A stretch of DNA of 62,448 nucleotides from Coriobacteriales bacterium (GCA_031268525.1 JAIRXA010000042.1:1-62448), one strand, 5' to 3'. Shown: positions 1 through 62,448, counted from the first letter of the stretch. A program made the numbers and translations. The notes: a model not told the origin generated them from the sequence alone.

Positions 1-647
1 CGCCGAAGAGACGAAGACCTGATAGAAGAGCTCGGCGTTCACCGGCATCTCGTTGAGCCTGACCAGCGCTCCCTGCTCAAGAAGAGCCGTCTCATCGAGA
101 ACCTCTCCCGCAGCCAGAGCCGCCTTAAGCTCAGGGTCGGTGATCTGCGAAACATCGACAAAACGCGAAAGGGCAGCCTGCCCCGAGGAGGTCAGATAGT
201 CGCGAGGGAGATAGTAGCCGGAATCGATGATGGTTTGCAGATTTACATCTTCGATAGCGGAGATATCCATGAACTCGAGCTGGCCGGTCTGGCCAATCGT
301 GTTGAGGGCCTGCGTCTGATCGAGAATGCCGGGAATCTGAACGAGAAGCTGGTTGCCTCCTTGCACCTGGACGCTTGCTTCGGACGCCCCAAGCAGGTTC
401 ACGCGGCGATCGACGATCTCCTGAGCGGCATTTATCTCCTCTGTTGAGACGCTCGATCCATCCGTCTTGCTCGCCTGAAGCACGACAGAAAGCCCGCCCT
501 GCACATCGAGGCCTTGGGTGATCTTCTTATCAGGTGGATAAAACATCACGACGGAGCCAACGAGCAGCACAAGCAACAAGACAAGTAACGTGATATGGGG
601 TCGCTTCTGCGACGGCTTCTTCTTTACCTTGAATCTTCTGTCAGCCA
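1..647 (-). CDS. secD: Protein translocase subunit SecD, N-terminal part (gene runs off the left edge)
   Basis: Own minus-strand translation from ATG 645-647 gives MADRRFKVKKKPSQKRPHITLLVLLLVLLVGS (TM anchor). It continues GLDVQGGLSVVLQ...RRVNLLGASEASVQVQGGNQLLVQIPG...GQTGQLEF, typical SecD periplasmic-domain motifs. Open to the window edge and downstream of queA-tgt. Confidence 0.8.
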
Positions 648-756
648 TGTTCTCCTCTTTACCGGTGAGCCTCAAAACGCTCATGAAGGCATCCGTATTA
701 AAGCCTCCCAGAAAAATGAGAGACGATAAAGACAGATTCTATCAGTATATCCTATC

Positions 757-3125
<2,369 letters not shown>

Positions 3126-3139
<14 letters not shown>

Positions 3140-3836
3140 CGCGGGTCCCCTGAGGATTCAGAGCCGACGTCCTGCTCACGGTTCCCTCTGTTTCCGTCGC
3201 CCCGTGCTCCACGTGCCGCTCCTCTCGCCGTGCCGCACGCCGTGCTGCACGCTCCAGTTCCGCCTCGCGCCGTGATGACGCACAGCCACAGTAATTCTGA
3301 CGATACATGCCCCGCTCACGAGAGAGCCGTGTCGCCTCGGGATAATCCGCACGATAGTCGACAAACAGGGAGACGAGTCCCAGCGAGGTTGCCGCACACT
3401 CCAATTCTTCGGCGATGACTTCGGTAAACTGCCAGGGACTGACGCTCAGACTCGTTGCGATTGCCCTGATCCCCTGTTCGCGGGCGGTCTGTGCCAGACG
3501 AGTAAAGCGCAGGCGATAGCACCTACGACATCGCTCCTGGCGCTGTTCGCGCATCTCGAGAGATTCCGAGACGCCCTCCACGCAGGGAAAAATACCCTCA
3601 TTACCTGCGATGGCCGCATGAAAGGCCTCGGGGTCGTAGGAACCCTCTATCACGGCAAGACCCGTATCCTCGGCAAAATCGCGAAAGCCTGTACGGCGGC
3701 GTTCATATTCCTCCGCCGGCTCGATATTCGGATTGCCATACCAGGCAACAGGCTCGTATCCCGCCTCGCGCAGCCGTCGTAAGGGCATGAGCGAACAGGG
3801 TCCGCAGCAGATATGTATGAGGACTTTATGCATCAA
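3126..3836 (-). CDS. queH: Epoxyqueuosine reductase QueH (DUF208 family)
   Basis: N-terminal LIHICCGPCS and later YCGC cysteine motifs are typical of DUF208/QueH. Overlaps the queA start by 14 nt, suggesting an operon. Arg/Glu-rich C-terminal tail. Confidence 0.8.
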
Positions 3837-3886
3837 AGGATTATACTAACACCATACGCAAAAGACGGGGGAGGTTAACGATTGTC

Positions 3887-4936
3887 ATGGAAGTTTCTCG
3901 TAGCAAGATAGCCTGGGCGGCCGGCGGTTTTCTCGTCGGTATGCTGCTGCTGCTTTTTGGCGGCGGGTATGTACAGTATACTCTGGGTATGTGGGGCTTG
4001 GTCATCACCGAGCTTGGCATTCTCGTCTTTGCCATCGTCAGCGCGCTGGTCAGCCGCCTCGATCTACGAGCCGTTTTTCGTATCAGACGCGGAAGAGCCT
4101 GGCAGTGGCGCGGATGCCTGTATATCTATCTTGGAACCTTCTTCATAACCTACGCCTGCTCAATGGTTCTCTCGGCGCTCTTCCCGCAGATGACGGAGGT
4201 CAGCGAGTCTCTGACAGGCTTCATCACCTCAGGTCCCTATATCTTTGCACTCATCGCCGTATCTATCCTGCCGGGAATCTGCGAGGAGGCCTGGCATCGA
4301 GGAACCCTGCTGAGCAGCCTCGGTTCTCTCAAAAGTATCGTGTTACGGGTTGTCATCATGGGCCTCGTCTTCGGACTGTTTCACCTCGACCTGTTCCGCT
4401 TCCTTCCGACCATGGTGCTTGGTATGGGACTGAGCTATATGCGCATAAAGACCGACAACATGCTGATGCCGATGACCTTCCATGCGGTGAATAATCTGAT
4501 TCCCATAAGCATCAGTTTCCTGCTGCTGCCTCTTGCCCAGACGATGGAAGCACAGACGGTCGGCGGCACGGATCCTGTGCTTGGAACAGCGACAGTCATT
4601 GCCTTCACGACATTTTCTCTGGCGTCAGGCATTTTGTTCATCCACCTGGGGAGACGGCGATTGAGCGATCGTCCACAGGCGGGGGCACCACGGCAAGCAA
4701 GCACGTTACAGCCACCACCACCAAGCACACCTCCGTTGACTATCTCCTCATCGGCATCAGTGCTGGTGCCGATGACAAACGAACAGGTGGCTGAGTATCA
4801 TGCGGCTGAACAGCGCGCCCGCCGGACGACGGTCATCATCGTCGTCGTCTGTTGCTCGGTCGTTTTGCTGTCGTGCCTTGCCTGCTTCGGAGTAGCTCTG
4901 TTGGAGGCGGTCGACGTCTTGCAGACGTCCGCCTAA
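3887..4936 (+). CDS. CPBP (CAAX) family intramembrane metalloprotease with a long C-terminal extension
   Basis: Multi-TM protein with EEAWHRG, FGLFH and FHAVNN motifs. A Pro-rich linker (QPPPPSTPP) and a further TM helix follow at the C-terminus. Confidence 0.8.
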   Translation: MEVSRSKIAWAAGGFLVGMLLLLFGGGYVQYTLGMWGLVITELGILVFAIVSALVSRLDLRAVFRIRRGRAWQWRGCLYIYLGTFFITYACSMVLSALFPQMTEVSESLTGFITSGPYIFALIAVSILPGICEEAWHRGTLLSSLGSLKSIVLRVVIMGLVFGLFHLDLFRFLPTMVLGMGLSYMRIKTDNMLMPMTFHAVNNLIPISISFLLLPLAQTMEAQTVGGTDPVLGTATVIAFTTFSLASGILFIHLGRRRLSDRPQAGAPRQASTLQPPPPSTPPLTISSSASVLVPMTNEQVAEYHAAEQRARRTTVIIVVVCCSVVLLSCLACFGVALLEAVDVLQTSA

Positions 4937-4990
4937 GCATCAAGGGGCGGCTTGTCATCGGGCCACTTGAACACAAAATATCGTGTGAAT

Positions 4991-5018
4991 CAAAGAAGGC
5001 GACCTGTTGGTCGCCTTC
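4991..5018 (-). terminator. Intrinsic terminator downstream of csp
   Basis: Hairpin gaaggcgacc/tgtt/ggtcgccttc (4995-5018). On the minus strand it is followed by tttg. Confidence 0.6.
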
Positions 5019-5043
5019 CCCTGTGTTGGATGTCAGTATCTGA

Positions 5044-5247
5044 CTAGACCTTGCGGACGTTGCTCGCCTGGAGCTTGCCATTCTGGCCGGTGGTGATATC
5101 AAACTCCACCAACGCGTCCTCTTCGAGGGTCTTGAACCCATCGGACTGGATTTCCGAATAGTGGACGAACAAGTCGTCCCCGTCATCCCGAGAGATGAAC
5201 CCATAGCCTTTATCCGGATTGAACCACTTGACTTTCCCTTCAGCCAT
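5044..5247 (-). CDS. Cold-shock protein (CspA family)
   Basis: [33 protein letters not shown] carries the RNP1/RNP2 motifs. Start trimmed to ATG 5245-5247 (67 aa); the ORF-track extension is unlikely. Confidence 0.93.
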
Positions 5248-5460
5248 GTCTTGCCTTTCTTTCTGCCCACTGGGCAAACCACAAACGACACAGGTTTCAA
5301 CCAAGAAACCTGGGCCGCGAACCAATGAGCTCGTTTGAGCTCTTGAGAGATTTTACCATATTGTTACCTGATCGCTCCGTAAATCTGTATTTTTCTGATT
5401 CTTCTGCGGATTTTCCCTGGATTTTTGCCCTCAAAACAGCGGACGAAACACCGGGTGGGG

Positions 5461-7959
5461 CTATTCACCGATTTTTACGAGAGGAGCATAGCCAAGAAGC
5501 AGCTTCTTGGTCGAACCACTCTTGTGAAACTCGATGGTGATCGCCTCGCCGTCGACCGCAAGCACCACTCCCCTGCCAAAGGTTTTATGATCGATCTCGT
5601 CACCGACCGAAAAGATGAGCGATTCGCGGATGTTGCGCATGGCTTCGCGTTCGGCATTCGCCGTATCGTTTGTGGTGCCACTCGAACCGAAGACTCTGCT
5701 CTCTCCGAGCTCCTTCCTTGAGCCTGAGCCAAAGGTGCCCTGTCGATCACCACGTTTCTCCCAGCCAAAACCGCGATAGGATTGCGAGCCGACTCCGCTG
5801 ATCTTGAGCAATGTCACAGGAATCTCGGCAACAAAGCGCGAGCGCGGATTGGTCTGGGTACGACCAAAGAGATTGCGCGTCTGGGCATGAGTGACGAACA
5901 GGAGCTCACGTGCTCGCGTGATGGCGACATAGGCAAGACGTCGCTCTTCCTCGACGCCACTCTCCGCCTCAAAGGCGGCGACATGAGGGAAGAGCGATTC
6001 CTCGAGTCCAGCAATGAAGACAACGGGGAATTCAAGGCCCTTGGCAGAATGAATGGTCATGAGGGTGAGATAGTCCTCCCCTGCAAGCAGACTGTCGAGG
6101 TCCGAACGAAGGGCCAGCCACTCCATGAAGGCAATGAGTTGAGGAGCAGGGGCGTCGGAAGCGAGATCGGACGTGGCGTCCACGAGCCCTGGTGCGGGAT
6201 CGGCAGGATCGGACGTGGTGTCCACGAGCCCTGGTGCGGGATCGGCAGGATCAGCGAGCCCTGGTGCGGGATCACCGATATCACCGGGTTCGCCGAGCTC
6301 GGTGGGATTGTCAACAGTATCAACAAAAGCTGGAGCGAGAATGGAGGTCTCATCGGCCGATGAGGGATCATCTTCGAGCTCATCGACCTCATCCTCGGTG
6401 TGAATCTCATCGTATTCCTGAGTAACGCCGAAGAACTCCTGAATGTTTTCGATGCGTCCACGCGCCTCGTCGTTGTGCTCCGCTTCAAGTGCAGCGATAA
6501 GACCACTGCGCTCGACCAGCATCTCGACTATGCTGCGCAGGTCACCGCGATAGCCGCGTGCATCCTTTATCAGCTGGCAGAAGCGTGCGAGCTCATCACG
6601 CGCCCTCCTTGACAGGCTGTCCTCCGCACACACAAGCTCGGCTGCCTCCAGAAAACTCACACCGTCATCCCAGGCACGCGCAAGGATATCGGATTCTGCC
6701 TTCTTGCCCAAACCACGCTTGGGAACATTGAGTATACGACGTGCGGCGATATCGTCCCGTGGGTTTACCACAAGCTTCAGATAGGCCATGACATCGCGAA
6801 TCTCCGCGCGGTCAAAGAAGCGTGTGCCGCCGACGATACGATAGGGCACGCCAGCTCGCAGCAACTTGTCTTCCAGCACACGCGATTGGGCGTTCGTGCG
6901 ATAAAAGACCGCAAACTGCCGATACGCGCGCCCCTCGCGGTGTAGTCGTTCAACTTCCGAGGCGATCCAGCGCCCCTCGTCGCGCTCGTCTGCGGCTTGG
7001 TAAAGGGCGATCTGCTCGCCTTTTGATCCTTCGGTGTAGAGGCGTTTGGACTTACGGTTGGCGTTGTTGGCAATAAGCGCGTTGGCTGCATCGAGGATGG
7101 TCGCGGTCGAACGGTAGTTGCGTTCCAGTCGCACGACCCTCGCGTCGGGATAATCCTGCTCGAACTCCAGGATATTGCGAATGTCGGCACCACGCCAGGA
7201 GTAGATCGACTGATCATCGTCACCAACCACCATCAGATTGCGCGTCGCGGCGGCCAGCAGGGTGCAGATGCGATACTGGGCATGGTTGGTATCCTGATAC
7301 TCATCGACGAGCAGGTACTGAAAACGCCTCTGGTAGGCGCCCAGTACCTCTGGGTTATCGCGCAAGAGCAACCAGGCATTGAGAAGCAGGTCGTCAAAAT
7401 CCATCGCATCGGATTGTCGCAGACGCGCCTGGAGCGCCTGGTAGAGCCGCGCAACCAGGCGAGTATACGCGTTGTCTGCCTGCGCCTCATACGCATCGGG
7501 AGTCAGTAGTTCGTTTTTCGCCTGCGAGATACTGGCGCGGATCCGGTTGATCGGGAACTGTCGAGGATCGACATTTGCCTGTGCGTAGAGCTCTTTGAAC
7601 AGACGCTTGCTGTCGTCCTCATCATAGATAGAGAAATTCCGGGTATAACCCAGCAGGGTTGCATCCTGCCGAAGCAGACGCACGCACATCGCATGAAAGG
7701 TCTGCACCCACATGCCGCGTAGACCACCCGCCAGCAGCTCGGAAAGACGCTCGCGCATCTCAGCTGCTGCTTTATTCGTAAAGGTGATCGCGAGTATCTG
7801 GTAAGGCGAGACGCCGATATCCTCGATGAGGTGTGCAATGCGGTAAGTCAAAACGCGCGTCTTACCGCTGCCGGCACCCGCGAGCACCAACAGAGGCCCC
7901 TCGGTCGTCTCAACCGCTCTACGCTGCTCCGTATTCAGACTTGAGAGATCGACAGCCAT
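5461..7959 (-). CDS. pcrA: ATP-dependent DNA helicase PcrA/UvrD family, with a repetitive acidic/Pro-rich insertion
   Basis: LNTEQRRAVE, AGAGSGKT (Walker A), DEYQDTN, TIHSAKGLEF and VAITRA helicase motifs. An insertion (PAPGLADPADPAPGLVDTTSDPADPAPGLVD) lies before motif V. Confidence 0.92.
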   Translation of the reverse strand: MAVDLSSLNTEQRRAVETTEGPLLVLAGAGSGKTRVLTYRIAHLIEDIGVSPYQILAITFTNKAAAEMRERLSELLAGGLRGMWVQTFHAMCVRLLRQDATLLGYTRNFSIYDEDDSKRLFKELYAQANVDPRQFPINRIRASISQAKNELLTPDAYEAQADNAYTRLVARLYQALQARLRQSDAMDFDDLLLNAWLLLRDNPEVLGAYQRRFQYLLVDEYQDTNHAQYRICTLLAAATRNLMVVGDDDQSIYSWRGADIRNILEFEQDYPDARVVRLERNYRSTATILDAANALIANNANRKSKRLYTEGSKGEQIALYQAADERDEGRWIASEVERLHREGRAYRQFAVFYRTNAQSRVLEDKLLRAGVPYRIVGGTRFFDRAEIRDVMAYLKLVVNPRDDIAARRILNVPKRGLGKKAESDILARAWDDGVSFLEAAELVCAEDSLSRRARDELARFCQLIKDARGYRGDLRSIVEMLVERSGLIAALEAEHNDEARGRIENIQEFFGVTQEYDEIHTEDEVDELEDDPSSADETSILAPAFVDTVDNPTELGEPGDIGDPAPGLADPADPAPGLVDTTSDPADPAPGLVDATSDLASDAPAPQLIAFMEWLALRSDLDSLLAGEDYLTLMTIHSAKGLEFPVVFIAGLEESLFPHVAAFEAESGVEEERRLAYVAITRARELLFVTHAQTRNLFGRTQTNPRSRFVAEIPVTLLKISGVGSQSYRGFGWEKRGDRQGTFGSGSRKELGESRVFGSSGTTNDTANAEREAMRNIRESLIFSVGDEIDHKTFGRGVVLAVDGEAITIEFHKSGSTKKLLLGYAPLVKIGE
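6165..6279. repeat. About 2.7 copies of a 42-bp tandem repeat inside pcrA
   Basis: gatcggacgtggcgtccacgagccctggtgcgggatcggcag (6165-6206) is repeated at 6207-6248 with one mismatch. A partial third copy follows. Confidence 0.9.
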
Positions 7960-7962
7960 CCT

Positions 7963-8742
7963 CTAGACAATCGTCTTTCCGACCGCGGCGGCTATGACGC
8001 GCAGTTCATCCATCAACGACGCGAAGGCTGCGAGCGTCAACTGTTGAGGTCCGTCAGATTTCGCCTGCTGTGGATTGGGGTGCACCTCGATCATCAACGA
8101 ATCGCAACCAGCGGCGATGGCGGCCTTGGCCAGCGAGGGAATCAGGTCAGCCTGACCGGCAGGGTGAGAAACATCCACACAGATCGGGAGCAGGGATCGT
8201 TTGTGAATGACGGGCACCGCCGAGATATCGAGGGTAAAGCGTGTCGCCGTCTCAAAGGTGCGCAGACCGCGCTCGCAGAGCATAATGTTGGGATTGCCAC
8301 CCTGGGTGAGGTATTCGGCCGCGGAGAGCCATTCGTCGATAGTCGCCGCCATACCCCGCTTGAAGAGGACGGGAGCGTGGTTTTCGGCCGTTGCCGAACC
8401 CACGCGCTTGAGCAGATCGAAGTTGGCCATGTTGCGCGTGCCGATCTGCAATGCGTCTACATAAGACATGACCAGATCGACATGCGCCGTATCCATGACC
8501 TCGGTCAGGGTTCCCAAGCCATGCTTCTTGCCCGTATCGGCCATCAGCTTCAGGCCTTCTTCGCCCAGACCCTGGAAGGAGTACGGGCTGGTTCGTGGCT
8601 TGAAGGCACCGCCGCGTATCCAATGCAGCCCCAGGTCGGCCAGGGCAGCACCAACCAGCTCCATCTGCTCGGCATCTTCGATGGAGCAGGGGCCAGCAAG
8701 CATCGTGATCGTGCCGGACTGGTGATAGGGAACATAGCTCAT
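7963..8742 (-). CDS. aroF: 3-deoxy-7-phosphoheptulonate (DAHP) synthase, short class I-beta type
   Basis: 259 aa with GPCSIE, RGGAFKPRTSPYSFQG, LCERG and DVSH motifs. Start overlaps the chorismate mutase stop. Confidence 0.88.
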   Translation of the reverse strand: MSYVPYHQSGTITMLAGPCSIEDAEQMELVGAALADLGLHWIRGGAFKPRTSPYSFQGLGEEGLKLMADTGKKHGLGTLTEVMDTAHVDLVMSYVDALQIGTRNMANFDLLKRVGSATAENHAPVLFKRGMAATIDEWLSAAEYLTQGGNPNIMLCERGLRTFETATRFTLDISAVPVIHKRSLLPICVDVSHPAGQADLIPSLAKAAIAAGCDSLMIEVHPNPQQAKSDGPQQLTLAAFASLMDELRVIAAAVGKTIV

Positions 8743-9014
8743 CCGTGCATCTCCTTTGCGACGCGCAGGATGGTCTCCCAGATCGTGCGTAGATCGTCCG
8801 AGTACAAAGGCCCACGGTTGTAATGCGCCACCCGCTCAAAGATTTCCTCCTCGCGCTTCGGGTCATAGAGCGCAAGCTGGGCATTGGGTTTAAGCGCCCG
8901 AATCGCCAGTGACTTCTCGGCGCGTTGATTCAAGAGGGCAACGATCTGACTGTCGATGGTGTCGATATCGGCTCTCAGACTTTCGATGTCTTTTAGGGCT
9001 TGTTCCTCAGCCAT
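8739..9014 (-). CDS. Chorismate mutase (AroQ-type, stand-alone)
   Basis: LRADIDTIDSQIVALLNQRAEKSLAIRALK...YDPKREEEIFERV is a typical AroQ helical pattern. Start set to ATG 9012-9014; the longer ORF-track start at 9143 is possible but unsupported. Confidence 0.8.
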   Translation of the reverse strand: MAEEQALKDIESLRADIDTIDSQIVALLNQRAEKSLAIRALKPNAQLALYDPKREEEIFERVAHYNRGPLYSDDLRTIWETILRVAKEMHG

Positions 9015-9156
9015 ACAACAACCCTTCTCTTGGTACCTTTGGTTCATTTGTGCGGATTCGTAGTCTAGCATAGAGTGAAAGGGTGCAGGAGGAATTGTGA
9101 GCAGCACGTCGGGAACCAGACATGAGCGCTCTTTATCGATCACTGAATAATTACTC

Positions 9157-9414
9157 TTAAAAGACCACGGATTTGTACGTAAAGTTCAGGCAGTTACTGC
9201 AAGGAAGTACGGCGGATATCTCATTAGGGTCGGTGGTCGCACGTCCGTTGCCGCACGCGACATAGCTGCCCCAAGTCTGGTAGTAGGTCCTCGCCACATA
9301 ATTGGCGCAATGTTCACGATCATGCGGTGCTTCGGCTTTTCCTGATGCCGACGATCCGCCACTCACTTGCTCAAGCTCTTTGTCCGACAACGCCTTTTCG
9401 TCCAATTCGCTCAT
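9157..9414 (-). CDS. Double-glycine-leader peptide precursor (class II bacteriocin / signalling-peptide-like), 85 aa
   Basis: The leader MSELDEKALSDKELEQVSGG matches the LSxxELxxIxGG double-glycine consensus. The 65-aa core has 4 Cys. A strong RBS (aaggaga) lies 6 nt upstream of ATG 9412-9414. Confidence 0.7.
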   Translation of the reverse strand: MSELDEKALSDKELEQVSGGSSASGKAEAPHDREHCANYVARTYYQTWGSYVACGNGRATTDPNEISAVLPCSNCLNFTYKSVVF

Positions 9415-9761
9415 GGTGTTCTCCTTCGATCAGCGACTCCCTGATTCTCATGCGATGAAAACTTGCCCAGAGCCGCAAGACTTCTATTGATTTCCACTAT
9501 ACTACATTATGTTAACGGCCTGCTCATTACCAATATTCATAAACAATACCTTTGTCGCCTTAGTATGCCTTGAGCAGAGATCTCTGAAGAGGCAGCTCTG
9601 CTCAAAAATCAAAACGGTCTGTAGTAAAATGACACGGCAAGGACTTAAGATAAACTGAGATTTTCTCGCCGCTTTGATCAGATGAGAGGCATTGCCATGA
9701 AACTCAATGCGGAAATTATCGCGCAGAATCTTCAGAAGGCGATGGATGTTCAAATTATAGG

Positions 9762-9773
9762 CCCCCCCCCCCC
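9762..9773. repeat. Poly-C homopolymer (12 nt) at the frame junction of the PucR-type regulator gene
   Basis: 9761-9780 reads gccccccccccccagaaact. The upstream frame (ATG 9697) and the downstream frame (ORF 9845-11245) meet exactly here, one nucleotide out of register. Confidence 0.95.
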
Positions 9774-9844
9774 AGAAACTTTCACTGAGGCATACCTGCT
9801 TTCTCGAAAAGGATACCGTACTGGAATCGGATTCTGTCTACCTG

Positions 9845-11245
9845 ATGGAACATGCTGACCCGGGCAGAGTTCCGTTACTGCCAGAGGGTTGCCTTCTGGT
9901 CGTTATCGACGAAGATCCGACCAATCTGGGGAAATGGCGCTATTCCAGCACGGTCAATAATCTGACGCTCCTGGTGGTAAAGAACCGGATTAAGATTACT
10001 GCAGTCTGCAACCACATCCTCAAAATCTTTGAACACTTCACAACATGGGAGAATCAACTCAGAGAAATTATTCAAGGTTCTGGAAACATAAAGGAAATGA
10101 TTACCATAAGCGTACCGAATTTCGAAAATCCAATTGGCGTGGTAGATCAAAAAATGCAGGTCATAACTTCTGTGGATATCGTGGATTCGCAGTTTGCTGA
10201 AACATCAATGAAATACTCTGTCAATGACAGGCCGACCTTTCCCAAAGACATACCGGCGGAGCTGATCATGAAAAATCACATCAAATATAAGGCAAAGCGT
10301 GTTCCCTATTTTTATGTGGATAAATCGATTTACTCTGTCAATCTGTTTTCTGACGATGACTATATCGGCTCGGTAAGTCTCGCAGCCAAATTTCGACCAT
10401 TGACACATGCCGACATGGCTCTATTTGAATTTTTGGCAGAATTTTTACGTGAAGGATTATTGAAGCTCACGCCCGTTAAGGTTCATGAGAAAACCTGCCT
10501 GAGAAGTGTATTCATCAGTCTGTTGAAGAAAGCTGAAGTCAATGGAAAAGCCATCAAGGAGGCTTATCGGGGCCTCGATGACAAGCATCAATTTACAATC
10601 CTATGTCTTTATAACTCAACAATACATAGAGACATTCCCCCTGAATATATATGCGAACAGATAGAGCTCAGAATAGACGGATCATTGGCGACCTGCGTAG
10701 ATTCGGAGATTGTTATCCTTCTGAGTCTTGATGCACGGCAAAGCAATCTCGAGGATGCAATTCGCGGAATTTCCAGTTTTCTCGCAGAGTTCGATTTCCT
10801 GGCGGGCGTCAGCAACATATTCACCGAATTGGAAGACGTGTATTTCAATTATCTCCAGGCAAAATATGCGTTAGCAATAGGTTCTGGGACCAAGGCGGGT
10901 CAATCCTATTATCTTTTTCAAGAATTTGCCCTGTTATATCTTCTCAATAAAATGCTGGAAGACTTACCGCCCAGGTTCTTCGTGCCACCAAAGTTGATGC
11001 TCCTGAGCAGCTCTGGCAATACTTCAGGTGCAGAATACTGGAAAACACTGCATGTTTATCTGAAGAATTCCATGAACGTAACGCTTACTGCCAATGAACT
11101 TGGAATTACTCGAGGCTCCCTGTACAAACGCCTGGAAAAGATACATAAAATTCTGGGCATCGATCTGTACAACGCGAAATACCGATTGTATGTCGAAATC
11201 TGCATGAGTCTCATCGAATGGAACATCGAAAGCAAACAGGGGTAG
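9845..11245 (+). CDS. PucR/CdaR-family transcriptional regulator; as assembled it lacks its probable first ~49 codons, which lie in another frame from ATG 9697
   Basis: The C-terminal HTH (MNVTLTANELGITRGSLYKRLEKIHKILGIDL) is typical of the PucR C-terminal domain. There is no RBS before ATG 9845, but gagagg lies 8 nt before ATG 9697. This frame is open back to 9761. Confidence 0.8.
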   Translation: MEHADPGRVPLLPEGCLLVVIDEDPTNLGKWRYSSTVNNLTLLVVKNRIKITAVCNHILKIFEHFTTWENQLREIIQGSGNIKEMITISVPNFENPIGVVDQKMQVITSVDIVDSQFAETSMKYSVNDRPTFPKDIPAELIMKNHIKYKAKRVPYFYVDKSIYSVNLFSDDDYIGSVSLAAKFRPLTHADMALFEFLAEFLREGLLKLTPVKVHEKTCLRSVFISLLKKAEVNGKAIKEAYRGLDDKHQFTILCLYNSTIHRDIPPEYICEQIELRIDGSLATCVDSEIVILLSLDARQSNLEDAIRGISSFLAEFDFLAGVSNIFTELEDVYFNYLQAKYALAIGSGTKAGQSYYLFQEFALLYLLNKMLEDLPPRFFVPPKLMLLSSSGNTSGAEYWKTLHVYLKNSMNVTLTANELGITRGSLYKRLEKIHKILGIDLYNAKYRLYVEICMSLIEWNIESKQG

Positions 11246-11296
11246 AAAGGTTCTGAGACGGCATTATCGCTACAGATGCCTATCGTTTCATCGATA

Positions 11297-11348
11297 GAAA
11301 AATACCCAATAATGCCATGGCGCATTTGCAACCATGGCATTATTGGGT
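11297..11348 (-). terminator. Intrinsic terminator after the MDR dehydrogenase gene
   Basis: A 17-bp perfect stem, acccaataatgccatgg (11304-11320) / ccatggcattattgggt (11332-11348), is followed on the minus strand by attttt. Confidence 0.7.
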
Positions 11349-11369
11349 GTCGATAAGGCGAGGGGTACC

Positions 11370-12395
11370 TCAATAGACGATGGTGACCTTCTGAGATTCG
11401 GCAGGATTATTGGCCATCTTGAAAGCCTCAAGTATGTCATCCTGTTTGAACTGGTGTGATATAAGTGGAGCAAGATCGTATTTGTTTGATTTCATCATTT
11501 CAAGAACGTCAGGGGCAACATCTTCATAGCGACCATCGCCACATCCGCAGATACAGAGATCGTTATAGCAAACCTTTATGAGATCGAGTGTCTTTGGATG
11601 ATGGTGAACTCCTACGATCGATAAAACTGCACATCTTGATGCAAGTTCCATAAAGTAATCAACACCTACATCAACTGTCAGAGCATCTACATATAAATCT
11701 GCGCCACAGCCTTCGCCCATAAATTTCCGCTTCGTCCCAAACTCAGACTTAGCCCTTTCTGCAAGATCCTCGTTTTGAGGATTACAGACAAGGAAGCCAA
11801 AACTCTCTGCATTTTTCAGGCGATAATCAGAGATATCAACGACCATAACCCTATCGCAGCCATACCAATCCAGCATGATGGCAGAAGACATTCCAATAAT
11901 GCCTGCACCGAAAACTATGCCGGTTTTGCCCGGACCGGGATTCGTCCGTCTGGCCCCCTTTGTGCCGATGACAAAAGGTTCGAGAAGTACAGAAGAAAGG
12001 AGCGGTATATCCCTGTCGATCTTGATGGCGCTGAAATTAATCTCGAAATCTGGGATATGGACATATTCGGAAAAGCCACCGACGGTTGCTGTACGCATAT
12101 AGTCACGCTTGGCATTGCCCATATTGGGGAATACATGGTCCCCGATCTCGATATCCTTGACGTTCTTTCCAACCTCGATGACTTCACTTGTCATTTCATG
12201 CCCGAATTCAGAACCCTCCCAAATCATGTTGGCGTCGCCACCTAGATTGAAGGCAGCAAGATCGCCACCGCAAATTCCAGCTATTCTATTTTTCACAATT
12301 ACATCATTATCGCCGCATTGTGGATAAGGCAACTCCTCAATATCGATTTTCCCAATCCCTTTGTAGATTGCAGCTTTGTAGGTTTTTTGCGTCAT
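11370..12395 (-). CDS. Zinc-type medium-chain dehydrogenase/reductase (MDR family)
   Basis: GICGGDL (catalytic Cys), FGHE, a GDHV motif, and a GAGIIG Rossmann motif. No structural-zinc Cys cluster is visible. Confidence 0.85.
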   Translation of the reverse strand: MTQKTYKAAIYKGIGKIDIEELPYPQCGDNDVIVKNRIAGICGGDLAAFNLGGDANMIWEGSEFGHEMTSEVIEVGKNVKDIEIGDHVFPNMGNAKRDYMRTATVGGFSEYVHIPDFEINFSAIKIDRDIPLLSSVLLEPFVIGTKGARRTNPGPGKTGIVFGAGIIGMSSAIMLDWYGCDRVMVVDISDYRLKNAESFGFLVCNPQNEDLAERAKSEFGTKRKFMGEGCGADLYVDALTVDVGVDYFMELASRCAVLSIVGVHHHPKTLDLIKVCYNDLCICGCGDGRYEDVAPDVLEMMKSNKYDLAPLISHQFKQDDILEAFKMANNPAESQKVTIVY

Positions 12396-12438
12396 AGTCT
12401 ATTCTCCTTCATGCCTGTACCTGGAATCTGATATGTAT

Positions 12439-12498
12439 TTTGACCATCAAGCTGGCTGAAGAAATGCTCTATGGAACCAAGCCAGCTTGATGGTCAAA
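12439..12498. repeat. 19-bp perfect inverted repeat with a 22-nt loop, between the GcvT-like gene and the MDR gene
   Basis: Arms are tttgaccatcaagctggct (12439-12457) and agccagcttgatggtcaaa (12480-12498). No U-tract on either strand. Confidence 0.85.
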
Positions 12499-12525
12499 TA
12501 GTGCGTCAGTGACTGAATTGCAGAA

Positions 12526-13584
12526 TCATGCGAAAACTCTTTCGGTCAAAGTTCCTGAATATCCGTTAATGACAATGCGATCGCCGATCTTTGCCTTATC
12601 GGCATCGACAAGGGCAAAGCCGATGCTTCGTTCGGAGATGTAGCCATAGGTAAACTTTGTTACACGACCCACCTCTTCGCCACCCATCAATACCGGATGC
12701 CCCGAGCCGCCCCTGTCTTTGGGATGAATATGGACATCGTCCTCGTCTGTGATAAAGCCCAACAGAGTACGCTTTGGCCCTTCTTCTTTGATTTTCAACA
12801 AGGCTTCCTTACCGATAAAATCTTTATTCCAATCGACCCCATCAGCCAGACCAACCTCAAAGGGGTTTGCCCACTGGATATCGGCCATCAGATAGAAGCC
12901 CTTCTCCGTCGGAAGGCTTAAGGCCATAATCTGGAATTCCTGCACTTCGACAGCGCCGAAGTCCTTGCCAGTTTCAGCAAGCTTGGCTTCAATGGTTTCG
13001 CAGAACGCGGGAGAAACATAGATCTCATAGCCCACTTTCTCGCCGGTAAATCCACCCCTGTTGATTTTCACGGGGATGTCATCGATCTTGTTGTCAAGAA
13101 TCTGGAAGAATTTCTGATCATCAATATTCTTTTCAACAAGTGCATTAACCAAGTCTTTTGATTTGGGGCCCTGTACGGCATACATATCCCATTGGTCGGT
13201 GATGATTTCATAGGTAACATCATAGTCGCCCTTATGAGTATCAAGCCATCTCGTTAATTTGACAGCATACAGCGTTGAGACCCAGAATTTGTTTTCTTCG
13301 AGGCGAAATACAACCACATCATCAAGAATCTGAGCCTGCTCATTGAGCATGGTGGTGTATCTGGCACGGCTGACTTCCAAATTGGAAATGGGCTTCAGGT
13401 AAATCAAATCCAGGAAGGCGGCCGCATCCTTGCCGGTAACTTCGACCAGATGATGCGTGAAATAATACCAGCCCACGGTATTTCTTACCGCCTCATGCTC
13501 CCTACGCTTCCAATCATCGTATTTGTATACGTTTTTAAAGATTTTCATCTCATCGAATCTATAAGCGTCTTCGTTTTTAAACAT
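12526..13584 (-). CDS. Aminomethyltransferase (GcvT) family folate-binding protein
   Basis: 352 aa with GcvT-like architecture: VGWYYFTHHLVEVTGKDAAAFLD, YAVQGPKS, INRGGFTGEKVGYEIYV, and a C-terminal barrel GRVTKFTYGYISERSIGFALVD. Confidence 0.8.
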   Translation of the reverse strand: MFKNEDAYRFDEMKIFKNVYKYDDWKRREHEAVRNTVGWYYFTHHLVEVTGKDAAAFLDLIYLKPISNLEVSRARYTTMLNEQAQILDDVVVFRLEENKFWVSTLYAVKLTRWLDTHKGDYDVTYEIITDQWDMYAVQGPKSKDLVNALVEKNIDDQKFFQILDNKIDDIPVKINRGGFTGEKVGYEIYVSPAFCETIEAKLAETGKDFGAVEVQEFQIMALSLPTEKGFYLMADIQWANPFEVGLADGVDWNKDFIGKEALLKIKEEGPKRTLLGFITDEDDVHIHPKDRGGSGHPVLMGGEEVGRVTKFTYGYISERSIGFALVDADKAKIGDRIVINGYSGTLTERVFA

Positions 13585-13635
13585 GCTCGGTACACCCTTT
13601 CATCTAATAGAACTGTCTCTGAACAAGAGACAATA

Positions 13636-14961
13636 TTAGAGACAGAATTTGTCGACCTTCTTTGCGATCTTAATGCGGAACTTACCCTCGGGGACATCTT
13701 CTGTTTCTTCCCAGAGAGACCACGCGGAACCAATCAAAGTTTTGCTCATGCCATACCACATCGGAATGTAAGCATCCTTCATAAACGCCATGCCATTCTC
13801 GAATCTCTTGATATCAATGTCGTAGATGACATCGTCTTTGTTAAAGGCGACGATGTCGTACTGGTTCTTCCTGGCTTGCAGATAAACCTCTATGTAGGCG
13901 CCCAAAACACGACCGTCATTGACATCATTGGGAACGCCCAGCCAATCGCGAAGGCCCTTGACCGCATAGGCGTCAAGGAACATCATCTTTCCAACACCTC
14001 GAAACATCAACTCAAAGAGGGCGCTTACCTCTTCACGGGTGACTTCGCCTTTTTTAATCATGTCCTGAAGTGCGAACGTGACATAATCGCAGCCGAGGTT
14101 GCTTCCTGAGCTCACGTCATAGCCACCTCTGCCGCCACCTTCTCCGGCGGCGTTATACTCGGCACAGGTTCCTGTGCGATACTTGAACTCACAGTCTTCA
14201 CGAAACATCTGGAGGCCCCTATAATCGAGCTTTTCCTCCTCGGGGGTGTATTTAACGAGCTCCGGTGCAGCTAAAGGACCAAAGTTATCCCATTTTTCTC
14301 GTGGTGGCATGGGAAACTTGTCAGGGTTTTCGCCAATCATGCGACAATGTGGATCGCCACAACCTAAAGCCTCGACCATGGTCACGCGTAACTCTGGGCC
14401 GCGGTCCCTGCTGAATCTTTTCCATGAATCACCGAGCTTTTCCGTACCTGCCCAAGGAGAGGTATGGCAGATCTCTGTGCCTAAGATGTCCCAGGGGCAG
14501 GTATCCAATTCCTTTTCAAAGCGGAAAGAACCAAAGTCGTTGACGCGCCCAGCCATAAACAGACTCTCGTCACCATTATCGCCCGACATGGCCGTCGGAA
14601 AACAACCTCTCATGAAGGGAAAGACGTCCATGGTTACGGCTGTCGGTTTGCAAAAATTTCTGCCTTCAGGTTCAGGGGCGAACATTTTAATATAGAACTC
14701 ATCAGCAGTGTCACAGCAGCGGGTGACACGAGTTGCATAGTCAGGAATATAATGACGAAGTACCTCATAGAACACAGCGCCTACGCCCGCACGATGGCGA
14801 GCAATGAATACCATCGCATCATACAGAGAGATAAGTTTCTCCCAGGGAGTCTTTATAGCTGGATTATCGGGCAGATGACCTTTACCTATGTCGTTGGGTA
14901 AACGGGTGTCGATTGTATTACTCATAATGTCTAACAACTCCTTCCAGAATTTATCATTCAT
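13636..14961 (-). CDS. Hypothetical Cys-rich protein, 441 aa, no family recognised
   Basis: Long ORF 51 nt upstream of the GcvT-like gene on the same strand. It has about 19 Cys in clusters (TRCCDT, LGCGDPHCR, EDCEFKYRTGTCAEY) and a GEGGGRGGY tract. No TM helix or signal peptide is evident. Confidence 0.7.
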   Translation of the reverse strand: MNDKFWKELLDIMSNTIDTRLPNDIGKGHLPDNPAIKTPWEKLISLYDAMVFIARHRAGVGAVFYEVLRHYIPDYATRVTRCCDTADEFYIKMFAPEPEGRNFCKPTAVTMDVFPFMRGCFPTAMSGDNGDESLFMAGRVNDFGSFRFEKELDTCPWDILGTEICHTSPWAGTEKLGDSWKRFSRDRGPELRVTMVEALGCGDPHCRMIGENPDKFPMPPREKWDNFGPLAAPELVKYTPEEEKLDYRGLQMFREDCEFKYRTGTCAEYNAAGEGGGRGGYDVSSGSNLGCDYVTFALQDMIKKGEVTREEVSALFELMFRGVGKMMFLDAYAVKGLRDWLGVPNDVNDGRVLGAYIEVYLQARKNQYDIVAFNKDDVIYDIDIKRFENGMAFMKDAYIPMWYGMSKTLIGSAWSLWEETEDVPEGKFRIKIAKKVDKFCL

Positions 14962-15143
14962 TCAATGTGCTCTATCAGAACGTTGCTGCCTCTCTCCCTT
15001 CTCAAACCTATTCGTTTATTCAACCTGTTCCATAAGCATTTCTCTTTTTGCCTCCTCTCCTTCTGCTTATCGTGTTGATTCGAATTCAAGTTGATAGGAT
15101 TTTTTGATCCCACTCGCGGAAAGATTCACAACCTATGTTTTGT

Positions 15144-16568
15144 CTAGGCCTGCGGCTTTGATTTCACCAGGAACTGCCCCATGACCAAAGCTATGACAGC
15201 TATGGCAGTGGCAATGACGAGCGCTACGTTCATTCCCTGCGTAATGCCAAAACTGGCCATAATCAGTGTATAGACAGCCATGCCAATGCTTGAACCGAGA
15301 TTTTGTGCTGTCTGCACCAACGAATTGGCTTGAAATCGCAATTCAGGCTTGATTTGGATTTGCGGCGCAGTCGACGAGGTGACGTTTTGTTGTGCAGAAT
15401 ACAGACCCGCAATAAACATCAACACATAGACGATCGGGAGCGGCGTTTGAGGAGATAGGATGATTATGACCGCTATGGTTACCACGATTCTCACCAGGGT
15501 ACCCACGGTGATCAAACCACGAGCGCTGCCTTGGCGCACAATCAATTTCCCCAGAAATGGACTGATAAAAATGCCCGGCACGGCATAAATGGCTGTGCTG
15601 AACGCTGCGTAGAGACCGCCACCATCTAAAACACTGATAATATATGCAGGCATGAAAAATACCAGAGCATTGGCTGAAGTATTGATGAAGAAATTATAGA
15701 GGGCAAGAGCCACCGTATTACGATCTTTCAGCATTGCCAGGGGGATAAAGGCCTGTTCACGCTTTTTGGAAAAATCTACCAGCAGCATCACAAAACCAAC
15801 CATCGCCACCAAAATAAGTGCATGGGACAGAGGGCTTCCGAATGGAACGTAGGTAGTACCGAGCGATAATGTCATGACCAGTCCGAGCAATAACAAAGTG
15901 AGAGAAAATGCGCCAAGGGCATCAAATCCAACTTTCCCCTTAAGATGGGGAGCTGCCTGAGCCCGAGTGACCTTGACGCCGATCATGATGAAAAGTACTG
16001 CCAGCAGAAGCAGTGGCACACTGATGCGATACGCTACTCGCCAACCCAGAGTGTCGGTTATAAGTCCAATGATCGTTGGCCCAATAAACATACCTATGCT
16101 GGTCACGGTGCCAATAAAGCCAAGGTAGATTGCTGCCTGGCGTGCATTGTACATATCTCGGATCATAGAATACGCCACCACGAAAATGGAAGCGCTTACT
16201 GCTCCATAAAAGAAGTTGACAGCAATAATCACAAACATGTTTGGCGCAAAGGAAATAGCTGTAAAGATTGCAGCGCCCAGTGTTAATGAGCCGGCAAGAA
16301 GAGGGCGCTTCAGTGCTGGATTACCGGCACCCAGAAAACCGTAGATCGGCATGATGCAGATCGACATTGCACCACCAACGCTCGATACCAATGGGTAAAT
16401 ATCCATACCACCAATATCGAGTGCCGCCATGGGTAATAAGGTAAATGTGCCGGTTGAGATGAAGCGCGTAATCAAAGCTGCAAGGTATATACCAATAAGA
16501 GTGAGCCTCTTCTTCGAAGGGGAAGCCATCGCAAAGAGGTTAACCAGCTCTCTTTTCTGTGCATCCAT
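15144..16568 (-). CDS. MFS transporter (14-TM, DHA2-like), paralog 1
   Basis: 474 aa, hydrophobic throughout, with a GxLxDxxGWR-like motif (GLITDTLGWRVAY). Collinear with the two genes upstream. Confidence 0.85.
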   Translation of the reverse strand: MDAQKRELVNLFAMASPSKKRLTLIGIYLAALITRFISTGTFTLLPMAALDIGGMDIYPLVSSVGGAMSICIMPIYGFLGAGNPALKRPLLAGSLTLGAAIFTAISFAPNMFVIIAVNFFYGAVSASIFVVAYSMIRDMYNARQAAIYLGFIGTVTSIGMFIGPTIIGLITDTLGWRVAYRISVPLLLLAVLFIMIGVKVTRAQAAPHLKGKVGFDALGAFSLTLLLLGLVMTLSLGTTYVPFGSPLSHALILVAMVGFVMLLVDFSKKREQAFIPLAMLKDRNTVALALYNFFINTSANALVFFMPAYIISVLDGGGLYAAFSTAIYAVPGIFISPFLGKLIVRQGSARGLITVGTLVRIVVTIAVIIILSPQTPLPIVYVLMFIAGLYSAQQNVTSSTAPQIQIKPELRFQANSLVQTAQNLGSSIGMAVYTLIMASFGITQGMNVALVIATAIAVIALVMGQFLVKSKPQA

Positions 16569-16657
16569 GATATGCGCGCTTCTTTCCTGATAGATACGTT
16601 GCCACGATGGTTCAAGGTCCGGACAATTCTTTGATTGCCCATGTAGGGCTTCTTATC

Positions 16658-16692
16658 TTTCCCAGAGGCGCGTCAACGGCGCCTCTGGGAAA
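16658..16692 (-). other. 14-bp GC-rich hairpin just after the MFS paralog 2 stop
   Basis: tttcccagaggcgc / gcgcctctgggaaa with a 7-nt loop. The trailing U-tract is weak, so terminator function is uncertain. Confidence 0.5.
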
Positions 16693-16706
16693 TCCAGTCG
16701 TACCAA

Positions 16707-18182
16707 TCAGTGTTCTGTCTCTTTCGCAAGTGTTTCCGCCCTTGCTTTTATGTCTTCCTGCTCCTTCTCCTCGTTCCAATCAGGTTTCTTCATGATTATT
16801 CCGCAGATCATGAGTGCCACAGCTCCGGCAAGGGCCAGATAGAGCCCATAGGTCATGCCCTGTTCTTGCCCAAATGCTGTAATAATTGCGGTATACACAG
16901 GAATACTCAATACGCCACCGTAGGTCTGTCCGAGCTGGATGAGCGCATTGGATTGTTGCCGAACCTTAGGCTCGATCATGACCTGAGGTGCCGCGGTTGT
17001 AACAATGTTAGCCGCTGAAGCGTAAAGACCCGCAAGGAGCATCAGAAAATATACGACATAGATATTGGCGCCGGGAACAAGGACGAAAATGAAAACAATG
17101 GTAATAGCCACTCTCCAGGCTCCACTGAACCAGATAACGATAGGTTTAACCGTACCGGATTTTGCTACCCAACGACCAAATATCGGACCGAGGAAAAGGC
17201 CAACGACTGCATAGCACGACATCGCAATGCTTGAAGCACCGGCTCCAGTGCCAAGAACATAAATCAGGAACATGGGCAGGAAGAAGGAAAGGGCCATCGA
17301 AGAGAAGGGGCTGAAGAAGTTTGCTCCAAAGAGCGCAATGGTATTTCTGTTCTTGAACGCAGAAAGGGGAACTATGGCTGCATCTCTCTTTCTCCTGATG
17401 GTAATGATCAAAACAACCAGAGAGATGGCAGCAACCGCGAAAAGCAGATTATTGGCAAGAGTGCCAAATTTTATATAGTTGCCGCCGAGAGAGAGGGCGA
17501 CTATCAGGCTGGCGAGTAAAAAGCTCAGCGAAAGCGCCCCTATGAGATCGAACTTTCCCTGCACATACGATATCAATTTTCCTTCTTCTTTGGTAATGCG
17601 AGCACCAAAGAAGACTATGATGGCAGCGATGAGGAAGATTGTCGCCTGAAATCCTGTAACAAAGCGCCAGCTCGCCAGCTCAATCAAGCCACCCGTTAAA
17701 ACCGGACCTACCAACGAACCAACCGCAAGCATGGTTGCGAGAAAGCCCAGGTAAATTCCCGCTTGCTTTTGACTGAAGCAGTCTCTGATTATGGTATAGC
17801 CAAAGGTATACAGTGCAGCTGACGCGAAGCCAATCAAGACTGACGGAATAATAAAAGCCAACATATTCGGAGCAAGCGTACGACCCAGCAAGGCTACGAC
17901 ACCCAAGAGAAAGCCCACGACAAAGCCTGTTCGCTTAAGCGTAGGAAATTTTGCCCCGAGAAAGCCAAAGAGCGGCATTGTGGCAACGCTGATAGGGCCA
18001 ATCACTGATGCGGCAAGGGAGTAGATGTCTTCTCCGCCTATATCCTGTGCCGCCATCGGCAGAAGTATTGAGTTGCCCATTGCTATTGTGATGGATCCGA
18101 ACATTCCGATATAAACGCCAATTACCGTCAGCATTTTTCGTACTTGAGTATTATTTCGATAGGGATTTACCACGTCCATCAT
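16707..18182 (-). CDS. MFS transporter, paralog 2
   Basis: Very similar along its length to paralog 3, for example ITKEEGKLISYVQGKFDLIGAL and the tail MKKPDWNEEKEQ. Start trimmed to ATG 18180-18182, preceded by ggaga and matching paralog 3's MDAVNPY start. Confidence 0.85.
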   Translation of the reverse strand: MMDVVNPYRNNTQVRKMLTVIGVYIGMFGSITIAMGNSILLPMAAQDIGGEDIYSLAASVIGPISVATMPLFGFLGAKFPTLKRTGFVVGFLLGVVALLGRTLAPNMLAFIIPSVLIGFASAALYTFGYTIIRDCFSQKQAGIYLGFLATMLAVGSLVGPVLTGGLIELASWRFVTGFQATIFLIAAIIVFFGARITKEEGKLISYVQGKFDLIGALSLSFLLASLIVALSLGGNYIKFGTLANNLLFAVAAISLVVLIITIRRKRDAAIVPLSAFKNRNTIALFGANFFSPFSSMALSFFLPMFLIYVLGTGAGASSIAMSCYAVVGLFLGPIFGRWVAKSGTVKPIVIWFSGAWRVAITIVFIFVLVPGANIYVVYFLMLLAGLYASAANIVTTAAPQVMIEPKVRQQSNALIQLGQTYGGVLSIPVYTAIITAFGQEQGMTYGLYLALAGAVALMICGIIMKKPDWNEEKEQEDIKARAETLAKETEH

Positions 18183-18306
18183 TCTGTCTCCAAACCGTTT
18201 CTCGTTTCCGCAAGGTACGAAGAATGGCTGGACAGCGAGCTGCCGCCACTCTTCGTCATATTCTGTCTTTGCCAAAGACACCAAAAAACACGCTTCTGGG
18301 AATTAA

Positions 18307-19791
18307 TCACACCGAACTGTCGTTGTCCGTCTCTTTCGCAAGTGTGGCCGCTCTTGCCTGTATCGCTGCCTGTTCCTTTTCTTCATTCCAATCGGGTTTC
18401 TTCATGAAGAAACCCAGGATCATGAGCACGATTGCGCCCGTAAGAGCTATACAGAGACCGTAGGTCATGCCTTGTTCCAGACCAAATACCCCGATGATGG
18501 CTGTGTAGGTTGCAATACCCAATACGCCACCAAAGTTCTGCGTGAGCTGAATGAGTGCATTGGATTGTTGCCGAATGCTCGGTTCAATCATAATCTGAGG
18601 CGCTGTGGCAGAAGTAATGTTGTTTGCATTGGCATACATGCCCCCCAAAAACATCAGGGCATAGATGACATAGAGATTCGCTCCGGGAACAAGTACGAAG
18701 ATGAAAGCAATGGTAATGACTACTCTCCAGGCTCCACTGAACCAGATGACGATGGGCTTTGCCGTACCAACTCTTGCTACCCAACGACCAAATATGGGAC
18801 CGAGGAAAAGACCGAGGATTGCATAGCACGAAACCGCAATGCTCGAAGCACCGGCTCCAACACCGAGAATATAAATGAGAAACATGGGCAAGAAGAAGGA
18901 GAGTGCCATTGAATCGAAGGGACCGAGAAAGTTTGCTGCAGCAAGTGCAATGGTATTTCGACTCTTAAACGCAGAACGAGGCACTATGGCGGCGTCACCT
19001 TTCTTTCTGATGACAAAGATTAAAACAATTAAAGCGATCAATGCGGCAGCCAGGAGAAGTATGTTAAAAGGAGTACCGAATTTTATGTAGTTGCCACCAA
19101 GAGATAAGGCAACTATCAGGCCGCCGAGTAAAACGATAATCGCCAAGGCTCCTGCAAGGTCGAACTTCCCCTGTACATACGATATCAGTTTCCCCTCTTC
19201 CCTGGTGATGCGAGCACCGAAGAAGACTATGATGGCAGAAATAATGAAGAGTGTTGCCTGAAACGCTGGGACAGATCGCCAGCCAAACAACTCAATGAAA
19301 CCACCCGTTAAAACCGGACCTATCAACGAACCAACTGAGAACATCGATGCTACAAGTCCCAGATAAAACCCCGCCTGTTTTTGGCTGAAGCAATCTCTGA
19401 CCATTGAGTAACCAAATGTATAGAGCGCTCCTGATTCGATGCCAAGTAAGGCCGATGGAATGATAAAGGCGACCATATTCGGAGCAATGATTCGGCATAT
19501 CAGGGCTACAGCGCCCAATAGGAAGGCCGTACAAAAACCAATGCGCTTGATGTGGGGGAATTTTGCTCCGACATAGCCAAAAAGAGGCATTGCTACCACG
19601 CTCAAAATGCCACCTATTGTCGCAGCCAATGAGTAGATTTCTTCCCCTCCTATATCCTGCGCCGCTACCGGAAGCAGTATTGAGTTACCCATGGCAATCG
19701 TAATGGCGGAGACCATACCAACATAGATGCCGACGACTGTCAGCATCTTTCGCGCTTGAGAATTCTTCTGGTAGGGATTCACTGCGTCCAT
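18307..19791 (-). CDS. MFS transporter, paralog 3
   Basis: Start set to MDAVNPYQKNSQARKMLTV, with ggaga before ATG 19789-19791. ITREEGKLISYVQGKFDLAGAL and the tail MKKPDWNEEKEQ mirror paralog 2. Confidence 0.85.
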   Translation of the reverse strand: MDAVNPYQKNSQARKMLTVVGIYVGMVSAITIAMGNSILLPVAAQDIGGEEIYSLAATIGGILSVVAMPLFGYVGAKFPHIKRIGFCTAFLLGAVALICRIIAPNMVAFIIPSALLGIESGALYTFGYSMVRDCFSQKQAGFYLGLVASMFSVGSLIGPVLTGGFIELFGWRSVPAFQATLFIISAIIVFFGARITREEGKLISYVQGKFDLAGALAIIVLLGGLIVALSLGGNYIKFGTPFNILLLAAALIALIVLIFVIRKKGDAAIVPRSAFKSRNTIALAAANFLGPFDSMALSFFLPMFLIYILGVGAGASSIAVSCYAILGLFLGPIFGRWVARVGTAKPIVIWFSGAWRVVITIAFIFVLVPGANLYVIYALMFLGGMYANANNITSATAPQIMIEPSIRQQSNALIQLTQNFGGVLGIATYTAIIGVFGLEQGMTYGLCIALTGAIVLMILGFFMKKPDWNEEKEQAAIQARAATLAKETDNDSSV

Positions 19792-20577
19792 TATTCCGTC
19801 TCCAATCCTTTCTTGCTCGTATGTGGGCATGCATTGCAGCTCTCTGTCTTTTTATTGACTGGTTTGAACAGAGCAGCGACTGGCTAACGTATGTAACTCA
19901 TCGTTTCATATTCAGCTATCAAGGTGCACCTATAAAACTTCTTGAAATACCCCTTGACTTCCATGGTTGGGTCGCTCGAAGCCCTCTTATTCATATTCCT
20001 CTCAGTGATATCTACCCTCTCAATTGTCAGGTCAATCTCTCCTGCTTCTCTGGGAAACAGGATGGTAACCATTTGAAAACCATCTGTTATTCTTATTCAA
20101 AAATGCAGCATTTGATATACGGCAAACTGTTTCCCAAAAGCCCTGAATTGGTGCACACTTTATAACCTGAGCCCGCAGATGGGCAAAGCGGTTTATGCCT
20201 TTCTACCAGCACAAATAGCTCTTGTGATGTCTCCAGGATAATCTTTGCAGCGAAACGGCTTTTACGGGGAGGTGCCTTCCTGGGCATTACTTCCCTCTTC
20301 AAGCCACTCGGTTGAGGCGATGAGGCCGATCAGTTGTGTGCGTCCCGCCACCAAGTCCATCAATACCCTCTCAATACCACGCATGCTCGAAACAGGGGCA
20401 GCGACAGGCGGGAAACAAAATGTGCACCAAAACACACAGGTAAAGCAACAGCTTGCTGTCTAGGGAAAGGCACGTATTGAGGAGATAATGGAAGTACCTT
20501 GTGGCTGGGTATTTCTCGTACCCACCCCTGAAGGAGCAGGATGAAAGGTAGATTCTTTTCGAGAGGAGAAGCATTTC

Positions 20578-21585
20578 ATGCGAGCAGCCATTTATCATGA
20601 TATACAGGATGTTTCTATTGAAGAGATACCGGATCTTCGCTGTGGAGCCAGGGACGTTCTGGTCAGGAATGTCCGGGCAGGCATCTGCGGCTCTGATGTT
20701 ACCGGCTATTTTAAGGGTGGTAAATATGCCGGAATTTATGAGGATAGACAGTTTGGCCACGAAAATGCGGGTCGTATAGTTGAAGTCGGAAAAGATGTTG
20801 AAGGATTCGGCGTTGGAGATAAGGTCTTTGTCAATCCCAATAGAGCCATTGCGCCAGGCGAGGGAGATATGCTTGGCGCTTTTTCTGAATATATTCTCGT
20901 GCCGAACGCAGAGGCCAATTACAACATATTTCTACTCCCTGAAAACATGAGTTACGATGTCGCTGTTTTGATTGAGCCTTTTTCTGTTGGCATACATGGA
21001 TATAATGTTGCAGGCGTGAAGCCAGATGACCATGTCGTCGTTTATGGGGTTGGAACGATCGGCATCAGCAGTATCTGTGGCCTCCTTGCCAAAGGCATCA
21101 AACCGGTCGCGATGGTAAGAAGCAATGCCAAAAGAGAGTTTCTTGAGCGAGCGGGAGCCATCGTGTGCAATATCAATGAAGTAGACCGGTTTGAATTTTT
21201 GAGAGAAACATTCGGAACAACACTTCATAGAAATCGCTATCCTGCAATCGATGTCGATCTTGTCATTGACGCTGCAGGCGGTCCTGAAATCGTTGCGGAT
21301 TTCCTTCAAATGTGTAAGCCGAAATCAAAGTTGTCAGTTCTTGCTGTCGTTTTTGAGCCATTTCCTGTACCGATGGCCCGTCTTATGAGTTCAGAAACGA
21401 TAATCATGGGATCCTGTGGTTTTAACGAGGAAGATGTCCTTGAGGCCATCGATAATTTGACTTCAGGCAAGACGCTGATGCCTGGGATCATTACAAGCCA
21501 CTACAAACTCGATCAGATCAATGAGGCGATCGTAATGGCACAAAACCGTGAAAAATCAATTAAAGTTCTTATTGATATGGAGTAG
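20578..21585 (+). CDS. Zinc-type medium-chain dehydrogenase/reductase (MDR family), second copy
   Basis: GICGSDV, FGHENAG, GDKVFVNP and a GVGTIG Rossmann motif. Same subfamily look as 11370-12395. Confidence 0.85.
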   Translation: MRAAIYHDIQDVSIEEIPDLRCGARDVLVRNVRAGICGSDVTGYFKGGKYAGIYEDRQFGHENAGRIVEVGKDVEGFGVGDKVFVNPNRAIAPGEGDMLGAFSEYILVPNAEANYNIFLLPENMSYDVAVLIEPFSVGIHGYNVAGVKPDDHVVVYGVGTIGISSICGLLAKGIKPVAMVRSNAKREFLERAGAIVCNINEVDRFEFLRETFGTTLHRNRYPAIDVDLVIDAAGGPEIVADFLQMCKPKSKLSVLAVVFEPFPVPMARLMSSETIIMGSCGFNEEDVLEAIDNLTSGKTLMPGIITSHYKLDQINEAIVMAQNREKSIKVLIDME

Positions 21586-21651
21586 TCTCCTTCGACACGT
21601 AAGCCATATCACCTCGGTCGTGCTGGAAGATCACTACAGAAGGGATGCCTT

Positions 21652-22173
21652 GTGCACGAAACACTACTGAATAAATATGCAATAAACCATATCGGATATT
21701 ACGTTAAAGATCTTGAGTTGGCCTGTAGAGAACATTCTGCTCTTTTCGGATCGGGTCCGTTCTTTTACCTGGGCGAACACACAATGACGAGTATCGCGAG
21801 AGGCAGGGAATATGAATATACCTCCCGAGCGGCTTTCGGACAATTTGGAGACCTTCAGATAGAGTTCATTCAGGTGATCAGCGACAACCCCAGTGCCTAT
21901 AAAGAAATGGAACGATTCGGCCTCAATCATTTTTCAATCTGGGTTGATAACGTGGATAGCGCAATTGAAGAATTCGAGAACGCGGGCTATGAAATCGCGA
22001 TGCGACTGAAATCAAGCGGAGGTGCCGAGATCATCTACTTTGATGGTGTAGAAAAATGGGGGCACTATCTGGAAGTCAGCGCTCCTGCCGAGGGTATGTA
22101 TGAGTACTTCAAGAAGGCCGCTGAAGACTGGGATGGCTCAGAACCCTATCGTAGGCTCAATATGGGTAAGTAA
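21652..22173 (+). CDS. VOC (glyoxalase/bleomycin-resistance/dioxygenase) family protein
   Basis: INHIGYYVKDLE...FGLNHFSIWVDNVD...WGHYLEV shows the paired beta-alpha-beta-beta-beta module pattern. GTG start per the ORF track. Confidence 0.75.
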   Translation: MHETLLNKYAINHIGYYVKDLELACREHSALFGSGPFFYLGEHTMTSIARGREYEYTSRAAFGQFGDLQIEFIQVISDNPSAYKEMERFGLNHFSIWVDNVDSAIEEFENAGYEIAMRLKSSGGAEIIYFDGVEKWGHYLEVSAPAEGMYEYFKKAAEDWDGSEPYRRLNMGK

Positions 22174-22226
22174 GATAGCAGAATAAAAGTATAGTATCAT
22201 CTTCTGCCTGAGGCGATCCAGTGGGC

Positions 22227-22706
22227 CTATTTGTGATAGGGCTCGCCAGCCAGTATCTTGAAGGCGCGGTAGATCTGTTCGAGCGCAACGACGCGGGCGA
22301 GCTGATGCGGCAGGGTGATGGCGCCAAAGGACATGCGCGCATCGGCACGCTTGAGCAAGGCGGAATCGAGTCCATGCGAACCGCCAATGAGGAAACGTAT
22401 CTGGGCCTGCCCCCGTATCTGTCGATCGCCGATCAAGGCGGCGATCTCCTCGCTCGTAAACGATCGCCCTGTGCGATCGAGAGCCACGAGCAACTCGCCG
22501 CCCTTCAATCGCGCGGCGATGAGCTCGCCTTCACGCTGAAGAGCCTGACGGGGATCATCGCTGTCCCAGGACCCCCGATCACTGATTTCCTCAATCCTGA
22601 CCTCGGCATAACGCACCAGACGCGTCAGATACTCCTCGCATGCTTCCACCCAGTAAGGTTCCCTGAGCTTGCCGACCGCAGTGATCGTAATACGTGTCGA
22701 GGGCAT
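22227..22706 (-). CDS. rlmH: 23S rRNA (pseudouridine1915-N3)-methyltransferase RlmH
   Basis: 159 aa, typical RlmH/SPOUT: ITITAVGKLREPYW...IGGSHGL...SFGAITLPHQLARVVALEQIYRAF. Confidence 0.92.
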   Translation of the reverse strand: MPSTRITITAVGKLREPYWVEACEEYLTRLVRYAEVRIEEISDRGSWDSDDPRQALQREGELIAARLKGGELLVALDRTGRSFTSEEIAALIGDRQIRGQAQIRFLIGGSHGLDSALLKRADARMSFGAITLPHQLARVVALEQIYRAFKILAGEPYHK

Positions 22707-23434
22707 CAGCTGGCATCCTCGCTCAGCGTAAGCCGGGTGATCGAGCGCAGGTCCAACTCGCTACCCTCGCCGCCCTCACCGCCTTCAGCAGCAGCCCTGA
22801 GCAGCACCTCGGGTCGGATAGAGCCCTGCTCGCCGGATCGCAGGGTCATCGTGACCTCATAAAGCCCCGGCTCACCTGGCACAGGCATGAATTCAGGCGC
22901 TTGGATGATGGCGGTTTTGAGGTCGTAGGTCTTCAGTTTATTCTTACGCTTGACGCTCAACTCGCCTGTCTCCAACAGACGGGCCACCCCTGCACGCACA
23001 GTCTCTCTGAGCTCAGAAGACAGGGCGACCACCAACACATATGTTTCTACCACATGGGTCGCAGCCAGACCCCTGGCTTTTGGATCAACATACGACACAT
23101 CACGCACCTCCAGCCCCGGTGGGGCAACCTCTTGCAGAGCAATACGGGCGACGGGAGCCGGTACATACTCGGTCAGCCAAACGTCGAAGAGCTCGGCAAG
23201 GCCACAGGTCCCAACGGGTAGTGCCGGCCCGGGTGCATGGCGCATATGAGCAGAGAAGCCCTGAGTCACCACGGAGGGCAGTCCACTGCGGCGCACAAGG
23301 CGCTCCAGTGCCCGCGTGAGCTCGAGATGAGAGAGAAGTGCCAGCCGCCCTGTCTTTGCATAGCGTATCCTCAGGCGAAAATACCCCTCAGCCACGGCGC
23401 TCACCCGCCAGATCGTTGCTGGCACCCGTCGCAT
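22706..23434 (-). CDS. DUF2344-type protein (radical-SAM-linked)
   Basis: FRLRIRYAKTGRLALLSHLELTRALERLVRRSGLP is the usual N-terminus of this family, which partners the upstream radical SAM gene. Start uncertain: ATG 23434 or GTG 23395, both overlapping the upstream stop. Its stop overlaps the rlmH start by 1 nt. Confidence 0.75.
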   Translation of the reverse strand: MRRVPATIWRVSAVAEGYFRLRIRYAKTGRLALLSHLELTRALERLVRRSGLPSVVTQGFSAHMRHAPGPALPVGTCGLAELFDVWLTEYVPAPVARIALQEVAPPGLEVRDVSYVDPKARGLAATHVVETYVLVVALSSELRETVRAGVARLLETGELSVKRKNKLKTYDLKTAIIQAPEFMPVPGEPGLYEVTMTLRSGEQGSIRPEVLLRAAAEGGEGGEGSELDLRSITRLTLSEDAS

Positions 23435-25268
23435 CGCAGACACCACAGGCCGAGCAGTCTGCAAAACTGCAGTCCGCGGTCGTCTCCCCTGCAAGCGCAC
23501 GCGCACGTTCTCTGGCGAGCCAGCGGGCGTCAAGTCCCGCAGAGATGTGTCCCCAGGGCAGCGGCTCATTCACCTCGAAATTCCGTTCAGCCATCTCTGC
23601 CAGATCCTTGCCCGCCAGGACTGCTGCCCGCTCCCAGGCGGTCGCATCAAAGCGCTCGCTCCAGGCATCAAAGGTAGCCCCCGACCGGAAGGCAGCCTCG
23701 ATCAGCGTACTCCCATCCCTCCCGGCGCGTGCCAGAGCCGCCTCGATACGCGAGGCGGCAGGATCGTGCCAGTGTAGATCGATACCCTTATGGAGTCGCG
23801 CACTGCGCAGCAGCGTGACTCGTCGCTCAATTTCCTCCAAAGTGGGCTGTCCTTCCCACTGGAAGGGAGTCTGAGCCTTGGGTACGAAGACGGAAACGGA
23901 AACGCTCATGCGCACCTTGCTGCGTTGGTCATCGGCGACCGCCTCCTTCGCGGCGGCATAGGCACGATTTGCAAGTTCAACGATACCAAGCACATCTTCA
24001 TCGCGCTCTGACGGAAGCCCGAGCATGAAGTACAGTTTGCAGCGTCGCCAACCCGCCTCAAAAGCTCTTGTCACAGCGTCAAGCACATCCCCGTCGCTGA
24101 CATTTTTGTTGATACTGTCCCGCAGGCGTTGGGTACCTGCCTCGGGAGCAAAGGTCAATCCTGCCCTGCGCTGCCCAGCGACCAGATGCGCCATATCGAT
24201 CCCAAAGGCGTCGAGGCGCTGCGAGGGCAGACTGATACCAACACTCGTACCTTCCAGCACGCCGTTCAGGCGTCGCAGCAACTCCTCGATCCGCGAATGG
24301 TCGGTTGTAGAAAGTGAGGTCAGCGAGACTTCGTCAAAGCCCGTACAGGCAAGGCCCTCCGAGACAGCGCTGACGATGGTGTCTACTCGGCGCTCACGAA
24401 CGGGACGGCCCGTCATGCCCGCCTGGCAGAAGCGGCAACCACGCGCACAGCCACGCAGCACCTCGACCGTCAGGCGATCATGCGAAACCTCGGCATAGGG
24501 TACGATGACATCGGTGATGATGGGCCAGGAATCCAGGTTGCCGACGATACGCTTGGAGATACGCGAGGGAATACCCTGCCCAAGGGGCAGCAGTGCACCT
24601 GTCTCATCGGGGGCATACAGGGAAGGCACGTAGACACCCGGGATATGCGCCAGTTGCACAAACAGTTCCGAACGGCTCAGGCCCTCCTCAATACAGCGAC
24701 GATGCACGGCAATCAGCTCGGAGATGACCTCCTCGCCCTCGCCGATTACGAAGGCATCGAAGAAGGCGGCAATGGGCTCCGGGTTGTAGGCAACCGGTCC
24801 CCCACCGACGATGAGCGGCGTCAGGCCCTTGCGCTCATCGGCATGTAGAGGGATACCTGCCAGGTCAAGGGCCTCAAGGACATTCGTTGCCGCAAGTTCA
24901 TGAGACAGGGTGATTCCCAGGAAATCGAAGCCTGCAACCGAAGAGCAGCTCTCCAGAGAGAACAGGGGTATCCCTTGCTCGCGCATGAGCTGCGCCAGGT
25001 CGATCCAGGGCAGGAAGACACGCTCAGCGACACAGTCCTCAAGCCGCCAGATGGCGTCATACAGGATGGCAATCGCCTGATTTGCCTGGCCGATCTCATA
25101 GGTGTCAGGATAGAGCAGCGCTGCTCGATAGACAGGCTCTGGCGCCGTCGAACAGTCGGAAGAAAAGTCTACATGCCGTGCATTGTATTCATGGTCGATA
25201 TAGCGCGAGGGACGTTCGACGGTTGGCAGCAGGGGCTCCAGACGATCCCAGAGGGAGACGTCGCTCAT
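23388..25268 (-). CDS. Radical SAM protein with B12-binding-like N-terminal domain (uncharacterised housekeeping type)
   Basis: 626 aa with a CARGCRFCQAG (CxxxCxxC) motif. Immediately followed by the DUF2344 partner. Confidence 0.85.
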   Translation of the reverse strand: MSDVSLWDRLEPLLPTVERPSRYIDHEYNARHVDFSSDCSTAPEPVYRAALLYPDTYEIGQANQAIAILYDAIWRLEDCVAERVFLPWIDLAQLMREQGIPLFSLESCSSVAGFDFLGITLSHELAATNVLEALDLAGIPLHADERKGLTPLIVGGGPVAYNPEPIAAFFDAFVIGEGEEVISELIAVHRRCIEEGLSRSELFVQLAHIPGVYVPSLYAPDETGALLPLGQGIPSRISKRIVGNLDSWPIITDVIVPYAEVSHDRLTVEVLRGCARGCRFCQAGMTGRPVRERRVDTIVSAVSEGLACTGFDEVSLTSLSTTDHSRIEELLRRLNGVLEGTSVGISLPSQRLDAFGIDMAHLVAGQRRAGLTFAPEAGTQRLRDSINKNVSDGDVLDAVTRAFEAGWRRCKLYFMLGLPSERDEDVLGIVELANRAYAAAKEAVADDQRSKVRMSVSVSVFVPKAQTPFQWEGQPTLEEIERRVTLLRSARLHKGIDLHWHDPAASRIEAALARAGRDGSTLIEAAFRSGATFDAWSERFDATAWERAAVLAGKDLAEMAERNFEVNEPLPWGHISAGLDARWLARERARALAGETTADCSFADCSACGVCDATGASNDLAGERRG

Positions 25269-26317
25269 TTCCCCACAGCCCCCTCGATCGCATTCTCATA
25301 AGCACCCTTCCCCTCGGCCAAAGCCGCATCACTGCTGTTTTCGCCCGCCTCAAGCGCGCTCGCCCTCACCGCGATCTCGGCCCCGCGCTCCCCCACCGCG
25401 ATCTCATGTCTGTTGGGCCCGGCCTCATGACCGGCAGATATTCGCCGAAAATACAGGACGGCAGCCTCTCCAAGCGCGAAGGTCACCCCGTAGCCGACGC
25501 CCGCCTTGATTGCCCAGCCAAACACGGGAACGACACCGACCAGCCGACGGGCCAATGCGCGTGCGCCAAGACCACTGGCTACGAGTATTGCCAGCTCCTT
25601 CAGGCGAGTATTGTCGATCGGCTCGCCCCAGGCGACGGCTATCTGCAGGACCATTTTCATCTGGTTCAGGGTCAGGACCGGTAAATCGGCACCGGGGATA
25701 AAGAAGGCAGCAGCGATTGCAGCGTTTTGCAGGGAAGTCGCCTGGATACGATCTCTGACGTAGGCATCTCTCACGAACCTGCTGTTACGCGCAAAAGGCA
25801 GGGCAAGCTTGGGCAGGCGACGCACGATCCAGGTCCCCAGACGCTCGAAAAGCTGCACCGGGTCGCTCTCTGCACCACCTTCGATTCCACCCGTAGTCTC
25901 GTCGATGGCCAAGCCGATGATCGCGGAGGGATCGAGGAGGCCATGATGCTCGCCCACCGCAGCCAGAAGGCGCTTTGCGTCGCGAGTCAGGATGACCGCC
26001 GGCACTCCCGCCTTGAGGGCCGCGATCATGACATCGACCGTCGCGGGATCGTCGACCACGCACAGGATGAGGAGGTCGCAGTCCTCCTCGATTGCAGACG
26101 CCTTGTCGTCCAACAGCCCGACTCGTACCCGCAGACTCTCCGTGACGGGTCGCAATTGCTCCCGGGCGACCGCCAACAGCGCGGCATCGAGTGAGCGGTC
26201 AAGCAGTACGGTCAGATGCAATTCGCGTGTGCTTTCCTCAAAGGTCATTCCAAGAGCCGAAGCCACCGCTTTCGGACTCACCGGCAATCTCAGACCTTTT
26301 TTCGTTGTGGCAGCCAT
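25265..26317 (-). CDS. Hypothetical protein with DUF697-like C-terminal membrane-associated domain
   Basis: Start trimmed to ATG 26315-26317 (MAATTKKGLRL, RBS gagaggtgga), because the ORF-track extension overlaps rodA by 277 nt. The C-terminal NAAIAAAFFIPGADLPVLTLNQMKMVLQIA...GWAIKAGVGYGVTFALG resembles DUF697. Confidence 0.5.
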   Translation of the reverse strand: MAATTKKGLRLPVSPKAVASALGMTFEESTRELHLTVLLDRSLDAALLAVAREQLRPVTESLRVRVGLLDDKASAIEEDCDLLILCVVDDPATVDVMIAALKAGVPAVILTRDAKRLLAAVGEHHGLLDPSAIIGLAIDETTGGIEGGAESDPVQLFERLGTWIVRRLPKLALPFARNSRFVRDAYVRDRIQATSLQNAAIAAAFFIPGADLPVLTLNQMKMVLQIAVAWGEPIDNTRLKELAILVASGLGARALARRLVGVVPVFGWAIKAGVGYGVTFALGEAAVLYFRRISAGHEAGPNRHEIAVGERGAEIAVRASALEAGENSSDAALAEGKGAYENAIEGAVGK

Positions 26318-26331
26318 CGCATCCACCTCTC

Positions 26332-27525
26332 TCAGGACTTCGTCGAGCGATGGGACCAGACAGACAGGATCAGTCCCAGAGCCATGAAATTGACGACCAT
26401 GAACGAGGAACCCCAGCTGACAAAAGGCAGTGGTATCCCCGTAATCGGCATCAATCCGCAGGTCATTCCAATGTTTTCCAGTATCTGGAAGAGCCACATA
26501 CCCAGGATGCCAATGACAACAAGCGAACCAAAGAACTCTTTGGCGCTCAAGGCAACCCACATGCTCAGACCGAGCAGTGCGGCATACAGCAGGATGAGTC
26601 CCAGACAACCGACGAATCCAAGCTCTTCCGCCAGTACGCAGAAGATGAAATCGGTCGGTGCCTCAGGCAGGAATCCGAGGCCAGACTGCGTTCCCATCCC
26701 CAGGCCTTTACCGAACAGTCCACCCGAGCCGATCGCGATTTTCGCCTGTTTGATATTATAACCCACCCCGCTGGGGTCGAGATCCTCGTTCATGAAGACG
26801 AGAAGCCTGTTCTTCTGGTAGTCCTTGAGAAAGACATCATGACCGACCATCGAATCAAGCAGTGGATCCACCAGAAAGGCGATGACGATCAACGCAATGA
26901 TCACGAGAACGGTGACCACGAGCCATTTCCAGTCAGCACCACCCGCGAACAGCACGGCGAATCCAATGGCAAAGAGCACCATGCCCGAACCCATGTCTGG
27001 CTGCAGCATGATACAGGCGATGGGAATGAGCAGAATACCGAGGCAGCGCAGGTAGCTGCGCAGCGAATCGATGCGCCCACCAGAGCGCCCCACAAGCGCC
27101 GCCATCATCAGGATGGTCACAAGCTTTGCGAGCTCTCCGGGCTGTATCTGCTGGCCAAAAAGACTGATCCAGCTCCGTGCCCCGTTGACCGTTACGCCAA
27201 TGATCGGGAAGAGAGGGGCAAGGATAAGCAGGATATCGATGATAAGCAGGGGTAGGAAAAAAGCGGAGATGCGGCGATAGTCAAGACGCCAGAGAACGAC
27301 GAGGAGTACCGCGCCGATGCCAACACCCGTCACCTGACGATTGAAGGTGTACTCAGGTGAGCCCGAGATCGCCGAGGAGAGGATGAGCAGGCCGTAACCG
27401 GTCAAGGCTGCGATGGTCAACAGCAGAGGTATGTTGGCAAGGTAAACAATTCGCTTGAGGCGCGCCGAGAAGGCCCCGGGAACCGCGAGCGGCGTAGGCG
27501 ATTCTATGCGAGGAGTGACCGGCAT
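26332..27525 (-). CDS. rodA: Peptidoglycan glycosyltransferase RodA (FtsW/RodA/SpoVE family)
   Basis: 397-aa polytopic protein with QPGELAKL, PDMGSG, LPEAPTDFIF and PLPFVSWGSS motifs. Follows the PBP2 gene. Confidence 0.88.
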   Translation of the reverse strand: MPVTPRIESPTPLAVPGAFSARLKRIVYLANIPLLLTIAALTGYGLLILSSAISGSPEYTFNRQVTGVGIGAVLLVVLWRLDYRRISAFFLPLLIIDILLILAPLFPIIGVTVNGARSWISLFGQQIQPGELAKLVTILMMAALVGRSGGRIDSLRSYLRCLGILLIPIACIMLQPDMGSGMVLFAIGFAVLFAGGADWKWLVVTVLVIIALIVIAFLVDPLLDSMVGHDVFLKDYQKNRLLVFMNEDLDPSGVGYNIKQAKIAIGSGGLFGKGLGMGTQSGLGFLPEAPTDFIFCVLAEELGFVGCLGLILLYAALLGLSMWVALSAKEFFGSLVVIGILGMWLFQILENIGMTCGLMPITGIPLPFVSWGSSFMVVNFMALGLILSVWSHRSTKS

Positions 27526-27534
27526 CTGATCGCC

Positions 27535-29610
27535 TCAGCGCTCCCTGCTGCCCTCAGAAACGACGATGTCGCCCAGATCGACCTCATACAGCGCTGCGAG
27601 GGTATGCTGGACTCCCAGAACCGCCGAGGAAGAACCCTCGCCAGACTGCTCGATGATGCATGCCACACAGTATTGAGGATCGTCACTGGGGGCATAGGCG
27701 ACAAACCACGAGGATTCAGCTTCTGCGGCGGCGACCTCAGCGGTGCCGCTCTTGCCTGAAGCCGGAACCGGAAGGGCATTGAAGTTCCCCCCAAATCGTT
27801 GGACAACCCGCCTGAGTCCGTCTTGGATACGTGCGAGATGGCCCGGACTGAAGGATGGCTGTATCGCGCTGTCCCGTGGTGCGTAACTGATGATGGTCTC
27901 ACCCTTACCGTCGATCACCTTGTCAAAGACATGGGGCGTAAGCATACGGCCCCGAGCAACACCCGCGTAACCATTCGCAATCTGCAGGGGAGTTACCAAC
28001 AGGTCGCCCTGACCGATGCAGAGGCTCGTCATGTCCCCTGGCTGCCAGCGCGCGTCTTCGGGCGTGTCGGAGAAGGCTTCCTTCTTCCAGGCAGCATCCG
28101 GCACCCGACCTTCCAGCTCACCCGGTAGATCGATACCGCTCACTGAGCCGAATCCCCAGGTTTTGAGATAGTCCTGGAGCTCGTTTTTTCTCACATTCTC
28201 ATCCTCGGCAGCCCAGCGTTCGTAGAACGTTGCGCCAACATTGTAAAAGTAGATATCACAGCTGTTGTTGATGGCTTCCTCCAGACCCAGGGTACCGTGT
28301 CCGTCTGGGAAAATCCAACAGCGTTGTCCCCACTGCTCGCCATAGTCTTCCCAGAATCCATTACAGGTGTACTGGGTATTATCGCCGATGATACCGCATT
28401 CCTCGCCAGCAAGCCCCGTAAAGGCCTTATAGGTCGATGCTGCCGGATAGAGACCGGCGATCGCTCTGTTCGTCAGAGGATAAAGCGACTCCCTGTTGGT
28501 CATTTCGTCCCAGAGATCCTGCGAGATACCGTTCGTAAACTCTTCGGGGCGAAAGGACGGATAGCTCGACATGGCAAGCACTCCTCCACCCTTGACATCC
28601 AGCGCGACGATCACACCGGCATTCGCGTACTCAAAGCCTCTGTCGCGCGAGGAGGTGATGATCTCTGCCAGAACGCGGTCGGTCCGTCTCTGAAGATCAA
28701 GATCGATGGTCAGGCAGACATCGGCACCATTCTCCGGTGGCACCTCACTGACAAGTGCGGTCGGATTGCCGTCAACGTCGACCCGATAGGTACGCGTTCC
28801 CCGGATGCCCTGAAGCAGGGTCTCGAAGGCATATTCAGCACCGCTCTTACCAATATAGTCACCGCTCTCATACTGGATGCCCTCAGGGGGAGCAAGCAGA
28901 TCGGATTCTGCCACCGGGCCGATATAGCCGAGCAGGTGTGCGGCGAGCGTTCCGTAGGAATAACTGCGTTGCGTACGCTCCTCGACCTTTACATCCGCAA
29001 AGAGAGTCGGATGCTCCCTGATATAGGCGACCGCACGCTGTGAGGCATCGCTGGCAAGCACGCGGTCACTCTGCATGTCAAGCGTATCGTCAAGGAGATT
29101 CCGGCGCAGGATGCCGATCGGGATACCGAGCACGAGAGAGAGACGATAGACGAGGTTGCGGTCGTCGAGAATCGCCCGTGGCGCAGCGACGCTCAGGGAA
29201 GGACGGTTTCCGATAAGCTCGCGCCCCTTACGATCCAAAAGACGTCCGCGCGTGGCAGGCACCGAGACCTCAGAGGTCATATTCTCCTCCGCAAGTTTCG
29301 TATAGGTGTCGCCCGAGAGCAGCTGAATGGACCACAGGCGGGCGAGAAGAACGCCGAAGACGCCTGCGACGAAGGCAGCGAAGACATAGAACCGTCCCTT
29401 GCCCTCGCGTCGCCGGATTGTCTCATGGGGGTTATGCTTTCGTACGCCCGATATGCCAACGCCATCGGGTGCACCGTGACGCCCAAAGCTCCGCCTGACC
29501 ACCGATAACTTCTCACGACGTCCTCTATAACGAAACAGAGCAATCAAGAAAGCGACAACGAGAATAAAGACTACAACTCCCAGAAGGATTGCCAGCGTAA
29601 GCGTATTCAT
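27535..29610 (-). CDS. mrdA: Penicillin-binding protein 2 (elongation transpeptidase)
   Basis: 691 aa with an N-terminal TM anchor, the STYK active-site motif (PAASTYKAF) and KSGTAE. Sits between mreD and rodA. Confidence 0.88.
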   Translation of the reverse strand: MNTLTLAILLGVVVFILVVAFLIALFRYRGRREKLSVVRRSFGRHGAPDGVGISGVRKHNPHETIRRREGKGRFYVFAAFVAGVFGVLLARLWSIQLLSGDTYTKLAEENMTSEVSVPATRGRLLDRKGRELIGNRPSLSVAAPRAILDDRNLVYRLSLVLGIPIGILRRNLLDDTLDMQSDRVLASDASQRAVAYIREHPTLFADVKVEERTQRSYSYGTLAAHLLGYIGPVAESDLLAPPEGIQYESGDYIGKSGAEYAFETLLQGIRGTRTYRVDVDGNPTALVSEVPPENGADVCLTIDLDLQRRTDRVLAEIITSSRDRGFEYANAGVIVALDVKGGGVLAMSSYPSFRPEEFTNGISQDLWDEMTNRESLYPLTNRAIAGLYPAASTYKAFTGLAGEECGIIGDNTQYTCNGFWEDYGEQWGQRCWIFPDGHGTLGLEEAINNSCDIYFYNVGATFYERWAAEDENVRKNELQDYLKTWGFGSVSGIDLPGELEGRVPDAAWKKEAFSDTPEDARWQPGDMTSLCIGQGDLLVTPLQIANGYAGVARGRMLTPHVFDKVIDGKGETIISYAPRDSAIQPSFSPGHLARIQDGLRRVVQRFGGNFNALPVPASGKSGTAEVAAAEAESSWFVAYAPSDDPQYCVACIIEQSGEGSSSAVLGVQHTLAALYEVDLGDIVVSEGSRER

Positions 29611-29612
29611 CC

Positions 29613-30149
29613 TCAGTCAAACTTGCCCTTGAGAAGCCCCGCGTTCTGCCGCTTACGTGAAGCATTTGCGAAGTGCTGGAGAATGGGAAAAAGGATCAGG
29701 CCGACCAGGGAGTCGTACAGAGCGCCTGGCAGGGCGCGTCGCAACAGCGAGCTCAGGAAATCGGTATCGTAGCCAATGATCGAATACAGGACGTTATGAA
29801 GTAACTCACCGGCAAAGGCTGCGAGCAGGAGCACGATGACCTGCATGACCCAGTTGTCCTGGAAGATATCCTTGCGAAAGGAACTGACGCCATAACTGAG
29901 CAGCGCCATGACCAGTGACATACCGCCCACGGGACCCGATGTCGCCAGATCGAAGACGAGGCCCAGGACGAAGCCAACAATGGTAGCGGAAATCACCTCG
30001 CTGCGCATCGCCACGAGAACCACCGCAACGAGTACGATGTTTGGCACGACGCCACCGATGGCGATATGCGGCGCAATGATGATCTGCAAAAGCACAGCTG
30101 CGATGGTGACGACGGGCAGAAGGATCGGTGGAGAAGACGGGCCTGTCAC
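29613..30149 (-). CDS. mreD: Rod shape-determining protein MreD
   Basis: 178-aa polytopic protein directly after mreC (2-nt gap). Its position and hydrophobic profile are typical. Confidence 0.75.
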   Translation of the reverse strand: MTGPSSPPILLPVVTIAAVLLQIIIAPHIAIGGVVPNIVLVAVVLVAMRSEVISATIVGFVLGLVFDLATSGPVGGMSLVMALLSYGVSSFRKDIFQDNWVMQVIVLLLAAFAGELLHNVLYSIIGYDTDFLSSLLRRALPGALYDSLVGLILFPILQHFANASRKRQNAGLLKGKFD

Positions 30150-30150
30150 C

Positions 30151-31050
30151 TCAGGCCTCCTTCTGCGTCAAGCGGTTCTCGTCGTCACGAATGGCGTCAG
30201 GGTTTGGCTGTATCTCAGATTCGCTGCCCGTCAGAACCAGCACCTCTTCAAAAATTGCTACGCGGGTCTGGGGCTTGACGATGATGGTCTGCGAGACATC
30301 GGAGGACAGAAACTCGACCGAGGCGACCTCACCGAGCGGGATGCCCTTTGGATAGACGCCTCCAGCTCCGGAAGTGATGATGGCATCCCCAGGCTTCACC
30401 TCGACATCGAGACCGATGAATCGCAGATAGAGCAAGCCCTCCACCGACCCCGTGACGATACCTTCAGCCCTGCTTGCCTGGAGAAAACAGGCAACGCCGC
30501 TGCGTTCATCGGTGATGAGTCGAACCGTCGAGCTGTAGAGACTGACACTCTCGATCTGACCGATCAGGCCGTTGGGGCTCATGACCGGCATACCGATCGC
30601 CAAGCCAAGCGCGGAACCCTTGTTGATGGTAATCATCTGATTCCAGGAATCCGTGCTGCGCGAGATGATCCGTGCTCCAACCGATTCGAGGCCATAGACC
30701 TCTCGGAGCTCCAAGAGTTGCGAAAGTCGCTCGTTTTCCTGTCGGTATTCCTCAAGACGAATGGCGGCAGCCTCAAGTTCCTCGTTTTGCTGCATCAGTT
30801 CATCGAGAGTCTCAGGGCTTGCTGTCATGTTGTCGATGCTCGTGGAAGCCGAGCGCAAGGGCGTGGAAACGAAGGCGCCCAGTTGTTCGAGCGGTGCCGT
30901 GACAAGGCCAAAACCAGAACGAACCGTATGCAGGGGACCAGTAACGCCCTCACGCACCCAGATCGTCATCAACGCGATAGAGATCAGACACAGGACGACA
31001 AGTACGAGTCCCGCTGGAATTCTGACTGACTTTTTTTGATTGAGCGCCAT
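30151..31050 (-). CDS. mreC: Rod shape-determining protein MreC
   Basis: N-terminal TM, a coiled-coil (LDELMQQNEELEAAAIRLEEYRQENERL) and beta-rich domains (GMPVMSPNGLIGQI, GGVYPKGIPLGEV). Confidence 0.88.
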   Translation of the reverse strand: MALNQKKSVRIPAGLVLVVLCLISIALMTIWVREGVTGPLHTVRSGFGLVTAPLEQLGAFVSTPLRSASTSIDNMTASPETLDELMQQNEELEAAAIRLEEYRQENERLSQLLELREVYGLESVGARIISRSTDSWNQMITINKGSALGLAIGMPVMSPNGLIGQIESVSLYSSTVRLITDERSGVACFLQASRAEGIVTGSVEGLLYLRFIGLDVEVKPGDAIITSGAGGVYPKGIPLGEVASVEFLSSDVSQTIIVKPQTRVAIFEEVLVLTGSESEIQPNPDAIRDDENRLTQKEA

Positions 31051-31091
31051 GGGACTTAAAGGGCCCTTCCAAGCAATTAATCGGCACTTCC

Positions 31092-32132
31092 CTAGCGTTG
31101 GGTATAGGAGCGCTGCAGCGCCGTGGGGTTCTCCAGCGCAATCGCGCAGCCCGCCACGACATTCGTCAAAGCGGTCTCTGAGACATAGACGGGCACCTCA
31201 AGCTCATGCGCCAGAAAAGAATCGAGCATCCTGAGGAGCCCGCCGCCGCCCGTAAGCAGTACGCCGTTGCGGATGATATCGGCCGCAAGATCAGGATCGG
31301 TTTCCAGGAAAGTCTCCTTGATGGCGATCAGTATCTCCTGGAGCGGCCCCTTGATGCCCTCTCGCACATCCTCGGACTGGATGGTCTCGCTGCGAGGCAA
31401 ATTCGTGGTCAGATCGCGCCCGGATATCTCCATATCGAGCTCACCGGTGTTGATAGGCATGGCCGAACCGATTGCTATCTTTATATCTTCAGCGGTACGC
31501 ACGCCGATGTTGAGGCCATAGACCTCTCGGACATGGCGCGCAACTGCCTCGTCAAACTCGTTGCCAGCTATGCGCAGCGAACGCGAGGTGACGATGCCTC
31601 CCAGCGAAATGACCGCAACCTCCGTCGTGCCGCCACCGATGTCGACGACCATTGAGCCCGTCGGCTCCTCGACCGGCAGACCGGCCCCGATGGCAGCCGC
31701 CATCGGCTCCTCGATGAGGAATGCCTGACGGGCACCAGCCTGGATCGTTGCCTCAAAGACAGCGCGTTTCTCAACCGAGGTCACGCCACAGGGAATGCAG
31801 ATGACGATGCGTGGCTTGGGTTGCCAGAAACGGGTCTTTGGATTGGCCTTGCGGATGAAATAGGACAGCATCGCCTCGGTAACGTCGTAATCGGCGATAA
31901 CTCCATCGGCAAGCGGGCGTTCAACGGAAATATTGCCCGGATTACGACCGATCATTTCGCGCGCCTCGGTGCCAACAGACAGCACACGGTTGGCCTCGTT
32001 GTCGATAGCGACAACAGAGGGTTCATTGAGTACAATTCCTTCGCCACTGATCGCAACCAGTGTGTTTGCCGTGCCGAGGTCGATGGCCATATCGACGCTC
32101 CACTGGCTAAATAGATTATCGAGGATCGACAT
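31092..32132 (-). CDS. mreB: Rod shape-determining actin-like protein MreB
   Basis: DLGTANTLV, VVICIPCGVTSVEKRA, VVDIGGGTTEVAVISLGG and LTGGGGLL motifs. Confidence 0.95.
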   Translation of the reverse strand: MSILDNLFSQWSVDMAIDLGTANTLVAISGEGIVLNEPSVVAIDNEANRVLSVGTEAREMIGRNPGNISVERPLADGVIADYDVTEAMLSYFIRKANPKTRFWQPKPRIVICIPCGVTSVEKRAVFEATIQAGARQAFLIEEPMAAAIGAGLPVEEPTGSMVVDIGGGTTEVAVISLGGIVTSRSLRIAGNEFDEAVARHVREVYGLNIGVRTAEDIKIAIGSAMPINTGELDMEISGRDLTTNLPRSETIQSEDVREGIKGPLQEILIAIKETFLETDPDLAADIIRNGVLLTGGGGLLRMLDSFLAHELEVPVYVSETALTNVVAGCAIALENPTALQRSYTQR

Positions 32133-32302
32133 CGATACCTGTTCTCTCCAAAAATGATTAAGTCGTCACTACTTTTCGTACGTGTCAGCCGACAATTGTA
32201 TCATAAGGCGCTTCGTGCCAGGAAACCATGGGAATACCAGAGGGAGCATTTTCAATCAGCTTGCAACTTTCAAAAAACAGCGGCCATCGCCGTGTCCATC
32301 GT

Positions 32303-33631
32303 CTAGCCTGCCTCTGAAGCCGAGGCGAAGGCAAAAACAATCTCATAGATGCGCCAACTGAGCAGATCGCGCGCCAGGGTGATACGGTAATGTATGATTC
32401 CGCCCTCAGCAAGATTGACGCGGACCAGAGCGGTCGAGACCTCCATCGATCGTTCGACCGAAACGATGCTGATATCCGAGGAGGGCGCCACACCATCAAG
32501 AATGCGCTCGATGACCATGGGATCGACTCCGTCGCCAACAACCCAATACGGGCTGACATCCTTGCCCTGGGCCTGCGCATCAAAGAAGTCGGTGATGATC
32601 TTTTCCTGGGTGGGGAATCCATAGCCCTGGGTGTAGAGAAAGACGGCGGTACCCAGAAGCGCGATGAGTGCGATGACGAAGCCACAGAAGACCTTCAGGC
32701 CCGTGTGCTTGAGCTTGCGTACCTTGCGCATCTGGCTCTTGCTCATACGCATCAAATCGGCATCGGTCGCAGTAAAGAAGCCGGTGTTTTCCGCTGCAGG
32801 AACGCCACCAGCGCCATAGCCCTCAGCCTGGCCAAAATTCTCACCTTCGCTCATGGGCACATCGTAGACACTGGTGTCGAGCCCTGAGTAATCGGGTTCA
32901 CCGTACGCAAGATCACCTCCTCCGAGGGAGAGGTTTGCGCGCTCATAGTCTTCCCGCCCACGACCTGAGAGGGTATAGGAGCCATCGCGGAGGGCGTCTT
33001 CAAAGGCAGCGAGTGCCTCGGGGTAGCGCTGTGCCGCGGCATACGCGCTGCCCAACTGCTCGTAGGTCTTGTTCAGGACCTGTCCGCTGGCCTTAAAGTC
33101 GATGATCGCCAGATAGGCCTCAACGGCATCCAGAGGCCGCTCCAGTGACATGAAGGTGACTCCGAGGTTGTTGAGTGCCTTGATGGGATTGGGATTGCCC
33201 TCGTCCAACGCCGCCTTGCGATAGGCCGAACCAGCCTCAACCAGCATACCGAGTCGCGAATAGGCATTACCAAGACCAAGCTGCGCCTTGTAGGGAGTGT
33301 GGTAGTCGGCTTCGGCGAGGGCCTGATCAAAGCAGGCGATCGCCTCCTGGTTGCGCTTCAGACCGTTGAGTGTCGTCCCTATGTTCACGAGAACTCCACC
33401 ACGATCCGCATACCTGTCGTCTTCCAGGGCCTTGCGATAGGTCGCCAGTGCCTCGTTGAGGTTGCGCATCTTGAGCAGACAATTGCCCAGGCGATGATAG
33501 ACCAGGCCAGCATCGCCTGGCCCAAAACTCGCAAAATCTTCCTTCAGGCAGCGATAGAAGCCGCGGAGCGCACTTGGATAATCTCCTGAACGGTAGGCAA
33601 CGGTCGCTTGCTCATAGTTCACGCTTTGCAC
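32303..33631 (-). CDS. TPR-repeat protein with a single TM helix and a C-terminal domain
   Basis: It has several TPR-like repeats, such as ALATYRKALEDD and AGSAYRKAALDEGNP. The TM is VFCGFVIALIALLGTAVFLY. Heads the mre cluster. Confidence 0.7.
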   Translation of the reverse strand: MQSVNYEQATVAYRSGDYPSALRGFYRCLKEDFASFGPGDAGLVYHRLGNCLLKMRNLNEALATYRKALEDDRYADRGGVLVNIGTTLNGLKRNQEAIACFDQALAEADYHTPYKAQLGLGNAYSRLGMLVEAGSAYRKAALDEGNPNPIKALNNLGVTFMSLERPLDAVEAYLAIIDFKASGQVLNKTYEQLGSAYAAAQRYPEALAAFEDALRDGSYTLSGRGREDYERANLSLGGGDLAYGEPDYSGLDTSVYDVPMSEGENFGQAEGYGAGGVPAAENTGFFTATDADLMRMSKSQMRKVRKLKHTGLKVFCGFVIALIALLGTAVFLYTQGYGFPTQEKIITDFFDAQAQGKDVSPYWVVGDGVDPMVIERILDGVAPSSDISIVSVERSMEVSTALVRVNLAEGGIIHYRITLARDLLSWRIYEIVFAFASASEAG

Positions 33632-33645
33632 GATAGCACCCCTCT

Positions 33646-34182
33646 TTATGCCGTGCCCTCTATCGTAATCGAGACGATCTCGTCACCCTTGCCAAGGGAA
33701 TGGATAATTTTAAGGTCCTCGGCACCGAGCGCGTCTCCGAAAACCGTATAGCCGCTGTCGAGAGCAGGTTGCGGACCCAGGCAGAAGTAGAATTGAGAAC
33801 CCGCGGAATCTGGCATTTGGGAACGTGCCATTGCCAGCGTGCCGTCCTTATGCTGGTTATTTGGGTTGACGGTCCACTCGCCCTTGATGCTGTAGCCTGG
33901 ATTGCCCGTACCCGCAGGGCCTCCTGGCCCCACCTTATCGGCGCGCACCTCATCGGACGTGAGGTCGCGCGTATTCGGGCAACCGCCCTGAATGACGAAG
34001 CCTGGTACATACCGATGGAATTTCAGGCCGTTGTAAAAGCCCTTTTCGGCAAGCTCAACAAAGTTGGCAACATGGATAGGGGCTTCTTTGCCAGCAAGTT
34101 TGACTCGGATGGTTCCCACGCTGGTCTCGATAACCGCGATCTCATCACCACTTGGTTGATAGGCAGGTGTATACAGAGCCAT
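33646..34182 (-). CDS. Peptidyl-prolyl cis-trans isomerase (cyclophilin type)
   Basis: FHRYVPGFVIQGG, GTLAMAR...DSAGSQFYF and YTVFG motifs. Confidence 0.92.
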   Translation of the reverse strand: MALYTPAYQPSGDEIAVIETSVGTIRVKLAGKEAPIHVANFVELAEKGFYNGLKFHRYVPGFVIQGGCPNTRDLTSDEVRADKVGPGGPAGTGNPGYSIKGEWTVNPNNQHKDGTLAMARSQMPDSAGSQFYFCLGPQPALDSGYTVFGDALGAEDLKIIHSLGKGDEIVSITIEGTA

Positions 34183-34212
34183 GAATCCTCCTCAACATCA
34201 GTACGCGCGCGT

Positions 34213-34288
34213 TGGTGCCCCTTGCAGGATTCGAACCTGCGGCCTTCTGCTCCGGAGGCAGACGCTCTATCCCCTGAGCTAAAGGGGC
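34213..34288 (-). tRNA. tRNA-Arg (anticodon CCG)
   Basis: The reverse complement GCCCCTTTAGCTCAGGGGATAGAGCGTCTGCCTCCGGAGCAGAAGGCCGCAGGTTCGAATCCTGCAAGGGGCACCA folds as a cloverleaf. Anticodon loop is CTCCGGA; encoded CCA. Confidence 0.9.
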
Positions 34289-34368
34289 ACGATGGGCGGC
34301 AGGAACCGCCTGGACGATTTTACTACAGTTCCAGCTTGAGGGAGCGCAAGGATTAGCGTGCAGACGAA

Positions 34369-34542
34369 TTAGAGCGTGATGGACTCCAGTGGACAGGAAT
34401 TCACACAGGCTCCGCATTCAATACAGGCGTCCTCATCATTGATGACCGCCATACCGTCTGCCAGATCAATGAGTTCCAGGGGGCAGGTATCCACGCAGGT
34501 ACCGCAACCGATACAGGTCGCTTGGTCGATCTTGATAGACAT
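34369..34542 (-). CDS. 2x[4Fe-4S] ferredoxin, 57 aa
   Basis: MSIKIDQATCIGCGTCVDTCP...CIECGACVNSCP carries two CxxCxxCxxxCP motifs. Start trimmed to ATG 34540-34542 behind the RBS ggaggaggggagg. Confidence 0.88.
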   Translation of the reverse strand: MSIKIDQATCIGCGTCVDTCPLELIDLADGMAVINDEDACIECGACVNSCPLESITL

Positions 34543-34730
34543 GGTCACCTCCCCTCCTCCAAGATTTCGTTTCCAATGGACACAGTGTGACGGAAAAGAG
34601 GCCGTCATGTCTGCTCACAGTCAAGTTGAAGCCCCGGAACCGATGCGGCAATCCGGTAAACGGCGGGCCCGGCATCCGTGGAGCGGCGCAATCGGCTACA
34701 ATGGAAGAGCACAGGTGAGAGGATGAGCCC

Positions 34731-35348
34731 ATGAAGGAAATCTCAACGGTCTCCATACGGATGGCCAGAAAAGAGGACGCCCTGGCGATCCTCGACATCT
34801 ATCGGCCCTACATCACTGATACCGCGATAACCTTCGTTTCCCGTATCCCCACGGTGACAGATATCGAGAAAAAGATGGCCGATATCATGCGCCAATACCC
34901 CTATCTGGTCTGCGAGATCGACGGAGGGGTCGTTGGATTCGCCTACGCGAACAAGATGCGTCCCCACGACGCCTATCGCTGGAATGCTGAGCTATCCATC
35001 TATGTATCCTCGCAACACCATGGGCACGGCATAGCCACCGCGCTGTATACCGCTCTGTTCCATATCCTCAAGGCGCAGGGCTTTTGTAATCTCTACGCAG
35101 CAATAACGATCCCCAATGAGCAGAGTATCGCGCTGCACCGACGCTTTGGTTTCCGCGAGCTTGTCGTCCACGAGGCAGACGGCTACAAACTGGGAGCCTG
35201 GCGCGACGTCCTGTGGATGCTCTACCGCATAGAAGGCGCCGCCGACCCCGGCGAACATGGATTCCCCCTTCGTCTGGCGAAGGTGCGCAAGAATGATATC
35301 GACACCGCCCTGGGTATGGCAACGGCACTGTTGAGTGGAGCACAATGA
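34731..35348 (+). CDS. GNAT-family N-acetyltransferase (phosphinothricin-acetyltransferase-like)
   Basis: IRMARKEDALAILDIY...GFAYA...YRW...ELSIYV...HGHGIATALY...SIALHRRFGF is the PAT-like GNAT pattern. Confidence 0.8.
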   Translation: MKEISTVSIRMARKEDALAILDIYRPYITDTAITFVSRIPTVTDIEKKMADIMRQYPYLVCEIDGGVVGFAYANKMRPHDAYRWNAELSIYVSSQHHGHGIATALYTALFHILKAQGFCNLYAAITIPNEQSIALHRRFGFRELVVHEADGYKLGAWRDVLWMLYRIEGAADPGEHGFPLRLAKVRKNDIDTALGMATALLSGAQ

Positions 35349-36364
35349 GCACGGAACCTTCAAGGGAGTATGCATTCGAGCAGACACTGCGACCCCTACT
35401 GGGCTCGGCAACTCCTGTGCCTGCAGGCTTTTTTGTCGGCAGCGTCGAGAACGATACCGCGGGGACAGGATGCACGGTCATTGGCTGCCCCGAGGGCGCC
35501 AGCGCTGGGGTTGCGGTACGCGGCGGGGCACCAGCGACGCGGGAAACGGACCTGCTCGCCCCCGAAAACACCGTCAAGGCAATCCATGCCGTCATGGTCA
35601 GCGGAGGCAGTGCCTACGGTCTGGATGCCGCCTCGGGCGCGGTGCGTTGGCTTGAGGAACATTCGGCTGGGTTTGAGCTCGCTGGGCACATCGTGCCTAT
35701 AGTCTGTGGTGCAAGCATCTTTGATCTGAGTCTCGGTGATGGTTCTGTTCGGCCGGATGCTGCAATGGGATATGCTGCCTGCGAGGCGGGCGCCGAGGCG
35801 AATGAGCGGGCCATCCGTTGCGGTAATATCGGCGCTGGATGCGGGGCAAGTGTTGGAAAGCTTTTTGGCGAACAGTCGGCAATGAAGGCGGGACTCGGTG
35901 CCGCAGGATTTGAGCTGGAAGGCCTGATCGTCAGCGCTCTTGTCGTCGTGAACGCCTTGGGAAATATCTATGACCGGTTCGCGGGAACATGGATTGCGGG
36001 GCCCCGCAATCCACAGGACCCACAACGGATTGTCGATCCCTATGAGGCCCTTTCTATTGTTTCTCCCTATCCCTCAGCAGGCCACAACACCACCATCGCC
36101 TGCGTGATCACCAATGCAGCCCTCGAAAAACCCACCATGGGGCGAGTGGCCAGCATGGCGCATGATGGTTTTGCGCGCGCCATCGAGCCGGTACATACCT
36201 CTGCCGACGGTGATGCGATCTTCGCGCTTGCCTGTGGTAGCATCTCCGCTCCTGCAGATATCGTCGGCTGTTTTGCCGCATTGGCTGTTGAGCATGCCAT
36301 TCATGTGGCTATTCGAGAGGCAGAGGCCGCCTACGGCCTTCCCGCCAACCGTGATCTCAGATAA
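35345..36364 (+). CDS. P1/S58 (DmpA-type) family aminopeptidase-like protein
   Basis: GTGCTVI...GGAPATRETDLL...AVMVSGGSAYGLDAA...NTTIACVITNAAL...DGDAIFAL are the family hallmarks. 4-nt overlap with the GNAT gene. Confidence 0.8.
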   Translation: MSTEPSREYAFEQTLRPLLGSATPVPAGFFVGSVENDTAGTGCTVIGCPEGASAGVAVRGGAPATRETDLLAPENTVKAIHAVMVSGGSAYGLDAASGAVRWLEEHSAGFELAGHIVPIVCGASIFDLSLGDGSVRPDAAMGYAACEAGAEANERAIRCGNIGAGCGASVGKLFGEQSAMKAGLGAAGFELEGLIVSALVVVNALGNIYDRFAGTWIAGPRNPQDPQRIVDPYEALSIVSPYPSAGHNTTIACVITNAALEKPTMGRVASMAHDGFARAIEPVHTSADGDAIFALACGSISAPADIVGCFAALAVEHAIHVAIREAEAAYGLPANRDLR

Positions 36365-36394
36365 GACCGCTCGAACAGGAAGGAACCTCAGGCC

Positions 36395-37135
36395 TTGACT
36401 CACCTATCCTGGCAAAATGGTTACATCCGCAATGATGACGCCGCCCTGTATTACGAAGTGCACCAGGGTATACCCGACGACGCCCCTCTCCTGTTTCTGC
36501 TTCATGGCAACCGGGAGGATATGCATGTCTTCGATGGGCATATCGAAGGTCTGCTCCCCTACTATACGGTTATCACCGTGGACACGCGCGGACAGGGCAA
36601 GTCAGCACGAGGCACACGCGACCTGTCCTATGACCTGTTTGCCGAGGACCTCTTCACGCTGGTGAACAAGTTGCATATCGGCACCTTTCTCATACTCGGA
36701 TTCTCAGATGGAGCCAATATCGCGATGGAGCTTGCCCTGCGCCATCAGGAACGGCTCGCAGCAATGATCCTGGTCGGGGGAAATCTCTTTCCCGATGGGC
36801 TCCAGGCGATGTTTCGCGTGAGCTTGAAACTGCACTTGTTCGGCGAGAGACTCAAAAACTTCATACAACGCGACAAGCACGGCCATGGGGAGCTTACCAA
36901 CCTGATGCTCACCTCACCCTCCATTGATCCCGAGCGCCTGAAAACCATCACGGTTCCAACGCTGATCATCAATGGTGAGAAGGATATCGTCACCGATGAA
37001 CACGGTGTCCTGATCGCCACATCCCTGCCGAATGCGCGCCGTGTCGTCATTGGCGGTGCAAGCCATTTCGTGATGAAGGATGCCCCCGAGGAATTTGATC
37101 GCCTCGTGCTTGAGTTTCTTCTTGAAGAGGATTAG
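36395..37135 (+). CDS. Alpha/beta-fold hydrolase
   Basis: LLHGN, the nucleophile elbow GFSDGA, and a C-terminal ASHFVM. TTG start per the ORF track. Confidence 0.8.
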   Translation: MTHLSWQNGYIRNDDAALYYEVHQGIPDDAPLLFLLHGNREDMHVFDGHIEGLLPYYTVITVDTRGQGKSARGTRDLSYDLFAEDLFTLVNKLHIGTFLILGFSDGANIAMELALRHQERLAAMILVGGNLFPDGLQAMFRVSLKLHLFGERLKNFIQRDKHGHGELTNLMLTSPSIDPERLKTITVPTLIINGEKDIVTDEHGVLIATSLPNARRVVIGGASHFVMKDAPEEFDRLVLEFLLEED

Positions 37136-38205
37136 TTAAAGCCAAAGACCCTTTGGGATGCCCGATAGCCACCGATTGCGAGAACGTGGCCGACAGGACC
37201 AGGCAGATTGGCGCTCAACCCGAGTAATGAGCCGCGGATGCGCGGGTAGATATCCGGGTCGTGCTCTTTGAGGTAGGCCCAGATACCCTGTCGCAAGTCC
37301 TCGGCATCCTCACGCTCTGAGAGCCGTAGGAAGACCGAGCAGATCGTCATCATCATCGTCAGATACTGAACCATGTAGGTGCGTAGGCGTTCATTTTCTA
37401 CGTCCTTCATCAGCCTGAAGGCGTCGATCATCGTGCGCGTCACGCTCAACTGTTGTTCGATACACCCGATCATCGTCTGCTCGTTAACCGATTGGCCCTC
37501 ACGTCCGATATGGTAGCGATAGAGATCAATATCGAGATAAAGCATCGTTTGAACAGCAGGCAGGGGCGCATAGACAAAAACATTATCGACATAGAAGGTC
37601 TTGCGCGGCAGACGCAGGCCGATGTCATGCAGGAGTTGGGTACGATAGATGACTGCATGCATCAGCAGGTTTTGCGACGGAGCAAAACGCCCGACCTCAT
37701 CCCAGCCGAAAACGTGTCCTCGCGGCAAAACTCTGGTATAGCGAATCGGCTTACGTGTACCCCCATCGACCTTTTCATAGACATAATTGGCAATGATCAT
37801 ATCGACCTCCTGCCCGGTAGCGCGCAGTCGCTGCAGCTGGTCGAGCAGAGTGTGAAGCGCGTCGGCATCAAGCCAATCATCTGAATCGACGACCTTGAAC
37901 CAGACGCCCCGAGCGTTGTCGAGCCCCGTATTGACCGCTTCGCCGTGTCCGCCGTTGGCCTGGTGCACCACAGAAATCAGATCGGGATGGCGTCGTGCCC
38001 AATCATCGGCTTTTTGAGCCGTGCCATCCCGGGCCGAACCGTCGTCTACCAGAATGATCTCGATGACGTCACGATAGTTCTCGCAGCCCTTGAGGATGCT
38101 CTCGATACAGACGTCCATATAGGCGGCTGCGTTATAGCAGGGCACGGCAAAGCTGATGAGGGGTTGCGAAGGCGGGGCAGGCGATGGCTTATCGAAGGAG
38201 ATCAT
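37132..38205 (-). CDS. Family-2 glycosyltransferase
   Basis: Start trimmed to ATG 38203-38205 (MISFDKPS...ISFAVPCYNAAAYM, DDGSARD, VDSDDW). The 559-aa ORF-track version overlaps glf in another frame. Confidence 0.8.
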   Translation of the reverse strand: MISFDKPSPAPPSQPLISFAVPCYNAAAYMDVCIESILKGCENYRDVIEIILVDDGSARDGTAQKADDWARRHPDLISVVHQANGGHGEAVNTGLDNARGVWFKVVDSDDWLDADALHTLLDQLQRLRATGQEVDMIIANYVYEKVDGGTRKPIRYTRVLPRGHVFGWDEVGRFAPSQNLLMHAVIYRTQLLHDIGLRLPRKTFYVDNVFVYAPLPAVQTMLYLDIDLYRYHIGREGQSVNEQTMIGCIEQQLSVTRTMIDAFRLMKDVENERLRTYMVQYLTMMMTICSVFLRLSEREDAEDLRQGIWAYLKEHDPDIYPRIRGSLLGLSANLPGPVGHVLAIGGYRASQRVFGFN

Positions 38206-39427
38206 CAGCCAGCTCCAGAGCTCGAAGTACGATCTGATCCATATTGTAGTAACGGTATTCAGCGAGCCGCCCGAGAGGATGAAAGCCTGACAGGCGCGTA
38301 AAGAGCATACGATAACGCTCGTATCGCTCCTGGTTTTCCTTGCCGACAATCGGGTAGTAGGCTGTCTGCGCAGGCGAACCATCGTAGGCCAGGGAATACT
38401 CTTCAAGCACCGTTGAGAGGGCGATGTCCTGCGCGGTAAGCCAGGTGAATTCCGTCGTACGCGTATAGGCTTCACTGACCGTGAAATTGATGGTCGCAGC
38501 CGCCTGCACGGGATTACGGTCATAGTGGCGGTAGACGAGGTCGAGCGTACGATAGGGCAACAGGCCAAAGCGTTGCTCGGCAAGTTCATCGAGTGCTCCC
38601 GTGTAGATGACGAGGCCTTCGAAGGGCTGACCGGCCAGTCGAACGGCGGTAAAGGGCGCGTCGCTGGTTCCTGTCTCCTCAAAAGCGATGATCTCACGCG
38701 CCTCGTAACCGAGGTGCACCGTGATGTTGGGATGGTCAAGCATCTTCTCAAACAGAGCGGTATAGCCATCGCACGGCATGCCCTGCCAGGGATCCTGAAA
38801 GTAACGATCATCGTAATCGACGAGCACGGGAACGCGCGCAGTGATCAAAGGGTCAATCTGCTCGGGAGTACTGCCCCACTGCTTCATCGTGTACTGCAGG
38901 AAGATATTTTCATAGACGTAGTCAGCAAGCTCGTGGAGGAGAGGGTCTGCGGCCTTGCGCAGCTCAATGATCGGCACCCGGGCGCCCAGACCGTAGCGCG
39001 CTTTGAGCAGGTCGGTGAGTTGCCTGGCGCGATCGGGTGCAAAAGCGGCCTCGATGGAGCTGAGGCTGAAGGGCACGGGCAGCAGTTGACCATGAACGTT
39101 TGCTAACACTTTATGCTCGTAGGCGCGCCACGCGGTAAAACGCGTAAGCCATTCATGAACACGCTCAGAAGCAGTATGGTAGATATGCGGGCCATAGGTA
39201 TGTATGAGCACGCCCGTCTCATCGAGGCAGTCGTAGGCGTTGCCGCCGATATGGGCGCGCATCTCGATGAGGGCGACACGCATTCCTCCACGTTCGGCCA
39301 ACTCGCGGGCGATAACACTCCCCGCAAACCCCGCGCCGACAATGAGCGCGTCGCAGGCCACAGGCGCACCACGGTTTTGTTCGCTCACTTTCTGAGGGGC
39401 TTCCCGGTAAAAAATCGTCGCCGACAC
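38189..39427 (-). CDS. glf: UDP-galactopyranose mutase
   Basis: IVGAGFAGS, GGNAYD, HIYHT, YTMKQWG and YRYYNMDQ motifs. Confidence 0.9.
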   Translation of the reverse strand: MSATIFYREAPQKVSEQNRGAPVACDALIVGAGFAGSVIARELAERGGMRVALIEMRAHIGGNAYDCLDETGVLIHTYGPHIYHTASERVHEWLTRFTAWRAYEHKVLANVHGQLLPVPFSLSSIEAAFAPDRARQLTDLLKARYGLGARVPIIELRKAADPLLHELADYVYENIFLQYTMKQWGSTPEQIDPLITARVPVLVDYDDRYFQDPWQGMPCDGYTALFEKMLDHPNITVHLGYEAREIIAFEETGTSDAPFTAVRLAGQPFEGLVIYTGALDELAEQRFGLLPYRTLDLVYRHYDRNPVQAAATINFTVSEAYTRTTEFTWLTAQDIALSTVLEEYSLAYDGSPAQTAYYPIVGKENQERYERYRMLFTRLSGFHPLGRLAEYRYYNMDQIVLRALELADDLLR

Positions 39428-39540
39428 GTCTTTGTCCCGTCTCGTTTATCGCTCACCATCCTGACCATTGTACCGCAGGACGACACTATGGCGTATCATG
39501 TGTATACCTATGGACACACTGACACGGAAAGGACATCACC

Positions 39541-40542
39541 GTGAGTACCTTCACCGAACAGATCATGCAGCGAGCAGCCGCTGACCGCAAGACAATCGTC
39601 TTGCCAGAGGGATCCGATCCTCGCACACTGAGCGCAGCTGCCCGTGCGCGAGATGCCGGTATTGCCGATCTGGTCGTCCTGGCAAACGAGGCCGCCCTTG
39701 CATCCTGCGAAGAGGACCTCAGTGGTATTCGCATCGTTGACCCTGCTACCTCGCCATACAGGGAGGACTTTGCCCATACCCTCTATGAGCAGCGTAAAAG
39801 CAAGGGCGTCTCGCTTGAGGACTGTCGTCGTCTGGTCATCGATGAACTCTACCATGGCGTGATGATGGTGAAGACGGGACAGGCAGATGGCATGGTCGCT
39901 GGCGCGGCGCACGCGACGAGCGACGTCTTACGCCCCTGTCTTCAGATACTCAAGACGGCACCCAATTCCCAACTGGTATCGGCCTTCTTTGTCATCATCG
40001 TACCGGACTGCGTCTATGGCGCCAATGGGGCTTTCATTTTTGCCGACAGCGGCCTGGTGCAGTATCCCAACAGCGAAGAACTGGCCCATATCGCCATCAG
40101 TTCCGCACATTCCTTCCGTTCGCTTATTGGCGGCGAACCGGTGGTCGCTCTGTTATCGCATTCCACAAAGGGCAGCGCAAAGGGGCCGTCCATCGACAAA
40201 GTTCGGGACGCTGTCGCTCTCGTCGACACGCTTGCGCCCGATCTGCTGGTCGACGGGGAATTTCAGCTCGATGCCGCCCTCGTGCCTTCGGTCGGAGAGA
40301 TGAAAGCACCTGGTAGTCCGGTTGCAGGCCATGCGAATGTCCTGGTCTTCCCCGATCTCGATTCAGGCAATATCGCCTACAAACTTGCGCAGCGACTCGC
40401 AAAGGCTGAAGCCTACGGCCCGATCACCCAGGGGCTTGCACGACCCGTCAATGACCTCTCGCGTGGAGCATCGCCCGACGATATCGTCGGGGTCATTGCC
40501 ATAACCGCAGTTCAGGCGCAGGCTTCTCCCCGCCCCAGCTGA
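39541..40542 (+). CDS. pta: Phosphate acetyltransferase
   Basis: IVLPEGSDPRTL, MVKTGQADGMVAGA, LSHSTKGS and FPDLDSGNIAYK motifs. GTG start. Confidence 0.92.
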   Translation: MSTFTEQIMQRAAADRKTIVLPEGSDPRTLSAAARARDAGIADLVVLANEAALASCEEDLSGIRIVDPATSPYREDFAHTLYEQRKSKGVSLEDCRRLVIDELYHGVMMVKTGQADGMVAGAAHATSDVLRPCLQILKTAPNSQLVSAFFVIIVPDCVYGANGAFIFADSGLVQYPNSEELAHIAISSAHSFRSLIGGEPVVALLSHSTKGSAKGPSIDKVRDAVALVDTLAPDLLVDGEFQLDAALVPSVGEMKAPGSPVAGHANVLVFPDLDSGNIAYKLAQRLAKAEAYGPITQGLARPVNDLSRGASPDDIVGVIAITAVQAQASPRPS

Positions 40543-40556
40543 GAACAAAGCGTGTG

Positions 40557-41756
40557 TCAGCCCCTTGCCGCCCACAGGGCAAGGGCATCCTTGGCGATGA
40601 GGAGCTCTTCATTGGTGGGAATGACAAGCAAGGTGACGGACGAGTCGTCGGTCGAGATGACACGGTCGGCGCCGCGCAGGGCATTACGCCGCTCATCGAG
40701 CACGATTCCAAAACCCTCAAGCCCACTGAGTACCATCTGTCGTAGAATACTGTCGTTCTCGCCCACGCCTGCCGTCATGACGATGGCGTCAACGCCGCCC
40801 ATGCTGAAGGCATACTGGCCGATATAGCGTCGTATTGCATTCGCGTATATCTCCAGAGCAAGTTCTGCGCGCTCATCGCTATCTGCAACGGCGGTATGAA
40901 CATCTCGGATATCGTTTGAGATCCCCGTCAGACCCAAAAGCCCCGATTCCCGGTTCATCAATCGATCTACCTCCTCGGCGGACATACCGAGCTCCGTGAT
41001 CAGATACACCACGATCGCAGGATCGATGGAACCACAACGCGTACCCATGACCACGCCATCAAGCGGCGTAAAGCCCATTGAGGTATCGACTGAATGCCCT
41101 CGATCAACGGCGGTCAGAGAGCAGCCATTGCCGAGGTGGCAGGTGATGATGCGCAGATCTTCGAGTGGACGCTCAAGTATCTCGGCTGCACGAGCGGCTA
41201 CATAGCGGTGCGACGTGCCATGAAAGCCGTACTTGCGAATGCGATGCTGCGTGTAGAGTGTATCCGGTAAGGCGTAGCGAAAGGCACGAGGCGGTATCGT
41301 TTGATGAAAAGCCGTATCAAAGACGGCAACCTGCAAGGCTGCAGGGATGAGGGTCTGACAGGCTTCGATGCCCGTCAGAGCGGCAGGATTGTGCAGAGGA
41401 GCAAGTGGTACACATTCCTTAATCTTTGCGATGACATCCTCGTCTATGACGACCGACTTGACGAAGGCCTCGCCGCCATGCACCACCCGATGCCCGACGG
41501 CGATGATCTCTTCCAGATTGGCAAGAGCAACTGAGGAAGGGTCGAGCAGATTTTCGAGAACCGCTCGCACGGCAGCCAGATGGTCAAAAAGCGGCAGAGT
41601 GTCGGTTCGAGCAGCGTCGCCCAGACCGTGACTGTAAAAGGAATCGGGTGAACCGACTTTCTCACAGAGGCCCTTGTCGACGATTGCCAGACTCTCGCTG
41701 TCGAGCAGCTGGTATTTCAGCGAGGAAGAGCCGGTATTCATTACCAGAACATACAT
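40557..41756 (-). CDS. ackA: Acetate kinase
   Basis: VLVMNTGSSSLKYQL, GHRVVHGG, FDTAFHQT, YGFHGTSH and TCHLGNG motifs. Confidence 0.95.
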   Translation of the reverse strand: MYVLVMNTGSSSLKYQLLDSESLAIVDKGLCEKVGSPDSFYSHGLGDAARTDTLPLFDHLAAVRAVLENLLDPSSVALANLEEIIAVGHRVVHGGEAFVKSVVIDEDVIAKIKECVPLAPLHNPAALTGIEACQTLIPAALQVAVFDTAFHQTIPPRAFRYALPDTLYTQHRIRKYGFHGTSHRYVAARAAEILERPLEDLRIITCHLGNGCSLTAVDRGHSVDTSMGFTPLDGVVMGTRCGSIDPAIVVYLITELGMSAEEVDRLMNRESGLLGLTGISNDIRDVHTAVADSDERAELALEIYANAIRRYIGQYAFSMGGVDAIVMTAGVGENDSILRQMVLSGLEGFGIVLDERRNALRGADRVISTDDSSVTLLVIPTNEELLIAKDALALWAARG

Positions 41757-41766
41757 TACGTGCCTC

Positions 41767-42114
41767 CTAATCGGCCGGTCCCATACGAATGGGCATCAGT
41801 GCCCCCCCGAGTACGTGTACATGGAGATGGTGTACCGTCTGTCTACCATCATCGCCGGTGTTGACGATGATGCGATAGCCTTTCTCGTCCACACCCTTGA
41901 GTCGTGCAACGGTCGCGACGGTAGCAAAGAGATGGCCCAGGAGGGGCTCTGGCACTTCGTCGCCAATGTGGCTGTAATGGTGCTTCGGTATGATCAGGAC
42001 GTGTACCGGCATCTGAGGATTTGCGTCCTCAAAGGCAATGACCTGATCATCCTCATAGACGATCCTGGCGGAAATCTCACCTTGTGCAATCGCACAGAAA
42101 ATGCAGTCCGGCAT
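41767..42114 (-). CDS. HIT-family (histidine triad) protein
   Basis: CIFCAI...PVHVLIIPKHH...QTVHHLHVHVLGG carries the HxHxHxx motif. Confidence 0.9.
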   Translation of the reverse strand: MPDCIFCAIAQGEISARIVYEDDQVIAFEDANPQMPVHVLIIPKHHYSHIGDEVPEPLLGHLFATVATVARLKGVDEKGYRIIVNTGDDGRQTVHHLHVHVLGGALMPIRMGPAD

Positions 42115-42130
42115 CCGTTCTCCTCTTTCT

Positions 42131-42397
42131 TCAGCTCAGGTTGGTATCGACCTCGTCGTCGCTTTCCGGTTCAAGCTCCCCCATCAGGACGCTTACTCGC
42201 TGCTGGGCCTGAGTCAGGCGCTCCCTGAGGCTGCGCAGCAGGGCGACTCCCCGTTCGTAGCGCTCAAGACTCTCTTCGAGCTCCAGGCTGTCGTCCTCCA
42301 GAGCACGAACGATAAGTTCCAACTCATCAGAAGCGTCTCGAAAGCTCAATTGGTTCACATCGGGGATCTGCGGCTGTCGCGCTGTCCCATCCTTCAT
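42131..42397 (-). CDS. xseB: Exodeoxyribonuclease VII small subunit
   Basis: SFRDASDELELIVRALEDDSLELEESLERYERGVAL is typical XseB. Start trimmed to the ATG abutting the xseA stop. Confidence 0.85.
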   Translation of the reverse strand: MKDGTARQPQIPDVNQLSFRDASDELELIVRALEDDSLELEESLERYERGVALLRSLRERLTQAQQRVSVLMGELEPESDDEVDTNLS

Positions 42398-42398
42398 G

Positions 42399-43682
42399 TC
42401 ACTCACCTCGTGTCTCCTCGTCTGTCGTCCGTCCTTCAACCCTGCACGCCAGAAGGCCGTCCCTGAGTCTCAGGTCGATACGCGCTCCCCAGTCTACCGC
42501 ATCAACACTCGATACGATATGCCCGTCCTCGTCACAGGCAACAGCATACCCCCGAGCGAGCACCGCGAGAGGAGAGAGGCTTTCGAGCTTCGCCGTCAGA
42601 ATACCCAGAACGTTCGCACGGTCAGCAATGAGCCCCCTGCCGAGTGCCTTCATCCGAGCTTCTCCTCCACCGAGGAACGAGCTGCTGCGCCCCAGACGAT
42701 CATCGAGCGCCGTCGTGAGGCGCATCTGCGCCATCTCCAAGGCCAGTTCGCGCCGCAGCAGAGGGTGCTTGGGGTCAGTAAGCACGGGACGGGTCTCAAA
42801 ATTGGCAAGGTGGGCTGCCCAGCGAGCAAGGCGGGTCCGCTTCCCGTGGCGCATCCGACGCGCCTGGCTGTCGAGGTGCAGCAACAACTCGGTACCGTCG
42901 GGACTCACGCGCTCGGCTGCCGCAGTCGGTGTCGAGGCGCGTGCACTGGCCACCATGTCGGCAATGGTGGTATCCGGCTCATGCCCGATGCCGGTAACGA
43001 TGGGCACCGGAGAAGTGGCAATGACTCGGGCAAGTGCCTCATCGTTGAAAGGCATGAGGTCTTCGTAGGAGCCGCCGCCACGTACCAGAAGGGTGACCTC
43101 CACGCCAGCCTGTGCGGTTGCGTGGAGGCCGTCGATCAGCGCCTCGACTGCGTGTGCGCCCTCAACGGGCACACCAGCCAGTACTATCTGGGCCAGAGGG
43201 AAGCGGCGACGCAGGGTTCGCAAGACATCGTGAACCGCTTTTCCACGTGGAGAGGTCACGAGCCCGATTCTCAAGGGCGCTATCGGTATCGGGAGTTTAC
43301 GAGCGGGGTCCATGAGGCCCAAAGCCTCAAGTCGAACGGCAAGCTCGGCCACCTTCAGGCGTAAGGCACCCTCCCCCGCCAGACGCAGGGTTCGAACCTC
43401 AAAGTTCAGACGCCCCTTCGGCGCATAGAGCGAAAAGGCGCCCGCCGCCTCAACGAGCATCCCCTGTCTGATCGCAAACTGTGTCTGAGCAAGATTGTTC
43501 TTCCATATCAGACAGGGCAAAGCCGACTGCTCATCAGCAAGAGTAAAGTAGACCGCCTTATAGCCAGGCTTATCGGAGACTTCCGAGACCTCGCCGAGAA
43601 CCGTCATACTGATCTTTTGGAGCGAAGCCTTGGCGACCTTGAGTGCCTGGCTTACCGAAAGCGTTTCGGGATTTTCGCTCAA
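42399..43682 (-). CDS. xseA: Exodeoxyribonuclease VII large subunit
   Basis: N-terminal OB-fold region (YFTLADEQSALPCLIWK), GLVTSPRGKAVHDV, RGGGSYEDL and TGIGHEPD motifs. Confidence 0.9.
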   Translation of the reverse strand: MSENPETLSVSQALKVAKASLQKISMTVLGEVSEVSDKPGYKAVYFTLADEQSALPCLIWKNNLAQTQFAIRQGMLVEAAGAFSLYAPKGRLNFEVRTLRLAGEGALRLKVAELAVRLEALGLMDPARKLPIPIAPLRIGLVTSPRGKAVHDVLRTLRRRFPLAQIVLAGVPVEGAHAVEALIDGLHATAQAGVEVTLLVRGGGSYEDLMPFNDEALARVIATSPVPIVTGIGHEPDTTIADMVASARASTPTAAAERVSPDGTELLLHLDSQARRMRHGKRTRLARWAAHLANFETRPVLTDPKHPLLRRELALEMAQMRLTTALDDRLGRSSSFLGGGEARMKALGRGLIADRANVLGILTAKLESLSPLAVLARGYAVACDEDGHIVSSVDAVDWGARIDLRLRDGLLACRVEGRTTDEETRGE

Positions 43683-44347
43683 CGGCGTGCCATACCGATG
43701 AGATAGAGGAGCTGGAGAACCGAAATCAAAGCGGCGGCAATATAGGTCATGGCCGCAGCGCGTAAAACCCGCTTTGCGCCGCCCTGCTCCTGGGGCGGCA
43801 GATAGGTGCTCGTACTCACATACGCCAGAGCGCGGCTTGAGGCATTCAGCTCAACAGGCAGTGTGACCATTTGAAAAATGATGACGGCGACGTAGAGGAT
43901 AATGCCGAGCCAGAACAGCTCGAGCACTCCAACGATGAGCCCTATGATCATGACAAAGATCCAGATATTGGAGGCAATTGACACAGCCGGCACGAGGCTT
44001 GCGCGAATGCGTGCGGGAGCATAGCCCTGAGCATGCTGGACAGCATGTCCTACCTCATGGCAGGCAATCGCCGTTGCAGCGACACTGGCTGTCCCATAGA
44101 CCGACTCAGACAGGGAGACGACATTGGTCCGCGGGTCGAAGTGATCGGAGAGCTTGCCGGGAATCATCTGGATGGCAATATGCGAAAGCCCGTGCGCATC
44201 AAGCATTCGACGAGCAGCCAGCGCGCCCGTCAGCCCCGTACTGATCGGGATCTTGTTCCACTTCCGATACGACAGATTTATATATGCCTGAGTACCCAGC
44301 CCCAAGACAAGCATGGCAAGAACCAGAAGCACCCACGAAATATCCAT
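43679..44347 (-). CDS. Membrane zinc metallopeptidase (YugP-like)
   Basis: HEVGHAVQH (HExxH) lies between an N-terminal TM and C-terminal TM helices. 222 aa. Confidence 0.8.
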   Translation of the reverse strand: MDISWVLLVLAMLVLGLGTQAYINLSYRKWNKIPISTGLTGALAARRMLDAHGLSHIAIQMIPGKLSDHFDPRTNVVSLSESVYGTASVAATAIACHEVGHAVQHAQGYAPARIRASLVPAVSIASNIWIFVMIIGLIVGVLELFWLGIILYVAVIIFQMVTLPVELNASSRALAYVSTSTYLPPQEQGGAKRVLRAAAMTYIAAALISVLQLLYLIGMARR

Positions 44348-44470
44348 CTACGCTCAACTCCCACCCGTGTTCTCATGATCCTGCATTTCCTGCATTCAGC
44401 CACGAATCGTTCCTGGCAAACGCGCCTACCAATACTACCTCAGAATCGATCATTTGAGGAGACGGTAGGT

Positions 44471-45652
44471 CTATTGAGATAAAGTGGTCACCTGTAGTTT
44501 GCCAGCATGAAAGCTCAAGGCCAGACGTCCCTCAAGCAAGGCAAGGAGCTCTTCGCCGATCAGGTCACGCCGCCAACCTCTGAACAGATCCAGATCCTTC
44601 TCCCCTGCTGCAAGTGCCTTGAGCTCGGAGGCTGAGGCAAGATAGGAAGGCGCGATGTGCAGTTCGTGGGCTCGCAGACGCACGAGTGCGTTCATCAGGT
44701 CATGCGCCGCCGCGTTATCGACCTTCGGTGTGTTGGCATGGAGGCGCCTGGGCCATTGATCGTCAGGGAGGAGACGCGCCTCCTCGAGTGTCGTCAGAAT
44801 CTCCGTCGCCCACAGTCGACCGAGTCGATCACGCAGGCCACGAATACGAAAGAGCGACTCCAGATCGGCGGGGTCAGCACGAACAAGCTCGACAAGCAAT
44901 TCATCGGACATGATCCACTTGCGTGGCAGGTTGCGTTTCTGCGCGGTAGATTCACGCCATGCGGCCAACTCTCTGAGTCGAGCCAGCTGTCCAGAGTTCA
45001 AAGAGGTCGCATGTTTGACCTTATGCCACATTTCCCGGGGCTCATTGACGGTTTCGGCCACCTGTGCCATATGTTCAAAATCCTGCTCAAGCCAGGCGAG
45101 TCGTCCTACATCTGCCAATTCGTCGATCATGTGATCGTAGATGTTGGGAAGATAGCGCACATCATCGGCGGCATACGCAAGCTGGCGAGGGGTCAGGGGC
45201 CGCGCAGACCAGTCCGAAAAGGTATCCATCTTTGCGAGATCGATTCCCTGATAGCGCTTCACCAACACAGCAAGCGATGCCTGCAGTGGGAGCCCCAGCA
45301 GCATGGAGGCCCACTGTGTGTCGAAAACCGGACGCGCCGAAACCCCGATCTCCTGAAAGAGAATCGCACGATCCTGGTCGCCCGCATGAAAGACTTTCGC
45401 CACGGAGGTATCGGCGAAGCAGGGTTTGAGAATACCCAAATCGACCTGCGCAAGCGGGTCGATGAGCACCAGCTGCTCGCGAGTCGCCAGCTGTAGAAGG
45501 CACAGCTGTGGATAGTAGGTCTTCTCCCGCAGGAACTCCGTATCGATAGCCAGCACATCCGTGCCTGCGATGCGTTCGCAAAAGCTCGTCAGGGCTTCGT
45601 CTGTCTCGATCCAGCAGACGTCTGGCCTCTGCCGTCGTACCCCTGGTGCCAT
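44471..45652 (-). CDS. rnd: Ribonuclease D
   Basis: It has a DEDDy exonuclease domain (AIDTEF...KVFHAGDQD...AADDVRYL) followed by an HRDC-like region. Start trimmed to MAPGVRRQ (ATG 45650-45652). Confidence 0.8.
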   Translation of the reverse strand: MAPGVRRQRPDVCWIETDEALTSFCERIAGTDVLAIDTEFLREKTYYPQLCLLQLATREQLVLIDPLAQVDLGILKPCFADTSVAKVFHAGDQDRAILFQEIGVSARPVFDTQWASMLLGLPLQASLAVLVKRYQGIDLAKMDTFSDWSARPLTPRQLAYAADDVRYLPNIYDHMIDELADVGRLAWLEQDFEHMAQVAETVNEPREMWHKVKHATSLNSGQLARLRELAAWRESTAQKRNLPRKWIMSDELLVELVRADPADLESLFRIRGLRDRLGRLWATEILTTLEEARLLPDDQWPRRLHANTPKVDNAAAHDLMNALVRLRAHELHIAPSYLASASELKALAAGEKDLDLFRGWRRDLIGEELLALLEGRLALSFHAGKLQVTTLSQ

Positions 45653-45740
45653 CGGACCTCGTTTCCCCTGTTCGTCTGTGAAAAATGCTGGGATAATGGT
45701 AGCACGACAAGGCGAGTAGTAAGGCCACAAAGGAGTACGC

Positions 45741-46661
45741 ATGGACATCCTGATCATCAATAACCTGTCTTCTGGTCTACGTGACGGAGCGATCTATGAG
45801 TTTGTACGTAAATTGGTATGCGATGGTGATCGTATCATGATGCGTTGCACAGATGGGCATACGCCGATCGGTGAAATGCTGAACGATGCGCGCTCCTTTG
45901 ACCTCGTGGTTGCCTCGGGCAGCGACAGCATGATCGCAGCCGTTTGTTATGAGCTCCGCAACAGCGGTGTTGCAATCCTTCCCTTCCCCGCAGGCACCAG
46001 CAATCTACTCGCAACCAACCTCGACATGCCCGACGAACCCGGCGCGATAGCTGCCCTCGCACGTGAGCATCTTGCCCTTGATTTCGATCTCGCCGAGATA
46101 AGCTATGAACAGGGAGGATCTGTACAAACCAGAGGTTTTGCCATCATTGCAGGCGCCGGCTACGACGCAACGATCATGGAGACAGCCAGGCAGCTCAAAG
46201 AGGCTCTTGGTCCAGGCGCCTATATCGCGAGCGCCTTTGCAAACCCCAACCCACGACTTTCACATTTCACGGTTACCCTCGATGACAAGACAATAGAAAC
46301 CGATGCCATTGCGGTTTTGTTGTTGAACTTCGCGAAGATATATCCCGACATCTCAATTACCCATGGCAATAACGCCCGTGATGGTTTGCTTGAAGTAGCG
46401 ATCATCAAACCACAGAACACCGTTGAACTCCTGCCAGCCTTCATCGCTGCCTTTCGCGATCGCAGTGGTGGTTTTCCCAGCAGAACCGACGCCATTGAAA
46501 CCTATCGTACGCATACGGTGCGTGTCGAATCCGAGCAGCTGCTGCATATTCAACATGATGGCGAGGCCCTGGGAGCAAGCACGCCACTTGAAGCGCATAT
46601 CCTGCCAGGTGCCACGCGGCTTATCGTCAGCCGGGAGGCCCTTGAGCGACTTTCAGTCTGA
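45741..46661 (+). CDS. Diacylglycerol/lipid kinase family protein (YegS/BmrU-like)
   Basis: ILIINNLSSG, VVASGSDSMIAAV, FPAGTSNLLA and GAGYDA motifs. Confidence 0.8.
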   Translation: MDILIINNLSSGLRDGAIYEFVRKLVCDGDRIMMRCTDGHTPIGEMLNDARSFDLVVASGSDSMIAAVCYELRNSGVAILPFPAGTSNLLATNLDMPDEPGAIAALAREHLALDFDLAEISYEQGGSVQTRGFAIIAGAGYDATIMETARQLKEALGPGAYIASAFANPNPRLSHFTVTLDDKTIETDAIAVLLLNFAKIYPDISITHGNNARDGLLEVAIIKPQNTVELLPAFIAAFRDRSGGFPSRTDAIETYRTHTVRVESEQLLHIQHDGEALGASTPLEAHILPGATRLIVSREALERLSV

Positions 46662-47825
46662 AGGAAAGCGAGACGAAGAGAAGGCTGCTGCTGCATATCC
46701 AGCGGTGATACCCGATGCCCAAGCCCAGTGCAGGTTGTATCCGCCACAGGGGCCATCGACATCCAAGCACTCGCCTGCGGCAAAGAGTCCAGGGTAATCG
46801 TAGGCCTCAAGCCTGTCTGCTCTGAAGGCCGCAACCTGATAACCCCCTCGCAGTACCTGTGCCTGCTCGGGTTTTGGCGCAGCATTCATCCTGACCTGCC
46901 AGTGTTTGAGCGCATGGGCAAGCCTGTGGGAATTCGCGTAACTATCCCGAAAGAGCCTGCCGATACGCGGGTGGAGCATACCGTCGTAAAAGCTCTGCGT
47001 GTCATACCCACCCAAACTCTCCCTGCGTGCGCCAAGAAAAGCGGCCAACCCGTCTTCCGTATCCTCAGGGAAGAGATCGATGGAGATATGATCGCCCCTG
47101 CGAGCATATCGACTGAGATTGAAGGCGACGATACCCGAGAGTCCATAATTCCTGAATAACAGCTCCCCGTATTCGCAGAACAACTCGCGTTCGTTGCGAC
47201 TGAGAGAGAGCTGCGCCGACACCCGAACTCCGTCAAGCCCCCTGATGGCTGCGGTGTCGGTTCCAAGCGGTCCGAGTATCGGTGCGGTTTCCTGATAGGA
47301 AAGCCCCCCGATATCCACGGATCGTGAGCCACCATGAGCGAGAATCACAGCTCTGCTGCAGAGGCTCTCGCCAGAAGCGAGGTGCAGGACAAATCCCTCT
47401 CCAGCAGACTCGACATGTTCAGGCTGGCACTCACAACGTAGTTCGACATCGAGTTCGGCAATGCGATGGCGAAGCACATCAAGCACCGAGTTCGCCATGC
47501 GAGTGCGCGGATAGACCCAGCCTCGCTCGTCAGCCTCAGTCATAAGGCCCCGTTCATCAAACCATGCGCGGACAGCGGCGGCATCCCAGCGTCCGAGAAC
47601 GTTGGAAGCGAAGTCCTGATTACGATAGGTGCCCAAAGGCAGTGCGGCACCTATTGCATCGTTTGTGAGGTTGCAGCGTCCGTTACCCGTCTTGAGTATG
47701 CTCTGGCCAATGCGCGCCTGTCGTTCCAACACGACGACCCGCACACCCTGCTCGGCTGCCGTGATGGCGGCGGCAAGCCCGGCGGCGCCTGCTCCAATCA
47801 CACATGCCTCGAGTGTATCGCTCAT
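46653..47825 (-). CDS. HI0933/BaiN-like NAD(P)/FAD-dependent oxidoreductase
   Basis: VIGAGAAGLAAA, ILKTGNGRCNLTN, and C-terminal AGECLDVDGPCGGYNLHWAWASG. Start trimmed to MSDTLEAC. Confidence 0.8.
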   Translation of the reverse strand: MSDTLEACVIGAGAAGLAAAITAAEQGVRVVVLERQARIGQSILKTGNGRCNLTNDAIGAALPLGTYRNQDFASNVLGRWDAAAVRAWFDERGLMTEADERGWVYPRTRMANSVLDVLRHRIAELDVELRCECQPEHVESAGEGFVLHLASGESLCSRAVILAHGGSRSVDIGGLSYQETAPILGPLGTDTAAIRGLDGVRVSAQLSLSRNERELFCEYGELLFRNYGLSGIVAFNLSRYARRGDHISIDLFPEDTEDGLAAFLGARRESLGGYDTQSFYDGMLHPRIGRLFRDSYANSHRLAHALKHWQVRMNAAPKPEQAQVLRGGYQVAAFRADRLEAYDYPGLFAAGECLDVDGPCGGYNLHWAWASGITAGYAAAAFSSSRFPSD

Positions 47826-47949
47826 ACACACTCCGATCACGACAACCAACAGAGGGACGATTGAAGAATACTACACCTTGCTATCCTACCGCTTGATAGC
47901 CTTTGCTTCCCTAAAGAAAATTCGCTATGCCAGTTGGTGGTCTTTTCTT

Positions 47950-47992
47950 TTTGCCGAAGCAAAAGCCGCTCTGCGTGTACACAGAGCGGCTT
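47950..47992 (-). terminator. Terminator-like hairpin in an ORF-poor region
   Basis: aagccgctctg (47963-47973) / cagagcggctt (47982-47992), followed on the minus strand by ttttgctt. No annotated minus-strand gene lies upstream of it. Confidence 0.5.
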
Positions 47993-48374
47993 GGTTGCAA
48001 TGAGGCGTGCTCCTTTGACCATCCGTGAGGAAAGCCCGGCCTCGCCTATAGATAATATATCACCGACGCTTCTGGACTTCAATCACGTCACTCGCGTCAC
48101 TTTTCCATCTTTAGCAATCATGATGATCCGGTAGATGCTCTTCCTTTGCGTGAGATACCGCGATAGCTCGGAGGCAATCCTTTTATCGTCGAGCTAGGGA
48201 AGTGTGGCGAGACAAAAAAAGTACCTTTGCTTTTTGCTTTTTGCTTTTTGTCTTGCGTTCGTATGCAGAGAGCCGTAGGGTCGAGCGTAGGTTCCGCTCC
48301 TACAGATTCGTCCCTGCAGGTCCGTCCGATCCGCACCTACGATCCACTCCCGTTTTTGCCCGCGTAGGACTGTA

Positions 48375-48446
48375 TTTCGCTGTTAATGCGCGCGAAAGAC
48401 AACCGCTGAGGAGAAAATCGGTTGACTTTCGCGCGCATTAACGAAA
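48375..48446. repeat. Long imperfect inverted repeat / hairpin (about 28-bp arms, 13-nt loop)
   Basis: tttcgctgttaatgcgcgcgaaagacaaccg ... cggttgactttcgcgcgcattaacgaaa. The core 17 bp, gttaatgcgcgcgaaag, is perfect. Confidence 0.85.
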
Positions 48447-48638
48447 CTTTTGGCTCTCCGCCACCACTTAAAATAAATCTCCGCTCTCACATAGTCGCCA
48501 AAGTCCTACGCATTCTGAAGATATCATCCGGCAAAAAAATTCGTCCTATGGACCAGAGTAAACATCCAACTATGCAGATCATATCACGCAAAATCAACAG
48601 GCCTGAAGTCGATGAGCTTCTGGCCTGCAAAAATGACG

Positions 48639-48683
48639 TGGTGCGCGATACTGGATTTGAACCAGTGGCCCCTACCGTGTCAG
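48639..48683 (-). pseudogene. Orphan 3' half of a tRNA-Val gene (att-like duplicate)
   Basis: tggtgcgcgatactggatttgaaccagtggcccctaccgtgtca aligns with the 3' 45 nt of tRNA-Val at 52297-52341 (5 differences). The sequence beyond cannot form the anticodon stem, D-arm or acceptor 5' strand. Confidence 0.8.
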
Positions 48684-49017
48684 TCGCTCCATCGAGCGCA
48701 TCAGCATGTACCAGTACGAAGCAGAAAGGCCTATCTATCTGCAAGAATGGATGCTGCGACTTCGCGCAGCATGACGTGCAAGGAGTTTATGCACAGGTTG
48801 CAAGTCCCGTTGTCCCACATATATCTACACAGGATATCCAAACGTTGTAGTGTGGCTCCTGAATGGACTGCACCGGCTTGGGTATCAAGAGGCGTGCACC
48901 TCGGCACTCACGTCTCCTGTCAACTGCGCAATTTTGATGCTCGTGACAGCTTTGTTGGTGTGGTAGAATTATGAGAATTAAGAAATAGAATAAAATTAAT
49001 AGATTTGAGGTGCTTTC

Positions 49018-49278
49018 ATGGATACAGCCAAGGTAACATCAAACGGTCAGGTCACTATACCGATAGACTTCCGCAGGCTTCTGAATATCAAGCCCGGAAA
49101 CAAGGTGTTGTTCTTTCAGCGGGAAAACGGTGATGTGGTCATAGAAAACGTCTCGATTGTTGCCCTGCGCAAAGCGCAGTCGGCATTTGCTGGAGCCGCC
49201 GTTGATTTTGGCTACGAGAGCACAGATGACGTCTTGGATGACGTGATGACCACTCGTTACGGGGATAGCCATACATGA
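49018..49278 (+). CDS. AbrB/MazE/SpoVT-family antitoxin
   Basis: KVTSNGQVTIPIDFRRLLNIKPGNKVLF is a SpoVT-AbrB swapped-hairpin motif. 86 aa. The stop overlaps the PIN gene start (ATGA). Confidence 0.8.
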   Translation: MDTAKVTSNGQVTIPIDFRRLLNIKPGNKVLFFQRENGDVVIENVSIVALRKAQSAFAGAAVDFGYESTDDVLDDVMTTRYGDSHT

Positions 49279-49664
49279 GGGTAATGATAGATACCAACGT
49301 CTTCATGTCCGCACTCATGTTCCCCTCGTCGACGCCATCTGGTGCGATGCAGCTTGTGATGGAGAGACACGAGTTGGTACTTTGCGACTACATAGTCAAT
49401 GAACTCAGGAACAAGATCGGCCTAAAACGACCCGATCTTGTTCCTGCGTTGAATGAGTTGCTTGATACGATGCCTTACGAGAACGTCTCGGGGACAGGTG
49501 ATCCCACCCCTGCCATCAAAGACCCAAAGGACGCACCGATACTGGATGCTGCCATCGCGGGAAACGTCGGTGTCGTCATCAGCGGCGACAAGCATTTTAA
49601 GAGTCTGTCTCTAACAAAGCCAAGAGTGAACAGTCCGGCAGATTTCCTTAAAAAGAACAGATAA
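49275..49664 (+). CDS. PIN-domain toxin (TA system)
   Basis: MRVMIDTNVFMSAL (first acidic residue), PKDAPILDAAIAG...VISGDKHF. 129 aa, translationally coupled to the antitoxin. Confidence 0.8.
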   Translation: MRVMIDTNVFMSALMFPSSTPSGAMQLVMERHELVLCDYIVNELRNKIGLKRPDLVPALNELLDTMPYENVSGTGDPTPAIKDPKDAPILDAAIAGNVGVVISGDKHFKSLSLTKPRVNSPADFLKKNR

Positions 49665-49772
49665 CCTTGGGAGAGCCTGGGGGACGACGCAGGAGTCAGT
49701 GGTAGGAGGTGGGGCAAGGTAGTCTGTCGGTTTTGTGACGTTTTACAGGCTTTTGAGACAGCCCATTTTTCG

Positions 49773-50822
49773 CTATACACTTTTCAGGGGAACTGCTTTT
49801 GCCAGCTTTCGTTGTTTAGTAAGGATCTGGTCGAAATCATAGTCCTCAATATCAATTTCAACACAGAGCACTCCATTGATGACACGAGATTTACGTAATA
49901 GTTCTTCTGCGTCAAGCTTCATTTGTTCATAATACTTCTTCTGTTGAGAGGACAGACAACTAACAGGTACAACGACAACTCTTCTTGTCGAGATGTCATT
50001 TCCGAAGAGGTATTTATTGATGCAATCGTCAAACATTTCAAAACAAATCGATGCCGTTGCCATCATCAAAGTCACTACGGCAATAAAAATGACAGTCGCT
50101 GTCGAATTGAAGTTGTCTGAGAATACCTGAGATACAATTATCCAAAGCGCTCCGAAACCTGCAAGAACTTTAGATAGATAAGCAGTAAGCTTAATCCTTA
50201 CGGACGAATTTGCAAACTTGCATAAAATGCTAAAATATATTATGAACATAGAAATAAGTATGATAAAACTTACAAATATTATAATTATATTTATTATAAA
50301 TTTACTATCAAATGTATTTAAATATATTAAGAAACCCTCAAATACCCAAGCGATTACCACCATAATTAACAGCACGATCGACGCAATCAGTAAGGGTGAA
50401 ACCAGGATCACAGGAAAACTACCAAGCATCGATTCGATGGAACAATAATCCCTGAGACACATTTTTCTACAAGTGTGCAGAGGGCCAATTATATATGCAA
50501 CAAAGGCAAAAATTTCAAGAGTAGCATTAACGAAAATAAGAGCAGGACTTGGTGGATTGCACACAGTAATTACTATCGAGATAACAATGCAAATAGTGCC
50601 CATCAAGCTTAGAGCCATTACTATCCAAGTTTTGTTTCTTTTTTCGGACTTGCCTGCATATCCTTTCATGATTTCAAGTTGCTTTCTCCATCTTTTTGCG
50701 CAGAATCGAAAGCCGAGCTTCATATCGCTTCCATAATGCTGCCTTCCGCTCGAGAAAAAAAACGAGGAGTAATCGTCAAACTGGTTTGAAGTTTCATTCT
50801 GTTTCTTTTTGGATCTTTTCAC
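49773..50822 (-). CDS. Hypothetical polytopic membrane protein, very AT-rich gene
   Basis: 349 aa with a basic N-terminus, about 6 hydrophobic segments, and a charged ~90-aa C-terminal region. GTG start with ggaggt 5 nt upstream. No family recognised. Confidence 0.65.
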   Translation of the reverse strand: MKRSKKKQNETSNQFDDYSSFFFSSGRQHYGSDMKLGFRFCAKRWRKQLEIMKGYAGKSEKRNKTWIVMALSLMGTICIVISIVITVCNPPSPALIFVNATLEIFAFVAYIIGPLHTCRKMCLRDYCSIESMLGSFPVILVSPLLIASIVLLIMVVIAWVFEGFLIYLNTFDSKFIINIIIIFVSFIILISMFIIYFSILCKFANSSVRIKLTAYLSKVLAGFGALWIIVSQVFSDNFNSTATVIFIAVVTLMMATASICFEMFDDCINKYLFGNDISTRRVVVVPVSCLSSQQKKYYEQMKLDAEELLRKSRVINGVLCVEIDIEDYDFDQILTKQRKLAKAVPLKSV

Positions 50823-50853
50823 TTTTTACCTCCACACTACCAGTATGACTACC

Positions 50854-51309
50854 TTAATTCCGCCAATCTATCATCCATTTTTCGAGACTTCGTTCTGGCG
50901 TGCGATGGCCAAAGAGTAGAGTGTCATGTTCGGTCAAAGCTTGCACTGCAAGAAATCCCTGTAGGACAACATAAGCTGAAAGCCCATTCGATTTCTGGTC
51001 TACATCGTTGTAGATAAACTCACCCTTACGAAAGAAAGACGGTTTGCAGATTCCTTTGGAATTTGCTTTCTCTTGAGCGCAGATGGCATTTAGATAACAT
51101 ATTTGTTGCAGAGGGCACAGTGGTGAAGCTTTGCTTTCCGAAGTGTGTTGGTCGTGTAACTCATGTACTCCGCGCTCTATCATCCCCGTCACACCCTTCG
51201 GTTCTCTTGTGGGGAGCATTCTTAATGTCTGGATGTCATCCAGTGTATCAAATTCCTGCATTGTGCGTATCGACACTATTGCATTTTCCTGAAGACCGAT
51301 AATTTGCAA
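50854..51309 (-). CDS. Hypothetical protein, up to 151 aa (start uncertain: TTG 51309 or ATG 51261)
   Basis: The ORF lies 31 nt upstream of the membrane-protein gene on the same strand. No motif recognised; it could be a gene remnant. Confidence 0.4.
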   Translation of the reverse strand: MQIIGLQENAIVSIRTMQEFDTLDDIQTLRMLPTREPKGVTGMIERGVHELHDQHTSESKASPLCPLQQICYLNAICAQEKANSKGICKPSFFRKGEFIYNDVDQKSNGLSAYVVLQGFLAVQALTEHDTLLFGHRTPERSLEKWMIDWRN

Positions 51310-51413
51310 AGCTGAAACTTGTCTTAGAAATTCAGTCCACCGAGTTCAGCTCTATAGGGAAGGAGGAAGACGGCTTCCTCCTGCGGGCAACTAATGAATG
51401 GAGGATATTGCAC

Positions 51414-52124
51414 ATGAAACCGACGGAACGCGGGCAGAAAACAGTATACGTATCAGGGTCACCATCGACGGATCGCAAACTAAATAGACGTGACTTCCTG
51501 AGAATGGGAACAGCAGGCGCTGCGCTCTTGGCGACGGCAGGCGTTGTAGGCTGTGCTCCGCAATCAGAGCAGGTTGCGGATGGTGCTGTCACTTCTGGTG
51601 GCAAGATTCCAGAGACTTGGGATCGGGAAACTGAAATCCTCGTCGTCGGTGGCGGTGGTGGCGGCATGATTGCGGCCTGCAACAACTGGTACACCACAGC
51701 AACAGCACGAAGGCAAGAAGTTTCGATGCTTGAGTATGAAACCCTTGAAGAACTTGCCAAAGCCATGGAGGTACCCGCAGGCACTCTGAAAGCAGCCATA
51801 GATCGCTACAACAGTTTTGTGAGTGCAGGTTCCGACGAGGACTTCGGTCGGTTGCTCAGACAGGTAGAGCAACTTAATACGCCGCCGTTTCGCGCCATCC
51901 GCATGGCACCACGACATTATACGACCTATGGAGGCATAGCTATCGGTGCAGAATGCCATGTGCTCTCCCGTGACGACTCGCCCATCCCAGGACTGTATGC
52001 GGCGGGAACCTGTTGCGGCTCCAGCGTGGAACAGGAGGGTATCTACTATGAAGGTGGTGTTGGACAGACCCTGACCCAAGGCTGTATCTGCGCCGAAGTA
52101 GCAACCGCAGAACAGATGGGGTAG
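51414..52124 (+). pseudogene. Internally deleted paralog of the Tat-exported FAD-dependent reductase
   Basis: It keeps the Tat/lipobox signal (RRDFLRMGTAGAALLATAGVVGC) and the GxGxxG start (ILVVGGGGGGMIAA). It then joins directly to the C-terminal ~130 aa (LEELAKAMEVPAGTLKAAIDRYN...PGLYAAGT). About 300 aa of the middle are missing relative to 53689-55308. Confidence 0.75.
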
Positions 52125-52245
52125 AGAGTCGGGCGTGTCAGGGAGACACGTGTCAGCGCGTGTCAGGGTAAGTTGAATTCCATAATGATACACTGCAATA
52201 CATGCTCCCTGATTGGTATTGGACGTCGTTTCGGGGCTCATGCGC

Positions 52246-52284
52246 ACGAAAACAAACAGGCCAGAAGCTCATCAGCTTCTGACC
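52246..52284 (-). terminator. Intrinsic terminator after tRNA-Val
   Basis: Minus-strand hairpin ggtcagaagct/gatg/agcttctggcc, followed by tgtttgttttcg. Confidence 0.65.
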
Positions 52285-52296
52285 TGCGAAGATACA

Positions 52297-52372
52297 TGGT
52301 GCGCGATGTTGGATTTGAACCAACGACCCCTACCGTGTCAAGGTAGTGCTCATCCCCCTGAGCTAATCGCGC
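52297..52372 (-). tRNA. tRNA-Val (anticodon GAC)
   Basis: Reverse complement is GCGCGATTAGCTCAGGGGGATGAGCACTACCTTGACACGGTAGGGGTCGTTGGTTCAAATCCAACATCGCGCACCA. Clean cloverleaf with anticodon loop TTGACAC. Confidence 0.9.
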
Positions 52373-52562
52373 ATGAGGTCGCCTACAACAACACTGTAGA
52401 AGCGACGCGGGACAGTGTATCATAAAAGACCTTACCGAAAGGTGTCGCTTTCTTATCAGCTTACCAGTTTGCCCGTTTGCCCGTTTTGCCTTTTGCGTTT
52501 CTGTTCTGCCAGAATTGGCGCGAATATGCCTTTCTTGAGTAACGGGATTCTCGACAGAGGGA

Positions 52563-53564
52563 GTGGCCATGGCAACCAGACTTGAAGACTTACAGGATGT
52601 CGATGTGCTCGTCATGACGATTATCCGCGACGACTTGGACTTGCTCACCGATTTTCTTATTATCGAGTACGATCGTCAGTATCCTGATACGGCGGTCTCG
52701 CTTCTTACCAAACCAGAGCGACGACAGCTCATCCAAAAGGGCACCGACCGCGTCCTCCTCGCCTTTACCCTAAGCCCCGGGGAGTTGGCGCGTGAGGACA
52801 TGATTTACCCTCTCACCACGAGCCAGTCGCATACCTTACTCGATGACAGAATATTTCTAAGCAGTATCGATAATGACTTTTTCGTATTTGAAGTGTTTTT
52901 AAGTCATGTGCTGGAACGGATCGAGTCCGACGACACGCTGCAAAGACAGGTTATCCTCTCACTTTTTCGAGCATTTTCAGTGATGATGCGCGCTAATGTC
53001 ATCCGCCAACTTGATGGACTCGCGCTGAATATCGAGGAAATGAGTGCCGCAAAACGCTCCCAGGAGCAGCTTGCCTTTGCACGGCAGCTTCAAAAGCAAC
53101 TTACGCAGACAAGCACCGTGCTTACCAAAGAAATCGACGACTTTGGTAAGAAGCACGCAGAGCTGAACGGTGAGCTTGACTTTTTCACTGCGAAGATGAA
53201 GATGCTCACCAAAGACCTGTTCGAAGAAGCCTGTTTGGACATCAGCGAGCCAGAAAGACCAGTAGAACTGGTGGAGGCTTTATTGAACCCTGCCAAAATC
53301 CCCCAGAAAAGCGCACTGCCAAACAGAGATGCAGAGGAAGCAAGGCTTGTTGATGCTGGACTTACTGTACGCGAACAGCAGATCGCAGCCTTGGTTACCG
53401 AGGGCCTTTCCAATAAGGAGATCGCCTCACGCCTCCATATTACCGAGAGCACAGTCAAAAACCACCTACGTAAGATATTTGAACGCCTTGCTATTACCAA
53501 ACGTACACAACTGGCCGTGTTTGGTGCTTATCGCAAAGCCCTGGGGATCAAGCTGCCTTACTGA
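52563..53564 (+). CDS. LuxR-family transcriptional regulator (soluble N-terminal domain of unknown type)
   Basis: C-terminal HTH: LTVREQQIAALVTEGLSNKEIASRLHITESTVKNHLRKIFERL. GTG 52563 or ATG 52569 start. Confidence 0.85.
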   Translation: MAMATRLEDLQDVDVLVMTIIRDDLDLLTDFLIIEYDRQYPDTAVSLLTKPERRQLIQKGTDRVLLAFTLSPGELAREDMIYPLTTSQSHTLLDDRIFLSSIDNDFFVFEVFLSHVLERIESDDTLQRQVILSLFRAFSVMMRANVIRQLDGLALNIEEMSAAKRSQEQLAFARQLQKQLTQTSTVLTKEIDDFGKKHAELNGELDFFTAKMKMLTKDLFEEACLDISEPERPVELVEALLNPAKIPQKSALPNRDAEEARLVDAGLTVREQQIAALVTEGLSNKEIASRLHITESTVKNHLRKIFERLAITKRTQLAVFGAYRKALGIKLPY

Positions 53565-53688
53565 GTAGTACGAAAGTACTAAAACATCGGCAACTACAGC
53601 GTAAGAAACTGTACAACGGTGTCTGTTGACTCCCCGCTGTGACCGATAGCATTCTTCCTGTCTTATTCGTTGCAAAATAGGAGGAAGT

Positions 53689-55308
53689 ATGCAGGACAAA
53701 CAGCAGGGGGATTGGGTGAGCAGGCGGTCTTTCCTGGCAGGAGTTACCGGCATGGCGGCACTCGGTGTCGTTGGTGGGCTTACAGCCTGCGCACCGGCCA
53801 CAACAAATGCTGGCGGCTCGAACAACGAAACGGCTTCGGTGACGAGCGGAGGCGCGCTACCAGCAAACTGGGATCTGACGTGTGACATCTTGGTGATTGG
53901 CGGTGGCGGCAGTGGCCTTACCGCAGCAGCCAAGGCCGCAGAACTCGGGAACAAGGTCATCCTCGCCGAGAAGATGGAGCGCGTAGGCGGTGACACAGCA
54001 TTGTCGTCGCAGGTCGTGCAAGGGATATGGACACCCTCGTATGAAGAAGGCGACACGAAGGAAATCTATTTGGAGGATCTCAAACAAAGCCACTGGGCAA
54101 CCGAGAAGGGCGAGATGGGGGTGGCGCTGCCAAGCGAATTCCCTCTCACCAACGCCTGGCTCGACAACTGTCCAGAAATGTATGACTGGGCAGAAGCTGG
54201 GGGCATGAGCTGGAGTGCGGTAACTTCACCGTATGCCTGTTACTATCCGCAACCACAATGGGACACCAAGCACACCCGTCATTATGCGCCCGCCGGAGGT
54301 TCACTCATTACGGTACTGCAAAACATTGCCGAAGGGGCCGGGGTTGATATTCAGATTCGAACGCCCGTCATCGAACTTATAGCCAAGGACTCCGGGAGAG
54401 TCGTGGGAGCGTGGGCCCTGGATGCCAACGAACGGATTATCGCCATCAAGGCAACAAAAGCCCTTGTCCTTGCTACCGGTGGCTTTAACGCAGACAGGGG
54501 CATGATGAGTCGTTATCTGCCGCTTCAAGGTATGGGATTTTGCGGAGGAGGCGACGGCAACACCGGAGATGGGCACCTCTTTGTCAAGGCGCTGGGTGGT
54601 GCGCTCAATGATATGTCGCTTGGTTCGCATTGGATGGTATACGACGATGTATCGCCCTCGGTGCTCTATAACGGGGCTTCGATGATCTTTTACGGCGGCG
54701 CAGAAGGTCAGGCAGATGCCACTGATCTCCCCTTCCTGCTTATCAACATGAATGGCGAGCGATTCATGGCCGAGACGATGGGCTACAAATGGGTAGGCTA
54801 TCACACCAACAATCAGCCCTACCACCTCAATCATATCGTCTTTGATTCTGGGACAGTGTGCCAAAAATGGTTCGAGACGGCAACGACCCGCTACCCCGAT
54901 GTCAAATACTACAGTGCCGAAACTCTTGACGAATTGGCTCAGCAGATGCAGGTTCCGGCTGAGACACTCGCGACTACCATACAGCGCTATAACCAACTGG
55001 TTGATACGGGCGTTGATGAGGACTTCGGTCGCTCAATGCGCGGCGTGGGCAAATTGGAAACACCACCTTTCCGTGCGGTGCGGATGCGGCCACGCCATTA
55101 CACTACGTACGGAGGCGTTGGTATCGACACCTCCTGTCGTGTTCTCAAAGAGGACGGGTCGATCATTCCGGGACTCTATGCTGCGGGAACCGTCTGTGGC
55201 ACACTCGTCGAGCAGGAAGGTCTCTATTATCAGGGCGGCAACGGTCAGGCACTGACCTTTGGCTACCTGGCTGGTAAGACGGCAGCAACCGAAGAGTCGT
55301 GGGAGTAG
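53689..55308 (+). CDS. Tat-exported lipoprotein, FAD-dependent oxidoreductase of the fumarate-reductase/flavocytochrome flavoprotein family
   Basis: Twin-arginine signal SRRSFLAGVTGMAALGVVGGLTAC (lipobox Cys), ILVIGGGGSGLTAA dinucleotide motif, and C-terminal PGLYAAGT. RBS aggagga. Confidence 0.85.
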   Translation: MQDKQQGDWVSRRSFLAGVTGMAALGVVGGLTACAPATTNAGGSNNETASVTSGGALPANWDLTCDILVIGGGGSGLTAAAKAAELGNKVILAEKMERVGGDTALSSQVVQGIWTPSYEEGDTKEIYLEDLKQSHWATEKGEMGVALPSEFPLTNAWLDNCPEMYDWAEAGGMSWSAVTSPYACYYPQPQWDTKHTRHYAPAGGSLITVLQNIAEGAGVDIQIRTPVIELIAKDSGRVVGAWALDANERIIAIKATKALVLATGGFNADRGMMSRYLPLQGMGFCGGGDGNTGDGHLFVKALGGALNDMSLGSHWMVYDDVSPSVLYNGASMIFYGGAEGQADATDLPFLLINMNGERFMAETMGYKWVGYHTNNQPYHLNHIVFDSGTVCQKWFETATTRYPDVKYYSAETLDELAQQMQVPAETLATTIQRYNQLVDTGVDEDFGRSMRGVGKLETPPFRAVRMRPRHYTTYGGVGIDTSCRVLKEDGSIIPGLYAAGTVCGTLVEQEGLYYQGGNGQALTFGYLAGKTAATEESWE

Positions 55309-55335
55309 CATGCACTGCGAGACATAATCGAGCAG

Positions 55336-55369
55336 GCAGACAGGCGAGAACCCTCGCCTGTCTGCTTTT
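55336..55369 (+). terminator. Intrinsic terminator after the flavin reductase gene
   Basis: gcagacaggcgag / aacc / ctcgcctgtctgc, followed by tttt. Confidence 0.8.
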
Positions 55370-55423
55370 GGCCACTCACTGAACCATCATTCTGGCAGAC
55401 TATCCCAGTAGTTCTCATTTTCT

Positions 55424-55666
55424 CTAGTTCTTGCCTGATTTCAGGAAGTAGCGCACCAGGAGAATGGTACCGATAACCACTGCCACAACCAATACGACAG
55501 CGGCAATGAGAACAATGGGAGCGAATGCCGATTCCGCTGGGCTTGGCTCAATGACAATATCAGCACTTGGTCGTGGCTCGATGACAATATCTCCAAAGGC
55601 AACAGAGGGAAGAGCGAGTGACGCCGAGAGTACTCCTGCAAGAGCCAGGGATAGGTGCTTGAGCAT
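55424..55666 (-). CDS. Small secreted, C-terminally anchored protein with a tandem decapeptide repeat
   Basis: 80 aa: signal peptide MLKHLSLALAGVLSASLALPSVAFG, then DIVIEPRPSA/DIVIEPSPAE, then the TM IVLIAAVVLVVAVVIGTILLV. Confidence 0.55.
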   Translation of the reverse strand: MLKHLSLALAGVLSASLALPSVAFGDIVIEPRPSADIVIEPSPAESAFAPIVLIAAVVLVVAVVIGTILLVRYFLKSGKN

Positions 55667-55678
55667 TTGATATCCTCC

Positions 55679-56056
55679 CTACATCAGAAGTGAGAGCAAA
55701 ACGCCGAATCCACATGAAAGAGCATTGACAATAAAGGCAAAAAGGTAGGGCCTGACAAAGCCGCTGCCATACCGCTGATAATAATACCCCTCTACAGCTA
55801 TCGCAGATAGCTCAAGAACAATGAGAGCAAAGATCGGTGTGATGGGCAGGTAGGCCGCGGCAATCCAATAGAGGAGGACGACCACGGGATTGGTGATGAT
55901 GTTCACGCACAGGACCAGAATCAGGTCCTTGCGCGAGAACTGCTCTATGAGGGGCTTGTAGGAGAGGAGTCGCGCCACAAGAAGATAGAAGCCTGTTTCA
56001 AAAATGAGCGTCAGAAAAAGGGAGACCACCAGGGCAACGAATATGTTTGTTGTCAT
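55679..56056 (-). CDS. Hypothetical 4-TM membrane protein
   Basis: 125 aa, hydrophobic. 4-nt overlap with the upstream transporter-like gene. Confidence 0.55.
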   Translation of the reverse strand: MTTNIFVALVVSLFLTLIFETGFYLLVARLLSYKPLIEQFSRKDLILVLCVNIITNPVVVLLYWIAAAYLPITPIFALIVLELSAIAVEGYYYQRYGSGFVRPYLFAFIVNALSCGFGVLLSLLM

Positions 56057-57138
56057 CGTTTTGCTTTTCTCAGAGCATATACCAGTAATACCAGAGACAG
56101 GATTGAGAGAAGGGGGAATATTCCTGAAAAGCCTTCGGGAACGCCGACTCCCAGATGCACGGGCAGAAAGCCAAGAAACAGGCCGAAGGTCAGTAATCCA
56201 AACGAGAATCCCCGTGCGCCGGGAAATTCCTTCGCCATGGCCCAGAGTGTTATGGGCATCGTCATATTGAACGCAAAGACCGCCAGAAGGCCAGCGATGG
56301 GGAGAGGGGAAACGAGGAATAGGACTGCCGCAAGACCGAGGGACACCGAGGATACCTTGACTGGCCCAAAACGGTCAGCAAGGAAGCCGCCCGCTGTTTT
56401 TCCCAGTACCACGGCGCCGACCAGGAGGATTCCCCAGTGCCCCAGACTCTTCCAGGGGAAGTCCAACGAAAGTCCTACGAACGAACGTATGATAACCACC
56501 AAAAACAGGCAGACGGCTACCATGAGAAGCGGCGAGGATCCTGCTCTCCCGATCGATACCACAGCGTTATCCCGATATGCTCCGGGAAACAGTCTTCGCA
56601 CTGCAAGAAGCGCGCCAGCAGTAAGCATCAGGATACCGACAAGGGGGGAAACGGGCATGAGGGCAGCTCTGCCAACAAGAGCTCCCAGGAAAAGACCCAG
56701 AGCCCCCGGTGAGACGAATACACCGAGTGGACCACTCCTTCTCTCGCTGACATTCAACACATCTATTCCCCCGCCGAGGTGAAAGAGCGCATTCCCAAGC
56801 CCGAGTAAAATCACCACTGACACAGGGATCGGGCCCACACAGAAGGCCGTTGCGATCAAAAGGCATCCAATGCCTGCACAGAGAGCATTGCGATTCAGCC
56901 TGTCGGCAAGGAGTCCTAGGGGCATCTGCATTGCAAAGGCACAGAAATTGTAGAGGAGGATACAGAAAGCGACCTCGGTTGTACCGATAATCATGCGAAA
57001 TATCAGGAATGCACAGGCAAAGTCAACGAGAAAGTGAGCGACGGAGTAAACAGCGACCATTGGCCAGATCTTTTGCCGCGCATCAAGTGATACTGTTCGC
57101 ACAGATGGCTCCCTGCGGTTTTTAATCCCAGATTCCAA
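56053..57138 (-). CDS. MFS-like transporter (short, about 10-12 TM)
   Basis: PLGLLADRLNR and GGFLADRFGP resemble duplicated MFS motif A. 361 aa, polytopic. Confidence 0.65.
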   Translation of the reverse strand: MESGIKNRREPSVRTVSLDARQKIWPMVAVYSVAHFLVDFACAFLIFRMIIGTTEVAFCILLYNFCAFAMQMPLGLLADRLNRNALCAGIGCLLIATAFCVGPIPVSVVILLGLGNALFHLGGGIDVLNVSERRSGPLGVFVSPGALGLFLGALVGRAALMPVSPLVGILMLTAGALLAVRRLFPGAYRDNAVVSIGRAGSSPLLMVAVCLFLVVIIRSFVGLSLDFPWKSLGHWGILLVGAVVLGKTAGGFLADRFGPVKVSSVSLGLAAVLFLVSPLPIAGLLAVFAFNMTMPITLWAMAKEFPGARGFSFGLLTFGLFLGFLPVHLGVGVPEGFSGIFPLLSILSLVLLVYALRKAKR

Positions 57139-57174
57139 GAGGACAGATTCCTGAGCAGAGCCTTGATATCAACC

Positions 57175-57248
57175 TGGAGGCGACGACCGGATTCGAACCG
57201 GTGATGAAGGCTTTGCAGGCCTCTGCCTTACCACTTGGCCACGTCGCC
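57175..57248 (-). tRNA. tRNA-Cys (anticodon GCA)
   Basis: Reverse complement is GGCGACGTGGCCAAGTGGTAAGGCAGAGGCCTGCAAAGCCTTCATCACCGGTTCGAATCCGGTCGTCGCCTCCA. Anticodon loop CTGCAAA. Confidence 0.88.
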
Positions 57249-57257
57249 TTACAACAA

Positions 57258-57285
57258 CAGACCACGCGATGATGCGCGTGGTCTG
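57258..57285 (-). other. 11-bp hairpin in the tRNA-Gly/tRNA-Cys spacer
   Basis: cagaccacgcg / atgatg / cgcgtggtctg. On the minus strand it is followed by ttgttgt. Confidence 0.5.
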
Positions 57286-57294
57286 TCGATATCG

Positions 57295-57370
57295 TGGAGC
57301 GGACAACGGGACTCGAACCCGCGACCCCAACCTTGGCAAGGTTGTGCTCTACCAACTGAGCCATGTCCGC
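57295..57370 (-). tRNA. tRNA-Gly (anticodon GCC)
   Basis: Reverse complement is GCGGACATGGCTCAGTTGGTAGAGCACAACCTTGCCAAGGTTGGGGTCGCGGGTTCGAGTCCCGTTGTCCGCTCCA. Anticodon loop TTGCCAA. Confidence 0.9.
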
Positions 57371-57500
57371 ATTGCGCAAGGAAGTATTCTACTGAAATCC
57401 GCACGTATGAGCAAGTGCCAATCAGATGAAGGACCCACCAGAGACCCCCATGCGTCAGACAAACTACCGGGAAAACGCCCCTCTCCCCTACTATTCCCCG

Positions 57501-58304
57501 CTACTCGATGCGGATCTCCAAAGACAGGAAGTAGTCGTCGCCTGAGATGGAGGTAATGTCTACGAGCGAACCCCAAAATATCATCTTTCCCGTAATACGC
57601 AGGTCTTCACGCTGGATATAGTCTACGAGTTTCTCGATGGCCCGCGCTCGACCATTGTCGCGGTTTTGATAGACCACACAGACATACCTGCCCCGAGGTA
57701 GGACGAACTCCGCGTAGGGTGCGCCGGCGTCCTCGCCCGTCCCTACATGGATTCGCCCCGGACTGGTGAACTCCAGCGTCGAGGGATCGATGTCGCGAAG
57801 GAGGTAATAGGTAAAATCATAGTGGTTGCCTGCATCGACGATGCTGGCACGTGCTTTGATCAGCGCCTGTTCGATGTCTGCCGCACTATCCGGCTTGACA
57901 TAGATACGTCGCTCGCCCCGCTCTTCCACTGCAGGTTGATAGGTCACCAAATCCTCGCGTAAGGTAATCGCGTGCAGCTTCTTGGTGAGGAACTCCTTGC
58001 GCTTGTTCAACTCGTCGATTTCTGAATCGATCTCAGCGGACTGCTGCTTCAGAAAGGTGGTGAGCATCTCGGGGTCGTTGCCATGCGCGACATATTCCTT
58101 AATGGTTTTCAGGGGCAGACCCGTTGCCTTACCAAGACAACGAATCAAATCCAGCCGGAACATATCTTGAAGGGAATAATAGCGATAGTTGGTCTCGGGA
58201 TCCGTATAATGCGGCGTCACGAGCCCGATAGTCTCGTAGTACCTGATCGTTCGGATAGGCAGGCTCAACAGCTTGGAGACCTGCCCGATCATATAGAGCG
58301 CCAT
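57501..58304 (-). CDS. MerR-family regulator with GyrI-like effector-binding C-terminal domain
   Basis: MALYMIGQVSKLLSLPIRTIRYYETIGLVTP...YRYY is a MerR HTH. It is followed by a coiled-coil and a C-terminal domain of about 150 aa. Start trimmed from 58367. Confidence 0.8.
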   Translation of the reverse strand: MALYMIGQVSKLLSLPIRTIRYYETIGLVTPHYTDPETNYRYYSLQDMFRLDLIRCLGKATGLPLKTIKEYVAHGNDPEMLTTFLKQQSAEIDSEIDELNKRKEFLTKKLHAITLREDLVTYQPAVEERGERRIYVKPDSAADIEQALIKARASIVDAGNHYDFTYYLLRDIDPSTLEFTSPGRIHVGTGEDAGAPYAEFVLPRGRYVCVVYQNRDNGRARAIEKLVDYIQREDLRITGKMIFWGSLVDITSISGDDYFLSLEIRIE

Positions 58305-58462
58305 CGGGGAGATCCTTCTCTCAAACTCTCCAATAGAGACAGGGTTTATCTCCGAGTATTCAAGCATGTTTCAGCTGGAAACACAAGCAGGAAAGGGCAG
58401 CCCCAAGCCAGCCCTTTCCCGAACTTTTCCGATTCGCTTTTTGCCGCGCGCAAGGACTCTGC

Positions 58463-58762
58463 TCAGATGCGTTTGGCCTCAAACTTGCACTTGCCTACCG
58501 CCATCTTGGCGATGCCACTCATCGAGTCGCCCTCGACCTTGCCGGTCAGCGTAAAGGTAAAGCTCCCCATGGCTGGTACCGGAAAATCCACCTTGAACCT
58601 GAAGTCGTCTCCGCTGACGCTTCCCTCATAGATCTCGGTATTCCAACCGCTCTCCGCGCTGAACTTGCCTGTCAGCGCCTCGCCGTCCTCGACCGCCTCA
58701 AAAACCACAATCTTGGCGCCCATGGGCGAATGCAGTACCATATCCCATTTTCCTGCAAGCAT
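58463..58762 (-). CDS. Hypothetical small beta-rich protein, 99 aa
   Basis: Begins 19 nt after the stop of the 904-aa gene, with RBS gaggag. No motif recognised. Alternating hydrophobic pattern (FRFKVDFPV, FTFTLTGKVEG). Confidence 0.55.
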   Translation of the reverse strand: MLAGKWDMVLHSPMGAKIVVFEAVEDGEALTGKFSAESGWNTEIYEGSVSGDDFRFKVDFPVPAMGSFTFTLTGKVEGDSMSGIAKMAVGKCKFEAKRI

Positions 58763-58781
58763 TTTGGATCCTTTCTCCTCG

Positions 58782-61496
58782 TCAGATCAACAATGTCAAA
58801 TCGCCTGCCGGATAGGTCACGCAGGGATGGATATACCCATAGCGCATGTCCGACTTGCGTAAACTCGCGAGTCCCGGGTGGAATACCTCGCCATCCATGA
58901 GCCTTGAGCGACAGACGCCACACTCACCGCTACGGCAGTGATTCTTCTTGGTGATCCCGGCCTTTTCGAGCGCGAACAGGATCGATTCGCCTGCGACCGC
59001 TGGTAGACTGCGGCCATCCGTAAGTGTGATGGTGAACACATCGTCCGGATTGATGCCCTGCGGCCAACCCGCCAGCTTCCAGGGCTCTTTGGGCGCCGAC
59101 GGTACTTCCTTGCGAATCTTTCGCCGCGCTACCTCGAGCTTCTCGAGTTCGGGGACCACGAAATCATACATCGCCTGTGGCCCGCAGAGGAAGAGGGTGT
59201 AATCCTGTGGATCGCCGAGCTCCTCTTTGATGAGCTCGGCCGTGATGAACCCGGTACGGACGTGTGAAGCCATGTCCACTTCCGGTTCCGAAATGACGGG
59301 CACCAGACGGAAGTTCTCGCGTACTGCGGCGAGCTTCTCAAGCCTGTCCACAAAGATCACGTCGTCCTCTTTTGCGCAGCCGTAGAGCAACACGATCTCC
59401 TCGTCATCGGAAAACTTCTCAGAGTCTGTTTCAAGCATACTCATGAACGGTGTGATGCCGCTGCCTCCTGCTATGAAGCACAGTTTCCTGCCATGCACCG
59501 GCCTGAAGCGATAGAAGGTGCCCAGCGGCCCCGTGGACGTCAAGACGTCTCCAACCTTGAGATCGTTCAGGAGGAAATCGGATACGAACCCGTCCTTACT
59601 CTCGCGCACCGTTATCTCATAGAAACCACGCTCTGTCTCCGGAGACGAGATGCTGTAGGCGCGACTGGTATGGATGCCCTTGACACAGACACTCAGATTC
59701 AGGTACTGGCCGGCTACGAAAGGCGGAATGTAGCCATCTACCGGCGCGAGCTTGATCGACTTGGCGCTTGCCGTCTCGGTGCGGATGGCAACAACCTTGA
59801 GCTTGATGCTGTCGGGGTGAAGGGTATTGACCTCGTTACGAACCTTGCCCTTACGAACGCGATGGTCGAAATTGTAGGTCCGCCCTACTTCCAGCTCAGC
59901 CATGATCTTGTCGTAGTGCTTCATCTTGCTGAAGTCATGCCTGACCGGGTGCACGCCCTCCCGCATATCCTTGAGAACGACACGGGCCGCCGTGTAGCCG
60001 CCCATGAAGGTCGTGTGGAATCCACCAAACATGAATGACGCGCCACAGAAATACAGTCCACCTATCGGCGACCGGGCATCCAGTTTGGAGGCGATGAGGT
60101 CCTTCATGTGGCTGTCTACGCCATAGATACCGCCATTGATCGACCCAATGTAACGCTGGAGCGTCATCGGCGTAAAGATCTCGATCTCCTCGATGTGGTC
60201 TTTGACCTCAGGATAGAAATCGTAGAAGTAATCGAGCATCTTCTCAGCGTACTTGAATTTGACGTCGTGGTACTGCTCCGGCGGGTACTCGACAAAGGGA
60301 TCGGTGACCTTACTTGTCAGAACCGTCAGCACACAGGTGCCCTCTTCACTGTAATCGGGGTCATCGATATTGTAGACGGACACATACTCCAGGGGCACGT
60401 AATCGAGTTGCCTGAGGTTGTACTCGTAGCGCTGTGGCTTCATGGTTCCCGGAGCGGGCATCAAAAAGCTCGTTGCGTTCTCCAGCCCGACCTCCTCGGC
60501 CGTGCAGTCCAGCCCAATGTTCATGCCGAAGATACCCTGACTGGGATTGGATACGCGCAGGTCGGCGTAGAGATCCTCCGGCACCAGATCATTGTCGATC
60601 AGGTCGATGTAGGCATTGATCCTGCCCACGTTACAGAGTACGACCGGTGCATGGAAGGTCTCGCCGGATTCCGTCTCCACGCCCTTGACGATGTTATCCT
60701 CGACTATGATCTTCTTTACGCGGGTGTTCAGCTTCAGAGTGCCACCCAGATCGATGAAGGTATTGGTCACCGCGGCGGTCATCGACGCCGAGGTGCCCTT
60801 GACGTTCCAGGAGCCGCCTGTGCGCTCATACAGTGCCGCGAGTATGGGGAAGGGGATCCGCTCGATGGGGATGCCGAGATAGCCGTACAGGCATTGGTAG
60901 ACACCCTTGAGCATCGCGTTTTCGAAATATTTGTTGAGCATCTCCAAGCCTGTGACCTGACCATACTCAAACAGGCAGGGAAACTCCTCCTGAGTGATGG
61001 GCCTGTCTTCGGCAACAAAGTCGTAGAGCCGCATGAACTCCAGACCGGTACGCTCAACCAGATCCTGATACTGAGCGATTGCCTCTTTCTCGGTGTTGAA
61101 GAAGTCCTGAAGTTCACCGACAAAGCCCTCGCGAGTATTGGGCAGGGCGATCTCGCCCATGCCCTTGAAGGCGAGCCTGAAGGCCTCTTCCTGCGGCACG
61201 AACTCGATCTTGTCCCAGACCCCCAGAGTCTCGAACAGGCGTCTGAGATAGCCCTTTTCACCCGTGTAGATATCGCCGACGCCATAGAGCTGGTGTAAGC
61301 CTGTCTCAAACTCGAAGCGCCCACGCACGAAGGAGGAGCCACATCCACCTGTGATGTCGTGCTGCTCCAACAGGAGCGTCTTCTTTCCCGCCTTCTGTAG
61401 CGTCAGTGCTCCCGCGTTGCCACCGTTGCCAGCTCCGATAACGATGACGTCATACTCTGTTTCCATCAAAGCAATCACCTCCGATTTCTCTTCCAA
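58782..61496 (-). CDS. Fusion protein: CrtI/phytoene-desaturase-like FAD oxidoreductase + FNR-type flavin reductase + plant-type [2Fe-2S] ferredoxin
   Basis: The N-terminus has YDVIVIGAGNGGNAGA...LLEQHDITGGCG, and the CrtI-like region runs about 530 aa. The middle has RAYSISS (RxYS) and FIAGGSGITP. The C-terminus has CRSGECGVCRSRL...29 aa...C (Cx4Cx2Cx29C). Confidence 0.8.
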   Translation of the reverse strand: MEEKSEVIALMETEYDVIVIGAGNGGNAGALTLQKAGKKTLLLEQHDITGGCGSSFVRGRFEFETGLHQLYGVGDIYTGEKGYLRRLFETLGVWDKIEFVPQEEAFRLAFKGMGEIALPNTREGFVGELQDFFNTEKEAIAQYQDLVERTGLEFMRLYDFVAEDRPITQEEFPCLFEYGQVTGLEMLNKYFENAMLKGVYQCLYGYLGIPIERIPFPILAALYERTGGSWNVKGTSASMTAAVTNTFIDLGGTLKLNTRVKKIIVEDNIVKGVETESGETFHAPVVLCNVGRINAYIDLIDNDLVPEDLYADLRVSNPSQGIFGMNIGLDCTAEEVGLENATSFLMPAPGTMKPQRYEYNLRQLDYVPLEYVSVYNIDDPDYSEEGTCVLTVLTSKVTDPFVEYPPEQYHDVKFKYAEKMLDYFYDFYPEVKDHIEEIEIFTPMTLQRYIGSINGGIYGVDSHMKDLIASKLDARSPIGGLYFCGASFMFGGFHTTFMGGYTAARVVLKDMREGVHPVRHDFSKMKHYDKIMAELEVGRTYNFDHRVRKGKVRNEVNTLHPDSIKLKVVAIRTETASAKSIKLAPVDGYIPPFVAGQYLNLSVCVKGIHTSRAYSISSPETERGFYEITVRESKDGFVSDFLLNDLKVGDVLTSTGPLGTFYRFRPVHGRKLCFIAGGSGITPFMSMLETDSEKFSDDEEIVLLYGCAKEDDVIFVDRLEKLAAVRENFRLVPVISEPEVDMASHVRTGFITAELIKEELGDPQDYTLFLCGPQAMYDFVVPELEKLEVARRKIRKEVPSAPKEPWKLAGWPQGINPDDVFTITLTDGRSLPAVAGESILFALEKAGITKKNHCRSGECGVCRSRLMDGEVFHPGLASLRKSDMRYGYIHPCVTYPAGDLTLLI

Positions 61497-61752
61497 GGGT
61501 CATGATAGTGACCTTGGACCTCTGCCTCGAGCTGCCTGGCAAGCTCATTAAACGTATCTTTGCCCTACTGAATATGTTCAGATTACCCGGATGAAATCTG
61601 CCCCGCTGGACAGCAACATACAGCCTCTACCAACTGGAGAGTCAAGCTGGTGGATTCTCTTGTCTCGTTCTGGTTCTGCCTGGCGCAGGGAAGCAAACAG
61701 GGGAAACGACCCTGTGGCAGCGCCTTATCTCTGGGACCGCACGGGAGACTGG

Positions 61753-62448
61753 CTACCCACGAATCCGCTGGGGCTTCAGGAAGATAGACGTCTCGAGTAG
61801 ATAATCATCAGAACTCATCGCATGAAGCTCGTTGATCGGATATATCTGATAGATAGGCCCCTTCAGATCGAGAGCCTGATTTTCGGCAAAGGTCTTCAGG
61901 CGCGCTGGGAGTTCACCCACCGAGCCATACCCACCGCGCTGATAGGTAAGCAGGTATTGGCCGGCAGGGCTCTTATCCCTGCCGTCCGGGTCGATGAGGA
62001 AAAACCGAGTCGGGCGAGAGGGGCTTGCGCAGAAGTCTTCAAAGCTGTTGAAATAACCACCGATCGGGTAGGACTTGTTCAGCTTGAACTTCGTGGCAAA
62101 ACGATAGAATTTCGCAAACCCACGGTAATAGTCCTCTTCACCCTGGAAATCGTTTATGGGGCCCAGAGTTATTCGCCTGCTCTCGCGGTACTCGAAAACA
62201 ATATCCTGTTCGTTTCGCGGTATCGCGTCCTGAAGAAGAAAGCGCAGGGTGCCGATGAGCGTCAGAGCATCGCATACCTTTCGCAATTCGCTGTTAAGCT
62301 GACGCTCCTGACTTGAAAACAGCTGGGTGATGCTCTCGATGTTTCGCTTCTGCACCAGGGCTTTGATTTCCTTGAGGGGTATCTTCATATTACGCAAGGT
62401 ATCGATAAGCTTGACCATCTGTATCTGTTCGAGTTGATAATAGCGATA
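61753..62448 (-). CDS. MerR-family regulator with GyrI-like C-terminal domain (N-terminus beyond the right edge)
   Basis: The frame stays open to the window end: YRYYQLEQIQMVKLIDTLRNMKIPLKEIKALV is the end of a MerR HTH plus dimerisation helix. The C-terminal effector-binding-like domain follows. Confidence 0.75.
   Translation of the reverse strand, partial: YRYYQLEQIQMVKLIDTLRNMKIPLKEIKALVQKRNIESITQLFSSQERQLNSELRKVCDALTLIGTLRFLLQDAIPRNEQDIVFEYRESRRITLGPINDFQGEEDYYRGFAKFYRFATKFKLNKSYPIGGYFNSFEDFCASPSRPTRFFLIDPDGRDKSPAGQYLLTYQRGGYGSVGELPARLKTFAENQALDLKGPIYQIYPINELHAMSSDDYLLETSIFLKPQRIRG

What the first reader, a model, noticed from the sequence alone, without database searches (positions are those of the whole stretch)
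57501..62448. A 904-aa self-sufficient CrtI-like flavoenzyme fused to an FNR + [2Fe-2S] reductase module, with a 99-aa partner and two MerR/GyrI-like regulators
Seen in sequence: one uninterrupted ORF joins a phytoene-desaturase/RetSat-like FAD oxidoreductase (GAGNGG dinucleotide motif, about 530 aa) to a ferredoxin-NADP-reductase-type module (RAYSISS, GGSGITP) and a plant-type ferredoxin (Cx4Cx2Cx29C). This FNR + 2Fe-2S arrangement is known from phthalate-dioxygenase-reductase-type electron donors, where it feeds oxygenases. Fused to a CrtI-like domain in an apparent anaerobe, it suggests an NAD(P)H-driven C=C reduction or desaturation of a hydrophobic substrate with a built-in electron-transfer chain. 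A 99-aa beta-rich ORF follows 19 nt downstream. MerR regulators with GyrI-like ligand-binding domains lie on both sides, consistent with small-molecule induction. I know of no characterised enzyme with this domain order.
Basis: partly seen in the sequence, partly recalled or inferred. Interest (0 to 1): 0.75.

Follow-up and report, generated by a model that had tools for sequence, protein, structure and literature searches.

The report
Self-powered CrtI-like flavoenzyme, uncharacterised family
A gut-type anaerobe encodes one long protein that joins a carotenoid-desaturase-like flavoenzyme to its own NAD(P)H-driven electron supply; this design is common in anaerobes, has not been studied, and probably hydrogenates a greasy unsaturated compound.

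Summary
One ORF (58782-61466/61496, minus strand, 894/904 aa) joins a COG1233 (CrtI/CRTISO-like) FAD domain to an FNR-type flavin/NAD(P)H module and a C-terminal plant-type [2Fe-2S] domain. All cofactor motifs are conserved. It is not an assembly artefact. At least 150 species encode fused relatives, and all five unfused homologs examined have a separate FNR+Fer2 gene immediately downstream. Fused and split states switch at least five times on the tree. Within its own clade the gene belongs to a conserved module: a BmrR-like MerR regulator, a MerR-class promoter (TTGACTCTCC, 19-nt spacer), the fusion, and a 99-aa eight-stranded barrel. That barrel belongs to a broad domain family with no Pfam model. 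In close relatives the operon also holds a geranylgeranyl-reductase-family enzyme or a fumarate-reductase-type flavoenzyme. In distant relatives the system sits in beta-oxidation-like operons. No paper or PDB entry found describes this architecture. The nearest known analogue is limonene dehydrogenase CtmAB with its separate ferredoxin and reductase. My best reading, which is inferred and not shown, is a MerR-induced, NAD(P)H-driven saturase acting on a C=C bond of a hydrophobic substrate. A reduced-flavin-dependent isomerase is the main rival. I rate it a new variant of a known kind, of moderate to high interest.

The parts
61753..62448 (-). Upstream MerR-family regulator, truncated at its 5' end by the contig end (231 codons in frame)
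   Evidence: MerR_1 profile positions 35-67 match residues 1-33 (E 0.0019). Weak match to BmrR residues 42-135. 35% identical to MerR288 over the wing and coiled coil. Orthologous loci L087 and L088 have a full-length BmrR-like MerR in the same position.
61615..61645 (-). MerR-class promoter/operator: -35 TTGACT (61645-61640), 19-nt spacer (61639-61621), -10 TATGTT (61620-61615)
   Evidence: Read. The pattern has one match in the window against 0.00 expected in 100 shuffles. The 10-mer TTGACTCTCC plus a 19-nt spacer and TAxxxT occurs once each upstream of the operons in L002, L003, L084, L087 and L088, and nowhere else in 88 loci.
58782..61466 (-). Fusion CDS, 894 aa from ATG 61466 (alternative TTG at 61496 gives 904 aa); SD GGAGGTG at 61476-61482
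   Evidence: AF2 model has pLDDT 88.6 and pTM 0.90.
59973..61409 (-). N-terminal COG1233 (CrtI/CRTISO-like) FAD domain; GAGNGG dinucleotide fold; family signature RGRFEFExxLH
   Evidence: Pfam Amino_oxidase 30-508. TIGR02730 109 bits and TIGR02734 88 bits, both below cutoff. CrtI 4dgk E 2e-14. 4rep TMt 0.82. R58, G59, R60, E62, L67 and H68 are invariant in 120 homologs.
59820..59915 (-). Structured helical connector between the enzyme and reductase modules (conserved YNxDHR motif nearby)
   Evidence: Helices 518-549 in 894-aa numbering, pLDDT about 88. Conserved in orthologs.
59157..59720 (-). FNR-type flavin-binding (RAYS) and NAD(P)H-binding (GGSGITP, CGP) module
   Evidence: Pfam FAD_binding_6 593-662 and NAD_binding_1 674-780. 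PDB BenC, GcoB and PDR hits. Invariant motif residues.
58809..59015 (-). C-terminal plant-type [2Fe-2S] ferredoxin domain (C854, C859, C862, C892 in 904-aa numbering)
   Evidence: Pfam Fer2 828-896. All four Cys invariant in 46 fused homologs.
58463..58762 (-). p99: 99-aa eight-stranded antiparallel beta-barrel partner, 19 nt downstream of the fusion
   Evidence: pLDDT 90.4. Foldseek to FABP/CRABP and de novo ligand-binding barrels, TMq 0.55-0.77. Adjacent to the fusion in L001-L003, L087 and L088. Wider family of 771 representatives.
57501..58367 (-). BmrR-like MerR regulator (HTH plus GyrI-like effector domain), 288 aa
   Evidence: Pfam MerR_1. BmrR full-length alignment, E 1e-18. Conserved downstream of p99 in L001-L003. 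37-43% identical to the upstream MerRs of L087 and L088.
57469..57488 (-). Possible terminator-like hairpin closing the module (consensus match only)

Best explanation
This is a self-sufficient, ligand-induced flavoenzyme module. Shown by sequence: the 894-aa protein has a COG1233 FAD domain, a structured connector, an FNR-type flavin/NAD(P)H domain and a plant-type [2Fe-2S] domain. Inferred: electrons flow NAD(P)H -> FNR flavin (two-electron to one-electron converter) -> [2Fe-2S] -> COG1233 FAD, which is thereby kept reduced and transfers the reducing equivalents to a C=C bond of a hydrophobic substrate. The net reaction would be saturation of an isoprenoid, polyene or unsaturated acyl-type compound, in the way RetSat works. 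The 99-aa calycin-like barrel probably binds or hands over the poorly soluble ligand. A BmrR-like MerR bound to the 19-nt-spacer promoter switches the operon on when the compound, or a related hydrophobic molecule, is present. The arrangement therefore looks like an inducible detoxification or electron-sink function, not core metabolism.
For: Architecture and cofactor motifs. A confident single assembly with pTM 0.90 and a structured connector. The C-module matches phthalate dioxygenase reductase over its whole length and the reductase part of self-sufficient P450s. A functional link between the two halves is supported three ways. All 5 unfused homologs examined have an FNR+Fer2 gene directly downstream, and three junctions read GGAGG..TAATG. 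Those split partners are 45-58% identical to the fused C-module. There are at least 5 fused/split switches on the tree. The reductive direction is supported by several lines. The closest NCBIfam model is the carotenoid isomerase CRTISO, which needs reduced FAD, and CrtI itself switches from dehydrogenase to isomerase when its FAD is reduced under anoxia (PMC3382138). The oxidative relative, limonene dehydrogenase, needs a positive-potential acceptor and is considered inoperable in highly reduced habitats (PMC12583861). NAD(P)H at about -320 mV is a donor, not a feasible acceptor, for C-C desaturation (established thermodynamics). The saturase theme comes from operon partners in the same MerR-controlled operon: a geranylgeranyl-reductase-family protein at the curated cutoff (161.3 vs 158.8 bits) plus a GltD-like NAD(P)H Fe-S flavoprotein in L001/L002, and a fumarate-reductase/KstD-type flavoenzyme with its own p99-like barrel and NADH/Fe-S donors in L087. 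Hydrophobic or acyl substrates are suggested by the beta-oxidation-type neighbours of more distant relatives (acyl-CoA synthetase, ECH, ACAD, HCDH, thiolase, MaoC hydratases). They are also suggested by the calycin-like fold of p99 and its fusion to lipocalin domains and small-molecule enzymes elsewhere. Regulation: BmrR-like MerR and the conserved promoter.
Against: No biochemical data exist for any member, and the substrate is unknown. The best structural matches of the N-domain are desaturases, which are oxidative enzymes. The one characterised COG1233 system that depends on a ferredoxin and reductase (CtmAB-EF) is oxidative. Some operons of distant split homologs contain hydratase, dehydrogenase and thiolase but no acyl-CoA dehydrogenase, so a dehydrogenase role could be argued there. 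The GGR-type and FRD-type neighbours occur in only a few loci and are absent from the window. Split homologs occur in what are probably aerobes. The Foldseek matches for p99 are weak (best E about 1e-3). The distance between the cluster and the COG1233 flavin could not be measured with these tools.
Confidence: 0.5

Rival explanations
1. It is a redox-neutral isomerase that depends on reduced flavin, as CRTISO does (cis-trans or positional isomerisation of a polyene or unsaturated acyl chain). The fused reductase only primes the flavin and keeps it reduced, and electrons are not consumed stoichiometrically.
For: The best NCBIfam match of the N-domain is carotenoid isomerase (109 bits). CRTISO and anoxic CrtI need reduced FAD for isomerisation (PMC3382138). 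Beta-oxidation contexts also require double-bond isomerisation steps. The presence of split systems in probable aerobes would fit a need for continuous re-reduction.
Against: A dedicated reductase that is fused or translationally coupled, maintained across hundreds of lineages, is what stoichiometric electron consumers have, such as oxygenases and self-sufficient P450s. In anaerobes a priming reduction could come from general reductants. The operon partners in close relatives belong to net C=C reductase or dehydrogenase families. The score is far below the CRTISO cutoff (109 vs 587).
Confidence: 0.2
2. It is an oxidative enzyme like limonene dehydrogenase CtmAB or the steroid delta-24 desaturase (allylic hydroxylation or desaturation). 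The [2Fe-2S]/FNR module would carry electrons away to NAD(P)+, or serve only for reductive activation.
For: CtmAB is a COG1233 enzyme that genetically requires a 2Fe-2S ferredoxin and clusters with an NADH:ferredoxin oxidoreductase (PMC4109377). An invariant His (H68) lies in a motif that partly resembles the covalent-flavin motif of CtmAB and delta-24-SD. Some distant operons lack an acyl-CoA dehydrogenase. The structural neighbours are desaturases.
Against: Transfer from C-H oxidation to NAD(P)+ is strongly endergonic. Limonene dehydrogenase needs a positive-potential acceptor and is judged unlikely in reduced habitats. There is a single catalytic domain, not an alpha-beta pair of paralogs. 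The motif matches only about 3-4 of the defined positions, and the same ETGLH motif occurs in plant PDS, reported in the literature to bind FAD non-covalently (PMC11061730; alignment to 5mog). From their sizes and best matches, CtmE and CtmF appear to be a different type of ferredoxin and reductase.
Confidence: 0.1
3. It is a reductase for a non-alkene xenobiotic, for example a quinone, azo or nitro compound, or a reductive dehydroxylation in the manner of HpnE. In this reading it is a general MerR/BmrR-controlled stress-response enzyme.
For: BmrR-type regulators typically respond to diverse hydrophobic toxic compounds (family knowledge). The window has no pathway context. Members of the amine-oxidase superfamily have diverse chemistries, and structural hits to NicA2 and putrescine oxidase reach TMt about 0.7.
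Against: The best matches are consistently carotenoid-type enzymes. Relatives are embedded in acyl-CoA operons or sit next to GGR-type and FRD-type enzymes.
Confidence: 0.14
4. The long ORF is an assembly or sequencing artefact that joins two adjacent genes.
For: Split two-gene versions with overlapping stop and start codons exist, so a single-base error could in principle fuse two genes.
Against: Forty-six fused proteins of 885-951 aa turn up from independent assemblies and sources, along with at least 150 species representatives. The connector sequence is conserved and is predicted to be structured within a pTM 0.90 model.
Confidence: 0.01

Closest known systems
Limonene dehydrogenase system CtmAB + CtmE (2Fe-2S ferredoxin) + CtmF (NADH:ferredoxin oxidoreductase) of Castellaniella defragrans, and the related steroid delta-24 desaturase of Sterolibacterium denitrificans
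   Same: A COG1233 'phytoene dehydrogenase family' flavoenzyme acts on a hydrophobic terpenoid or steroid without O2 and is genetically tied to a 2Fe-2S protein and a pyridine-nucleotide-linked reductase (PMC4109377; PMC11061730).
   Different: Those catalytic cores are alpha-beta heterodimers of two paralogs with covalently bound flavin and no Fe-S cluster. They are oxidative and need a high-potential acceptor. Their electron carriers are separate genes, apparently of another type (107-aa ferredoxin, 409-aa reductase). Here there is one catalytic domain fused, or translationally coupled, to an FNR + plant-type Fer2 module, found mostly in strict anaerobes. Direct sequence comparison was not possible.
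CrtI / CRTISO / RetSat branch of the amine-oxidase superfamily
   Same: The same fold and FAD dinucleotide motif. CRTISO is the best curated model. CrtI (4dgk) and a carotenoid desaturase (4rep) are the best solved structures. CRTISO chemistry requires reduced FAD. RetSat is a saturase (own knowledge).
   Different: Scores lie far below the family cutoffs (109 vs 587; 88 vs 238). The neighbours that were annotated include no carotenoid-type genes. None of these enzymes carries a built-in reductase.
Phthalate dioxygenase reductase-type (FNR-like + C-terminal plant-type [2Fe-2S]) reductases and their natural fusions (CYP116B-type self-sufficient P450s; self-sufficient reductive dehalogenases)
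   Same: The C-terminal 350 aa have the same domain order, motifs and fold (2pia TMt 0.77; 6kbh and 6laa). The logic is the same: an NAD(P)H-driven donor fused to the catalytic domain (PMC10463259 abstract).
   Different: The acceptor domain here is a flavoenzyme of the COG1233 family, not an oxygenase, P450 or corrinoid enzyme. The catalytic domain is N-terminal. The flavin type (FMN or FAD) is not determined.
BmrR (Bacillus subtilis multidrug-responsive MerR activator)
   Same: The HTH, coiled coil and GyrI-like effector domain align over the full length. The target promoter has a 19-nt spacer. The regulator gene lies downstream of its target, as I recall for bmr-bmrR (own knowledge).
   Different: It controls an enzyme operon, not an efflux pump. 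The ligand is unknown. The window carries two such regulators flanking the operon.
Putative isoprene reductase IsrA of Acetobacterium wieringae
   Same: A candidate NADH/FAD/Fe-S enzyme that hydrogenates an unactivated terpenoid C=C in an anaerobe (PMC10134865).
   Different: IsrA is a GltD-like (PF07992 + DPD domain II) Fe-S flavoprotein with Ni chaperones, not a COG1233 enzyme. It resembles the GltD-like neighbours in L002 and L087, not the fusion.

Membership tests
CrtI phytoene desaturase family (TIGR02734) | Score at or above the curated family cutoff (238.1 bits) | tested here: not met
   88.5 bits for the N-domain.
CrtI phytoene desaturase family (TIGR02734) | N-terminal FAD dinucleotide-binding fold and overall two-domain amine-oxidase-type fold | tested here: met
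   GAGNGG, with E34 invariant. 4dgk E 2e-14 over the full length. 4rep TMt 0.82.
CrtI phytoene desaturase family (TIGR02734) | Carotenoid biosynthesis gene context (crtB, crtE, crtY) | tested here: not met
   The neighbours annotated within about 19 kb are regulators, tRNAs, membrane proteins and housekeeping genes. No such family appears among the 25 largest neighbour clusters of 80 loci. The first 39 kb of the window were not annotated.
Carotenoid isomerase CRTISO (TIGR02730) | Score at or above the equivalog cutoff (586.9 bits) | tested here: not met
   109.5 bits. It is the best curated model but far below the cutoff.
Phthalate-dioxygenase-reductase-type reductase (FNR-like + C-terminal plant-type 2Fe-2S) | RxYS flavin motif, GGxGxxP and CGP pyridine-nucleotide motifs | tested here: met
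   RAYS at 612 and GGSGITP at 677. Motif residues are invariant or at least 90% conserved in 46 homologs.
Phthalate-dioxygenase-reductase-type reductase (FNR-like + C-terminal plant-type 2Fe-2S) | Four Cys ligands Cx4Cx2Cx29C in a C-terminal Fer2 domain | tested here: met
   C854, C859, C862 and C892, invariant. Pfam Fer2 E 1e-9.
Phthalate-dioxygenase-reductase-type reductase (FNR-like + C-terminal plant-type 2Fe-2S) | Three-domain fold and domain order as in 2pia | tested here: met
   2pia TMt 0.77 over 347 columns; 7ylr TMt 0.64.
Phthalate-dioxygenase-reductase-type reductase (FNR-like + C-terminal plant-type 2Fe-2S) | Delivers electrons to an oxygenase partner | tested here: not met
   The partner is a fused or adjacent COG1233 flavoenzyme. 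No oxygenase gene is in the operon.
CtmAB / delta-24-SD class of COG1233 enzymes | Heterodimer of two paralogous COG1233 subunits encoded side by side | tested here: not met
   There is a single COG1233 domain per system in the window and in all fused and split loci inspected.
CtmAB / delta-24-SD class of COG1233 enzymes | Covalent flavin on the His of G-F-[LR]-x-[NS]-[TL]-H-A near the N terminus (PMC11061730) | tested here: inconclusive
   The family has E-F-E-x-[SAG]-L-H-[QE] with an invariant H68. Only F, L, H and sometimes S agree. The same ETGLH occurs in plant PDS 5mog, described in the literature as binding FAD non-covalently. CtmA and CtmB sequences could not be fetched.
CtmAB / delta-24-SD class of COG1233 enzymes | Dependence on a 2Fe-2S ferredoxin and a pyridine-nucleotide-linked reductase | tested here: met
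   Met at the level of genetic linkage only: fused here, and adjacent in 5 of 5 split systems.
MerR family, BmrR subtype (MerR288) | N-terminal MerR HTH, coiled coil and C-terminal GyrI-like effector domain | tested here: met
   MerR_1 E 6e-17. BmrR residues 8-256 aligned to 23-263, E 1e-18.
MerR family, BmrR subtype (MerR288) | Target promoter with an over-long (19-20 nt) spacer containing the operator | tested here: met
   The window promoter has TTGACT-19 nt-TATGTT at 61615-61645. The same TTGACTCTCC + 19-nt spacer + TAxxxT pattern is conserved in five related loci. Binding was not tested.
MerR family, BmrR subtype (upstream partial ORF) | GyrI-like C-terminal domain | tested here: inconclusive
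   Only the HTH remnant and coiled coil are recognisable. There is no significant match for the C-terminal 140 aa.
Calycin/lipocalin-like ligand-binding barrels (p99) | Eight-stranded antiparallel up-and-down beta-barrel | tested here: met
   AF2 pLDDT 90.4 with eight strands. TMq 0.55-0.77 to FABP, CRABP and designed ligand-binding barrels.
Calycin/lipocalin-like ligand-binding barrels (p99) | Membership of a curated sequence family (Pfam Calycin_like, Lipocalin) | tested here: not met
   p99 has no Pfam hit even at E 10. A seven-copy relative gives only a sub-threshold Calycin_like hit (27.4 vs 30 bits).
Calycin/lipocalin-like ligand-binding barrels (p99) | Binds a hydrophobic ligand | not testable with these tools
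   Inference from the fold and from domain partners.

The most novel reading that the evidence does not exclude
The fusion, with its split relatives, is the founding example of a new, widespread class of NAD(P)H-driven ene-reductases. These would use a CrtI-like flavin fed by one-electron steps from a [2Fe-2S] cluster to hydrogenate non-activated or conjugated C=C bonds of lipids, isoprenoids or acyl-CoAs. Such enzymes could account for orphan hydrogenation activities in gut, rumen, termite-gut and sediment anaerobes (phytol, carotenoid, terpene or polyunsaturated fatty acid saturation). The small barrel would be a dedicated lipid-handover partner.
Probability: 0.3. Interest if true: 0.8.

Novelty: new variant of a known kind. 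Interest (0 to 1): 0.6.

Why it matters
If the inferred chemistry is right, this is an unexplored family of self-sufficient biocatalysts. One polypeptide needing only NAD(P)H would reduce C=C bonds in hydrophobic molecules that classical Old Yellow Enzyme-type ene-reductases cannot touch. The family is large (at least 150 species representatives, with fused and split forms). It occurs in gut and rumen Clostridia, syntrophs, sulfate reducers, Chloroflexota and even an Asgard MAG, so it could explain orphan hydrogenation or isomerisation steps in lipid and terpenoid turnover under anoxia. It also gives a clean natural example of repeated gene fusion and fission between an enzyme and its electron donor. 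It provides a conserved MerR promoter/regulator pair that could serve as a biosensor for the unknown inducer. Finally, it reveals a roughly 95-aa barrel domain family with no Pfam model that is attached to many small-molecule enzymes.

Tried and rejected
1. Assembly artefact: rejected, because the fusion recurs and the connector is conserved and structured.
2. Genuine CrtI or CRTISO carotenoid enzyme: rejected, because scores are far below the cutoffs and there is no crt context.
3. Membership of the CtmAB/delta-24-SD class: not established. The enzymology paper PMC6005450 is not held, and CtmA and CtmB sequences could not be retrieved. The published covalent-flavin motif matches only partly, and the ETGLH motif is shared with plant PDS.
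4. The NaphS2 genome paper contains nothing on these genes.
5. Isoprene reductase IsrA as a relative: rejected, because it belongs to a different family.
6. Ten full-text searches found no paper on the fused architecture. They covered CrtI-like with ferredoxin reductase, COG1233, biohydrogenation, prolycopene isomerase, saturase and RetSat.
7. The sigma-70 scan tool found no promoter because it allows only 16-18 nt spacers. The MerR-type promoter was found by reading the sequence.
8. The first inverted-repeat call failed on a strand argument.
9. Alignment A2, which included the second fused clade, was badly gapped (1492 columns). It was replaced by A3 for structure prediction.
10. A p99 profile search found no p99-like genes in the 86 loci held at that point beyond the closest clade.
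11. The wider window (39.5-57 kb) gives no pathway clue.


Full report
OBSERVATION. The window is a complete 62,448-bp contig of a Coriobacteriales MAG. The protein database holds the identical protein on a single contig of exactly that length. On the minus strand there is an uninterrupted ORF at 58782..61496, 904 aa from a TTG. A GGAGGTG box lies 9 nt upstream of ATG 61466, and the NCBI product is 894 aa, so the true start is probably that ATG. Pfam finds Amino_oxidase (30-508), FAD_binding_6 (593-662), NAD_binding_1 (674-780) and Fer2 (828-896). NCBIfam independently hits carotenoid isomerase and CrtI-family models for the N-terminal half, and BenC, Hcr and PaaE-type reductases for the C-terminal half. 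The four Cys, the GGxGxxP glycines and proline, CGP, and Y/S of RxYS are invariant or at least 90% conserved in 46 fused homologs. The 99-aa ORF (58463..58762) starts 19 nt after the stop codon. The downstream 288-aa regulator has a MerR HTH and aligns to BmrR along its whole length (E 1e-18), so it is a MerR with a GyrI-like effector domain. The upstream regulator is cut by the contig end. Only the end of the HTH and the coiled coil can be recognised, so its GyrI-like domain is not demonstrated.

IS THE FUSION REAL? Yes. The protein search returned 46 fused proteins of 885-951 aa from independent NCBI, JGI, ENA and Logan assemblies. A scan of one genome per GTDB species found 150 stretches encoding relatives, and 77 of the 80 kept loci contain both halves in one frame. 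The hosts include Clostridia (Family XIII, Christensenellales, Oscillospiraceae, Lachnospiraceae), Bacilli, Desulfobacterota and Syntrophales, Chloroflexota, Leptospirales, SAR324 and one Promethearchaeota MAG. All 80 loci are MAGs. The connector between the modules is conserved in orthologs. AlphaFold2 predicts the whole protein as one confident assembly (pLDDT 88.6, pTM 0.90) with a helical connector instead of a disordered linker.

ROSETTA-STONE EVIDENCE. Seventy-three of the 120 best hits are unfused proteins of about 500 aa, 36-53% identical to the N-domain. I inspected five of them: Clostridium sp. YIM B02555, Maricurvus nonylphenolicus, a Logan contig, a TARA ocean scaffold and a JGI contig. 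In all five, the next gene encodes a 384-392-aa FAD_binding_6 + NAD_binding_1 + Fer2 protein. Three of the junctions read GGAGG..TAATG, meaning an overlapping stop and start with the Shine-Dalgarno box inside the upstream gene. In the three split systems compared by tblastn (L084-L086), the reductases are 45-58% identical to the fused C-module of the window. That is closer than many fused relatives, at about 35% for the N-domain and 44% for the C-module. A neighbour-joining tree of the N-domains needs at least five fused/split switches. The two halves are therefore one co-evolving functional unit that has been fused or split repeatedly.

THE LOCAL MODULE. The partner p99 has only 19 close homolog clusters, all labelled 'hypothetical'. 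In every close relative that could be inspected it lies directly downstream of the fusion: L001-L003 at 69-73% identity, L088 at 62% and L087 at 56%. More distant systems lack it. A BmrR-like MerR always accompanies the pair, downstream in L001-L003 and upstream on the same strand in L087 and L088. The window has both. Upstream of the fusion I read a promoter with the MerR hallmark: TTGACT, a 19-nt spacer, then TATGTT (61645-61615). The pattern TTGACTCTCC-N15-TANNNT matches once in the window against 0.00 expected in shuffles. The 10-mer occurs exactly once in each of L002, L003, L084 (the split system of Clostridium sp.), L087 and L088. In each case it sits in front of the operon with the same 19-nt spacing, and it occurs nowhere else in 88 loci. 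In L002 it precedes a longer operon: a GltD-like Fe-S flavoprotein, then a 377-aa protein that reaches the curated cutoff of the geranylgeranyl-reductase family (161.3 vs 158.8 bits), then the fusion, p99 and MerR. In L087 the operon continues with a Fer2/Fer4/GltD-like flavoprotein, a NuoF-like Fe-S protein, a 489-aa FAD_binding_2 enzyme of the fumarate-reductase/KstD type, and a second p99-like barrel (E 7e-17). The rest of the window gives no pathway context. It holds tRNA-Gly and tRNA-Cys, small membrane proteins, a Tat-signal flavoprotein with a LuxR regulator, and housekeeping genes.

p99. AlphaFold2 gives an eight-stranded antiparallel barrel (pLDDT 90.4). Foldseek finds only weak matches (best E about 1e-3), but they are consistently small ligand-binding barrels: designed fluorogen-binding barrels and fatty-acid, retinoid and bile-acid binding proteins, at TMq 0.55-0.77. 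No Pfam model matches it. An exhaustive profile search shows it belongs to a much wider family, with 771 representatives at E of 1e-3 or better. Members are stand-alone proteins of about 98 aa or tandem arrays of 2-12 copies. The same domain is appended to an aromatic-ring hydroxylase, a luciferase-like monooxygenase, an SDR, amidohydrolases and a molybdopterin enzyme, and it is fused to a bacterial lipocalin domain. An accessory ligand-binding role is a reasonable inference, not a result.

WIDER CONTEXT. Clustering the neighbours of the 80 loci gives these results:
- a GntR/FadR-type regulator in 16 loci; the example shown is from a human-gut Clostridiales MAG;
- an acyl-CoA synthetase immediately upstream in 12 loci;
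- an enoyl-CoA hydratase immediately downstream in 11;
- NMO/FabK-like proteins in 6;
- acyl-CoA dehydrogenases in 5.
The split systems sit in beta-oxidation-type operons: two ACADs and an ECH in Maricurvus; thioesterase-ECH-X-reductase-HCDH-ECH-thiolase-ECH in L086; and CoA-transferase, thiolase, MaoC hydratases and an SDR in L090. One fused relative is followed by an OYE/FadH-like enzyme. The family at large therefore acts in the metabolism of acyl-type, hydrophobic carboxylates.

MECHANISM. The cofactor sites and their order are shown. The C-module matches phthalate dioxygenase reductase over its whole length (2pia TMt 0.77), as well as the reductase part of self-sufficient CYP116B P450s. 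The electron path is inferred: NAD(P)H -> FNR flavin -> [2Fe-2S] -> COG1233 FAD. The direction is also inferred, from four arguments. First, the nearest curated model is CRTISO, which requires reduced FAD, and CrtI itself is a dehydrogenase with oxidised FAD and an isomerase with reduced FAD under anoxia (PMC3382138). Second, the oxidative COG1233 enzyme limonene dehydrogenase needs a positive-potential acceptor and is considered inoperable in highly reduced habitats (PMC12583861). Third, NAD(P)+ cannot accept electrons from C-C desaturation for thermodynamic reasons (established knowledge). Fourth, the co-operonic partners in close relatives belong to C=C reductase families. I therefore favour a MerR-induced, NAD(P)H-driven saturase of a hydrophobic unsaturated substrate (confidence about 0.5). 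The rivals are a reduced-flavin isomerase (0.2), a non-alkene xenobiotic reductase (0.14) and an oxidative CtmAB-like enzyme (0.1). An artefact is excluded.

COMPARISON WITH THE KNOWN. The closest functional precedent is the ctm cluster of Castellaniella defragrans. CtmAB are COG1233 enzymes. Transposon hits in the 2Fe-2S ferredoxin gene ctmE abolish growth on limonene, and ctmF encodes an NADH:ferredoxin oxidoreductase (PMC4109377). The steroid delta-24 desaturase is related to CtmAB (PMC11061730). Those enzymes are alpha-beta heterodimers with covalent flavin on a His in the motif G-F-[LR]-x-[NS]-[TL]-H-A, and they are oxidative. The present family has one catalytic domain. It does have an invariant His in E-F-E-x-[SAG]-L-H-[QE], but the same ETGLH occurs in plant PDS, which the literature describes as binding FAD non-covalently. 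Membership is therefore not established, and the heterodimer criterion is not met. The protein is not a CrtI or a CRTISO by the curated cutoffs. The putative isoprene reductase IsrA belongs to a different family, GltD-like. No PDB entry covers the whole architecture (best TMq 0.47), and ten full-text searches found no description of it. Automatic annotation has noticed the domain combination (the JGI name is 'ferredoxin-NADP reductase/phytoene dehydrogenase-like protein'), so only the biology is new, not the sequence.

VERDICT. This is a real, widespread and apparently uncharacterised two-module enzyme system, seen here as a natural fusion inside a conserved MerR-promoter-enzyme-barrel module. 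I rate it a new variant of a known kind: a COG1233 flavoenzyme combined with a PDR-type donor. Interest is 0.6. The chemistry is unproven, but it is directly testable, including in the named isolates that carry the split form.

Noticed in passing
window 58463-58762 (-) and proteins P0140-P0289: p99 belongs to a roughly 95-aa eight-stranded barrel domain family with no Pfam model: 771 representatives at E of 1e-3 or better. Members are stand-alone, in tandem arrays of up to 12 copies, or appended to aromatic-ring hydroxylases, luciferase-like monooxygenases, SDRs, amidohydrolases, molybdopterin enzymes and lipocalin domains. It is a candidate new domain family.
   Followed up: partly
L087 5420-10708: A second 'flavoenzyme + small barrel' pair lies in the same MerR operon: a Fer2/Fer4/GltD-like 697-aa protein, a NuoF-like 451-aa protein, a FAD_binding_2 489-aa enzyme, and a p99-like 104-aa ORF (E 7e-17). 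This suggests the barrel is a general partner of flavin-dependent reductases.
   Followed up: partly
L002 4932-7913 (also L001 1-1321): A GltD-like Fe-S flavoprotein (589 aa) and a geranylgeranyl-reductase-family protein (377 aa) lie upstream of the fusion, behind the same TTGACTCTCC promoter. The GltD-like protein has the same Pfam domain set as that reported for the putative isoprene reductase IsrA.
   Followed up: partly
L055 (Promethearchaeota MAG, WJIS01000250.1) 8001-10809: A fused homolog (29% identity in the N-domain, 38% in the C-module) sits on a contig binned to an Asgard archaeon. This could be lateral transfer or a binning error; it was not examined.
   Followed up: no
window 52563-55308 (+): A LuxR/GerE-family regulator (52563-53564) is followed by a 539-aa FAD_binding_2 flavoprotein whose N terminus looks like a Tat signal (RRSFLAG, read by eye). 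It matches flavocytochrome c, fumarate reductase and KstD-type models. To my knowledge this pairing is typical of Coriobacteriia reductase arsenals. It is probably unrelated to the finding.
   Followed up: partly
window 57175-57370 (-): tRNA-Cys(GCA) and tRNA-Gly(GCC) lie immediately downstream of the MerR288 terminator-like hairpin, and tRNA-Val(GAC) lies at 52297-52372. The enzyme module thus sits between a tRNA pair and the contig end, a common landing site for acquired DNA.
   Followed up: no
window 10001-22000 and 48001-52000: Two stretches have clearly lower G+C (0.43-0.49, against about 0.57 elsewhere). Two ORFs in the second stretch (49773-50822 and 50854-51309) have no Pfam hit. These may be horizontally acquired islands.
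   Followed up: no
window 46653-47849 (-): An HI0933-like flavoprotein of 398 aa, the same Pfam family as BaiN to my knowledge.
   Followed up: no
L083 10737-12794: In a relative with a 56%-identical N-domain, the fusion is followed directly by a 685-aa OYE/FadH-like (Oxidored_FMN + Pyr_redox_2) enzyme and preceded by a divergent sigma-54 activator. This is another pairing with a known ene-reductase family.
   Followed up: no
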